This document shows, in pieces, positions 1 to 64,000 of a DNA stretch of 64,000 nt (its first letter is position 1; each line of letters opens with the position of its first letter). Source of the DNA: Hormiphora californensis (Eukaryota > Animalia > Ctenophora); assembly GCA_020137815.1 (NCBI GenBank), contig CM035361.1:5456001-5520000 (forward strand), in the 5' to 3' direction. Position numbers and translations under genes: made by a program. Under the pieces are notes generated by a model. It ran no database searches and had not been told where the DNA came from. It worked only from the letters and a program-made list of their open reading frames with translations.

Positions 1-326
1 CCTTCTAGTTGTGGGTGGTTGTCTTGCGGGTGGTTGTGTTGCGGGACCGGATCACTAGAATTGGATGTTAGGTTTATCAATTGTTTAGCAGACATAGCCC
101 CTGGCAACCGTGTATCTTCCCTGGGTGGTATTAATTCCACAACCTTCTTTTTCCATTTTTGGTGACCCCCTGAAATTTATAAAACTTTCCTAGTAACCCC
201 GTAGGGCTATTCCCAAGATAGCAGAAATGAAATCTAACCTATTCTCTCTACAGATAACTTTACGATAAGAGAGTCGAAGGATATTTTAAACTGCACTGGG
301 GAATCAATAATGAGTTGTCGAACCGA

Positions 327-1196
327 ATGGTGAGTTTACAGCCGAGTATTTTACTAGGCAGCAAAATCGTCGATTTTTGGGACAAAGTTGGCAGCATATA
401 ATTTGACTTTTGAAAATCGTATTTATCTAAAATTTTGAAAATCCGGGCACCGGGTACAGCCCTCTAACACTGTCCCCCCCCCCTTTACCAACCCTCTAAC
501 ACTGTTCCTCCTCTAACACTGTCCCTTTTTACCAACCCTCTAACACTGTTCCCCCTTTACCAACCCTCTAACACCCCTTCCCTCTCAGGAAGGAGATCTT
601 GAAGAGGAACAGTCAGGCCCAGCTGCAGTCAAGAGATCCCCACTGGAAGCTATGACCCAGACTGATAAGGAGCTAGATCGGCAGATCGCATCTCGACCTG
701 AAGCTGATGATGTGGAGGATTACTGTGATAAGGTTTGTGTCCAGCTCTAACCCCATTTAGGTTGCTTTTTCAATCCCCTAACTGCTAATTTACACTCCCG
801 TGTATGGTAAGCTGGGGCAAAAGTGGCCCATTTTTAATTTATACAGCAGGAGAAAAAAAATGTATAGGCTACCCAATGAAACGTTTTCCTTTCAGCCGGG
901 CTAAATTTTAAAACCTGCAAGTTTTATTTAATGGGTTAGTTAATCAATTCAAATAATTTGGTGATGCTATATTTTATCCCACCCCAACACCCCTAACTCA
1001 CCCCCTAATCAACCCCTAACACCCCATCTCCTCCTCTCCAGGACCACTCAGAGCCGGAATCCGAGTTGAATGTAACAAACTGCACCACATGTTATTATGA
1101 CGGCAACTGTGGGTGCTGTTGTGATGTCTGCTGTGATGTCAGGACATTGAAGAAAAAAATTCCTTACTCCCCTAACACTGCATACATCATCTACTG
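327..1196 (+). CDS. Putative small 3-exon acidic/Cys-rich protein (ATG at end of exon about 327-329; exons about 589-732 and 1042-1196)
   Basis: GT-AG bounded phase-0 exons translate as M|EGDLEEEQSGPAAVKRSPLEAMTQTDKELDRQIASRPEADDVEDYCDK|DHSEPESELNVTNCTTCYYDGNCGCCCDVCCDVRTLKKKIPYSPNTAYIIY*. No family recognised; start uncertain. Confidence 0.35.
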
Positions 1197-4048
1197 ACTG
1201 CAGTATTGATCCAGCTCCATTTTAGCTGGTTACATGGAATGGGAATAGAATTATAAATGCAGTGAATGGACTCATAAACAATACCGAACATTAGAAGGAT
1301 CCCGTGGTAAAAATAGGACACTGGACACTCTTTGTTGGACACACATTTTTTGGATCGAATAATTTTTGAGAATAGTATGAGCAGCATAACTGACCGTCCC
1401 ATGAGGTGTTTTAGGATGTTCTCAATTCTTACTCTGTGATATTAAAAACACAAATCTTAGGTATCCATTTCTATATATTACAGCGGATGGAAATTGGAAA
1501 ATTAGTTTTGAATATATAGAAATCATAAATATATTCCCCCCCCCCCAAAAAGTGTGCTTTTTGCTAATATACAGTCGGTTCCCGATTTACCGCGATGCTC
1601 GGGGGAAAGATATTGCCTGATAATTCGGGGTGCCCGGGTCAAATAATGTTAATTTCTTATCCCGGCTCGGGTATATCAACGACCGGTAAATTGGGGTCCG
1701 ACTGTAACTTAATAAATAGTTCTTTGTCCATCACAATCTTTTAACACTTATTTCCAGGTACTGATCATTGAGTTTCGAACAATGCCGTGTAAACTGTCCT
1801 CTATCAATAATTATGAAGCTCCCATCATCCGGTGTAGGCTTTTTCCTGACAGAGGTATGGTATAATGCTAATTAATAATCAGGTCATTATCAGGTCATCA
1901 CAACACTTTAGGGTGTGGCAAACATATGTTTGCCACAACCTAAAGTGTTTCAATTTGTATTCTGCTCCCTCTACACCCGGTCGAGCACTTTCGTGGCCGT
2001 CACCGCCCCGTACTGTATATTTTACAGTATAAATCCTAAATCGCATTCTCTCTTCACTCTAATTTAAAATTATATCTCTCTCCCCTAGTTTGATTCGGTC
2101 CTGACCAAGATGTTAACGTTGGTACATATTTGTCCTTTTCCTTCTCATTACACATACCAAGTTTCGAATAATGCCATGTGAACTGTCCTTTCATCCCGTT
2201 CCCGAAAATGAGGTATGGTAACAAGATTTAAATATTTATTTTATGAGTTTTGAATAATGTTTAAGGGGTCATCAATTCAGCCCTAAATTACAAATTGGCT
2301 TAATTCAGTTTTCAGATGGTGTTAAAATGAACACACCATGTCACACCATGTCACACCATGTCACACTAATACCCTAAGATTTAATCGGGGCGCGCGCGGT
2401 TGTTTTTAAAATAAAAGTTGAAACGTGTCAGCAGTTGGTAGCGTGGTCTGGTGTGCGCGTCTTAGCAACCCCTGAACTTATCGAGCGTGCAGGCCTACGC
2501 CCCTACGGGGCTTGCCTGCTTCGCAGGCAACGTGATGCCCAAATATGGTGTTATGTGTCACGTGATGCCCAAATATGGTGTTATGTGTCACATGATGCTC
2601 AAATATGGTGTTATGTGTCACATAATAGCAAATTTTGTTGTACTGAGCTGAAGTGGATTTTGCACGAAACTTTCCACGGCTAGTTAGTACAGTAAACACG
2701 ATTTGTTTGTATGTACTTGTTTGTATGGGAATTGAGTCTTGCAAGACAAGATATTGGCCATATTCGACAAATATTGTTAAAATAAAAAAGGATTTGGCGC
2801 GAATCCAGAATCGAATCCAGAATATTCTGCTTTGATATTCTAAGAAAAAGAATGATCCCTACAATATGTTTGTACGTGAGATTCCCCATCTACCCCCTGC
2901 CTGTCATCATCGCCTGCTTGATTATTATTCCAAGAAAATAGCTCTAATCCTTCTTTTATTTTCTTCTTAGAAGTCCCCCGCCCAGGGCTCGGCCGTACCT
3001 GATTTTTATGAGCCATCCCCCCCCCCCGCATGGGAAGTCAAACTTCTACTGGAAGAATCTCTGTCATGGCCGAATCTTCCGGAAGCGCGTTTCGACGGCC
3101 AGGTTTGGGCATAAGGAGCTAGTCGTATTAATCATTACGGTCGAATGTCACGGTCGTTACAATCATTACATTTTTCACTATCAAAGCAATTTAAATCCAA
3201 ATTAGTTACAAGTATGCTTTCATACTTCTCAATCAGACAGATCTCTTTGAGAGCTACCGCTGGATACCCATTTTTACGTCGTACGACAACCATAACTGAT
3301 TTTATGAGCGATTTTATGAGCGTCACGGTCGTCATGGTCATTACGTCCACGCCGAAAATCGGTCATTTTTAGCATATTATGCGTCATTATTCATTCCTAT
3401 GATACATAATTGTACCATACTGTTCATTTTTCGTTAATTTAGACATTTTTCTACATTCTGGTACCAAAATTACCAAAGTTGACCAATGTTAAGATGCTCT
3501 AAAGGCAGGACCAAAATCTCTCATCTCGAAGTGTCAATTTTATGAGAATGACCCATTATCAAAAGAAGAAGAAAAGTTTTCAGGAACTTGTGTAAATACG
3601 AGAAGGCGCCCCGAAAAATATAACATAGCGGCACTAATATGAAATGCATATGATTTTTAATATGATCTTCTAACTACTACTGCTCGCCACCCTTACCCAT
3701 AATTTATGAGCCACCCTGTATTAATGTGGTGCATAATCGAGTTTCAGTTCCTCGATCTTGGTGACACTGTCACCAAGATTGAGGAACTTCTTTTGTTGTT
3801 TCCACCAAAGAGATAATTAACAATTCATATTTGGGTGAGAACGCCATTTTATTTGTGGACGTTCTACGGCAAGATACGGGTCTGGGAGACGTGAAGGAAA
3901 TAGCTTCAGTTATGGAGGAACGTGATGCGTGGAGTAAACTTGTTCAAGGCGTTCGGGAATTCCACCCGCCTTAAGTAAAAAAAAGTTAAGTCAAAAGCCA
4001 TTTGGGTGTGATTCCGGGTGAGGGGGGTTGTGTAACTAATATTCGTAC

Positions 4049-4537
4049 CGTTTTTCAGAATATCACTAGATATGAAGTGTCCCTTTTTATCACTGCACAT
4101 TGATCCTCTCACCCACTTATCCGCTTTCACGTTTAGATTTTTCCACGATAGTGTTGCTTTGGATAGTTCACTGAACCTTCCCTCGTCAGATAACTGTAAT
4201 CATAGAGAGAACGATTATAAAAAGCGAATCGGATCGTGCCCCGTCACGCTAGTACTGTAGTTTTAGTAGTAAAATATGTACATAGTAGGGCGTTTCCAGG
4301 CTGTATGAGCAGTCAGACTCTGCTGTATACTCGCTCGCAGGTCCTTTATCATGCAAATACCAAGATGATGATGCACAGAGGTTAGATAAAGCACAGACAA
4401 TTATTTTAAAACATTCTCACCTTGCAAAATTGAAGGTCAGCGTAGTCACCGGAGAACTGTTTTGCTGAAACTGTCTGGTATCCACCTTCCAAATCATCTC
4501 CATTGGAGGGTGGTAGTAGCAGTGATTTTTCAGACAT
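4049..4537 (-). CDS. First two coding exons (4537-4421, 4193-4049) of an ABCG/white-scarlet-type half transporter; remaining exons not found in window
   Basis: MSEKSLLLPPSNGDDLEGGYQTVSAKQFSGDYADLQFCK|gtgaga..tacag|LSDEGRFSELSKATLSWKNLNVKADKWVRGSMCSDKKGHFISSDILKN-G|gtacga. LSWKNLNV...ILKN is the segment just before the Walker A of ABCG NBDs. Phases are compatible. Confidence 0.6.
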
Positions 4538-4963
4538 TTTCTGTGTTGAATCAAAGAGTTAGTTAGTTAATTAGTTAGTTAATTAGTTAAGTTAGAGTTG
4601 AGGTTGGTAGTTGAGACTTAATGAACAACGGATTATCATGTCATTGCTCATTGATCAACAAAACAGAAGAATTGTACTGAAAACATGTTCGAAGAATAAC
4701 CATGCTGAAAGCGACTTAAAAAGCAAATTAAATTGAACAACACAGGCTTTTGAAAACTGATTTGATAATAATTGTGTTAACTATTTACTAGAACAACACG
4801 GCTACAGGCCACCCGCCACATTATTTTATTAAAACTAAATCCAGATCGAACTGAGAGAAATGGCGTACCTGTATCCCATATATGACCCCGGCGGATCACT
4901 TGAAATTCGGAGTCTTTATAATTCTCGGAATATGTCAAAGTGACCCCGATCCTAGGTAGTATA

Positions 4964-4966
<3 letters not shown>

Positions 4967-5055
<89 letters not shown>

Positions 5056-5188
5056 GAGAGAGCTCGGAGAGAGAGAGAGCTCAGCGATGCTCGACTATCT
5101 ACTCGATCTCTCTGCTCGCTCGCGACGCTTCTCTTCGTATATCGATCTCTCTCTCTCCTCTCTCTATCTCTCCTCTCTACTTCCTCTC

Positions 5189-5252
<64 letters not shown>

Positions 5253-5253
5253 T

Positions 5254-5299
<46 letters not shown>

Positions 5300-5345
5300 T
5301 CTCCTCCTCTCCGCGCTCTCTCTCTCTACTCTTCTCTCTCTCTTC
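4967..5345. repeat. (GA)n/(CT)n microsatellite (others at about 8450-8575, 16389-16650, 19322-19395, 41685-41990, 63768-64000)
   Basis: Directly visible dinucleotide tracts. Confidence 0.95.
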
Positions 5346-6261
5346 TTGCTTCATAGTGTCTACCTGGAATTAAATCCAGTAAACAAACAAGATTTAAATT
5401 GGGCTCTCTCTTTAATCAGAACTGTCACCATCATTCTCTTTCTCCCTCTCCTTCTCTCTCCCCAAATATTATTATTTATTTAGGAACTCTACATTTCTCG
5501 GAACTCTCATTAGAGACTAGAGACACAAGTAGTGTATTGGGAAATAGTTTTACGGAGAATTGAACAGAAAAAGGATTCGCAGGGAGATGGGATTCTTTGA
5601 ATCTTAACAACCTCGTTTTACCGGGACACAATTGGGGTGAGGCGTGCATGCCCTCTCGAGTGTCTTCGGATGGAAAAGGAATGGAGTGTCTTTTCTTGTG
5701 ATTTCAGCTGTCACACGCGCCCACTCGTTCCTGAAAAGAGTGAAGCGTGCAAGCAATATAGGTTTGTATCGCGCGTTGCCAAGACCACCGTGGGAATATC
5801 AGCTTGACAGTGAAACTGATAAGCATCCCTGTGATAAGCTGGGGCATGTTTGATAACTTTTATGTACAAAAAGGCCACTCCAATACATCAAATGTTAAGT
5901 TGGAGTGGTCGTTTTTGGTGGGCAAAAATTGGGTTTTTAGGCCCTTTAATTACAGGAACCTCTATAATAGCTGAGGCTAGGATCAATTTCCCCTACGGAG
6001 CCCGATAAATCGAGGAATAGTTGTGCGAGAGGCCCCAACTCTAGCAAGCAAATTGAAACTTGGGGGTATATATTATTATGAATGTACAATGTACACACCT
6101 CCACTATAATAATTGCAATCGTTCCAATATAGCTAGTAATCGATTAGAAATTCTAAAAACTGTGGCAAACTAAAAAAATTGAGAGGGAGCTGGTTCAGGA
6201 AGTAACATGAGCGTGATCGTCTGATTTTCATCACTTGAGATCAGCTTTAATAGCTGGTTGA

Positions 6262-7208
6262 TATATGAGGCATAAACTCTGGCCACTGGCGCGTTATTTC
6301 AGATAACTTTCTCCCAGCGCGCCGCTGGGAGAAGTTAGCTGGAGTTTATCCGCCGCTGGCGGATAAACTGGTTTAAATCACGACGACGATCCCGAGGCGG
6401 AGCCGAGGGAGAGGCGGAGGGGTTTAAACCTATAACGTGCCAGTGGTCAGAGTTTATGGGTTATATACCCTGCTTTAGTTGTTTATTTCAAGTATTACAC
6501 ACCAACAAGAGAGAGAACACTAATCAAAACACACAAAGAGAACTGAGAAATAGTTAAAAACACGTCACAATTGAGTGTACACTGTTTGGTAAGGGGAAAC
6601 TCTAACTGAATGGCATCCCATTAATGGGATCCCATCAGCAGTACAACTCTAACTGATAATGAACCACAGTGATGGTTCTTTCTCTGTATTCTCTCTGTAG
6701 CAGTACATTGGGCATGCCCGGGCATTGATTGATTGGGCGCGCACACAGAGAGAATACAGAGAAAGAACCATCACTGTGGTTCATTATCAGTTAGAGTTGT
6801 ACTGCTGATGGGATCCCATTAATGGGATGCCATTCAGTTAGAGTTTCCCCTAACAGTTACTAAGCAGTTGCTAAGGAAAGAGAGTGAAAGAAAGAAATAG
6901 CCTGATAAGGGGCATGTCACAAATAACACAGAGAAAGAGATAGTGAGACAAAAGGGGAGATAAAGAGAGAGTAATTGACGGAATGTGTCCTTTCTTTCTC
7001 TCCAATGTAGTGTGTAAGTGTTGCACATAGTGTTCCCTCTGTATTTTAGTAAGAACTGATCATTTACACACACTTTGAATGTTACGTAGGAGTTAAAAAT
7101 AAATAACCTGCCAGTGGGAAATAATCTGCCGCTGGACTGGCTGTTTACTGAGAGCGCGCTAGTGGGACTTCTCGCCACTGGCGCATTATTTAAGTTAGCA
7201 GGGTATAT
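6262..7208 (+). mobile_element. Non-autonomous element with internal circle-junction complement (family J1, Crypton/DIRS-like), copy 1
   Basis: Three dispersed copies share ends TGAGG(C/T)ATAAACTC...AGCAGGGTATAT with no TIR; internal 6432-6474 is the reverse complement of the joined ends. Confidence 0.75.
6593..6850. mobile_element. PIF/Harbinger-type palindromic MITE, TAA TSD
   Basis: taa|GGGGAAACTCTAAC..GTTAGAGTTTCCCC|taa; empty site TTGGTAACAGTTAC seen in J1 copy 3 (about 29330). Confidence 0.85.
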
Positions 7209-7835
7209 AAAATCTTCCGAGAAGTTATGTGGTATGGTACCATGCATATATTTAGCTGGGGCCTTTAATTCTAGGAACAACCTGCTCAGTATAGCTGTGC
7301 GTAGCTCTGAGATAGAGGAAGAGAGAGAAAGAGAGAAAGAGATAGAGAAAGCTCTGAATTCATCCTCAGAAATCTGGAAATCTCTAAGAAACGAGTGAGA
7401 GAGAAGGGAGAGAGAGGGGCGAGATTATTCCATGAACTTGAGAGGAGAAGCGGGGTATCAAAGGTGATGGTAAAGACAGTAAAACAGCTGTTTTTAAACA
7501 CACATCATGCAAGCACCATGGTGCATAGACAGCTGGTATCGTGCAGTGGAATGAACTTATAAAACGGTTCCTGAGTTGTTCATAGACCGGATTGTGAGTA
7601 GATAAGAACGAAAATAATTGATTCTTGTAATTCCTGAGCAGTAATGAGATCTTAACAATTCCGGGGATAGCACATGGATACTGAGAATCAAAATGTTTAT
7701 GTTGTTGTTCAGGGGTGAGAAGGTGGGACAACTGTCGACGGTCGACTTTTATTTGTGAATGACCCCTGAAATTATGGTAACGGGAAAAGTTCCCTTTATG
7801 TAGAGAAAACTGTCATGTATCACTCAGATATAATA

Positions 7836-7998
7836 CCGCCCTACTAAACTTTCATCAAGCGAACCACGTCATCAAACGAACCACGTTTTACCTAGGTACT
7901 CTACCTGATTTTCACCTAGTGTGACGTTTGCCTCGATCGAGTCACGTAAAATGAGGTTTAAATGAGATGGTTCGTTTGATAAAAGTTTAGTAGGGCGG
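7836..7998. mobile_element. Small MITE-like inverted repeat
   Basis: CCGCCCTACTAAACTTTCATCAAGCGAACC..GGTTCGTTTGATAAAAGTTTAGTAGGGCGG. Confidence 0.6.
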
Positions 7999-8449
7999 GC
8001 ACCCCGATTTACCAGACAAACCCATTTCCCCCAAGCATCCCGGTAAATCGGGGTCCGACTGTATAAAATTCCAATTAAGGTAGGCCAAATTTCCTATATG
8101 TTTCAGAACACACACCACAGATTACATCATCATGTCATCTGACAAGCTAATCACGTGTGATAATACGTGATATATTACTTTGGTACTCTGCAGCAGATAC
8201 CTGGATTCTGGAGCCATGGTTAACTTGATGCTTCATCTCCTGTAAACTATACAGGTCTGAAACCGATGTATGCAGCTCTTCATACAGGGTGTACTTTTTA
8301 TACAGGTATATGACTCCCCACTTGGTGACATAGACACCTGTTATTTTCCCGCTATTCTCTTGACCGATTCATACCATTTTACCATGGAAAATGTGCTGAC
8401 TTTATAGCTGTAAAACGCACCGTACTGTTATCATTTCCTACAGCGAGAT

Positions 8450-8549
<100 letters not shown>

Positions 8550-9265
8550 AGAGAGAGAGGATGATGCAGAGAGAGAGTAGCTAGATAGATGAGACTAGAG
8601 TCTAGCTACTATCGTATATAACAAGGAATGCTCTCTCTATATAGAAGAGCAAGATCGCTGAACGAGGATATAAAGCTATCTTACTCTATAGCTAGGTGTC
8701 TATCGGTTTCTCTCTTCTTAACTCGCGTCTTCTGCTTTCTTGTCTACTCTTTCTTTCCCCCTCTCTTGTATCTGAGCCGTTTTATCTTCTCTCTCTCTCC
8801 TTTACTCTTCCTAAGGAATTGCTAGTTCTCTCCAGTATTATTTAAAGTTTAAAGGGGTGCGGTGTGTTTTCTTTTTAACCAGGTCATCATAGCTTGTTTG
8901 TCTAACTTTTTTTCGCCACCATCTGTGTATCTGAGACGTGCGTTTTGATCTCTCTCTCTCTCTCCTTATCTTCCTAGGCATTGCTACGTCATCATCCAGT
9001 ATTATAATTAAAGTTTTAAGGGGCGTGGGTGGGGTGAAAAGATATGGATCTGATTTTCTCATACGTAATTCCCATCGTCTACAGCCATTTTCACTATGCT
9101 TTCTTTACCTATTTGAAAATATGTAGTCAACTTAACTTAGTTAACTAGCTGCAAGTTTAATTAAGACAGATATGTAGTTAATATAATACTAATTAACTAA
9201 TTGCAACTAATAAAAAATAATTAGTAGGTGTGCAGCTGTAGTGGTGGGTTAGGACAGACCAGGCC

Positions 9266-9690
9266 ATGAGAAGAAGTTACTTGCTTCTCAATCCCGTCCT
9301 TGGATTATTGCTCCTTTTCCACGCCTCCACAGTACAATCAACATCGTGTAAGTTAATTGATTATAATCATAATGTTAATTGCTAATTAATTAATGAAAAT
9401 CCACATTGATTCGTTCAGTGCACAATATGTGTAGTATATCAGCTATTATATATATGTATAGATATTAAGCCAAAAACTAATTGAAATTAGTTGGCGGGAA
9501 AGGTGACCCACTTACACCTTTTGCTACTGCCGGGTATCACCACGAACTCTCATTCTATCCCTCGGTATCTCAATCTCTTATTTTTCGAGGGTAACTTATT
9601 CCTGTTCGTTCTATCCCTCTCTCTCCTCCCTGTCTCCCTGTCCCCCTGTCCCTGTATATCTCTCTCTCTCTCTCTCTCTTGCTCTCTCTC

Positions 9691-9740
<50 letters not shown>

Positions 9741-12700
9741 TATATCACACTCTCTATCACTGTCTTATTCCATTATATTCACCTCTTATATCCCTGATCC
9801 CGGCAGCAGGCAAAGGTGTAAGTGGGTGACCTTTCCCGCCAACTAATTTCAATTAGTTTTTGGCTTAATTTAGGTCCCTTTTTGGTTTCTAATCGCAGCA
9901 TGACATTATTTCATGATGTACTATTGTCGAAATGATGCGTTATATGAGAAACGAGACGAATTTCTGTGAAAATCGTATTTTAGACGTCATAATGACGTAA
10001 TTTGACGTAATTAGTGACGTCGTAACGACGTAATTGCATCACTATATTTTTTAATCAATACCCCAAAGGAGCTTGTAAAGTTTCATTGACCACAGTGGTC
10101 AGGAAAGGGAGTTTTTGTTCGAAAAACGTTCATTTTGCTGAATTTTTCGTCAAATTTTTGACTTCCGACGCAATTTAAGGGCTCCAAATGATAAGCTACG
10201 AAAATTCGCTATACAGTATCTGAAAGTTCAGACAATTTGCCGGTAACGATTTTTCATCAAATCAGAAATCGGAACAAGTCTCCAGGGTGCTAGAGGCGTT
10301 TGAAAAAAGTTAGTCGGTCTCGCGCAATGACGTCACTCGTGACGTCATTGCGCGCGTCATAGGTAAGATGGAGAGTCGCCACCCAGATGGGTACATGCAC
10401 GAGACAATTGTCTGTCGAATGCCGCTTGGTTTAAGGTCGTACGATGTCTGGTTCGTCTTAAACTGGGACCAAACGTAAGGTAACAAAGCGTCTATACATC
10501 TATCTATCTATCTACCGCGTGGGCCAATAAAAAGGGAGGGTCTTAAATCTTAGATTTCTCGGGCAGCTTAATTTCAATGGTTCTGAAATTTTGACACAAT
10601 GTTGTTGAGCTTATGCCAGATATGTGTACAGAGTTTCAAGTCCAAAAATGCAGAAATTCATTAATGAACCGAAATTCCTTTTTTTATAGTTAATTGGAGG
10701 TTTTCCCTTGTTCCAAGTCGATTTGGATCGCAAAATTGCAGCCACTCAATAGTATTAACATTTTTCAATGGCAATCTGAAATTTCATTGAAAATGAATAA
10801 AGTTTAGTGGGTGAAATTAATGAATTAAAAATGATCATTTTTTCAAAAAACATATTTTCGCTGAAAATGAGAAATTTGCACTGTAGAGATGAAATCAAAA
10901 CCTAGCTGGGTTATGCTTTAATCATTTAAGTTCATTCTGGTATGAAAAACTGTTAAATTAAAAAAAATTAATTTTTTTAAATTTTCAAATTTTCGTTAAT
11001 AACTGCATAAATTAACATTTAACCGATAGTCCATTAACAAACCGTTAGTTGAGACATTAGTAAATCGAAACCTTGCTAATGGAAGCTTACCAATGCCTAT
11101 ACTGATTGGTAACAACAAGCGTAATGTGACCTCCATGTAAGCAAGAAAAAACGTAATCAGGTTGTTACAAAATCATGTTAGCAAGATTGCAATATGTCTC
11201 GAATTTCCTTTGTTGTACCCAGTATCACATATCCGGCGTGGAGTGCAAAAGAGGTCCCTAAAAAACGAGAAAAAAAACGAATAGAGAAATCCTACATTGG
11301 CTTAAAATCATGAATTTAGGGTCATTAATGAATTTTTGCATTTTTGGACTTGAAACTCTGTACACATATCTGGCATAAGCTCATGAACATTGTGTCAAAA
11401 TTTCAGAACCATTGGAATTAAGGTGCCGGAGAAATCTAAGATTTAAGACCCTCCCTTTTTATTGGCCCACGCGGTATGTATCAACCTAGTTATCCCCACA
11501 CTGAATTTCCTGTTTTGGGGGTGGTGTTATAACTTTTGAACAAAAAGAGCTAGCCACTTGAAATTTTTACCATCGATGGAGGTCTACAAGAAGCTTCTAA
11601 GTACAAAATTTCAGCTTCCTAGCTCTTCCGGTTCGGGAGTTATGGCATGTCAAAAAGTGCCAAAATGGGCTAAAAGTATGAAATAACTATATATACGCTG
11701 TGAGCAAGCGGGCCGTTTTTGGGGGAAATTTTTTTCGGGGGATCATGGATGGGGTCACCTTTGCGCTTACCAGCGCAGTGATGTATAGTAGTAGTATGTA
11801 TAGATATGTAGTAAACACTATACAGTCGGACCCCGATTTAGTGGCCCCCGATTTAGTGGCCCCCGATTTAGTGGCACCCCGATTTAGTGGCAGGATTTTC
11901 CCCCCGAGGATGCCACTAAATCGGGGTCCGATTATAATTGCAAAAGAAGCTTTAATTATTTCAATTAATTAAATATATACTTTGTATAACTCCTATAATC
12001 AATCACTTAATTAATATATCGCATTCTACAGGCGAGGTAAAGACAGAATCAAGCACTGCAGCTGATTCCATTTCCAAGACATTCCTCAGTGAGCTAACTC
12101 AAAGTGAGAATGATGGAGCTACTGTATACCATCTTCCTGGCATAACCAACTGGAAGACAGAGGTAGGTTTATATAAAATCACACCACTGGCAGATCACAC
12201 CACGAATACTAGGTAGATCAGATACTAAATCAGATACTAAATCAGATACTAAATCAGATCATATATAACTATAAAACAGTATTCCTTTGTCTATTCGTGA
12301 TTATCAATTTCAGCTGTCGCTCGATTTCACGTGGGACTCAACCGTTCCTTCTGAGTGTGGAGTGATTTGGTGGTTCACCAATGATGACAATGATCTATTG
12401 GGAAAGATTACAATCAATGCCGTAAGTTGCCATGGTTACAATCAATGCCGTAAGTAACTTACTAAGTTGCCATGGTTACTGCAGCTGCAGTATTTATTGG
12501 ACTAGCTATGATATTTTGACACTTTGTTCCCTGCCAGAAATAGATGGTCCATATAGGTCAATATTAGCTCAATTAACGGGGCTATATCGTGCAAAATTAC
12601 ATTGTGGATTGGGCGATTTATTGATCAATACAGGTCCGTATTGTGCCCAATATATTGGCCAAATTGAGCAATATACCGTGGAATATATTGAACAAATGTG

Positions 12701-15700
12701 GTCCAAATGCGCGCGCATCCGTGGTGCTGAAACGTTGTACTCTCAACATCTCAAATACTGTGCGCGCTCCCGTACCATGAGGAGCGGCGTCCCAAAATAC
12801 GCTGGCCGACTGCTGCACCCAATAACGATTTGAAACCAACGTTATACTTGTTACTTTCGTAACCCTCGCTCACGCAAGCCGGCTCAGCGTTTACAAAAGA
12901 GGGTCGCGCAATCTGACAACGTTATACGAACCAATTGTCGTATGCACTTACCGAGTGTAGGAAAACTTCCACTTACTGAAAATTGTACTTGCCATGTTCG
13001 AACCTCTCTTCCCCTAATGGAATAAAAGTTTTTTATTTGGATGTAGTTCTTGTTTAATTGGTTGCTGTGTGTTTGTTAGAAATGTGGTAAAGAAGCACAT
13101 AATATGATATATAATATATACATATACAGTCGGACCACGATTTAACGGCACCCTTGGGGAAAAGGGTTTTGTCCGTTAAATCATAATTGGGGAGACTGGA
13201 GAGTAATGGGGATGCAAGAGTTAAAGAACTGCAAATCTATGAGTTCCCCAGAAAACAATAAACTATAGATTGTTTTGTTCAAACCACGAGCTTTATTGGG
13301 TCGATCTAGGCAAAAACATGACGTACAACGTACGTACCTTGCTGATTTCTACATGTGTCATTGCCTGTCTGTACCCGATAATACTGAAAATCACAAGTCC
13401 TCCCAGAATAGTCGTGGAGCAGTTGACCACCGTGATAATGATACTGGGAGGAACTTGTTTTAATTTCAGAAACTGACAACCAATCAGAAATCTGTATTTA
13501 GGTCACGTGACTGGTTATCAACCAATCAGGGACAAGTATTTCCTGAATCCGGCAGCTCCTTTAGCTAACCTGTCTCGAATGATGTTATCACAGTTCTTGG
13601 TGAAAGACACGATCTAGCTCCAAACCCGATACCCAGTGAGTAGAAGATCTGAGAGGCTGCCGCAGACCAGACACGGACATCTAGCAGTTGTTGGGCTGAA
13701 ATGGGATTGGAAGTGATAATAGTAACCATGGTAACCTTGGACCAGACACGAACATCTAGCACTTGTTTGGGCTGGAGGGAGTGGGAAGTGGTAGTTAGTG
13801 TTACACCATGGTATCAAAATGGTAACACCATGGTATCACATTGTGATAATCACAATGGTATCACAATGGTAACACAATGGTAACACAATGGTAACACAAT
13901 GGTAACACAATGGTAACACAATGGTAACACAATGTTAACACCTGCACCATGGTAACACAATAATTACCTCAGGTGTAAGAAAGTAGACAATACCGTCATT
14001 GGCTCCCTCCAGGGTAACTCCCCGAAACAACAGAATATAGGGACTTTTAACCCGACCCTTGTTATATATGTCTCGTTATTGCTTGGGTTACCATCTTCGT
14101 GTGCATTGCCCGGGGTATCGCAACTACTGGAAAAGTAAGTCAGTTCTAGCTGGTCTCTGATTGGCTGATGACCAGTCAGGTGACCTAAATAACGAGTTCT
14201 GATTGGTTGTTTAATGCTATCTCTATATTCAGGTTGTATTATTTCTCGGCAACTGCACCCTACGTTGTTCTGATTATTCTGTTGTTTCGGGGAGTTACCC
14301 TGGAGGGAGCCAATGACGGTATTGTCTACTTTCTTACACCTGAGGTAATTATTGTGTTACCATGGTGCAGGTGTTAACATTGTGTTACCATTGTGTTACC
14401 ATTGTGTTACCATTGTGTTACCATGGTGTTACCATTGTGATACCATTGTGATACCATGGTGTTACCATGGTGTAACACTAACTACCACTTCCCACTCCCT
14501 CCAGCCCAAACAAGTGCTAGATGTTCGTGTCTGGTCCAAGGTTACCATGGTTACTATTATCACTTCCAATCCCATTTCAGCCCAACAACTGCTAGATGTC
14601 CGTGTCTGGTCTGCGGCAGCCTCTCAGATCTTCTACTCACTGGGTATCGGGTTTGGAGCTATCGTGTCTTTCACCAAGAACTGTGATAACATCATTCGAG
14701 ACAGGTGAGCTAAAGGAGCTGCCGGATTCAGGAAATACTTGTCCCTGATTGGTTGATAACCAGTCACGTGACCTAAATACAGATTTCTGATTGGTTGTCA
14801 GTTTCTGAAATTAAAACAAGTTCCTCCCAGTATCATTATCACGGTGGTCAACTGCTCCACGACTATTCTGGGAGGACTTGTGATTTTCAGTATTATCGGG
14901 TACAGACAGGCAATGACACATGTAGAAATCAGCAAGGTACGTACGTTGTACGTCATGTTTTTGCCTAGATCGACCCAATAAAGCTCGTGGTTTGAACAAA
15001 ACAATCTATAGTTTATTGTTTTCTGGGGAACTCATACATTTGCAGTTCTTTAAATCTTGCATCCCCATTACTCTCCAGTCTCCCCAATTATGATTTAACG
15101 GACAAAACCCTTTTCCCCGAGGGTGCCGTTAAATCGTGGTCCGACTGTATATGTATATATTATATATCATATTATGTGCTTCTTTACCACATTTCTAACA
15201 AACACACAGCAACCAATTAAACAAGAACTACATCCAAATAAAAAACTTTTATTCCATTAGGGGAAGAGAGGTTCGAACATGGCAAGTACAATTTTCAGTA
15301 AGTGGAAGTTTTCCTACACTCGGTATAGGTAAGTGCATACGACAATTGGTTCGTATAACGTTGGTTTCAAATCGTTATTGGGTGCAGCAGTCGGCCAGCG
15401 TATTTTGGGACGCCGCTCTCCATGGTACGGGAGCGCGCACAGTATTTGAGATGTTGAGAGTACAACGTTTCAGCACCACGGATGCGCGCGCATTTGGACC
15501 ACATTTGTTCAATATATTCCACGGTATATTGCTCAATTTGGCCAATATATTGGGCACAATACGGACCTGTATTGATCAATAAATCGCCCAATCCACAATG
15601 TAATTTTGCACGATATAGCCCCGTTAATTGAGCTAATATTGACCTATATGGACCATCTATTTCTGGCAGGGTTGTTTCCAGTTTCAATAATTTTGTTGTT

Positions 15701-16560
15701 GCTATGGTAACCATTTAATTTGCAGGTTGCTAAGGGAACTAATTCTAAAAAACTGCTGTTCTATGATGACGCTACGGTTTGTTGAATATATTTATATATT
15801 TACTAGTACACTACTACTATTGATTACATTGATCTTATTTTGTACATTTTCGTTGACATAAATCTAATATATCCTGATATCTTCATCACTCTAATATAAA
15901 TTTTCGTATACCTCTTTATAGTTTGCAGCTATATCTGACACGAAGGTTATTACGGATCCTGGAGCAACCGTTGTTTCCCTTATGGAAAAAGGTTAGTTCG
16001 TTAGTTACGTACTGGGTAACAGGAACCGACCGAAACAAGTAAATAACCAATCAGAACTCGTTATTTAGGTCACGTGACTGGTTATCAGCCAATCAGGGAC
16101 CAGTATTTCCTGATTCGGTCGGTTCCTGTTACGTACTGGGTAATACTCATTACTCAACAGTCAACAGCAGCTGTTTAATTTTTCCCCTACTATGGAGGTT
16201 AAATAGTTCATTATTTGATACTTGGTATAGTCCATTATAATATATATAAAATGAGTTAATTTAACTCATTTTATATTCCACGTGTTCCTATTCCTATTTA
16301 TTTCAGCAATGGACTTCACTACATCGGCCGGATCTCAGACAGTTGATACAGATAAGGCATTCTCAAGTACGTAGATTTTGTTATATGATCTCTCTCTGTC
16401 TCTGTTTCTCTCTCTGTCTCTGTCCCTGTTTCTCTCTCTCTGTCTCTCTGTCTCTCTGTTTCTCTGTCTGTCTCTCTGTCTGTCTCTCTGTCTGTCTCTC
16501 TGTCTCTCTCTGTCTCTCTCTGTCTCTCTCTGTCTCTCTCTGTATCTCTCTCTGTATCTC

Positions 16561-16638
<78 letters not shown>

Positions 16639-16806
16639 TCTCTCCCTCTCCCTCCTAGTTATTGTAACAAACTCCCTCCCCCATTATGATAGGTGTAGAC
16701 GTGACGGATGTTAGTCGAGTTCACATCAAGTCCTTTGGTACCTGCCTAACACACAACCCCATTACTTCCTTTGTACAATTGTATCGTGAAGGTAGGTGCT
16801 GCCGTT

Positions 16807-16842
<36 letters not shown>

Positions 16843-19318
16843 CCCGCAACTTCTCCGTGCCCCTGGTATCACCAGGGCTGAGTGTACTGAGTTCAGAGCC
16901 CTTGTGAGACTAAGAACTTCCGATGCCACTTGCTTGCCCCCGATGTTGCCCCCGACGTTGGTTACGAAGTCACCCCTTTTAATTTTTATTGCATACCTCC
17001 ACAAGCAATAATAACAGATGAGTAATTTCATTACCAAGTGCTGCCGTATGGGCCGGCTGGAAATCATTACGATCGTAATGTATACGACTACTTTGTAGTA
17101 ATTAGCATTTATATTAGCGATAATTAGCGATAAATGATAATTACACAGCGATAATTAGCGATAATTAAATCACTCAGCATCCGTCTTTCGATTTTCCTCA
17201 ATTGGCCCCTGTCCCTTAGTTAAAAAATTCGACTATATTATATGTGTGCTTTAATCGAATTTTGTTCTTTTTACTAAAACTACTGTCCCCATCTGTCAGA
17301 GCATTGACCCATTCTCGTTTCTCTCAAATCCCGTTCTGCACGCGGAGCGCGCGAGAACTATGGTCAGAGCATTGGCCTGACAGGTCCCCATTATTATAAA
17401 TGTCCCCATGAATAAGCATCGATCTCTCCACAGGTCAACAAGTTGATCTTGGATTTCTCATTGACCTCTCTGTTGCATCTGTAGCAACTAAATGTAAGTC
17501 ATAATTTTAAATACAATTTTAATTGAAATTTAGTTCTATTCAATTAAAGCACAAATAAATATTGTTATATTACAGTTGCATTTGCTATCACAAGCACTGA
17601 TAACGTACAGGCGGAAAACAACAGGGGAAAAGGGACTAAAGAACAAAAAAACAAAACGGGCGAGAGGGCACATAAAAAATTTCTTTTCCCCCCATTTTCC
17701 CCCCCGGAGAGGAGAGGGCGAAAAGGGACATGCCCCCGGGGGGGGGGGAAAAAAAAAAAACCCCCGGGGGCCCCCCCCTTTTTTCCGGGCCCCCCCCCCC
17801 CTTTTTTTTTCCCTTCCCCCCCCCTCCCCCCCCCCCCTCCCTTTCCCCCCCTCTCCTCCCCCCCTTTCCCCCCCAGAAATTGTCCAGGGAGGTTCCCCCT
17901 TTCCCCATTACTTTTCCAGTGTTTGGTCGAAAAGGGCCCCAAATCAAGGGGAAGTTTTAGCTTTGCGGAATATAAAAAATTCCTAATTTAGACCTTAAAA
18001 ATGCGCGTTTTAATTGTAAAAATTATAATATATGAGGCATAAACTCGGGCCCAAGGGCGCGTTTTTTCAGATAACTTTCTCCCAGCGCGCCGCTGGGAGA
18101 GTTAGTGGATTTTACCCGCGCGGCGGAAAATTTTTTTTTAAAAAATCCGACGACGACCCGAGGGGGAAACCCCAGGGAGGGCGGGGGGGGGTTTTTAAAC
18201 CAATAACGGCATGGTCAGAGTTTAGGGGTTATATACCCTGCTTTATTTGTTTTTTTTAAAGTTTACACCCAAAAGAGAGAGAACACTAACAAAACACACA
18301 AAGAAATGAGAAATGTTAAAAACACCTCACAATTGAGGTACATGTTGGTAACAGTTACTAAGCAGTGCTAAGGAAAAAGGGGGTGAAAAAGAAAAGGGCC
18401 CCATAAGGGGGGAGTCACAATAACACAGAGGAAGAGATAGTGAGACAAAAGGGGAGATAAAGAGGAGAGTAATTGACGGAATGTGTCCCTTTCTTTCTCT
18501 CCAATGTAGTGTGTAAGTGTTGCACATAATGTTCCCTCTGTATTTTAGTAAGAACTGATCATTACCACACACTTTGAATGTACATAGGAGTTCAAAATAA
18601 ATAACCTGCCAGTGGGAAATAATCTGCCGCTGGACTGGCTGTTTATTGAGAGCGCGCTAGTGGGACTTCTCGCCACTGGCGGGTTATTTAAGTTAGCAGG
18701 GTATATAATTCTATAATTCTATAATTATAATTCACACATACGTCAACTTTTTAGGTTTTCAATATTATGTATTTATATTGTTAATGTAGCTATCTTACAA
18801 CGCTATATGACAACTTGATTGATCAATTATTTACAGCCGGTAACTTTTGAGATCGGTTCTGGTGCCAGTGCAACCACTGTGCTCAGCAAATCTACACCAA
18901 CCACGGATGTTATTTCGGCTGCTTCTGATACTGGCTGGTACTGCGTTAACTCCGACTCAGGTTTATACATAACTAGAGAGCCCAGGCAAAAGACCCAAAA
19001 CTACTCTCGCCCCCTACTGACTCCCCCCACCCCTATCGAATCCTCTCAATATCTACTGACTGCTCTCGCCCCACATTATTGAATACTCATTCCTCAACAC
19101 CCTCCTTCCCCCCGCCCCCGCTATGTTGACCAACTCACCCCATAACCCCCTTACAGCCAGTTGGAGTCCTATAACATTCCCCCCCGTCTCCATGTCTCTC
19201 TCTCCCCCTCTCCATCTCCCTCTCTTTCCCTGTCCCCTCTCCAATGGATAGTCTCCATCTATCCCCTATCCCCCTCTCTCTCTATCCCTCTCACCCCATC
19301 ATTCGATTCCCTCCCCCC

Positions 19319-19398
<80 letters not shown>

Positions 19399-22300
19399 CC
19401 TCTTTCTCTCTATCGTCGTCTTCATATCGGGCTGGTGAATATAATGGAAGCTGGTACAGGGAAGTCTTTAGAGTACTGCAGCTGAAGAACATACCGAATC
19501 AGGTGATAAAAATCTGTAGAACTGGAGCTGTGTAGAGTTATTAAAGCTGGGATACGAATCACTGCACTGGCAAGTGCCCCGGGGCCCATCCACCCCCCCC
19601 CCTCCAAGAAAGCAAGAAAGATGCGAGGGGCCGTTCGGCCCCGAAGCTAGAGAGAGAGAAAGAAATAGAGAAAGAGAAAGAATGACGAATGTGTGTGAAG
19701 TAGGGGGCGCGAAGCCTCTAAAGTGCACACTCTCCCTTCACTCCCCCAGTGCAGTACCATACGAACGCGATGAGACCGGATTTCGGGATCAAATTACACA
19801 AGCATGCAGTTGAGCTAGAGTTTTGAAACTTGGTATCCAGCTTTCCTTTTACTATCACTTCTGGCATCCAAAGTTACAGACTGATAGGAGCTAAGATGCC
19901 GAAACGGTAGGGGTGTCAAATCCGGGTATAAAAGTGTCGTCTATAGATCTATATATATATATATACACGACCCAAATCCCGGGAGCTTAGCTCTTGAAAA
20001 CGGTTAAAGCTACAAAGTTGAAATTTTGTGGAGTCATAGTCCTCGATAGGGTGCGTGTAATAGGATATTTTTCGTTTCATACAACCTTAATTAAGACCTA
20101 ATTATGCCCTAATTAAATATGCATTTCCCACCTATCTCCGGACTGGGTGGTCGGAGAGACTTCGTTTATAGCTCATCCGAACCGGAAACATCCATTTATG
20201 GGGGGTCGTTCCCCGAACAAAAAGTCGTATCTCGGTGGGCGGACTCTAGTGCTAACGGACTCTTTATCTAAATCCAAGGCGGACTCTATATCTAAAAACG
20301 GACTCTTTATCTACAGTTAGACTTTGAAAAAAGTTTAGATAAAGAGTCCTCCCTGTGTAGACTTTTTAGATAAAGAGTCCGCCCTGTGTAGAATTTTTAG
20401 ATATAGAGTCCTCTAGTACATTTTGGCGCCAAATCCTCCAACCCGGACTCTATGTCTAAAATTCTAACCCAACCCAAAACCTAACCCTAACACTAACCCT
20501 AACCCTAACCTCGAACCCAAATAACGGCCCTAACACTTCTAAATTAGTATAGGGGTAGAGCAAACTCTCGTTTCCGGCCTAACGGCCGAAATCTCGAGTT
20601 CGCGGCGAAAGGCGGACTCTATATCTAATTTAGATTTATGTAGATATAGAGTCCACTTTGTTTAGACTTTTTAGATAAAGAGTCCGCCCTGTGTAGACTT
20701 TTTAGATAAAGAGTCCTCCTAGAGTTTAGAATTATTTGGACTCTTTATCTAAATCTAAATATAGAGTCCTCTTTACAGTCCGTCATACACATTTTTATAT
20801 GGAATTTTGTGATCGTATTTTCTGTCAGAATCTGTATAACACGCACGTGAATTTGAGCCGCGGCGCGGCGCATCTGCACGTGCGGGTTTTCAAGAGAGAG
20901 TGAGAGACAAACGTACAACGTTAATGTGCGTCTCTCTCTTTAATCTCGCACGTGAATTTGAGCCGCGGGGCGGCGCATCTGCACGTGCGGTTCTTCCAGA
21001 TAGAAATTCAAAATAGAAATCCCAGATAGAAATTCCAAATAAAAATGTGTATGACGCCGTGTTAGACTTAGAGTGTAGCACTAGAGTCCGCACACCTCGT
21101 ATCTCGCATCCTTCTGGATTTATTCACATATTTATGATTTAATACAATCATTCGCTGAATGGCTGATACTAGAAACTTTGAATTGGTGTTTGACGTAAAA
21201 ATATCGAAGTATGTGCAGCAGATTTACCAAAAAAGAGAAACATCATACCAAAAAGAAGAGAAACTAGTACCAAAAACCAATCAAATTGGTTTCGATGACC
21301 CGGGGCCCAAATTAGGCGTCGAGATGCAAAATGTTGGTAGGATAAAACATTACTTTTGTAGGAAAATCTAAAAATGCGTCAAGAAAAACACTATTGTAGC
21401 TGGTGAAGGTCGCATTCCGACGCCTTTGGGCCCCGGGTCATCCAAACCAATTTGATTGGTTTTTGGTACTAGTTGGTAGAAAAGCTGTGGCATTCATCGG
21501 GGCCTCAGCAGTAGATGGCCAAACACCACAAAACACGACAGGAACACGCAATAAAACACCCAACAACATGCACGTGCAGTATTAACACTCTTGCCCACCA
21601 TCATGGCAACTCCCCAAACCCCCCACCAAACACCCCTAACAACACGTCAATTTTCCACGTGCAAACTCTAAAAACCCCTCCCCCAAACTTTGTCTTGCAC
21701 TGTTCTCTGCTTTATAATATAGACTAGAAAGCCCATTGAAGTCCTACAATAGCCCCCCCCCACCCGTCCCCATGTCTCTCTCCCCCTCTCTTACTCTCTC
21801 CATGTCGGGGTCAAGAATACGAAGGTCGGTAGTGGTAGAATGCTGGTGATAAACATCAAGGGAAATCCCGCTGAATAACATGTAGAATTAGGTGATAAAG
21901 ATCCGTATAATTGTAGACATGTGTAGAGAATCAACGGGGTGCGTAGGTAGAAAGGCTTTGGCAATCATGGGGCAGCAGCTGTAGTAGATCCCAAAACACC
22001 ACAGGAACAACACAGGAACACGCAACAAACAAACAATAGAATGCACGTGCAGTATCCCACCTCCAATACCCCTCCCAAGCCACCTCCTTGGCAACCCCCC
22101 TCTATTTGCACGTGATGATACTACATCACACTCATCACGACGTTCATTTGTACTTTATAATAAGGACTAGAAAGCCCATTGAAGTCCTAAAACACCCACC
22201 CCCACCCGTCTCTATGTTTCTCTCCCCTCTCACTCTTCGTCTCTCCATGTCGGGGTAAAGAATACGGAGGTTGGTAGTGGTAGAGTGCTGGTGATAAACA

Positions 22301-25300
22301 TCAAGGGAAATCCCGCTGAATAACATGTAGAATCAGGTGATAAAGATCCGTAGAATTGTAGCTGTGTAGAGAATCAGGTAGAAAGGCTTTGACAATCATG
22401 GCGGCCCCAACATTAGATCCAAAAACACCACAGGAACACCACACAGGAACACGCAACAAACAATCAAAAACATGCACGTGCAGTATCCCCCCCACAACCT
22501 CCAATACCCCTCCCAAGCCACCTCCTTGGCAACCCCCTCTATTTGCACGTGGGATACTACACCATCACCACGCCACGCATTTGCAAATTATAATAAGGAT
22601 ACCGTAATCTGGGGTAACTTTGTTTTGCAGGGTAACTTTGGACACTTTCAAAATTTGGCTTTAGTCCAAAATTACAAAAAGATAACGACAGATTTGGCAT
22701 AAATTTTGGGTGTACAAGTAATTGACCTACAAATGTCTAACTAACGGTACAATTTTTTCCCTGCCCGGGTGAATGCCGAAGGCATTCACCCGGATGCCTT
22801 TTTACTTTGTAAAAAGGCATAGCAGGGTTAGAATTCGAAAACGACATTTTGGTATACTAACTAATCGGTAGAGGGACATTTTTTGGTCACACTTTCGTTG
22901 CGAGGGCAACGGTGTAGCAACTAGAGCCGCGCGCACAGTGACGAGCTATACTCGGATTTTTTGAAACTGTCACCCCCCTGAAATAACAAAATTTGTCATA
23001 TCTCCGGTTCCTGATAAGATAGAGACTTGAAATTTGGAGGTTTGGAAGAACTTAGCAAGATCTTCGTAACTTCCAAATTTCAAGTCTCTATCTCATCAGG
23101 AACCGGACTTATGGTTATTTAAAGAAATTTGAAAACTCTAGGGGGGTGACAGTTTCAAAAAATCCGACTTTACTCCTTCATCAAACACCTCATTGACACA
23201 GTTTGATGGACGTGTGTGCGCGCGCCACTCAACAAAACATGAAATGCTCTGCCGCACGTTTCGCGTGTTACATACACATTTTCATCTTGCGAGTCGAGTG
23301 TGAGATGTTAGATAAGTAGTTAAGTTGGAATGTCAAAAGCTGGTTAGCAAGTGTCATGTGATTGGGAGTTTGGCCACATTGATGCCTGAGTGAGATCGAG
23401 GTCGCGCAGCGACCGAGATCGATCTCACATCTAGGCCTCCGGCGCGTTATTGATTTTAGAGCAAACTTTTTCAAAGACCTGGCTGCAAGGAACTACCGAA
23501 CCGATTTGCATCTCGTTTGTTGCTCCTGGCAGATAATTGTCTCTAGTTTTACGGAAAATACCCGCGAGTATCAGCATTTGAGGAATAGTGGGTCAAAATT
23601 GACGCTAAACATGAGCAATTCTTTAAAGACCTGGCTGCAAGCTCCTACTCGGTCCTGGGACAATCTGCGGGTACTGGGGGAATCGTCATGGCCTTGTGAG
23701 TATGGGAAAATACCCGCCGATTCATCACGATGCGAAATGAGGCCATAATTGATCTTTGAGCAGTGCTAGGTCAGCTAAAAAGGTCTCCAAAAACGGTCTA
23801 TCACGCGCGATCTGCTGAAAACGTGCTTTAATATCGCGCGCACGTGAGTTCTTGCTCTCAACGGACCGGGATCCTATTATTCGCGGAGCGAGAATAGGAT
23901 GCGATGGATCCAAATTGGGAGTTAGCTAACTCTAAGCTATGTGAGAAGTATACTGATCCTGTTGGCAGTGACAATGTCACTGACATGTGAAACGGTAGGG
24001 CAGGGAAACACAGCATTATGAATACATAATGCAATAATTCTTGTTTTCTCAATTCTATGCTAATTAGCTCCTAATTAGGGGCAAACGTAATTGATGTCAA
24101 AATCGCTAAAAATGTTCAAATCAAAATGGGTACCATAGATTTGACCGGGCTAATGACCGAATCAAGTTTGCTCCATAGAGTGGAAGGGTTTCGATCAAAT
24201 AATTCGGGGCACCATTTTTCAAACCCGATCAATTACTTTAATTGAGACTAATAGGGGTGGCTAATGTTACCCCACCATTTTTTGAATTTTGGGGTAACTT
24301 TGGACGGGGTGCCAAAGTTACCCCACATTACAGGTTTTGAACTTTTGATGTCTGTAGAGTTGCCTTAGACCCTCTCTGAATTGTTTAGGGCCATATAACC
24401 AAAATTCAGCCCACTCCACGCCCATTTCCATCCATCTATTTGATAGGTTAGTGAAAAAAACTAGGATTTGAACTATTTTATGGAGCTAAATCACAGAAAT
24501 CCGGCCTGAAACCCATCAAACTTCAATAATTTGGGGTTCCTCGTCCATCCTGTAGCTTGTTAGGTGGTATTGGATCTCTAGGCGAGTGTTCTAGTTCTTG
24601 TAGACAATCTATGCAGGAGCACAGGTACCAGAACTCCTTTATTTAGCCAGTACCCATAAGTAGACCACTTCCTGTCTATCCAATTCAGCAAAAAGAACTA
24701 ACACACTCGCCTGGAGGGCCAATACCAAACTACAGGATGGATGAGGGACCCCAAATTACTGAAGTTTGATGGGTTTCAGGCCGGATGCGGCAACCTCTAA
24801 ATCAAGTCCGACTGAGCTAAAATTTTATTTGGTGGCTAGTTTCATCATTCCTCACACCCAAAAAAGTTGAGTCGACATCAACAAATTTTTTAAAATCATG
24901 GGGCGTTTGGCTAACCCTATTGTTCTTTTTTAATATATTGACCCATTTAAACCCCATTTAAACATTTTAGGTTCATTTATTTACCATTGCAAAATGTTCG
25001 GATGTATGTTTGTTCCAATATTACTATCGTGGGGTAACTTTGGACGGGTGTCCAAAGTTACCCCACCCTCATTCCAAAGTTACCCCATGCTCTAAAACCC
25101 CACTTACACTAAAATACACGTTAATTAATGTAATTAAATGAAAGGGGACCAAAAATTTCACTAGTTATATCTGGTGTACTAGGTCTGGAACGGGATTATT
25201 TGGTTCAAAAATTTTCGAGTGTGGTTCTGGCAAGGAGTTATTTTAGGAGAATGCTAAAAAGTGGTACAAAGTTACCCCAACTTACGGTACATAATATGTA

Positions 25301-25451
25301 TATATATGTATTATGCCAAAAACTAACAGAAATTAGTTGGCTGGAAAGGTGACCACTTTTGTTGTCAAACTGACACCTTTGCCCTCTCCGGGTTTTATCA
25401 TCACTGCACTATCTTTCCCTTTCTGATTTCTCTCTATCTCTCTTTCTGTCA

Positions 25452-25513
<62 letters not shown>

Positions 25514-28500
25514 CTCTCTCTCTCTATCTCTCTTCGCAAACTCCCTGATTTAACCCATCGATGATATCCGTAACCCGGGCCGGGCAAAGGTGTCAGTTTG
25601 ACAACAAAAGTGGTCACCTTTCCAGCCAACTAATTTCTGTTAGTTTTTGGCATAATTGGGGTATATTTTTGGTATTTTCTGATGTGAAATACGATGTAAG
25701 ACATGTCTAGACGTAGCAGAACGTGTAAAGACCGTCAGGAATCGCTAAAGTACGAAAATTTCAATTTTGACGTCATTGTGACGTCATAGCGTGACGTCAC
25801 GACGTTATAACGTCATGCCAGGGAAGTATTATTATTATGCTCATCTAGATAAATAGGCTGACCAAGTTTGAGATCGATTGGACTAGATTTGAGGTCGCTA
25901 TGGTGAAAAACGTACTATCGTCATATCTATTTTCATACAGTCTTAACACTTCAGACGCGATTTGAGACCCTTAGAACTAGAGTTTCACAAATTCGCGGTA
26001 TAGTTTCTGAAAGTTTAGACGATTATCTTTTATAAGTGTGGTCTCCGTTTCTCAATCAGAAGCCGTCTTCAGGGTGTAAATTGAGCTCAAAGAAATTTGG
26101 TTGATTTGAAAAATGTCTTATCTTTATGACAGTTTGTTAAGACGTTCTGGTTGGACCTAGAATATGAAAACTATTCGTCTACACAATTCAAACGATTATC
26201 TTTCGAATGCAACAAACGAGAAGTGTCTATCTTATGTCGTTTTCTCTCAAAAACGATTATAAATTTGGTAAAACAGCGTCTATCCATAGATACATAGATA
26301 CATAGATACATAGATAGACCCGGGACATTTATTGCTTTTGGCACGATGCTGTATCTCTAAAACTAAATGAGATAGAGACTTGCCCTTTTAAACTACAGTA
26401 GAACTAGACTATGTGACACTGTATACCAAATTTCAGACTGATTGGTGCAGTGGGGGCCTCACTATGGGCGTCGCAAAATGCCATTTTTGGCTAAAAACTG
26501 AAAAAAGTTATTACTGCATTCTGGCACACGCGGCTGGGGGGAGGGGATGGTCACCTTTGCGCTTGCCAGCGCAGTGATATATGTAATAATATAATATTAT
26601 AATGTCACAACTGACACCGGTTTATAATGTCTTGTCTGTCAAGTGTATTGATCTATACAGATATATTCAGTACTGAATACTCGTATCAAAAATGAGAACT
26701 TCTTTCAGTAACACCTTTCATATTATAATTACTAGAGGAAATACACGACAAATGACATACCATAATACAGCACTGTCATCAAGTTAACTAAACTTAACAA
26801 ATCAAAGTTAACCGATACAAATATGTTTTAGTGGAAATTGATAAGCCGATTGTACTAACGGGGGATTCTGTTAAGTTTACTGCTGTATGTACGTTCACTG
26901 AATCGAAATGTAACGAAGGAAATCGTCTCCAATGGTAAATAATTATACATATTACATAATAAATAATACATTATACATAATACAATACTAGCAGCATCTA
27001 ATTAATTATCAATGGTAATTTATACCAACTTACAGTGGTATTTATACTAAACTAAAAGCTACTATAATAGTAGCTTTTAATTAGCAATAATAGCTAATTG
27101 GGGGTTGTTTTTGTTAGTGCCTCATATAACAAATTAAAAAATAATAAATTATATATTTTAATTGATTAACAATAATCGTATCCAGGTCGATTGGTTCAAC
27201 AGCCCAGACATCCAGTGAGGGGATTGTGGAAAACGATTACAATAACAATCAACGATCCACTGTTTTCACCTCAAGCCCCGTTCCTGGGTCAACGACCTAC
27301 AACACATATAAGATTAAACTTGGAGGTAATACAATATATATGAGGTATAAACTCTGGCCACTGGCGCGTTATTTCAGATAACTTTCTCCCAGCGCGCCGC
27401 TGGGAGAAGTTAGCTGAAGTTTATCCGCCGCTGGCGGATAAACTGGTATGAAACCCGATAGTTGATTTATCAGTCGTTTGAACATTTTACGCGCACACGT
27501 TAACTGCGAGATGGGGGATTTAACACCCTGCTCGCTCTTTATCAGACCAGTGCCCATTTTCACGCGTTTCTCTTCATTTCCATAACATGCGTGTAAATTT
27601 CCAAGTAATGAAAATGTGTGTAAACTAGTGTCTGACGGTGTATAAGGTCCAAATGAGGCACGGAGCTTTTCTGAATCAGCTTTTCAAGACGAATCCAATG
27701 CAACCGGAATTAGCTTTCTATCTTATCGGGAAGGTTCGGTTCACTCACACTCATTTTGAGTCATTTTTGCCGCGCGAGCCAATCAGAGGCCAGGATTTCG
27801 AAATCCAGCCCTCTGATTGGCTCGCGCGGCCAAAAATGAAAAAAATGAACCACACCTTCCCGACAAGATAGAAAGCTAATTCCGGTTGCGTTGGATTCGT
27901 CTTGAAAAGCTGATTCAGAAAAGCTCCGTGCCTCATTTGGACCTTATACACCGTCAGACACTAGTGTAAACACACAGTTCTGTCAATAACAGAGAGGGGA
28001 ACACATCTGCAACACTTTTCAATGTTATCTCTCTCATCAAGAGGCAAAATAGTCGCATTCCATTCGTTTCTCTCTCTCATTCTCTCTTTTACTGTTCAAT
28101 ATCTCTCACTGTGTGTTTTGCCCCTAATCTTTCTCTCTCTTTCTCAAACATGTTAGGAACAGTAGACACTAAGTCTACACACATTTTGAGAGTGTCTGTT
28201 GACTATTTGCCAGTAGTCCTTGTGTGTTACCCCTTGTGTTGTGTCTCTTATTTGTGTGTAATTACTATCGGGTTTCATAAACTATGAACGTTTGTTAGCC
28301 TATCGCGTTATAGGTTTAAATCACCTCCCCCTCACCCTCGGCTGGCGCCTCGGGATCGGCGTCGGGATTTAAACCAGTTTAATCGCCCTGCCGGGCGATT
28401 AAACTCCAGTTGGCTGTCCCCAGCTCGCGCTGGGAACAGCCAACTTGATAACGCGCCAGTCTACAAACGTTCATAGTTCATTTAAATCACGACGACGATC

Positions 28501-31500
28501 CCGAGGCGGAGCCGAGGGAGAGGCGGAGGGGTTTAAACCTATAACGTGCCAGTGGTCAGAGTTTATAGGTTATATTCCCTGCTTTAGTTGTTTATTTCAA
28601 GTATTACACACCAACAAGAGAGAGAACACTAATCAAAACACTCAAAGAGGACTGAGAAATAGTTAAAACACCTCACAATTAGGGTCTGAATTTCGGACGG
28701 ATTAGGGTCTCAATTTCGGACGGATACCGTCTAGACACCGTCCAGACGCCGTCCAGACGCCGGGACGGTACCGTCTAGACACCGTCTAGAGACCGTCTGA
28801 TACCGTCGCAACACCGTCTGATACCGTCTATAACCCGTCTAGAGACCGTCTGATACCGTCTATAACCCGTCTCAAGCAATTTCGGTACCGTTTTTAGCTG
28901 ATTTCACCGAAACCCGTCCAGACGGTATACCGTCTAGACGCCGTCTAGACGCCGTATGCCGCAAATGAGAAATTGCCCTGACGGTCATCAACGCCGAAAT
29001 AGGGAACAACGTGTTTCTTAATGTGCTTTTCAATACGAATCCAACGCAACCGGAATTAGCTTTCTATCTTGTCGGGAAGTATCGCCCCCTGACACCCCCA
29101 AAAACCTCAATTTCATGCGCGCGAGCCTATCCTTACCTGTAATTATAGGCAAATTGGCTCGCGCGCAGCCCTTTTGCCGGTTTTTGGGGGCGATACTTCC
29201 CGACAAGATAGAGAGCTAATTCCGGTTGCATTGGATTCGTATTGAAAAGCACATTCAGAAACATGTTGTTCCCTATTTCGGCGTTGATGACCGTCAGACC
29301 CTACTCACAATTGAGTGTACACTGTTTGGTAACAGTTACTAAGCAGTTGCTAAGGAAAGAGAGTGAAAGAAATAGCCTGATAAGGGGCATGTCACACATA
29401 ACACAGAGGAAGAGATAGTGAGACAAAAGGGGAGATAAAGAGAGAGTAATTGACGGAATGTGTCCTTTCTTTCTCTCCAATGTAGTGTGTAAGTGTTGCA
29501 CATAGTGTTCCCTCTGTATTTTAGTAAGAACTGATCATTTACACACACTTTGAATGTTCAAAATAAATAACCTGCCAGTGGGAAATAATCTGCCGCTGGA
29601 CTGGCTGTTTATTGAGAGCGCGCTAGTGGGACTGGCGGGTTATTTAAGTTAGCAGGGTATATATTACAGTCGGACCCCGACTTACCGGGATGCTCGGGAG
29701 AAAGGGTTTTGACCGGTAAATCGGGGTTCCCGGTATATCGGGGTGAAACACTGTTAATTTTTTATTTCGGGGGAAAATTATCCTCCCGATAAATCGGGGT
29801 TCCGGTAAATCGGGGCCCGGTAAATCGGGGTCCGACTGTACATATATATTGTTTTAATCTCATAATGAATAGAATTAACTTAATTGTTACAAGTTATTAA
29901 CTGTCAATTATTTCCTCCAGATGCCACAACCGATGAAAATATAGCCCCTTATTATACGCTTTACGGTAAGTATTTAATGATTTAATAAGTTAATAAGTTA
30001 ATTATTAACAAACTAGCGCACCCATTCCAAATGAAAATTCCAAATAAAAATGTGTATGACGGACTGTTACAGTTTACTTATGATAACTTTTTCAGAGCTG
30101 CAAAACTATGTATCCACATTTAGTATAGATGATGGAGGTGGTAAGTGACTACATCTGTCTAGTACCTATGATATAACTTGATAAAATAGTAATTATTTCG
30201 TTGTGATATATAGTTGGTATAATGCTAATAATTGGGATACACTAATTAATATAAACCTTTCAGAATACTACATTTCTGACCAGCAAGATACCTCTTCAAT
30301 AAAGTGTGATGCGGTCCAAGCAGGTGCTGTTACCAGCCCTCAATCAATTAATGTGGAAATCTATCGTAAGTTTTATATCATTCACGCTATAGGTATAACC
30401 ATGGTAATAATGTAAGAATGCATTTGTTTAATTATAAAGTATAAACACTTTATTATTTCATAAACCATTTATGAATATCATTTCAAACAGGTCGACCATA
30501 TCGGGGTGATGTTATACCGATCAAAACTGCAACCTATGGTACAGGGACAATGAATTCAAAAATTACTGACGGCGATTATGAAACTAGTTTTCTGATTTCA
30601 ACTTCTGCTGAAAAAAAGTGAGTACTGTTATAGTACACTACAGGAACCGACCGAATCAGGAAATTCTGGTCCCTGATTGGCTGATATCCAGTCACGTGAC
30701 CTAAATAACGAGTTGTGATTGGTGTCGGTCGGTTCATGGTACACTATTATAAACCACCCCCTGCTAGCTTAAATAACCCGCCAGTGGCAAGCAGTGCCAA
30801 TGGCGCGCTCTCGATAATAACTAGCCAGCTCAAAATCGTGCAAAAATTGATTTGTCAACAAATGAATCCCTTTGTATCCGCCGTTGTTACAATTGAGAAC
30901 GTTGGGCTCTACCCTACCAGAAGTTAGACTAACGTGGACATCGTCAAACGAATGTTTAACGATCGATATCGATCGTTTTAGTCGGTCGCTGGGCCAATCT
31001 GGGCGACCGATCGACCAGACAAAATCGATCGACGGACGATCGACGGACGATCGGTTTCAGTGCGCGCGTCGCTATTGGAAACATATGAGTTGCGCCATAG
31101 AACTAATATCTAGAGCTCCGCGCGTTACTGCTATGTCCCCAATAACAACAAAGTCATGAGTTGGACGCTGGCGGCATGTGCGTCTGATTAAGTCCCTAGC
31201 TGTACGTCCAGATCACTACTTATTTTGATTCAAATCAATCGAAACTAGATGTGCTTTGCACTTATTCAAGATAACACTATCACTTTTTTTTCAGGTGAGT
31301 AAGAGCTGCTGAAGCGCAAGGATTCCAGTGATAAATTTGATATTCCCGGTCCCGACTGGAAAGTTGAAACTCCCTGGCTCGTTCCGATCATTTTGAGTAA
31401 GCGAAGCATCTCACTTGTAATTGCTTCCATATCGCTACCAGCATTACAATTAGCATGTATGCCAGTGCAACGTAGATCATGAAATTGACATTCTCTACTA

Positions 31501-34500
31501 TCAGTTAATTACTTGAGTGTTTCAGTATTTCGCTAGCATATTTCAGGGACATTTCATTTGTGTACAAACACCTGTTTTTGGCACTATTTTCCTGGCCTAT
31601 GTGAAAAGTCAGGACCACTATTGGTGCACGGTCGTGCCCACAGAAGGAGTGCTTGGATCATAAAACCGGTTTTAAGTTAACTAATGCATATCCAAAAGTG
31701 TCTGTAGCTATTTGGGTGATGTTCTGACAATCCAATCACGTGTTTTGACCAAAAAAGTGACAAAAAGGAGGATCTGAACACAGCCCTTATATGAAGGGTT
31801 AGGGCTATGAAACTTCTTGGGCTGTTTAAACATGTGAGACGATCTGCAAAACAGGGTATTTTGGTACTGTTTCCGACCCATATTGCTTGCTCTCACCTTT
31901 CCCTAATTGGGCAAATCTCGTCAAGTGATCACTTCACAAGCAAAAATATACAGTACAGAGGCCCCTTGATTATCTTGCTCTAGTTAGATGACGACAAAAG
32001 AGAGAAACTATTCCAGACAATGCAAATTTGGACAGCTCAAGAAGTTTCATAGCCCCAACCCTATATATAAGGGCTGTGTTTAGATCATCCTTTTTGTCAC
32101 TTTTTTGTCACTTTTTTGGTCAAAACACGTGATTGGATTGTCAGAACATCACCCAAATAGCTACAGACACTTTTGGATATGCATTAGTTAACTTAAAACC
32201 GGTTTTATGATCCAAGCACTCCTCCTGTGGGCACGACCGTGCACCAATAGTGGTCCTGACTTTTCACATAGGCCAGGAAAATAGTGCCAAAAACAGGTGT
32301 TTGTACACAAATGAAATGTCCCTGAAATATGCTAGCGAAATACTGAAACACTCAAGTAATTAACTGATAGTAGAGAATGTCAATTTCATGATCTACGTTG
32401 CACTGGCATACATGCTAATTGTAATGCTGGTAGCGATATGGAAGCAATTACAAGTGAGATGCTTCGCTTACTCAAAATGATCGGAACGAGCCAGGGAGTT
32501 TCAACTTTCCAGTCGGGACCGGGAATATCAAATTTATCACTGGAATCCTTGCGCTTCAGCAGCTCTTACTCACCTGAAAAAAAAGTGATAGTGTTATCTT
32601 GAATAAGTGCAAAGCACATCTAGTTTCGATTGATTTGAATCAAAATAAGTAGTGATCTGGACGTACAGCTAGGGACTTAATCAGACGCACATGCCGCCAG
32701 CGTCCAACTCATGACTTTGTTGTTATTGGGGACATAGCAGTAACGCGCGGAGCTCTAGATATTAGTTCTATGGCGCAACTCATATGTTTCCAATAGCGAC
32801 GCGCGCACTGAAACCGATCGTCCGTCGATCGTCCGTCGATCGATTTTGTCTGGTCGATCGGTCGCCCAGATTGGCCCAGCGACCGACTAAAACGATCGAT
32901 TACTCGACGTCGTTGACCGACGTGACGATGTCCACGTTAGTCTAACTTCTGGTAGGGTATAGTTTAAAGTAAAAGGTTCAGGAGTTATTAAGAATCAATT
33001 GATTTCAGGTTGAAATTTGAGTTTGATGGAGAGTATTTCGTTAACGAGGTCCAAGTGGTACTATTCAACAAAGATAATACAGCCTCCTACCCCTCGAACC
33101 TACTATGTACTGTCAGCACAGGATACACCACCGTCTGCAAGGTTATTATTTAGTATATGGGCTCATGTTATATTATAGATTGATCAGAATTAGTACTGTG
33201 TATTTTCAGACCCTAATTACAAACAAGATGAAATTTCTGACCCTATTTCCTTACCCTTACTAAACCCACCGTGTTAAAGTGTTATATATATATACATACA
33301 TATGTATATAATCAATAAACCCGGGTTTATATGTAGCGGGTCACCCGCTAGGGTGATTCGCTACACCATATACAACCCGACTCGTGAAGCAGGGAGGGTG
33401 GTATATGGTATAAAACCCGACCAACAAGCAAGGATTTATTGATTACAAGTTTTAGCGGCAAAAACATCCTTGCTTTTTATAGCGGCGGGGTATATCAGAT
33501 AAATTTTCACCCGCTGATATTTATATATATATATATGTAATTTAGTCCAAAAACCAATTAAATAAATTAGTTTGGATGCCCGGGCCCATTTGGTGTCACG
33601 GGGGTAAAACCTTTAGGCTACTGTCATAAATAATGGCATATCTCGTTTATTTTTCAATACACATCTCTCGTTTTTCTTTTCTCTTTCTCTCCATCCCTCT
33701 ATCTCTTTCTCCCTCTTTTCCTCTTTCTCCCACTCTCCACCTCCATATTTCCCTCTTTCTCTTTTTTTCTCTCTTTTATTTATATTTCTCTTACTATCTC
33801 TCCGTCTTTCTCGATATATCTCACTCTTTATATCACAATTTGTTTTTCTTTATCTCTCTCGATATTCATCATTTATGACAGTAGCCTAAAGGTTTTACCC
33901 CCGTGACACCAAATGGGCCCGGGCATCCAAACTAATTTATTTAATTGGTTTTTGGACTAAATTTCTGTTTTTTTTGGTGTAAAAAAGAGACAGCTTTTTT
34001 CCTGATTTTATTTTGGGATCTGAATAAATAAATATGCATATAACGGCTAAACGGTGGGAGTTACGAACTTTTTTCTGGGGGAAGACCCCCATAAATCGAC
34101 TATTTTGAGTCGGAATATACCCAAGAAAACGTTTTAGGGTCAGCCGAAGTGGAAATTTTAAAGGGTATGCATAAAATCATGAATTTGAGCATAAATATGC
34201 AAATAACGGCTAAACGGTGCGAGATACGAATTTTTGTCCGGGGGATGACCCCCCACAAATCGACTATTTTGAGTCGGAATATACCCAAGAAAACGTTCTA
34301 GGGTCAGCCGAAGTGGAAATTTTAAAGAATATGCATAAATTTGAGCATAAATATGCAAATAACGGCTAAACGGTGCGAGATACGAATTTTTGTCCGGGGG
34401 ACGACCCCCCACAAATCGACTATTTTGAGTCGGAATATACCCAAGAAAACGTTCTAGGGTCAGCCGAAGTGGAAATTTTAAAGAATATGCATAAATTTGA

Positions 34501-37500
34501 GCATAAATATGCAAATAACGGCTAAACGGTGCGAGATACGAATTTTTGTGCGGGGGACGACCCCCCATAAATCGACTATTTTGAGTCGAAATATACCCAA
34601 GAAAACGTTCTAGGGTCAGCCGAAGTGGACACTTTAACGGGTATGCATAAAATCATGAATTTGAGCATAAATATGCAAATAACGGCTAAACGGTGCGAGA
34701 TACGAATTTTTGTGCGGGGGACGACCCCCCATAAATCGACTATTTTGAGTCGGAATATACCCATGAAAACGTTTTAGGACGAGCCGAAGTGGAGATATAA
34801 CGCAATTAAGTTATTAAAATGGATAATTAATGAATAATTAATGAATAATTAATGAACTATGGCGATTTCGAAGTTTTCACATAGCCTATACCACGCCAAA
34901 TAATGCAAGGAACCAATGTTCCAAACGGCAAGTCTCTACTATTTCTGGTTTAGGAGAACACTCAATCTCCTCCCCTCCCCTCCCGTCCCCTCCCTTACAT
35001 TTTTGCATTTTGGGACCCCTCTGGCAAATTTTTACCTTACATCCGATCATTCTGAAATTTTGTATGCCTCTTCTCCTATATGAGGGCCCTTAGAGTACAA
35101 AATTTCATCCCTCTACTTCATCTGGAACATGCATTTTTAAAGCATCAAAAACCCCGAAATTTGCAATGGTATATAGTAGCACTGGCAGGTTTTCACGCGC
35201 TTGTGTGTAGAAGTGTTGCGTGTGCTCTCTCTTTTATTTTTTGAGTTAGAGGGTATTTCTAAGGTGGGGGCTCTGCCCCCACACCCCCGTTTAAGGTGGG
35301 GGCTGCGCCCCCACACCCCCCTTTTGGGCCCGGGGCACTTGCCAGTGCTATGATTTATATATTGTCAATACCTCGACCCCAACATTATGTACTAATAAAA
35401 CCTCCTCTCTGCAGGCTTCAAGTACACTGACCGTTACACTGACCTCAGTACTAATAACACGTCCTCTCTGCAGGCTTCAAGTACACTGGCCGTTACACTG
35501 ACCCCAATACTAATAACACCTCCTCTCTGCAGGCTTCAAGTACACTGACCGTTACACTGACCTCATCGACCTACTCTGAAACGGCCAGCTGTGAAAGTAT
35601 AACTCGAGTCACTGGGACTTCCTTCGCAGGACAGTTTTACAGGTTGGTTAATTGAATAATTAGTTATCTTGATCTATTTAAATTTATTAAAATCATGATT
35701 TATCTAAATAATTACAAGTTTATTAGTTAGCATGATTTATTTAATTCAGTCAACTTTAATTGTCTGACTTGTTTTTATCAAATTAAAATTTATTAAATCA
35801 CATTTTAGATCAAAATGTATGCAGCGAGCAACCATGGTTACTATTACAGTTCCCGCTAACGTGAACTTTGGTTTCAACGAAGTTACCATTTTAGGAACAC
35901 CAGGTAATTTAACTGGTATACGTTACCATTTTAGAAGCTTCACTAAGATTTCCCCCTCTTTCTCCCTCAAGCTTTTATTCGACTAACTTTAACCCCCCCC
36001 CTCCTCCTGTACAGCATATTTTATTCGACTAACTTTAACCCCCCCCCTCCTCTTGTACAGCGTCGGACTACAAGTATACTGTGAGCAGTAACACATTCTC
36101 AGTCCCGTTTACCACAACCGGTGATTCATGGATTTATGAATGTCGAGCCGATCCAACCACCTACACCACCAAGTCCACATCTTTTGCTGTACATACTGTT
36201 GGTAAGAAATTAATTTGTTAATTAGTTTTAGTTTGTTAGTTAGTTTTAGTTTGTTAGTTAGGTTTAGTTTGTTTATTAGTTTTAGTTTGTTGATTAGTTT
36301 AATTTGGTTGATTAGTTTAGTTTGTTATATAATTTTAGTTTTTTTGATTAATTTTTGCAGTTTTTAATTAACCTTAGTTTGTTAATTAATTTTACATAGC
36401 CTGTTAATTAATTAAATACTTACCCAACCCACACCTGCACAAAAGGATTTGAGATACCTCCTCGGCTACTCTCCAGTGTTGCCACGGATACGACGGGTGT
36501 TAAATTGTTCGCTGTCCTGACCCACGAGATTCCTAACGCCGCCACTGTCACGTGGGTGAGTTAATTAGTTAGTTAATTAATTAATTAGTTGATAATTAAC
36601 AAGGAGTTGATGGTTAAAAATTAGTTGATAATTAACAATTAGTTGATTATTAACAACTATGTAGTTGATGGTTAACAATTAGTTGATGGTTAACAATTAC
36701 TTGCAAGTAACAATACCTCGACTACAGTTTGTTAAAATTTCTAATTAAGTAGTTTATTGGTCAATAATATATTAACCAATAAAGTAATCACATTGTATTT
36801 CAGACGCAAAGCAGTGGCAGCCACACGAACACTGGCTCAGTGGTTGGAAAGTACGTTTATGCAGATAGTGTAAGTTATTAATTCGTTAATGTTAACTGTA
36901 TTTATCATTATTAAGATTGTTAATTAATTATTGTTGTTCAGACATCCATCCGAAGGAAAAAATGTTATATTTAAATTTTATTAATTAACCCTTTGAGGGC
37001 GATAGGTCATATATGACACGGTCCATTCTAGACCGTCTGGAAGGCGCTACATGATGTCTAAGTGGCTAATTTTTTGTCACAAGCTAGTTTTAGGGATTTT
37101 GAACCCAAAACCACGTCCAAATCTGCTCGGAAAATCGAAGAAATTTTTTTATGGCCCTTCTCGGGAGGCTAATTTAGGCCTTTTTTTAAAAACCCCTCTC
37201 AAATTTTTGCTTTTGAGGGGCACAAATAATCCTTTGAAGGGATAAAACTGCTTGACATAACAAATCGAATGCAAAAAACCGCATCAAAAAATATTGAAAA
37301 TTGAATGAGTTATTAACGTTTTAGTCGTTGTATCATATATGACTCTATCGTCCGTAAGGGAATTCTAGTAACAAATGTCATTTGTGCAAAAGTATGGGTC
37401 CAATAGTCAAATTTTATGCTTTGAGGCAGTCTATAGCTATAATTTCTACAATCTTGAACGGTTTTTACTAGAAAAATACCCCAAATTCTACATTTTGTAT

Positions 37501-40500
37501 CATATATGACTCTATCGTCCCAATTGGTAAATTCTCCAAAAACATCCATAACTCGGGCTAGAAAAGGAGCTAAGAGTCAAATCAGGGCACTAAACTGTGT
37601 AGAATCATCGCATTAGTGGGGGTAGAGCACATATTTAGGTCGCTATCTTGCCCCCTAATTGAGATAATTAGATAATTAGCCAATTATCTGTCCCGCGCAT
37701 GCTAATACAGTCGGACCCCGATTTAGTGGCCCCCGATTTAGTGGCACCCCGATTTAGTGGCAGGATTTTTTTCCCCCAAAAATTTTTTTGAATTTTTTTT
37801 GTGAAATTTTTTTGAAAATTTGTCAAAGAAACACCAGCCACGCCCGAATCGTTTTTCGAATCAGTGAATCTTATCGCATGTCCTGCTGCTAATTAGACGG
37901 TTCGGAACGAACCGATACGTGATCCCCATGGGGCCATTAAATCACAAGTTCACCAAGCGTCAAAATTTCGATTCGATGGGGATCACGTTTCGATTCGTCC
38001 CGAACCGTCTAATTAGTAGCAGGACATGCGATAAGATGCACCGATTCGAAACAGGATTCGGACGTGGCTAGTATACCTTTAAAAATTTTAAAACTTTTTT
38101 TTTTTTTTTGGGGGGGAGAGCACTCCCGTAAACAATCTTTGATGCTGAGAGTTCTCAGTTGTTATTAAAATACATGCGCTCTTGCGCTATCACGGACTAA
38201 AATAATAAATTAAAAAAACAATTGTTCATTGACACACTCTCATGTTCCATAGATCATCAGATGTAGTTTCGGTCTTCTTCCCACGGAATCCACGGATCGA
38301 AACTTTTTTTTGCAAAATTTCACAGTAAGATTGCCTGCCAATGCTTTGATCGGTGCTCCCCATAAATTTTGAGAGAAAAAGTTATTTTGAAATTTTGATA
38401 CTTCCTCACCCGCTTAGGGTGCCCCAATTCGGCATGGTATCACGTATCGGTTCGTTTCGAACCCGCTAATTAGACAGGATATCCAGTAAGCTGCACCGAT
38501 TCGAAACACAAATCGGACGGGCCGCTATAACTTAGAAAATTTTTCACAATTTTTTGAAAAAATTATTTTATAGTTTTCTATTTCTAATCAGAAATGATCA
38601 TGTCAACAATACATGAACATTGCATATAATAGTTAGAGGTGTCTTTAGTCTTAATAATATAGCATTTTGGGCATAAAATAGGTTTTTATGGGCCAAATAT
38701 GGCTCACCTCGATTTAGTGGCACCCCGATTTAGTGGCAGGATTTTTTTCCCCCGAGGATGCCACTAAATCGGGGTCCGACTGTAAATGAAACTTTGCTTT
38801 GGGAAGGAGTTATGAGGCAAATGGGGGCACTAAAATGTGTAGAATCATCACATTAGTGGGATTAGAGCACATATTTAGGTCTCTATCTGGACCCCTAATT
38901 GAGATAATTGGATAATTAGCTAATTAGTTGCCCTCCAGCGCTAAAAAATTAAATTTGGCGGAGTATACAAGACAAATGGGGGCACTAAAATGTGTAAAAT
39001 CGTCGCCTTAGTAGAGGCAGAGCACATAGCTGAGTTTCTATTTCCGTTCCTAATTGAGATAATTGGATAATCAGCTAATTGACGGTTGCATAATACCCCC
39101 TTTTCACCATAAACCGTGGTTTCTGGCTAATCCTGAGCTCTTTTGTTCAATCTAAGGCCCTTCTAGCATCCCTTTACCCATTTGTATCACCTTTGACTCG
39201 TTTTACACACTAATATAGCACTCTATACAACCCTAGACACCGCCTTCAGCTCTTTAGAACTGAAGGCGGAAGAACTGGGATGCCAAAAGATCCCTAGATT
39301 GAACAAAAGAGCTCAGGATTAGCCAGAAACCACGGTTTATGGTGAAAAGGGGGTATTATGCAACCGTCAATTAGCTAATTATCCAATTATCTCAATTAGG
39401 AGCGGGAATAGAAACTCAGCTATGTGCTCTGCCTCTACTAAGGCGACGATTTTACACATTTTAGTGCCCCCATTTGTCTTGTATACTCCGCCAAATTTAA
39501 TTTTTTAGCGCTGGAGGGCAACTAATTAGCTAATTATCCAATTATCTCAATTAGGGGTCCAGATAGAGACCTAAATATGTGCTCTAACCCCACTAATGTG
39601 ATGATTCTACACATTTTAGTGCCCCCATTTGCCTCATAACTCCTTCCCAATGCAAAGTTTCATTTATTAGCATGCGCGGGACAGATAATTGGCTAATTAT
39701 CCAATTATCTCAATTATGGGGCAAGATAGCGACCTAAATATGTGCTCTACCCCCACTAATGCGATGATTCTACACAGTTTAGTGCCCTGATTTGAATCTT
39801 AGCTCCTTTTCTAGCCCGAGTTATGGATGTTTTTGGAGAATTTACCAATTGGGACGATAGAGTCATATATGATACAAAATGTAGAATTTGGGGTATTTTT
39901 CTAGTAAAAACCGTTCAAGATTGTAGAAATTATAGCTATAGACTGCCTCAAAGCATAAAATTTGACTATTGGACCCATACTTTTGCACAAATGACATTTG
40001 TTACTAAAATTCCCTTACGGACGATAGAGTCATATATGACACAGTGGGCCCAGCAAAAACTACATGTCGAAACTTCAAATTTCTTTTTCGAGGTAGTTTG
40101 TGGTAATAATATCTACTTATAAACGAAAAATTAGAAAAATCTATCGAGCCAATCCTTCTCGCCCTTAAAGGGTTAATAATTAATAAAATTTAAATATAAC
40201 ATTTTTTCCTTCGGATGGATGTCTGAACAAAATCAAATTAATAAAATCAAATTATATAGATATTCATTAATTATTAACACATTAACAAAATCTCCCCTGC
40301 AGACTCAAGCACAGGCGACTAGTGTTGGGGCTGTTGTACCTATAAAGAACGACGCAGCAGTGAAAGTTAATCTTCCCGGGACGTGGTTCACAACAAATCA
40401 CCTGACTAGCTATGTACCGGAACATCCGAAAGGTTAAACTAAACTTTACCTGTTAATGGGGGGAAGTCGTGCCTGAACCTCAGGTTCAGGTCACGGCTAT

Positions 40501-41686
40501 TTTCCACTGAGACCTGAGATCTCAGGTTTCAGTGACGACTATAATAATTTTCCTGAGTAGGCGTTACTGAAACCTGAGTATACGTCACTGAAACCTGAGT
40601 AGACGTCACTGAAACCTGAGTAGACGTCACTGAAACCTGAGTAGACGTCACTGAAACCTGAGTAGATGTCACTGAAACCTGAGTAGACGTCACTGAAACC
40701 TGAGTAGACGTCACTGAAACCTGAGTAGACGTCACTGAAACCTGAGTAGACGTCACTGAAACCTGAGTAGATGTCACTGAAACCTGAGTAGATGTCACTG
40801 AAACCTGAGTAGACGTCACTGAAACCTGAGTAGATGTCACTGAAACCTGAGTAGACGTCACTGAAACCTGAGATCTCAGGAGTAAATGGCCGTGGCCGGA
40901 ACCTGAGGTTCAGGCACGAATATTTCCCCCAATTGATATAACCTGTTGATCAACATCTTCAGCTGTCTAATATACTTAGCTCCACAAATGTAGATATCAC
41001 CGAATTTGTAACATCTTTCTGTTGCAGTGAGTTGCGCCGCTTCCCTTCTTGCCACTCCAAACATGGACCAGGTGGCCCTAAAGTGGGGCCAGACCATGAT
41101 TACAGAGTGTTCTTCGACAAACGTGCCTATTGGTTAGTAATACACTTTCAAGTATTATGTATTTATTATGTGCCCGTGTATGTGTGAGATTCCCCATTAA
41201 AACTGTTGTACAGAGGGCGTGTGTGTGTGTTGATCACCAGAAGGAGATATCAAAATTACTTCCCTTTATGTATTTATTAGTAGGTATGTAACCATGTGCG
41301 GCGTGCTGATCGATTATTATTTGTTAACAATGTTTTGAATTGTTCATATTTCTTTTTACGGAAACAGTGTCAAGCGACTCAAACAATATTGGAATTATTG
41401 ATGAGTAACGTTGTGGTTAAAGAGCAGATATATTATATCTATACAGCGTGTCATGGCTATTAGCTTATTCAAGCTGTAATAAGAATTTAACTAGGGACTT
41501 CTGCAAGGATCTAAAAACTAATATTTGTCATAATAATGAACTACATTAACACGACATATTAATTGAACTAATATTTGTCCCTGTAGGTTTCCCTGACGAG
41601 ATCTACTCAGCAACTTGTGATGGAACGAATGGCTTTAAGTTTGGGAATTCAGCAGCAACAGACATCACATGCGATGGTATAAGAAA

Positions 41687-41753
<67 letters not shown>

Positions 41754-44700
41754 AAGAGAGAGAGCGCGAGGAGAGAAGAGAGAGAGGAGAGAGGCAGCAC
41801 TAGAGCTCTCTCCTCTCTCCTACTCTCTCGCTCCTCTCTGCGCTCGCTCTCGCTCTCTATCTCATCTTCTCTCTCTCGCTCTGGCTCTATCTCCCTCTCT
41901 ACTTCTCTGCTCTCTCTCTCTCTCTCTATCCTCTCTCTCGCATCTCCTCCTCTCATCTTCTCTTCTCGCTCTCTCGCTTCTCGCTATCGCTTCGCTCTAG
42001 CGTAGATCCCCCCCACAGAAAGATAATTGAAAAAGATAATTGAAAAAGAATATATATATAACATATAAAATATTATGAAACTTTAAAATTAAATAATAAA
42101 ACTTCTCACAGCTGCTAATACCGCCTGCTACACGGGGATTGGAACAGATTACGCGGGTGACGTAACAGATGCCGGTTCCACCTGCGATCTCTGGGAATAT
42201 GCTGATTCAACAGAGTATATTGACATGTACGTTTCAATATAGAAATAGAAATAGAAATATATATCGGACCCCGATTTACCGGGATGCTCGGGGGAACTAG
42301 GGTTTAGCCGGTTTATCGGGGTCCGACTGTCATGGTATTACTTGTGTGTGCAGCCCCTGCAGAGGTGAACTCAAGAGTATTATTAGTTTCTGTATATAAT
42401 GTGATATTACTTATGAAATGTATATTTGTTTGTCAAACTCCCATACATCAAACATGAGTGTTTGATGTATGGGAGTTTGTGTTTGTAAGCTTCTTGTTCA
42501 TTTGTATGGGACACATGTCAAACAAATAAACAAGAAGCTTACAAAAACAAACTCCTCATATATATATGAGATAGATACCTAGGGAACCAATTATTAATTT
42601 TTTCAATACATAAAACTACATAGTTGTTGTGTAATTAACTTATATAACCAATTATTTTCAGTGTGACTCAACTGAATATAAAAACAATTAAAAAATGCCG
42701 ATATCCATTTAAGTACGACATGGCTACAGAGATAACGTACACTAGCCCCTTTTGTTATGAAGACACCTCTGACTCTTTTGTTTCATGTGCCTCGCAACTT
42801 AAAAAATGTCAGGAATTCCGTAAGTAGCTAAGCTACAAACATATAGGGAAAATAAATTATAAGTTTCCATTTTTGTCCTCATTTTCGAAGTATTATAAGG
42901 GGAAACTCTAACTGAATGGCATCCCATTAATGGGATCCCATCAACAGTAAAACTCTAACTGATAATGGACCACAGTGATGGTTCTTTCTCTGTATTCTCT
43001 CTGTAGGCAGTACATCTATGTACTGTCTACAGAGAGAATACAGAGAAAGAACTATAGGGCATGCCCGGGCACGGGCGTGCACACAGAGAGAATACAGAGA
43101 AAAAACCATCACTGTGGTCCATTATCAGTTAGAGTTTTACTGTTGATGGGATCCCATTAATGGGATGCCATTCAGTTAGAGTTTCCCCTAAGGCTATATC
43201 TTGCCTTGTTCGGCCCTCCCTCCCCGCGCCCCGGTTTGAACAAAACAAGCTATATTATAGTTATGAATTTCTCAACACACTTTCAGAGAGAGCATCATTC
43301 AGTATTGGAGATAGCACGACCATGAAAAAAGAGAATCTGGGTAAATATTTTATTTGCATTTTGACCATATTTTGATACGTGCGACGGCATAATGGCCAAC
43401 CACTAGAAAACGGGCTATAGCCCCCATTTTTAACATCTAATACCCAATTTAAACACGTGTGTCCCCCTCCTCCTAGCCCAATTTAAACACGTTCCTCCTA
43501 GCGCTGAAGGCACGAGTTCCCAGTACTGGTGCACGTGTGTGGTTGAATGGCGTTGAGTACATCACCTCCCCTCTATCCCACGTTGAGATACCCATTGACA
43601 CTAACTTCATCGCAATCGCCCAAGAGGGAACTACGACACTTGAGTTTTATCTGGAACTAGCTGATGGGACAAAGGTAAACACCATTTCACTATAAAGTAG
43701 AATTGCACATTAAGGTAAACACCATTTCACACATTGACACTATAAAGTAGAATTATACATTAAGGTAAACACCATTTCACATATTGACACTATAAAGTAG
43801 AATTGCACATTAAGGTAAACACCATTTCACATTGACACTATTCATAATAGCAGAATTGGACCGCGTCTATTTATAGACGCGGTTACTTTATAAAGTAATT
43901 TGTTACTAGAATTGTATCGATTATATTTTTTGGGTGCCACCTGTTTTTTGGGTGTCATTGTGGCGAGTATGCTACGTTGGTGGAGCCCGTGGACGGTGAT
44001 ATTTAACGATCCATTGACTTTGTCATATACCTAAATGTTTTCACGATAAATATGTCACCCGCAAATTTACTCGTTCTACCTTTCAGATAATGACCGGAAC
44101 GGACGCGTTAACATGGGAATGTTTAAACGACGAAAACTCTCTCCGCACCCCTTCTGACTGGGTTGACCGGGATGACAACAGTTACAGGAAAACAAACAGT
44201 TTCGCTCCATCTACCACGGTTGGTCTTGTGGCTCCTGTACAGATAACTGACACTGGTGATAGTGATTTCAAGGGTATTACCAACCCAAATAAAAACTGGA
44301 TCATTTGTACTATTTTCACTGATGCCATCACTAAAATTAACTGTAAGTTCCAACTCCAATTAACTCCAATTAACTGTCGGACTCCGATTTACCGGGATGC
44401 TCCAACTGTATGATACGTTTTGAGCTACCCTATCTTTCAGCAACTGCAACTTTATAACTGTTCTCCCCTTCTCAGATGTACGAAATCCAGCACCGAGATC
44501 AATTCCTTTGAAAGATTTTGCAGCCCTTAAAGTTAGGTTGGTACAAGTTCGAAACAACGTTTTTTGTTTTCAATGATATTCCTGTAATACCTAAAGCGAT
44601 CCTCACATGCGTATAAACATATCCCATTATCTCTCTAACCTCTATACAATCTTCAGCAAGGCGGCAGCAAGTGACGAGGGACATACCTTCCATTTCCTGC

Positions 44701-47700
44701 CTAGCAGCCAGGATGCAGCTTATGCCGAGGCTCGGAGCATTGGAAAGGTAATTAGTACATTAATGTACAATTGTACACAGTGTTTAGATAACGACAACGT
44801 ATCCAAAACTACCCCCCCCCCTAATTAGGATCATAGTACCAACCCCTAAATACTAACCCCACCCCTCCCACCCCTCCACCCACCCCTCCACCCACCCCAC
44901 CCACCACAACCATCCCACCCACCCCACCCACCCCAACCACCCACCAACCCCACCCACCCCAACTACCTACAACAACTACCTACCCCAACCACCTACCCCA
45001 ACCACCCACACCAACCACCCTTCCCCCCAACCACCCACCCCAATCACCCCTTCTCCACACCAGGTTTATCTGCGTGAAGAGGTCAGTACTGATACAGGCA
45101 ACTACCACTACGTTATGGCCAACACAGAAGTATACACAAAAGATGAGCGAACGGGCAAGGTCGGGTACTGCGGAAAAGTGGAGCAATCTAAAATCGGAGG
45201 GTGTGATTGGACGACGAAGCAGTGTAACACCCCCACAGCGGATGTTATTTCTACAGCTGAAGGTTGGTATGATATGTATTTATTGTATTGTCTCAAAATA
45301 TAGGAGGAAAATATAGCCGTGGCCTGAATCTGAGGTTCAGGCACGACTGTTCCCCCCCCCCCCCCGGATTGCCCTTATTAACATGTCTGTAAACAGTGCA
45401 GTGTCTGACAAAGCCTGGAACTTAAACATAATTGACAAATTGTTTCAGCTACCAAATGCCCCCCTGGCTACCCCTACGCATACAACTCTGGAAGTCATTG
45501 CTGCCAGAGCCAGATAGGTGCTGTAGTAACAGGTTGTACTGCGGTCGATGTACTGAAAGACTCGGAAAATTGTTGCCCGACTGGGAGTTCTGTATCCTGT
45601 CCTACAGCTACGAGCTGCGCCAACTGGGGTAATTAGTAATTAATTATCCAATTAATTTAATAACTATTAATTAATTGATTATTTGTCTTGTTCGACCCTG
45701 TTTCCCTGGGACCCTGTTTCCACGGGAAGATAAATAGTGCAGTGTTTGCATAAAACAATTGATGACATATTTTTCAATATCAATATCAATATATTAACAA
45801 TAAACTTGATATAAAATAACATATATTATTGCTCAACTTATTCAATTAACAGAGGCTGAGTCATACTGGTATGTTGTTGACTGCGCGGGTCAAATTGGAA
45901 CCAGTGTCTTCCTTTTTGACAGTGATATCCGGGACTCAAAGTTAGAGTTTTTCTACTACATCGATTCGCTCTTCGTTTATGAGGTATATTATTCAATCAA
46001 TAATCAAGAGTTTCAAAAATTGATAAATATAACTAGTAGGCCCGTTCGCCCTACGGGCGAATTTCGGGGAAATGGTAGCTGGATTAGGGAACGCTGACAT
46101 CACCTGCACTGCACCATCCGTTCCTAGCCTATCTCTCACTTTCTCCCTACCCATGTTGTTGTACGCTATGGGCTTCCTAACAATGTCAAGGTACGAATTT
46201 AAGAGATCGATGTCATGGAGGTGCAGTGCTGTTCCAGAAACTCATCACGTGAAAACTTTGCCGCTATGTAGCCGATTCGGAGATTTCTATATTCGACTGG
46301 AGTAATCACCCTTGGGCGACGTTGAGTAAAGCTATCCGTAGTCGTTGATTGGCTCGCTTGAACACGTTGGCGTAATCTGTCATATTCTCTAGCCTGCTCC
46401 CTGACAGCAGCAGATCTTCCGGACCCAGATGACCGTTGCCGAATAGCGCTTGGGGTTGAAGAGTTAGACATCAGGACAAAAGTAAAAGAATGCACGTGCA
46501 GAATTGAATTTCCCTTAGTACCCAAAACTGCAACTGGGAGTGAGGTTTCTAAGTTGCTCTAATAATTGCACGTGCAGGTGTAGTTGCTAGGTGATGTAGC
46601 ACTGACAATTTGAATAGTAAGTAGTATGATATTATTGGTTCACCAATAGCAAACTAATTCCCGATAATAAAAAAAAGCAGAAAGCTATACAGTCGGACCC
46701 CGATTTACCGGGATACTAAATCGGGGTGCCCGGTAAATAGGGGTCCGACTGTTAAGTTAATTCTGGTTGCAAATTGCAATTGGATCATTCATCCTGAAAA
46801 GTTCCATGCCTCATTTAAACTTTTATACCGCTAAATATATGGACTACAACAAAATAAATAATGTTATATTATACGTTAAATCTTTCAACTTTTAACTTTT
46901 AACTATTTTATTAAAGTCTGTGATTAATAAACTATAGTTTATTAATCACAGACTTATAAGTAATCTTTAGGCTTTGGGAGATCTCAGCTCAGAGCGGTTT
47001 GAAGATTTAACTGCCTCAGCCACGGAGGTCAAAACTGCCATTACTGGTACTGGATCAATAACCAAGGCAGGCTCTACAGCAGCACTTTATGGTATAGTAT
47101 AGTTTAGCCATATAATAACTAATTGATAATTAATTAATTAGTTATTAATTAATTAATAATGACTTCATGTGATACCCATAAATGGGTTTAGAATGTGATA
47201 AAGGGGCAATGTTCATACCGTCTGCATGCAAACTGAAAAGTTAATATTGTGAAAATTTCACAATATTTCAATATGTCGCAATGTTTCAATGTCGCAATAT
47301 GTCACAATGTTTCAATGTCACAATATGTCACAATGTTTCAATGTCGCAATATGTCGCAATGTCATTCCCCGCAGACTGGGTCGATGTTTCCACAGTTTTG
47401 GACATCGAGCAAGATTGTGGTACCGACATTATTCAGGTTATGACAACTGCGGACCCTGGTGATGACGCCTACTTTAAGGTAATTGTAACTTTGTAATTAT
47501 ATGATATAACTATCAAATTAATTAATCTTAATTCTTAGGGTCAAGCTACAGCCTCATAAGCCACCGTATAATAATTGCCATATAATCAAACCTCGATTTA
47601 CAGGAATCCTCAGAAAAATAATTAGCTAATTAAGTGTTTACCCACCAACAATCTTACCTGTGTACTTTACAATTATAATTGTAAAGTATACAGGTAAGAT

Positions 47701-50700
47701 TGTTGGTGGGTAAACAGTGTTTCCAATATATTGAGTGTTTAGTAAACACCCTATAAACACCCTATAAACACTCAATATATTGGCAATCACGAATTTCTTC
47801 CAGGTCACGATAAAGGGTAGTGCTGAAGTTGACTTCATGGTAGATTTCGAGAAGAGTGAAATTGATTGGTGTGGCAACACAGGCACATCTTTTACCATGT
47901 GTAATGCTAACCCTGCGGTGAGTGATGTAATGTTAGTTTCTTTGGGTTAGTAGTAAGTAATTTAATGTTTGTTTCTTTGGGTTAGTAGTAAGTAATTTAA
48001 TGTTTGTTTCTTTGGGTTAGTAGTAAGTAATTTAATGTTTGTTTCTTTGGGTTAGTAGTAAGTAATTTAATGTTTGTTTCTTTGGGTTAGTAGTAAGTAA
48101 TTTAATGTTTGTTTCTTTGGGTTAGCAGCGACACTTGTATTGTGATTTCAGCCCAGCTGAATATCACCTTATACAAAAAACCCTTGTTGATTGGGGTGTT
48201 GGGGTCACCACACACCAAAGTTAAAATTAAAATTAAAATTTTGATTTTAAACCCGCACACATCAGCGGCCGTTAAAATTTCTCTCCCTCATTCTAAAAGT
48301 AACAATCTCGCGCGCGATTTTAACGGCGTGTTAAAATTTTGTCATCCAACGCGACCGTCAAAATCGTGCGTGAGATTGTTACTTTTAGAATGGGGAGAGA
48401 AATTTTAACGGCCGCTGGTGTGTGCGGGTTTAAAATCAAAATTTTAATTTTAATTTTAACTTTGGTGTGTGGTGACCCTTGTTTGGCAGACAGTGTGAAC
48501 GGAAGTTCAGCCCCTGAAAATGCCAGCCCCTTCACAGTGTGAACGGAAGTGGGCGGCATCACAGGAGCCCCTGAATACACTAGCACGGACTGGTGGTTTG
48601 CAGCTGATAGCTGCGGTGTTCCTCACGTTTTCCGGAGTTGTATCAGACATTCAGAACAAGGAATTTTCAAAACAAAAATTACAAAAATTACAAAAAATAA
48701 TTTTTGTTTTGAAAATTCCTTGTTCTGAATGTCTGATACAACTCCGGAAAACGTGAGGAACACCGCAGCTATCAGCTGCAAACCACCTTCATCCACCACG
48801 GACGGTGCCCCCAGCCCACTTGGACTGGCTCAACACTAGCACGGACTCTCCGTAGTCCACAGAAGGTGGACCCTATCATGTCTGCTTTTAGATCTAGATT
48901 ACACCCTGAGTTGAATCTAGACGATGAGTCCGTTAAGAGTTCGTTAAGATTCCAATAAGATTCCAATAAGATTCCAATAAGATTCCAATAGGAGTCCAAT
49001 AAGATTCCAATAAGATTCCAATAAGATTCCAATAAGATTCCAATAAGATTCCAATAAGATTCCAATAAAAGTCCGTAGGAACTACAGAGTCTACCAGCCA
49101 TGTAACAGCTCATTTGTACCATTATTCCATATCTCTCTGTAGGGACAACGTATCTGGACGATTGTACCATCTGGGTCCAACACCAGGAAGACGATAGTGA
49201 CCTGTAACGGAGAGCTAGTTGTCAGTCAAGATAGTGTCTGCTACGCTGGATCTCTTACTAAATTCAAAGGTATGAAGATATACTTCTATAGATAGGGATC
49301 TATAGTTGGGAAGATGGGGGGGTAAGCAATCAGTCATCAATTAGCATTGGCCTGATAGGGGATGCTCGGTAAAAAGGGTTTTGCCCAGTATACCGCTAAC
49401 ACATTTTGATCTCGTCTTTGATTTCAGTCGCCAAAGCCACCAGCACTGATGGTTATGGAGCCCAAGCTGCGATTTATGTCAGACAATTTGGACGTAAGTA
49501 AAAGTCTTTAAGTAATTGTAAAACACTTATTTGACACTAATTTCCCACTAATTTAATACTAATTTACCACTAATTTTACATTTGAATGACATTTAATTGA
49601 CCCCCCCCCCCCCCCGATAGAGGATGGATATTCGATGACTGCTGACACCCCCTCCTCTCTGCTACTGAAATGGAATTCTCCAAAAACCATATCCTCTGTG
49701 GAAATCTTCAGGGATTCCGATAAAGCTGAATATACTGTAAGTGTGTTGATTAATTGGCAGGTGAGTAGAACTTCGCTCCTAATAAAAGGCTGCAATAAAA
49801 GGCTGCAATAAAAGGCTGCAGAAAAAGGCTGCAATAAAAGGCTGCAATAAAAGGCTGTAGAAAAAGGCTGCAATAAAAGGCTGCAATAAAAGGCTGCAAG
49901 GGATCACGTATCCAACCAGACTAAAGCGGGGGATAGACCGAATCGTCCTCCCCTAATAGTGTTTCGTATCACGTATCGGCTGTAGAGAGACCGAATCACC
50001 CTCCCCTAATTATAGTGATTCGTGTCACGTATCCAACTAGACCATAGGCGATAGAGAGACCGAGATAGAGAGCGAGTACGAGTGAGAACTGAGAGAGTGA
50101 AAAATCATAATCACGGTATCACGTACCATGGTATCACGTATATAATATCCTCAAATGAAAAGCGGTTACCAATTTTGACAATGAGACCCCATCGGTCCCG
50201 ATACGTGATTATCTACCGCTATGTATTCTCCATTAGTCTTTCCGTATCGATCCACGATTCAGTAGAGGTAGTCAGTAACTATAGTTACTACTATAGTAAC
50301 ACTCTCAGTAGTTACTAACTACTGAGAGTGTTGGTCTAATGAGGTTGGGTAGATCTATTGATTGAGCGTGTAGCACAAAGACAGGTGAACGGTGAACCAC
50401 CCAACCACTTGGTTCACCTATCATAGTATTATGTGTGATTCCGCTCAACTGAATAAAGACTATTGGCGAATAACGGTAGAAAATCAGTAATCACGTATTG
50501 GCACCGATTAGGTCAAATTATAGGTAACCGCCTTTCATTTAATTAATTAGAGGATATCATGAAACGTGATATGTACAATACTTGATTAGTCGTCCATGAT
50601 TCGGATCTCTCACCTCTATCTCCGTCTATCTACCGCCTATGGTTTAGTTGGATACATGGCACGAATCACTATAATTAAGGGCGGGTGATTCGGTTTCTCT

Positions 50701-53700
50701 GCCGCTTATAATGGTAGAGACCGATACGTGAAACAAAACACTATTAGGGGAGTCCACGATTCGGTCTATTTCCTGCTTTAGTCCAGCTGGATACGTGATC
50801 CATTGCAGCCTTTTATTGCAGCCTTTTATTGCAGCCTTTTAATGCAGCCTTTTATTGCAGCCTTTTATTGCAGCCTTTTAATGCAGCCTTTTATTGCAGC
50901 CTTTTATTGCAGCCTTTTATTGCAGCCTTTTATTAGGAGCGAAGTTCTACTCACCTGCCAATTAATTAGTAATTAGTAATCATTTCACAGCCTTGCCTAG
51001 CTTAGCCCTTGATGACATGGACACCTGTGCGAGATCGATCCCAAAAACAATTTGGCAATGGCGCCAAACCTAACCCGAAACCATATCATAACAGACACAT
51101 GTTTTCAGAGTGATACAATATTCTACCCGTCTGTATACAACTCATACCTCTTTACTGGATACTATGAGGTAATTACTGTTAATTATATATAATCACAATT
51201 GATAACCATTAAATAAATATCTATTAATTAATGAATATGATTAGTAATAAATAATTTTCTTCTTTTACGACAGAGTGGACGATTCTCTGATGACTCCAAT
51301 TTCGAACAATTCCAAAATCTAAACGCTGAATCAGAATCCCTAATCTCCATCGCAGGTAAAATCATGATCACCTGCTGTTTCACTCCAATTATTCCCTAAT
51401 TAGTTATTAATTACCTCATACATTTCTAGTTGATTCCAATTATTCCCTAATTAGTTATTAACTAGCGCACCCATTGGGTGCGCCTCAAGTAAGGGCTTTT
51501 TGATAACCCACCCGGCTTCGCCGGGTGGTTCTTTTCGCCCCTTTCCACGTCTATAACACGGTTGCCATGGCAACTGAATTGATAACTATGGGGACTGGCA
51601 TGTTGAAAGTCATTCGAAAATATTAACAAACTTCCACTGGAAGTTCCAAAAGTGTGAGCAACAGCTTTACAGCTTTGGTCACATGAAGTGTTTTATGAAG
51701 GAGCAGTCTGTCGCTTAGATACCGCTGAACGAACGACCACCACTTCGACGTCGTTCATCTCCAAATTATAATAGAGATTCTCTCATTAATTCCTAGTTAA
51801 TTCCAATTATTCCCTAATTAGTTATTAATTACCCCATTAGGTGGATCTGGTACCTCGATAATTAACGTCCGAATTTACGGCCATAACTCTGAGGACAACC
51901 AGGATTGCTACACTACCACCAGTGGAACATTCCTCATAGACTTTGATGCTGTCTACAAACTGTCAGCGGTTAGTTTTGTTGTTTGTTTTGTTGTTTACTC
52001 AAAAACTTTTGTTGAATACTGGTTCAACCAAATAAGCGCACTTTATTTTGAGTCACCTGACACCATATTATGGGTAGTATGAAAGATTAGGTCGTGCGCG
52101 CCAAATGGCGCCATATGGCGCCAAATGGCGCCATCATATTCGCCAAATGGCGCCACGTGGCGAACAAATGGCGCCATTTGGCGCCAAAATGTGGCGAGTG
52201 CGCACTATCGCCAAATGGCGCAATTTCTGGCGCCAAATGGCGCCATTTGGCGGTAGTCCCGCCATGGCGGTAGTCAATCGCCACATGGCAAAATTTTGGC
52301 GCCAAACACGCCATATGGCGGTCGGGAGTGGCGCCACACCACGGGAGTGGCGCCATACATGCTCTGGCGGTACTTGGATGGCGGTGGCGTGTGGCGCCAT
52401 TTGTTGAATATGGCGCCAACTTATGGCGCTAACAAAAAAACCGATTTCTGGAGTGGCGCCACACCACTGGAGTGGCGCCACATTTTAAAAACTCTGGCGG
52501 TATGCAAGTGGTATGTGTGTGGCGCCAACCGTTGTCGTGGCGGTAGTCAAACGGCGCCACACATTAGCGCCACATTAATGGCGCCACATGATAATGGCGC
52601 CACATGATCATGTGGCGCCATATGGACATTGCCGAGAATGAGCCCTTCCGTGAGCGCATTTTTTGAAGTTGTCTGTGTCACCTACATAAGCCTGTCAAAA
52701 CGTGTTTCGACATAGAACTCACTAGCGGCAAGCCAATTCCGGTTGTAAATTCTAGGTATAGGCCCCCTGAACATAAAAAACCAAAATGCCAGTCTCAATT
52801 ATTTGGGGGAAGGTGTGTAATTAGCCCCTAATTGATTGGTAATTGAGCATATAAGGAGAAAAACGCTGTATCTACCCTTAGGAAAGGAGTAGAGATAAAA
52901 TTAAGGGCACCAAAGTGTTCAGTGTCCTCGCCTTAGTGGGGGTAGGTGCCAGAATAAAGTCTTTATCTCATCTGGTTAATTGGATAATTGGATAATTAGA
53001 CCTGCACATAGCCGTTTGCTGGCCATATGGCTATATATAACCATGTTAGGAAAGGAGTAGAGACACAACCGGGGGCACTGAAATGTTCAGCGTTCTCGAA
53101 TTAGTGGGGGTAGGTGCTGAAATTAAGTCTCTATCTCATCCGATTAATTAGATAATTGGATAATTAGGTTTAAACATAACCGTTTAAGGGTACGCTAACC
53201 AAAAATTTTTTTCGAGTGCAGGGAAATCTCTCACCGTAGGGTTGTAGGCCATGCCAAGGAGACCTCAAATATGCAATTTGAGCTCTCAAGTCGAATTCAT
53301 ATTTTTGCTACAGCGGTTTGAAAAATGAACTGAAAATAAGTTTTTGGCATCTTAAAAATACATTTGTAAAGATGGGATCATAAAAATTTGAAGAGGACAA
53401 AGAGGTGAGTAGCCACAAAAATTTTTTTTGAAATCCGAGCTGATTTTCGGTCCTGAGATGGATTTCTTTTTTTTGACTTTAACGCCATATTTGGCCAAGT
53501 TCCGAAAATATGTGAAAGCTGTAAATTGGTCAAAAGTTGCGTCTAACAATTATCTAAGTGGCCATAAATTTTGGGCGTGTCCTTATTTAAGATAAGCTGT
53601 ACAGAGTTTTTTTTCTGAAAGCCGTCATTTCAGAAATAAATAAATTCCCTGTATCTCAAAAACGGCTGATCGTAGAGACCTGAGACTATGCTTAAACGAT

Positions 53701-56700
53701 TCAGAAGGTCCGATTTTGGGGGGGTCTTCTGAGAGACATTTTGCTCTTACTTCAACCGTTTTTGCTGTAATTGCGAAAAACAAATTCTATGAAAAGGGCA
53801 AAAGCTAAACTCCAATATCCTGTAATTAGGGAATTTTAGCTAAGGAAGGACCGAAACTATGGAAAAATATGTAACAAGCTAATTCCTTCACTATTTGGTC
53901 CATATGGGTCCCTATAATCACCAAAAACAAAATCACAAAAAATCCACGATGGCGAAGATGGGTTTTTGTTTTTCGCAATTACAGCAAAAACGGTTGAAGT
54001 AGGAGCAAAATGTCTCTCAGAAGACCCCCCTAAAATCGGACCTTCTGAATCGTTTAAGCATAGTCTCAGGTCTCTACGATCAGCCGTTTTTGAGATACAG
54101 GGAATTTATTTATTTCTGAAATGACGGCTTTCAGAAAAAAAACTCTGTACAGCTTATCTTAAATAAGGACACGCCCAAAATTTATGGCCACTTAGATAAT
54201 CGTTAGACGCAACTTTTGACCAATTTACAGCTTTCACATATTTTCGGAACTTGGCCAAATATGGCGTTAAAGTCAAAAAAAAGAAATCCATCTCAGGACC
54301 GGAAATCAGCTCGGATTTCAAAAAAATTTTTTTGTGGCTACTCACCTCTTTGTCCTCTTCAAATCCACAAATTTTTTCCCTGCCCGGGTGAATGCCCGAA
54401 GGGCATTCACCAGGATGATGTTTTTAGCACGCACGTGCTAAAAAGATCATTCAGGGTTTAGAAATCAGCAGATTGTGTAGTTAACTAAAATGTCCGTCCG
54501 TCCGTCTGTCCACCGTTACACATAGCAACAAAGTCTGCTCCTTCATAAATCTTTCAACTCACACTTTGTTGATGCAACAAAGGAAATGATTAATACGCAT
54601 TGTGGCGCGCAATTACTCACTCGTATCACTTCCTACTTTCACCTGAAATCACTTTGGGTACCCTACAGCCGTACCATGACGTGGTAGCAAGTCTTCCAAG
54701 CATGAAACTACTATCACACAATAATTGCAAGTGACTGGTGCTAAGATGACTGAGGCCTGAGGGTAAAGGTGAAGCGCTAATTGGTCACCAACTAGGGTCT
54801 CCTAAGCAACTGTCTTGGTTATCATAGCAACTGCCTTGGTTACCATAGCAACCACCCTGGTTACCATAGCAACTAACATCGTATCAGCCAAAAATTGCTC
54901 TTAGAGTGCAAAATTCATCGGAAAATCTGAATTTGAAGCTCATTCATCAATTTTACACCCATCTGGGGCAGGGAAACACCGCATTATGAATACATAATGC
55001 AATAATTCTTGTTATGATCCTATCTTTACAAATGTATTTTTAAGATGCCAAAAACTTATTTTCAGTTAGCGTACCCTTAAGGCTATTATATGGCTATGGA
55101 GGTGAGACACTATGTGTTGAGACGCGCACAATGCGACAATGCGCCTCCATAGCCACGTAGGAATTGTTTAGAGACTTTTCATTGGTGCAATTTTGTAGGC
55201 AATGGCCAAGTTATGGGGGGTCGACGTCGTACTTTTAAGCTCCATCTTCAACCGTTTAGCCGTTATTTGGCTTTAAAGGTGCTCTAAATTAGCAAAAAAC
55301 GGTAAAAAGCCCACATTTATGGCGCCATACAAGAGTGGCGCCACATAAATGTTGGCGCCATCCAGTATACGTTAGCGCCAATAAGGATGGCGGTGGCGGT
55401 AGTCAAACAATGGTAGTCCCGCCATGGCGGTAGTCAATCGCCACATGGCAAAATTTTTGCGCCAAACACGCCATATGGCGGTCGGGAGTGGCGCCACACC
55501 ACGGGAGTGGCGCCATACATGCTCTGGCGGTACTTGGATGGCGGTGGCGTGTGGCGCCATTTGTTGAATATGGCGCCAACTTATGGCGCTAACAAAAAAA
55601 CCGATTTCTGGAGTGGCGCCACACCACTGGAGTGGCGCCACATTTTAAAAACTCTGGCGGTATGCAAGTGGTATGTGTGTGGCGCCAACCGTTGTCGTGG
55701 CGGTAGTCAAACGGCGCCACACATTAGCGCCACATTAATGGCGCCACATGATAATGGCGCCACATGATCATTTGGCGCCATATGGACATTACCGAGAATG
55801 AGCCCTTCCGTGAGCGCATTTTTTGAAGTTGTCTGTGTCACCTACATAAGCCTGTCAAAACGTGTTTCGACATAGAACTCACTAGCGGCAAGACAATTCC
55901 GGTTGTAAATTCTAGGTATAGGCCCCCTGAACATAAAAAACCAAAATGTCAGTCTCAATTATTTGGGGGAAGGTGTGTAATTAGCCCCTAATTGATTGGT
56001 AATTGAGCATAAGAAGAAAAACGCTGTATCTACCCTTAGGAAAGGAGTAGAGATAAAATTAAGGGCACCTAAGTGTTCAGTGTCCTCGCATTAGTGGGGG
56101 TAGGTGCCAGAATAAAGTCTTTATCTCATCTGGTTAATTGGATAATTGGATAATTAGACCTGCACATAGCCGTTTGCTGGCCATATGGCTATATGTAGCC
56201 ATGTTAGGAAAGGAGTAGAGACACAACCGGGGGCACTGAAATGTTCAGCGTTCTCGAATTAGTGGGGGTAGGTGCTGAAATTAAGTCTCTATCTCATCCG
56301 GTTAATTAGATAATTGGATAATTAGGTTTAAACATAACCGTTTAAGGCTATTATATGGCTATGGAGGTGAGACACTATGTGTTAAGACGCGCACAATGCT
56401 ACAATGCGCCTCCATAGCCACGTAGGAATTGTTTAGAGACTTTTCATTGGTGCAATTTTGTAGGCAATGGCCAAGTTATGGGGGGTCGACGTCGGACTTT
56501 TAAGCTCCATCTTCAACCGTTTAGCCGTTATTTGGCTTTAAAGGTGCTCAAAATTAGCAAAAAACGGTAAAAAGCCCACATTTATGGCGCCATACAAGAG
56601 TGGCGCCACATAAATGTTGGCGCCATCCAGTAAACGTTAGCGCCAATAAGGATGGCGGTGGCGGTAGTCAAACAGTGCCATATGTTGGCGTTACAAAATA

Positions 56701-59700
56701 TTTTGAGTGGCGCCATTTTTTTATGTGGCGCCACTCCAGTGGTGTGGCGCCACTCCAGAAATCGGGTTTTTTGTTGGCGCCACAAGTTAGCGCCAAATTC
56801 AACAACTGGCGCCAAACTCCAACGCCATCTAAGTACCGCCAGAGCATGTATGGCGCCACTTCCGTGGTATGGCGCCACTCCCGACCGCCACATGGCGATT
56901 GCAACCGCCATGTGGCGATTGACTACCGCCATGGCGGGACTACCCAAACAATGCCATATGTTGGCGTTACAAAATATTTTGAGTGGCGCCACTTTTTTAT
57001 GTGGCGCCACTCCAGTGGTGTGGCGCCACTCCAGAAATCGGTTTTTTTGTTGGCGCCACAAGTTAGCGCCAAATTCAACAACTGGCGCCAAACTCCACCG
57101 CCATCTAAGTACCGCCAGAGCATGTATGGCGCCACTTCCGTGGTATGGCGCCACTCCCGACCGCCACATGGCGATTGCAACCGCCATGTGGCGATTGACT
57201 ACCGCCATGGCGGGACTACCCATTTGGCGCCAAATCTGGCGCCACGTGGCGCCGCGTGGCGCCAGTGGCGATCGCCATTCGCCAAATGTTGGCGACTCTT
57301 GGCGGTATCGCCACGTGGCGATGGTATGAAGTCTGAAAAAAACATGCGCAACATATTTATCGCCAAATGGCGCCATTTGGCGATAAGAAAAGCAAATTTT
57401 CAATGCTTTCCAAAATATGACGCTCGCCACTCGGCGCCACGTGGCGCCATTTGGCGAAAAAATCGCCAATTGGCGCCGAACGGCGCCAAATGTCGCCAGT
57501 TGGCGCTAAACGTCGCCATTTGGCGCCAAATGTCGCCATCTGGCGCCAAACGTCGCCATTTGGCGCCAAATGTCGCCATATGGCGCCAAATTTTTGTCAA
57601 ACGTTTGTCGCCAAACGTCGCCATATGGCGCCACTTGGCGCCGAACGTCGCCATTTGGCGCCAAATGTCGCCATATGGCGCCAAGTGGCGACATATGGCG
57701 CAAACTGTTTGTCAAATGTTAGTCGCCATTTGTCGCCATCTGGCGCCAAACGTCGCCATTTGGCGCCAAATGTCGCCATATGGCGCCAAATTTTTGTCAA
57801 ACGTTTGTCGCCAAACGTCGCCATATGGCGCCACTTGGCGCCGAACGTCGCCATTTGGCGCCAAATGTCGCCATATGGCGCCAAGTGGCGACATATGGCG
57901 CAAACTGTTTGTCAAATGTTAGTCGCCATTTGTCGCCATCTGGCGCCAAACGTCGCCATTTGGCGCCAAATGTCGCCATATGGCGCCAAATTTTTGTCAA
58001 ATGTTTGTCGCCATCTGGCGCCGAACGTCGCCATTTGGCGCCAAATGTCGCCATATGGCGACATATGGCGCAAACTGTTTGTCAAATGTTAGTCGCCATT
58101 TGTCGCCAAACGTCGCCATCTGGCGCCAAACGTCGCCATTTGGCGCCAAATGTCGCCATATGGCGCCAAATTTTTGTCAAATGTTTGTCGCCATCTGGCG
58201 CCAAACGTCGCCATATGGCGCCAAACGTCGCCATATGGCGCCATTTGTCGCCACTTGGCGCCGAACGTCGCCATTTGACGCCAAATGTCGCCATAAAGCG
58301 CCAAATGGCGACATATGGCGCAAAATGTTTGTCAAATGTTAGTCGCCATTTGGCGCCGAACGTCGCCATATGGCGCCAAATGGCGACGTTTGGCGCCATA
58401 TGGCGACATTTGGCGCCAAATAGTCACTAACATTTGACAAACATTTTGCGCCATATGTCGCCATTTGGCGCTATATGGCGCCAAATGGCGATGTTCGGCG
58501 CCAATTGGCGACAAATGGCGACGTTTGGCGCCAAATATTTGACAAAAATTTGGCGCCATATGGCGACATTTGGCGCCATATGGCGACATTTGGCGCCAAA
58601 TGGCGACTAATATTTGGCAAACATTTTGCGCCATATGTCGCCATTTGGCGCTATATGGCGACATTTGGCGCCAAATGGCGACGTTCGGCGCCAAGTGGCG
58701 ACAAATGGCGCCATATGGCGACGTTTGGCGCCAAATGGCGACAAACATTTGACAAAAATTTGGCGCCATATGGCGACATTTGGCGCCAAATGGCGACGTT
58801 TGGCGCCAAATGGCGACGTTCGGCGCCAAGTGGCGACAAATGGCGCCATATGGCGACGTTTGGCGCCAAATGGCGACAAAAATTTGACATAAATTTGGCG
58901 CTATATGGCGACATTTGGCGCCAAATGGCGACGTTAGGCGCCAAATGGCGACAAATGGCGCCATATGGCGACAATCGTTTGACAAACATTTGTCGCCATA
59001 TGGCGCCAAATGGCGACAAACGGCGCCAAATGGCGAATTAATCGCCAGTTGGCGCCACGTGGCGCAGAACGGCGAGTGTCATACTTTGAAAACCAATAAA
59101 AATATTATTGATACATCGACAATTTGCGCCAAATGGCGATGTTTGGCGATGAGTATCGCCAAGTGGCGCCAAACGGCGCCATATGGCGAAAAATTCGCCG
59201 AATGGCGCCATTTGGCGCCACTTTGTGACGATTGGCGCCAAACGGCGCCATTTGGCGACGAATGGCGCCAGATGTCGCCAAACGGCGCCATTTGGCGACT
59301 TGATCTCCTGATCACTTAATGGCGCCATTTGGCGATAAAAATTTTGCGCATGTTTTTTTTCAGACTTTGTACCATCGCCACGTGGCGATACCGCCAAGAG
59401 TCGCCAACATTTGGCGAATGGCGATCGCCACTGGCGCCACGTGGCGCCACGTGGCGCCAGATTTGGCGCCAAATGGCGCCATTTGGCGCCAGAAATGGCG
59501 CCATTTGGCGATAGTGCGCACTCGCCACATTTTGGCGCCAAATGGCGCCATTTGTTCGCCACGTGGCGCCATTTGGCGAATATGATGGCGCCATTTGGCG
59601 CGCACGACCTAATCTTTCATACTACCATATTATGTGTGTCCGCACTACACGAGAAAAAGGTATGGCCAATTCAACAAATGTCCCATTTAAATTGTATAAC

Positions 59701-62700
59701 TGACAGATGTTTTTTTATGCAGTTACGAGTGAACAAGGACACTCCCGTTGGTGACCTTAAGTTTTACGGTATGTCGACAAAGACAAGTTTCACATTCGGC
59801 CACAAACAATAATTATATCAAAATAACTGTTTTGCTGTGAAGTAAATCAAATCAAATTACCCGATAATTTTCTGTAATTTTCCCTTTTGCTATTTTTCTT
59901 CGTCATCACTATGTTAATTAGTTGATAATTAATTGATATGATTATGTTAATTAATTAATTAGCATTATATATCTTGCAGCACCGGCAAACATTGGTGCTG
60001 AATGGGCAGATTGTACAGCGGGTGTCTCTGGAATTACTGCCTGTACCCAAACCCACGGCGCTTCCAAAATGAGTTTTACAACAGCAAATAATTTGGTTTG
60101 TGGATTGAATATCGCTGGCGCTAAAGCACCATATGGTAAATAAATTAGTTTGTTAATGAAAAATCAAAATTATACAATGGTAATTGGTATATGGTGTACA
60201 TATATTTCCCAAACTATTCGTGATGACTGCATCAATGTATCATCCTATATAATAAGGGAATTGTGTCATGTTCCCACAATGTATAATATTAACATATCCT
60301 CCAGCGCTTGAGGTGTTCCAACCCAGTTCCACTTACACTAAAGAATGGTTGGTTGGTGATACTGCCACTATTGCGTGCATGCATGTGGGTGCATCGGGAG
60401 TGAAATGGACAAAGGGTGCAACGACTCTCACTACCGATAGCAGGTATAGTTGAATAACAGTATTTTGGAGGGTAAGTGGGTTTATCTATACAGTAAATTT
60501 AACACATGTGAGTTTGTTATTGTGTTTGTTATTGAGTTATTTGCTAACTATACATGACTATATACATGACTATACATGACTATACATTTTCAGTGTGACT
60601 GGATACAAAGTAACGCTTGACACAAAGAAATCCACTCTGGAGATAGAGAATGTTCAGGCTGACCAATCTTGGACATGCGCCCTTTCGGACAGTTTCGGAA
60701 ATGAGGAAACACTTGCCATCCCAGTTAAAGTTTACACTTTTTGTAAGTAATGAACTGTGTGCTGAGTAAACACAATTACACATACACATTGAGCAAACTA
60801 AATTTAGCTAATCACCGCGGCCGGGTATATAGGGCAATTAGCTAAATTGAGCTTGTTTTCAGCAATGTCCCACTCGCCGGCCGGGTATTATAGGGCAATT
60901 AGCTAAATTGAGCTTGTTTTCAGCAATGTCCCACTCGTTCGATAAAGAGTACACTCAAGAGAACGCAGTTGCTACACTTACAGTCGCGGTAAGTGGGCGG
61001 GGTGGGGCGGGCGGGTGGCCCGGATGGGGTGGGGCGGGCCGCTATCATATTAGATTCAATCAATGAGTCAATGAGACACTTACACTCCTTTTCAGCTGGC
61101 TGGCACAGAGAAGAGATCGAGTGATTGGACTGCATCGGATCTGGTTTGGAGTAACGCTGAGGAATCGACCGCTACCGGGACTAAATCAGTCTCTGGAACC
61201 ACGTTAGTGCAGTTGTGATATTAGATAAAAAACTATGGGATCTCTATTATAGCTAACTAGTAATTAGGAAAACTGACATCTTTTGGACAATTACAGTCTC
61301 GCGAATGTCACCAATCTCGAACTGTTGACACCATCCTATCTTAAGTTACGGTACCGTAAAAGGAGCTCAGGCGGGATCGCTGCGAGTTTTAGAATTTCAG
61401 ATGATGATGATCAAAGTGGAAAAAGAACTTACTATTTTGCAGACTCCTCGTGTTACGTTTGTGTGCAGCTTCCATCTGCCTTGAGGCTTGATCTCTGAGA
61501 CTGATCATCGGTTCGGTTTAACCTCCAACGTCTTGTTCGTTCTATTGGTGTTACTGCACCCCTCAGTGTATGGAAAAGTAGAGAATGGTAGTCGGATCTT
61601 GCATGAGTAACTCCAATTGTCGCTGTCGTATATTAACTGTTGTTGAAGAGAGCATAGTAGCCGGAACAGTGACGCAAAGCAAAGCAAGATCAGATGCACG
61701 TGCAACTGCAGTACATTAGCAACAATCCTTGGTAACGGCTCCCACCTCTAAACTCCACCTCTAAACCTGCACGTGCAAAATGCCATATTTGGTAAAAAAA
61801 CCATCACCCATCATTTCCCTATTTGCTTTAATAATAGTATGATATTATAAAAGAAAACACGGTGACTTTTGGGGCTGTGGCATTGCCACCACAGTTGAAT
61901 TTAATTCGAATGGCTCATTTCCCCAATACAATAAGCATCCTACAACACATTTGGTTAGAATAAATCATACAGATATGTAGCTAACTAATACATCTAGGAG
62001 AAACACAAATAACACAACCAATTAATAAATTATAAATCTAGCACTACAAATTTAAAAGATAAAATTATTAACACACATATATAAATTATTACACTTAGAC
62101 AAAATATGATATGATTTATACCCGATTTGTTCGGTAAAAATCATTCTAACCATTTTTTTAAATCTTTCATATCAGATTTGCGCTGCACTGTCTATATATG
62201 AACTAATAAAAACACTCTATTCCCAATCAGATTCGAGCTGGCTATACCGGTAAACACACTGATTAAGGACACCCAATATACAATGACAATTGATGCTACC
62301 TCTGATGATTACACAATCACTGACACCATGGACCTCCGTGTGTTCAGTAAGTATGTTGTAACAACCGACCGGACCAAGTAAACAACCAATCAGAACTCGT
62401 TATTTAGGTCACGTGACTGGTTATCAGCCAATCAGGGACCAGTATTCACTGGTTCGGTCGGTTCCTAGTATGTTGTATGGTCTTTAGGGTCTAATTGCAG
62501 TAGTGATAAATATGGTTATATCGCTGTCTTGACAGACCACAGCAATAGATCGTACTGAACAAGTGGACTTGATTCCTTGTTAGGATACTTAGGGGGACGC
62601 GATCACTCACGATCTCCATAATTGCCGACCAAATCGTCTTTACAATAGTTTTTTTTCTTCTTCTTCTTCTATAGGAATTGCTTTGGATAAACCCACAAGC

Positions 62701-63764
62701 AATTGCTCTAGAAGAAGAAGAAAAAGAAGATGGATACTTATATGATCCATTTACCATAACACGCGTGTTTCTTTCAGCGGTGGATATTGAGCAGGAAGCT
62801 ACCGGACTTCTGTACGGACAGGCCAACACCTTTACATGTAAAATTAGGTAAATATATTACAAGAAATAATAGCTCCTTCAGGGTCCAATGAAAATGGTAT
62901 GATTAAAAGAAGGTCGCAGTTGCTTATTTGCGGCTGGATCATTAATTAATTGGTTTAATTAATTGATATTTTTACAGACAACTGTATAACGCTGCCAACC
63001 TTGATGTGACAGTAGCGTGGACTGTAAAAGCAGGAACAGCGTCAGACTTCAATCCATTGCCCACTACAAGTAAGTTATCCAATTCCTTCAGTTATAGATC
63101 ATGTGAAGTATATACTCCCTGGTTGTCTCTGAAGCTACCGAGTAAAATGTTTTACCACCAAAAAATTAATTTCCTCCTCAACTAGAACTCATTCCCAACT
63201 TTTGAAAATCTCATATTCACTAACCTGTCATGAGTTTATCCTAGCAGCGGATTACGGATCCAAGATTTAACTTATTCCCAATACTCCCTCAGCGGCTCTT
63301 GTCAGTGAGACAGAGCGGCACTCAGTCCTGACCTCAACCACCCTGACCGACCCATCCACTGTACCCAATCTGGCGTGTGCTGTTACCATAAAAAACAGCG
63401 CTTCTGATGCGAACAGTATCGGAGAGGGACTATCCGCTGATTATTCGAACACACGATATGTTGAAGTAACGGTAAGGATAACAAAAAGCATCACTGAAGT
63501 AGATAGCTTAGCCTAAGTTTAGTGTCATTACCAGAAATTGAATTTAGCTGTGATTCTCACGCGTCAGATAAGCCCACGCGTGAGATAGGAAATGCCCATA
63601 TATGGTCAACGCGTGAGACTGTGATAGTTCCGTTGATCACTAAAACGGCCCACAAATAACTTTTCAGGCAGGAACAGCTGCGGGAGCTCTAGAGGGAACC
63701 ACAGCTACCTTCTCTTGTACCGCTACAGGAGCAAACCTGGCTGATGACCAGATTGATGATATTT
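9266..63764 (+). CDS. Giant multi-exon secreted/cell-surface mosaic protein (signal peptide; Ig-like, discoidin/F-type-lectin-like, sushi-like, kringle, Cys-rich modules); continues past window end
   Basis: Phase-compatible GT-AG exons include 9266-9347 ([27 protein letters not shown], signal peptide), 12032-12162, 12314-12421, 15726-15776, 15922-15991, 16307-16366, 16693-16791, about 17433-17492, 18837-18960, 26832-26934, 27186-27325, 29921-29965, 30096-30140, 30264-30365, 30491-30617, 33009-33141, 35533-35642, 35809-35903, 36061-36201, 36446-36555, about 36804-36869, 40303-40432, 41028-41132, 41587-41676, 42112-42226, 42662-42819, 43502-43674, 44087-44342, 45064-45262, 45449-45628, 49621-49736, 51109-51168, 51841-51969, 59723-59768, 59980-60135, 60305-60443, 60594-60742, 62231-62346, 63294-63471, 63668-63764. 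Junctions near 17600 (noisy sequence) and 45850-49400 were not fully resolved. Confidence 0.8.
9465..11782 (+). mobile_element. Asymmetric-TIR hairpin element (family H1, Helentron/Helitron2-like), copy A
   Basis: About 75-bp inverted arms (9465-9539/9795-9869) around a (CT)n tract; internal (TCTA)n; far end GGGTCACCTTT + GCGC-ttacca-GCGC + AGTGAT. Confidence 0.7.
10515..11474. mobile_element. Tc1/mariner-type MITE with long TIRs and TA TSD, nested in H1 copy A
   Basis: ta|CCGCGTGGGCCAATAAAAAGGGAGG..CCTCCCTTTTTATTGGCCCACGCGG|ta; arms about 150 bp. Confidence 0.85.
12529..15671. mobile_element. 3.1-kb foldback (Pack-type) element, CCC..GGG termini, probable CMC/EnSpm-like
   Basis: Arms 12529-14037 and 14275-15671 are near-perfect reverse complements apart from a few indels. 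Termini CCCTGCCAGAAATAGATGG; flanks ttgtt|..|ttgtt (2-bp TT or 5-bp TSD). Confidence 0.85.
14035..14704 (+). pseudogene. Captured fragment of an SLC6 (neurotransmitter:sodium symporter) gene: three exons with introns, frameshifted; inverted partial copy at about 13569-14037
   Basis: [32 protein letters not shown]|gtaagt; VV(+1)[35 protein letters not shown]|gtaatt; (-1)[39 protein letters not shown]. These are hallmark SLC6 TM4-TM6 motifs. Confidence 0.9.
16020..16128. mobile_element. About 100-bp MITE CAGGAACCGACCG..CGGTCGGTTCCTG (copies also at 30641-30738, about 62359-62467, and partial copies in the SLC6 fragment introns)
   Basis: Dispersed near-identical copies; 8-bp TSD gtacacta at 30641 and gtatgttg at about 62359, suggesting hAT type. 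Confidence 0.8.
18030..18706 (+). mobile_element. Family J1 copy 2 (low-quality sequence, lacks the nested MITE)
   Basis: Colinear with 6262-7208 but with homopolymer noise. Confidence 0.7.
19558..21473 (-). mobile_element. Family H1 copy D, inserted in a Helitron unit
   Basis: Arms about 21263-21310/21426-21473; opposite end ATCACTGCACTGGCAAGTGCCCCGGGGCCCA. Confidence 0.7.
20234..21096. mobile_element. GG..CC TIR element with 9-bp TSD (MULE/Merlin-like), containing GGACTCT repeats and a (CCCTAA)-like tract
   Basis: tcgtatctc|GGTGGGCGGACTCTAGTGCTA..TAGCACTAGAGTCCGCACACC|tcgtatctc. Confidence 0.85.
22602..25287. mobile_element. Tc1/mariner(pogo)-type non-autonomous element, TA TSD
   Basis: ta|CCGTAATCTGGGGTAACTTTG..CAAAGTTACCCCAACTTACGG|ta; internal repeats of GGGGTAACTTTGGAC. 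Confidence 0.8.
22753..24045 (+). mobile_element. Helentron/Helitron2-type non-autonomous element (HINE/DINE-1-like, family H2)
   Basis: 5' TTTTTCCCTGCCC plus hairpin CCGGGTGAATGCCgaaGGCATTCACCCGG; 3' GGGCAGGGAAA plus hairpin GCATTATG-aata-CATAATGC; inserted in a T-run, no TSD. Confidence 0.8.
25311..26578 (+). mobile_element. Family H1 copy B
   Basis: Arms 25311-25385/25582-25656 around (CT)n; (TAGATACA)n internal; end TGGTCACCTTT-GCGCttgccaGCGC-AGTGAT. Confidence 0.7.
27448..28481 (-). mobile_element. Family J2: related junction-complement element inserted in opposite orientation into J1
   Basis: Absent from J1 copy 1 (empty site ACTGGTTTAAATC); carries diverged versions of the J1 hairpins; 28264-28295 complements both ends. 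Confidence 0.8.
27626..27963. mobile_element. hAT-type palindromic MITE, 8-bp TSD
   Basis: gtgtaaac|TAGTGTCTGACGG..CCGTCAGACACTA|gtgtaaac. Confidence 0.9.
28680..29303. mobile_element. hAT-type MITE, 8-bp TSD
   Basis: ctcacaat|TAGGGTCTGA..TCAGACCCTA|ctcacaat; empty site in J1 copy 1; CCGTCTAGA subterminal repeats. Confidence 0.9.
30491..35903 (+). CDS. Exons encoding a discoidin (F5/8C)/F-type-lectin-like beta-sandwich domain of the giant gene
   Basis: ...[13 protein letters not shown]...[20 protein letters not shown]...C...C...[20 protein letters not shown] follows the aiDGd..T / l.idl...y.V..V.i / l...EV.v.G pattern. Confidence 0.55.
30912..32957. mobile_element. 2-kb foldback element, CCCTACCAGAAG termini, TA TSD
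   Basis: Arms about 30912-31820 and 32040-32957 are near-perfect reverse complements; terminus resembles that of the 12529 element. Confidence 0.85.
33309..33525 (+). mobile_element. Family J3: about 220-bp miniature element with the same end/internal-complement layout, in a (TA)n context
   Basis: Left end TAATCAATAAA, right end CCGCTGATATTTA, internal TTTATTGATTACAAGTTTTAGCGG. Confidence 0.45.
33541..35354 (+). mobile_element. Family H1 copy C with central tandem repeats
   Basis: Arms about 33541-33631/33871-33961 around a CT-rich spacer; end TGGGCCCGGG-GCACttgccaGTGC-TATGAT. Confidence 0.7.
34030..34800. repeat. About 155-165-bp tandem repeat (about 5 units) inside the H1 element
   Basis: AAATCGACTATTTTGAGTCG recurs at about 34093, 34257, 34413, 34569 and 34733. 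Confidence 0.85.
36989..40172. mobile_element. piggyBac-type non-autonomous foldback, TTAA TSD, inserted at the centre of a small palindrome (36934-40230)
   Basis: ttaa|CCCTTTGAGGGCGA..TCGCCCTTAAAGGG|ttaa; internal inverted arms about 37332-37706 plus 38784-39160 versus 39292-40040. Confidence 0.85.
37708..38782. mobile_element. Tc1/mariner-type MITE family CAGTCGGACCCCGATTTA, TA TSD (other full or partial copies at 1572-1704, about 8000-8062, 11823-11931, 13128-13181, 15096-15147, 29667-29838, 42264-42329, 46690-46751)
   Basis: ta|CAGTCGGACCCCGATTTA..TAAATCGGGGTCCGACTG|ta; the opposite palindrome arm (about 39665) shows the empty TA site. Confidence 0.9.
40459..40930. mobile_element. TIR element enclosing a 21-bp minisatellite (TCACTGAAACCTGAGTAGACG, about 15 units)
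   Basis: Inverted ends TCGTGCCTGAACCTCAGGTTC / GAACCTGAGGTTCAGGCACGA; a solo end at about 45310-45352. Confidence 0.7.
41028..41676 (+). CDS. Two exons encoding a sushi/CCP-like 4-Cys module
   Basis: [36 protein letters not shown]|[29 protein letters not shown]; four Cys with CCP-like spacing. Confidence 0.45.
42112..42819 (+). CDS. Two exons encoding a divergent kringle domain
   Basis: [23 protein letters not shown]...KKCRYP...SPFCY...SC...KKC matches kringle CY.G.G..YrG.....G..Cq.W / CRNP / PWCY / C..C. Confidence 0.8.
42899..43188. mobile_element. Second copy of the Harbinger-type palindromic MITE, TAA TSD
   Basis: Same termini and TAA flanks as 6593-6850. Confidence 0.85.
46033..46629 (-). 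mobile_element. Non-autonomous Helitron
   Basis: Minus strand A|TCATACTAC...TTCGCCCgtaGGGCGAA hairpin...CTAG|T. Confidence 0.75.
47930..48125. repeat. 35-bp tandem repeat, about 5.5 units
   Basis: TGTTTGTTTCTTTGGGTTAGTAGTAAGTAATTTAA repeated. Confidence 0.9.
48202..48478. mobile_element. Palindromic MITE with GGG..CCC ends and 3-bp TSD (Harbinger-like)
   Basis: ttg|GGGTCACCACACACCAAAG..CTTTGGTGTGTGGTGACCC|ttg. Confidence 0.75.
48592..48787. repeat. Near-perfect 196-bp palindrome (MITE-like)
   Basis: GGTGGTTTGCAGCTGATAGC..GCTATCAGCTGCAAACCACC with arms of about 90 bp. Confidence 0.8.
48945..49068. repeat. 11-bp tandem repeat (AAGATTCCAAT)n
   Basis: Directly visible. Confidence 0.9.
49756..50959. 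mobile_element. Foldback element with (AATAAAAGGCTGC)n subterminal repeats, possible AATT TSD
   Basis: aatt|GGCAGGTGAGTAGAACTTCGCTCC..GGAGCGAAGTTCTACTCACCTGCC|aatt. Confidence 0.8.
51462..51777 (-). mobile_element. Non-autonomous Helitron
   Basis: Minus strand A|TCTCTATTATAA...GCGCACCCAATGGGTGCGCTAG|T with GC hairpins near the 3' end. Confidence 0.75.
53188..55076. mobile_element. TTAA-specific GGG..CCC element (Kolobok-like) with long internal inverted arms
   Basis: ttaa|GGGTACGCTAAC..GTTAGCGTACCC|ttaa; the paralogous block at about 56341 shows the empty site CCGTTTAAGGCTATT. Confidence 0.8.
54372..55013 (+). mobile_element. Family H2 second element (same ends, different interior, GTCY microsatellite at about 54492)
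   Basis: Ends as in 22753-24045; interrupts one arm of a palindrome whose other arm shows the empty T-run site. Confidence 0.85.
60305..63764 (+). CDS. Exons encoding tandem Ig-like domains
   Basis: [22 protein letters not shown]...[18 protein letters not shown]; [10 protein letters not shown]...VTVAWTV...SVLT...LACAVT; [14 protein letters not shown]. Confidence 0.75.
61257..61842 (-). mobile_element. Probable non-autonomous Helitron
   Basis: A|TCATACTATTATTAAAG 5' end, GCACGTGCA motifs as in the other Helitrons, CTAG|T at 61257; 3' hairpin not evident. Confidence 0.5.
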
Positions 63765-63768
63765 GTAA

Positions 63769-63801
<33 letters not shown>

Positions 63802-63879
63802 GGGAGAGAGAGATAGAGGGGGAGAGAGAAAGATAGAGGGGGAGAGAGAAAGATAGAGGGGGGGGGGGAGAAAGAGATC

Positions 63880-64000
<121 letters not shown>

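Follow-up and report, generated by a model that had tools for sequence, protein, structure and literature searches.

The non-coding repeat at positions 27448-28481 (plus strand) of the 64,000-nucleotide stretch of Hormiphora californensis DNA analysed here (the window) is probably a non-autonomous Helitron2/Helentron (HLE2) element of the HINE/DINE-1-like kind, which would be mobilised in trans by a Rep-helicase of the HUH type, with an intermediate that is single-stranded and probably circular. The original prediction, made from the sequence of this element (F1), was that it carries an inverted internal copy of its own circle junction. On sequence comparison, this internal copy is the 3' asymmetric terminal inverted repeat (ATIR) together with the adjoining downstream 5' arm of a 3' terminal hairpin. 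The anatomy of ATIR plus hairpin is already known, and what sets F1 apart is a hairpin of unusual size, by which its two ends are predicted to be placed side by side.

The window copy of F1 is 1034 bp long, or 688 bp without a nested palindromic MITE of 338 bp (27626-27963, no strand assigned), a secondary insertion foreign to the F1 family and flanked by an 8-bp target site duplication (TSD), GTGTAAAC, at 27618-27625 and 27964-27971. Its host is copy 2 of a sister family, F2 (J1), at 27340-29662 on the minus strand, which has the same architecture and is split by F1 at ACTGGT^TTAAATC in its hairpin module, within the hairpin loop. The left end at 27448 and the right end at 28463-28481 were found as predicted, and the empty site in J1 copy 1 (6361-6379, GGATAAACTGGT^TTAAATC) indeed sets the boundaries, with a precision of one ambiguous T. 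Contigs from public sequencing runs (Logan) with exactly 1034 nt missing agree with these boundaries; they are probably empty paralogous J1 copies rather than alleles. One joint in the public-run contigs omits 346 nt at the nested MITE, and most F1 copies in the genome, when compared with the window copy, join query positions 1-178 directly to 517-1034. An F1-like piece was also seen in Logan contigs of another organism. At least 45 aligned copies have both ends, which confirmed the element as discrete, mobile, non-coding and non-autonomous. Rfam and tRNA scans gave no match at the gathering score; sub-threshold matches to miRNA models fell on palindromes only, mainly in the nested MITE.

Across the genome, F1 has a canonical length of 688 bp and about 180 copies, many of them 99-100% identical. 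About 182 5' ends, 176 3' ends and about 187 ATIR pairs were counted. Since 5' and 3' ends are equally frequent, there is no 5' truncation bias of the rolling-circle type, and this missing bias counts against the HLE2 reading of F1. Head-to-tail tandems involve three of the roughly 180 copies (roughly 1.7%), and at one locus (L027) F1 directly adjoins the 5' end of F2 in an exact abutment. Long-spaced end pairs were examined for coding copies with the same ends; none was found, the pairs being nested insertions. Two ATIR pairs, one of 4.9 kb (C2:143288-148223, L043) and one of 0.95 kb on C1 (L044), were rejected as autonomous F1 in view of their nested insertions and lack of a large ORF. A scan for further elements of the form T|L...rc(L)+hairpin gave a signal swamped by the palindrome-rich background of this genome.

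The 5' ATIR, ATGAAACCCGATAGT, begins at F1 base 1 (27448-27462, plus strand), and its exact reverse complement over 15 nt is the 3' ATIR, ACTATCGGGTTTCAT, at 28264-28278 (plus strand), which is subterminal and lies directly upstream of the hairpin, with an AT common to both. The right end, ACAAACGTTCATAGTTCAT at 28463-28481, matches the minus strand of 28277-28295 with one mismatch. When the joined-end 32-mer was compared with the minus strand of 28264-28295, a single mismatch was found, and none of 100 shuffles gave a match. The 31/32 junction match originally described is thus real as a sequence match, but it holds only if the ends overlap by the shared AT (2 nt). Three perfect head-to-tail F1 junctions in the genome read ...TTCAT|ATGAAAC..., and the expected circle junction is ...CATAGTTCAT|ATGAAACCCG. 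Because the tandem junctions keep both ATs, the internal site is the complement of a real junction minus 2 nt, plus one mismatch. The internal complement is shared by other copies: 28 of 30 pair at 14-15 of the 15 ATIR positions (15/15 in 18 copies and 14/15 in 10), and one ATIR change is compensated within F1 (L029, second copy). Self-comparison revealed no long terminal repeats in F1, but the claim that the element lacks a TIR needs a small correction: the outermost 5 nt are inverted (ATGAA/TTCAT), in addition to the 15-nt asymmetric inverted repeat.

The 3' terminal hairpin is a branched structure of 205 nt (28277-28481, plus strand throughout), the 3' arm of which forms the 3' end of F1. 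The 5' arm of the outer stem spans 28277-28312, with a core at 28277-28295 and a bulged extension to about 28312, and has compensatory pairs relative to F2. It is followed by inner hairpin a (28313-28375), in which GGTTTAAATC and GATTTAAACC are the strands of the closing pair, as judged from the fold and from the F1/F2 comparison, by inner hairpin b (28376-28405; AGTTTAATCGCC...GGCGATTAAACT), in which F1 and F2 differ by compensatory changes at two pairs, and by inner hairpin c (28408-28445; AGTTGGCTGTCCCCAGC...GCTGGGAACAGCCAACT), with several compensatory pairs, one of them a CG-to-GC change within F1. The 3' arm of the outer stem (28448-28481) ends in ...CATAGTTCAT, and its final CAT (3 nt) is unpaired in the fold. 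The motif at the hairpin base in F1 and F2 is CATAAACT...AGTTYAT, and the 3' end reads ...TCAT.

Folding of the 688-bp unit as single-stranded DNA paired positions 1-15 with 471-485, followed by the 3' hairpin, at a minimum free energy (MFE) of -120 kcal/mol compared with -64 for shuffles (z = -9.9). The pairing of the 5' ATIR with 28264-28278 was present in both the MFE and the centroid folds, and in the predicted F1 fold the ATIR helix and the hairpin stem adjoin exactly. The earlier proposal that a single strand could join its own ends through the internal complement is therefore consistent with the predicted fold, which places both ends together. Of the 67 pairs predicted in the 3' module, 14 differ in a compensatory way, either between F1 and F2 or inside one of the families, and these sequence differences support conservation of the hairpin through compensatory change relative to the sister family. 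Covariation was scarce within F1, the copies of which are too alike. In one F1 subfamily, a stem pair is altered on both sides and pairing is not restored (C-G to A/C).

The sister family provided a second instance of the same arrangement. F2 begins with ATATACCCTGC, carries the 3' ATIR GCAGGGTATAT and a hairpin module homologous to that of F1, and ends in ...CCTCAT. The ATIRs thus covary at the family level (ATGAAACCCGATAGT/ACTATCGGGTTTCAT in F1 versus ATATACCCTGC/GCAGGGTATAT in F2), while the hairpin modules are homologous. F2 retains ATIR and hairpin without an uninterrupted junction complement. It also has a hairpin at nt 25-53, in which the repeat is not involved, and its head-to-tail tandems have a spacing of about 679 bp.

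Insertion occurs without a TSD, as predicted, both in the 30 F1 copies analysed with their flanks and at the empty site 6361-6379. The target T^DTR was recorded in 30/30 of these copies, while the logo from the same 30 gives T at position -1 in 29/30; 17 copies have T, 10 have A and 3 have G at position +1, and all 30 have T at +2 and a purine at +3. Insertion at a strict T^T accounts for 17/30 copies (57%). T^DTR also fits the 5' junction of F1 itself (T^ATG; T^ATA in F2), its 3' junction and the tandem junction. A cut-and-paste TIR MITE class was rejected for F1, given the lack of a TSD and only 5 inverted terminal nt.

HLE2 elements are defined by ATIRs of 8-16 nt, the 5' copy lying 0-2 nt (0-4 nt as applied to F1) from its terminus and the 3' one directly upstream of a 3' hairpin, and by T-T insertion with no TSD (PMC3627910, PMC4067079, PMC11417382). 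F1 corresponds to this definition in its 15-nt repeat starting at base 1, in the abutment of a 3' ATIR ending at 28278 and a hairpin starting at 28277, albeit one of a size far beyond the described range, and in the absence of a TSD. The view that no described class has such a layout was not supported, ATIR plus 3' hairpin being published HLE2 anatomy (PMC3627910, PMC4067079, PMC11417382). F1 further resembles HLE2 in inserting after T and in having a CT-rich simple-repeat core and head-to-tail tandem arrays, and it resembles HINE/DINE-1 elements, which share the arrangement of terminal 5' ATIR and subterminal 3' ATIR directly before the 3' hairpin, in being a short non-coding derivative of high copy number.

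There are, however, several differences. The F1 hairpin, with its outer stem and three inner hairpins, is 5-10 times longer than the roughly 10-40 nt described for HLE2, and its 3' arm reaches the last bases, in contrast to 3' tails of 8-60 nt in described families. The 5' end is AT rather than T/TC, and the target is T^DTR rather than T^T. In the proposal of Bao and Jurka, pairing of the ATIRs signals the end of replication, and a 5' hairpin is given as a second feature of Helitron2 (PMC3627910). Unlike Helitron2 in this sense, F1 has no hairpin on its 5' ATIR, the fold of its first 40-70 nt being no more stable than that of shuffled sequences (z = +0.4 and +0.9). The 5' hairpin is variable among HLE2 elements (PMC4067079, PMC5148889), as are targets and 5' features, for example TNAT^A in FoHeli (PMC5148889). 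FoHeli1, a Helitron2-type element of Fusarium oxysporum, has yielded joined-end circular forms by outward PCR, and FoHeli1/2 share with F1 the ATIRs, a target other than T^T and recent activity, but are autonomous, 5-6 kb long, with hairpins at both ends, a 3' terminus of ATTTT and a 3' repeat 38-51 bp from the end (PMC5148889).

A source of Rep-helicase is present in the genome. At least 20 Helitron_like_N matches were found, many of them in open frames of 2000-3500 aa, and DUF6570, a marker of HLE2, was detected in one of the five Rep-region frames scanned. The DUF6570 element and a relative with a 66% identical ORF have closely similar 3' termini: their last 101 nt are 91% identical and fold into 16 unpaired nt followed by an outer stem, which extends to the 3' end and encloses two inner hairpins; one change in the stem is compensatory. 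As modelled, this end resembles the F1/F2 3' module, the likeness concerning the 3' end alone. The 5' end expected for the DUF6570 element is the complement of ATACC[T/A]ATGATCTCAT; the expected 5' ATIR, ATGAGATCATNGGTAT, had exact matches at its three 3' copies only and none near the element. In the Rep group without DUF6570 (L047/L048), the 3' boundary showed no recognisable terminal structure. Searches of 28 Rep-containing loci with F1 and with the F1/F2 3' module (BLAST, nhmmer) returned CT-rich low-complexity matches only, with no F1 ends near Rep loci among the matches listed. Likewise, the Rep loci and long end pairs examined included no autonomous element bearing the termini of F1 or F2, and a metagenome scan with a RepHel alignment yielded relatives only 25-36% identical over the best segment.

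The original prediction attributed F1 to DIRS or Crypton elements. In DIRS1, an internal complementary region (ICR), thought to aid a circular intermediate, is complementary to both juxtaposed termini. The geometry of F1 recalls this ICR on general knowledge, in that its internal site complements both termini, at 31/32 only with the 2-nt end overlap. Descent from a tyrosine-recombinase element, with F1 as a miniature non-autonomous form whose junction complement would template or splint a circle for the recombinase to insert, could also account for the lack of a TSD, and for the tandems if a circle integrated into a resident junction. We nevertheless regard this origin as very unlikely. The tyrosine recombinase profile PF00589 had no match at E<=0.001 in the whole 110.7-Mb genome while all control genomes matched; the absence is weak evidence because eukaryotic tyrosine recombinases are divergent and may escape the profile. 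DIRS elements are marked by long terminal repeats, inverted or split direct, and encode RT/RNase H as well as a tyrosine recombinase; F1 shows none of these features. Junction and targets share only the degenerate T^DTR and no crossover core, real junctions deviate by 2 nt from the internal site, and F2 is without an uninterrupted junction complement. The HLE2 definition, moreover, already explains the entire layout, and HLE2-type RepHel genes are present; the attribution was not supported. It is hardly credible that F1 arose as a chance pair of adjoining cut-and-paste MITEs, A at 27448-28278 (15-bp TIRs) and B at 28277-28481 (19-bp TIRs), even though it can formally be read as two TIR-bounded units, [L...rc(L)][rc(R)...R]. 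A and B always occur together, as the equal counts of ends and pairs indicate, and neither was seen on its own; neither A, B nor the whole of F1 has a TSD, the empty site lacks both as a single piece, and the two-part layout recurs in F2 with another ATIR.

F1 and F2 could instead be single-strand transposons that use an enzyme other than RepHel, either another HUH nuclease or one following an IS200/IS605-like logic, their likeness to HLE2 being convergent. IS200/IS605 elements (IS608 TnpA) transpose strand-specifically as single strands by means of an HUH enzyme, with no TSD and with subterminal hairpins, and in IS608, DNA-DNA pairing positions the cleavage sites and the intermediate is a joined-end circle. 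F1 likewise has a hairpin and no TSD, and by analogy may follow a single-strand circular route, but it is linked to no TnpA-like gene; the IS200/IS605 elements are bacterial, each of their ends carries small hairpins, and a tetra- or pentanucleotide serves as the target on their 5' side. The lack of a RepHel element with F1/F2 termini at the loci examined speaks for such an enzyme, as do a hairpin module far bigger than any described HLE2 terminus and the departures in 5' start (AT), target and 5' hairpin. We consider it unlikely, however, given that no candidate for another enzyme was seen, that many intact RepHel frames are present, at least one of HLE2 type, that a branched hairpin of similar layout was seen at the single RepHel 3' end examined, and that HLE2 targets and 5' features are themselves variable (PMC5148889).

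Under the favoured HLE2 reading, Rep would nick the donor at the 5' junction of F1 (T^ATG) and remain bound to the 5' end while the helicase peels the F1 strand away. The 3' repeat, on emerging, would pair with the 5' end; folding of the terminal hairpin would come next, leaving the 3' cleavage site CAT^DTR on a 3-nt flap beside the Rep-bound 5' end. This position could mark the end of transfer and favour joining into a circle, the junction of which (TTCAT|ATGAA) would again be T^DTR, so that the circle could open again and integrate into a further T^DTR site. From this proposed mechanism, the inverted internal junction copy would be the known ATIR-plus-hairpin termination signal. A further suggestion, which we offer tentatively and regard as rather unlikely, is that HLE2-type termini have evolved here into a self-splint, in which the 5' end would meet the 3' cleavage site at a nick in one continuous helix and DNA structure, and not recognition by protein alone, would set the end point and drive circle closure, with a guide logic like that of IS608 in a eukaryotic relative of Helitrons, or else that F1 and F2 owe their mobility to an enzyme with no established link to termini of this kind, which is conceivable because no RepHel was found to share their ends at the loci examined.

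The recognition of the 3' end and the closure of the circle are poorly understood in Helitron-like elements, above all in Helitron2/Helentron. F1 offers a clean natural test case, being very young and short, with a single cleavage motif, T^DTR, at all junctions and targets, and its predicted fold, which stacks the 5'-end duplex onto the terminal hairpin, may make a handy substrate for the model of termination by ATIR pairing. For annotation, tools that expect TIRs of 11-18 nt and a small stem-loop may miss terminal hairpins of about 200 nt, and, on the HLE2 reading, 'MITE-like' repeats of this genome, the J1 family included, would be Helitron2-type elements.

The original prediction described a non-coding element at 27448-28481 (plus strand), here termed F1, carrying an inverted internal copy of its own circle junction. 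The strings on which this was based were all found in place: the 5' end, ATGAAACCCGATAGT at 27448-27462, has an exact reverse complement at 28264-28278, while the 3' end, ACAAACGTTCATAGTTCAT at 28463-28481, has one with a single mismatch at 28277-28295. The 32-mer formed by joining the ends matches 28264-28295 on the minus strand with one mismatch, and none of 100 shuffles did so. The value of 31/32 applies to ends overlapped by 2 nt, because real F1 junctions keep both ATs; with this 2-nt caveat, the complementarity between the ends and the interior was confirmed. The layout can be written as [L ... rc(L)][rc(R) ... R], L and R being the left (5') and right (3') end sequences and rc the reverse complement. 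Thus the subterminal copy pairs with the 5' end and adjoins the 5' arm of a palindrome, with an AT common to both, and the 3' arm of the same palindrome forms the 3' terminus of the element.

A search of the genome from which the window derives (110.7 Mb, 45 contigs) gave more than 45 aligned F1 copies on 13 large contigs, in which query positions 1-178 were joined directly to 517-1034, defining a canonical unit of 688 bp. The window copy additionally contains a nested palindromic MITE at 27626-27963 (338 bp, arms of ~170 nt), flanked by an 8-bp target site duplication, GTGTAAAC, of hAT-like length; relatives of this MITE occur at 29014-29261 and in the extracted locus L020. All 29 further full F1 copies that were extracted begin and end at identical bases. 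End-specific patterns detected 182 5' ends and 176 3' ends, and a 14-mer common to both repeats occurred 375 times. Identity to the window copy was 99% or more in seventeen copies, indicating recent activity. F1 contains no meaningful ORF, and scans for tRNAs and Rfam families were negative. An F1-like piece in public-run contigs (X12, organism C, a different organism label) has the same 5' boundary at 27447/8 and, across ~170 nt, shows 16 differences and 9 gaps; on this sequence evidence the family may be shared among related species.

When a canonical copy was folded as single-stranded DNA, the MFE and centroid structures both paired nt 1-15 with 471-485. An outer stem starts one nt beyond this helix, has three inner hairpins within it and leaves the last 3 nt of the element unpaired. 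The fold energy was -120 kcal/mol, whereas shuffled sequences gave -64 +/- 5.6 (z = -9.9). One copy has a compensated change in its repeat (T15C with A to G). In a subfamily comprising L025, L026, L028, the first copy of L029, and L030, both partners of one outer-stem pair were changed (C to A in the 5' arm, G to C in the 3' arm) and Watson-Crick pairing was not restored; this position may be read by a protein rather than through pairing.

The window copy of F1 lies within a repeat of a sister family, F2 (the J1 of the original prediction), a 680-bp family represented in the window by three minus-strand copies (6265-7208, 18032-18706 and 27340-29662) and in the genome by ~330 (~334 5' ends). 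In element orientation, F2 starts T|ATATACCCTGC..., carries a subterminal repeat, ...GCAGGGTATAT, followed after 4 nt by the homologue of the F1 hairpin module, and ends ...GCCTCAT| before ATA or TTA. Its layout is likewise an asymmetric terminal inverted repeat (ATIR) plus branched hairpin, with the inverted repeat in the same position as in F1 but wholly different in sequence. The hairpin modules align, 14 of 67 pairs having changed on both sides with pairing kept, and the families share a 5' AT, a 3' TCAT and the target T^DTR. The junction complement is interrupted in F2 (GGTT versus CCTCAT). The conserved feature is "repeat plus hairpin" and not an exact junction copy, and exact abutment of the two is specific to F1. 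F1 abuts the F2 5' end without a spacer (...GTTCAT|ATATACCCTGC) at L027 (C3:3832787) and at C3:3319301.

J1 copy 1 contains a paralogous empty site (6361-6379; GGATAAACTGGT^TTAAATC), which showed that the F1 insertion is exactly 1034 bp, leaves a single T ambiguous and produces no duplication; public-run contigs that skip exactly 1034 nt agreed with these boundaries. Across 30 copies, the flanks had T at -1 in 29, T (17), A (10) or G (3) and never C at +1, T at +2 in all 30, and A (21) or G (9) at +3, defining the target site as T^DTR. This fits the 5' junction (T^ATG), the 3' junction (CAT^DTR) and all three perfect junctions found between head-to-tail copies in the genome (...TTCAT|ATGAAAC...). 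A single nicking and joining specificity thus explains every F1 junction, as expected of an HUH enzyme. Judged from coordinates alone, one F1 at C1:3338981-3340350 apparently lies inside the hairpin module of another, near a site homologous to that of the window's F1-into-F2 insertion (CCAGT^TTAA). Insertion seems to favour the 5' junctions and hairpin loops of copies already in place.

The layout of F1 was held in the original prediction to be undescribed and linked to DIRS or Crypton elements. Neither claim stood, since repeat plus hairpin is the layout known from the Helitron2/Helentron group (HLE2). HLE2 ATIRs measure 8-15 nt; the 5' copy lies within 0-2 nt of the end, and the 3' hairpin directly follows the 3' copy. 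Insertion is at T-T without duplication, and short non-coding derivatives (HINE, DINE-1), which carry simple repeats in their central part, are abundant (PMC3627910, PMC4067079, PMC11417382). For the Helitron2-type FoHeli1, joined ends have been reported together with the target TNAT^A (PMC5148889). The head-to-tail arrays of F1 and those of F2 at ~679-bp spacing (e.g. C3:9172311/9172990/9173669) also fit this group. In contrast, F1 begins with AT, has no counterpart to the 5' hairpin present in some Helitron2 elements, and has a terminal hairpin 5-10 times longer than those described.

We therefore consider F1 to be, on balance, a non-autonomous rolling-circle element of the Helitron2/Helentron type. 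Its repeat duplex would stack on the giant terminal hairpin and so present both ends together; pairing of the two repeats was proposed by Bao and Jurka to mark the end of rolling-circle transfer (PMC3627910). What survives of the original interpretation is that F1 is mobile and non-autonomous and that its internal complement is predicted to bring its two ends together. Movement by an unknown single-strand enzyme is an unlikely alternative reading of the same structure. A tyrosine-recombinase element is more doubtful still, as this would need a shared crossover core, and none was seen at F1 junctions or targets; the PF00589 profile also had no match in the genome, although this is weak negative evidence. 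Least credible is a composite of two side-by-side TIR MITEs, as the two halves are always together in ~180 copies, which rules out their chance juxtaposition.

The Helitron Rep domain (PF14214) gave 22 matches in the genome, many in open frames of 2000-3500 aa. DUF6570, an HLE2 marker according to HELIANO (PMC11417382), was found in one of five Rep-region frames scanned (C12:6572522-6576118). The named protein most closely related to it comes from Bolinopsis microptera, which makes the genome probably that of a ctenophore. This element and a relative on C2 share 66% identity in the ORF and 91% over the last 101 nt, a 3' terminal module located on the minus strand at L049:5623-5728 and L053:5620-5724. 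Its predicted fold has 16 unpaired nt and then an 11-bp outer stem that closes at the 3' end and surrounds two inner hairpins, with a compensatory stem change (GAGTATG/CATACTC to GAGTGTG/CACACTC), and would resemble the 3' module of F1 and F2 on a smaller scale. A search for the 5' repeat predicted for the DUF6570 element did not find it, Rep loci compared with F1 had nothing in common with F1, and a metagenome scan for Rep-helicase relatives gave distant ones only. Among the loci examined, no autonomous element bearing the termini of F1 or of F2 was found; long-spaced F1 end pairs, taken as candidates, were nested insertions. Diverged ~84-bp tandem repeats precede the 3' module of the DUF6570-type elements, and its first 16 nt have a third copy at C1:4076448.

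Elsewhere in the window, a GC-rich block at 56500-59600 (~50% GC) consists of GGCGCC/TGGCGCCA-type units of 10-bp periodicity and contains numerous long, imperfect inverted repeats; units related to these lie at 52100-52250. Two very long near-perfect inverted repeats occur at 30968-32900 and 12529-15671 (arms of 799 nt, 100% identical and separated by 335 nt, and nested arms of 319-665 nt, 99%). Foldback and palindromic elements are exceptionally abundant in the genome.
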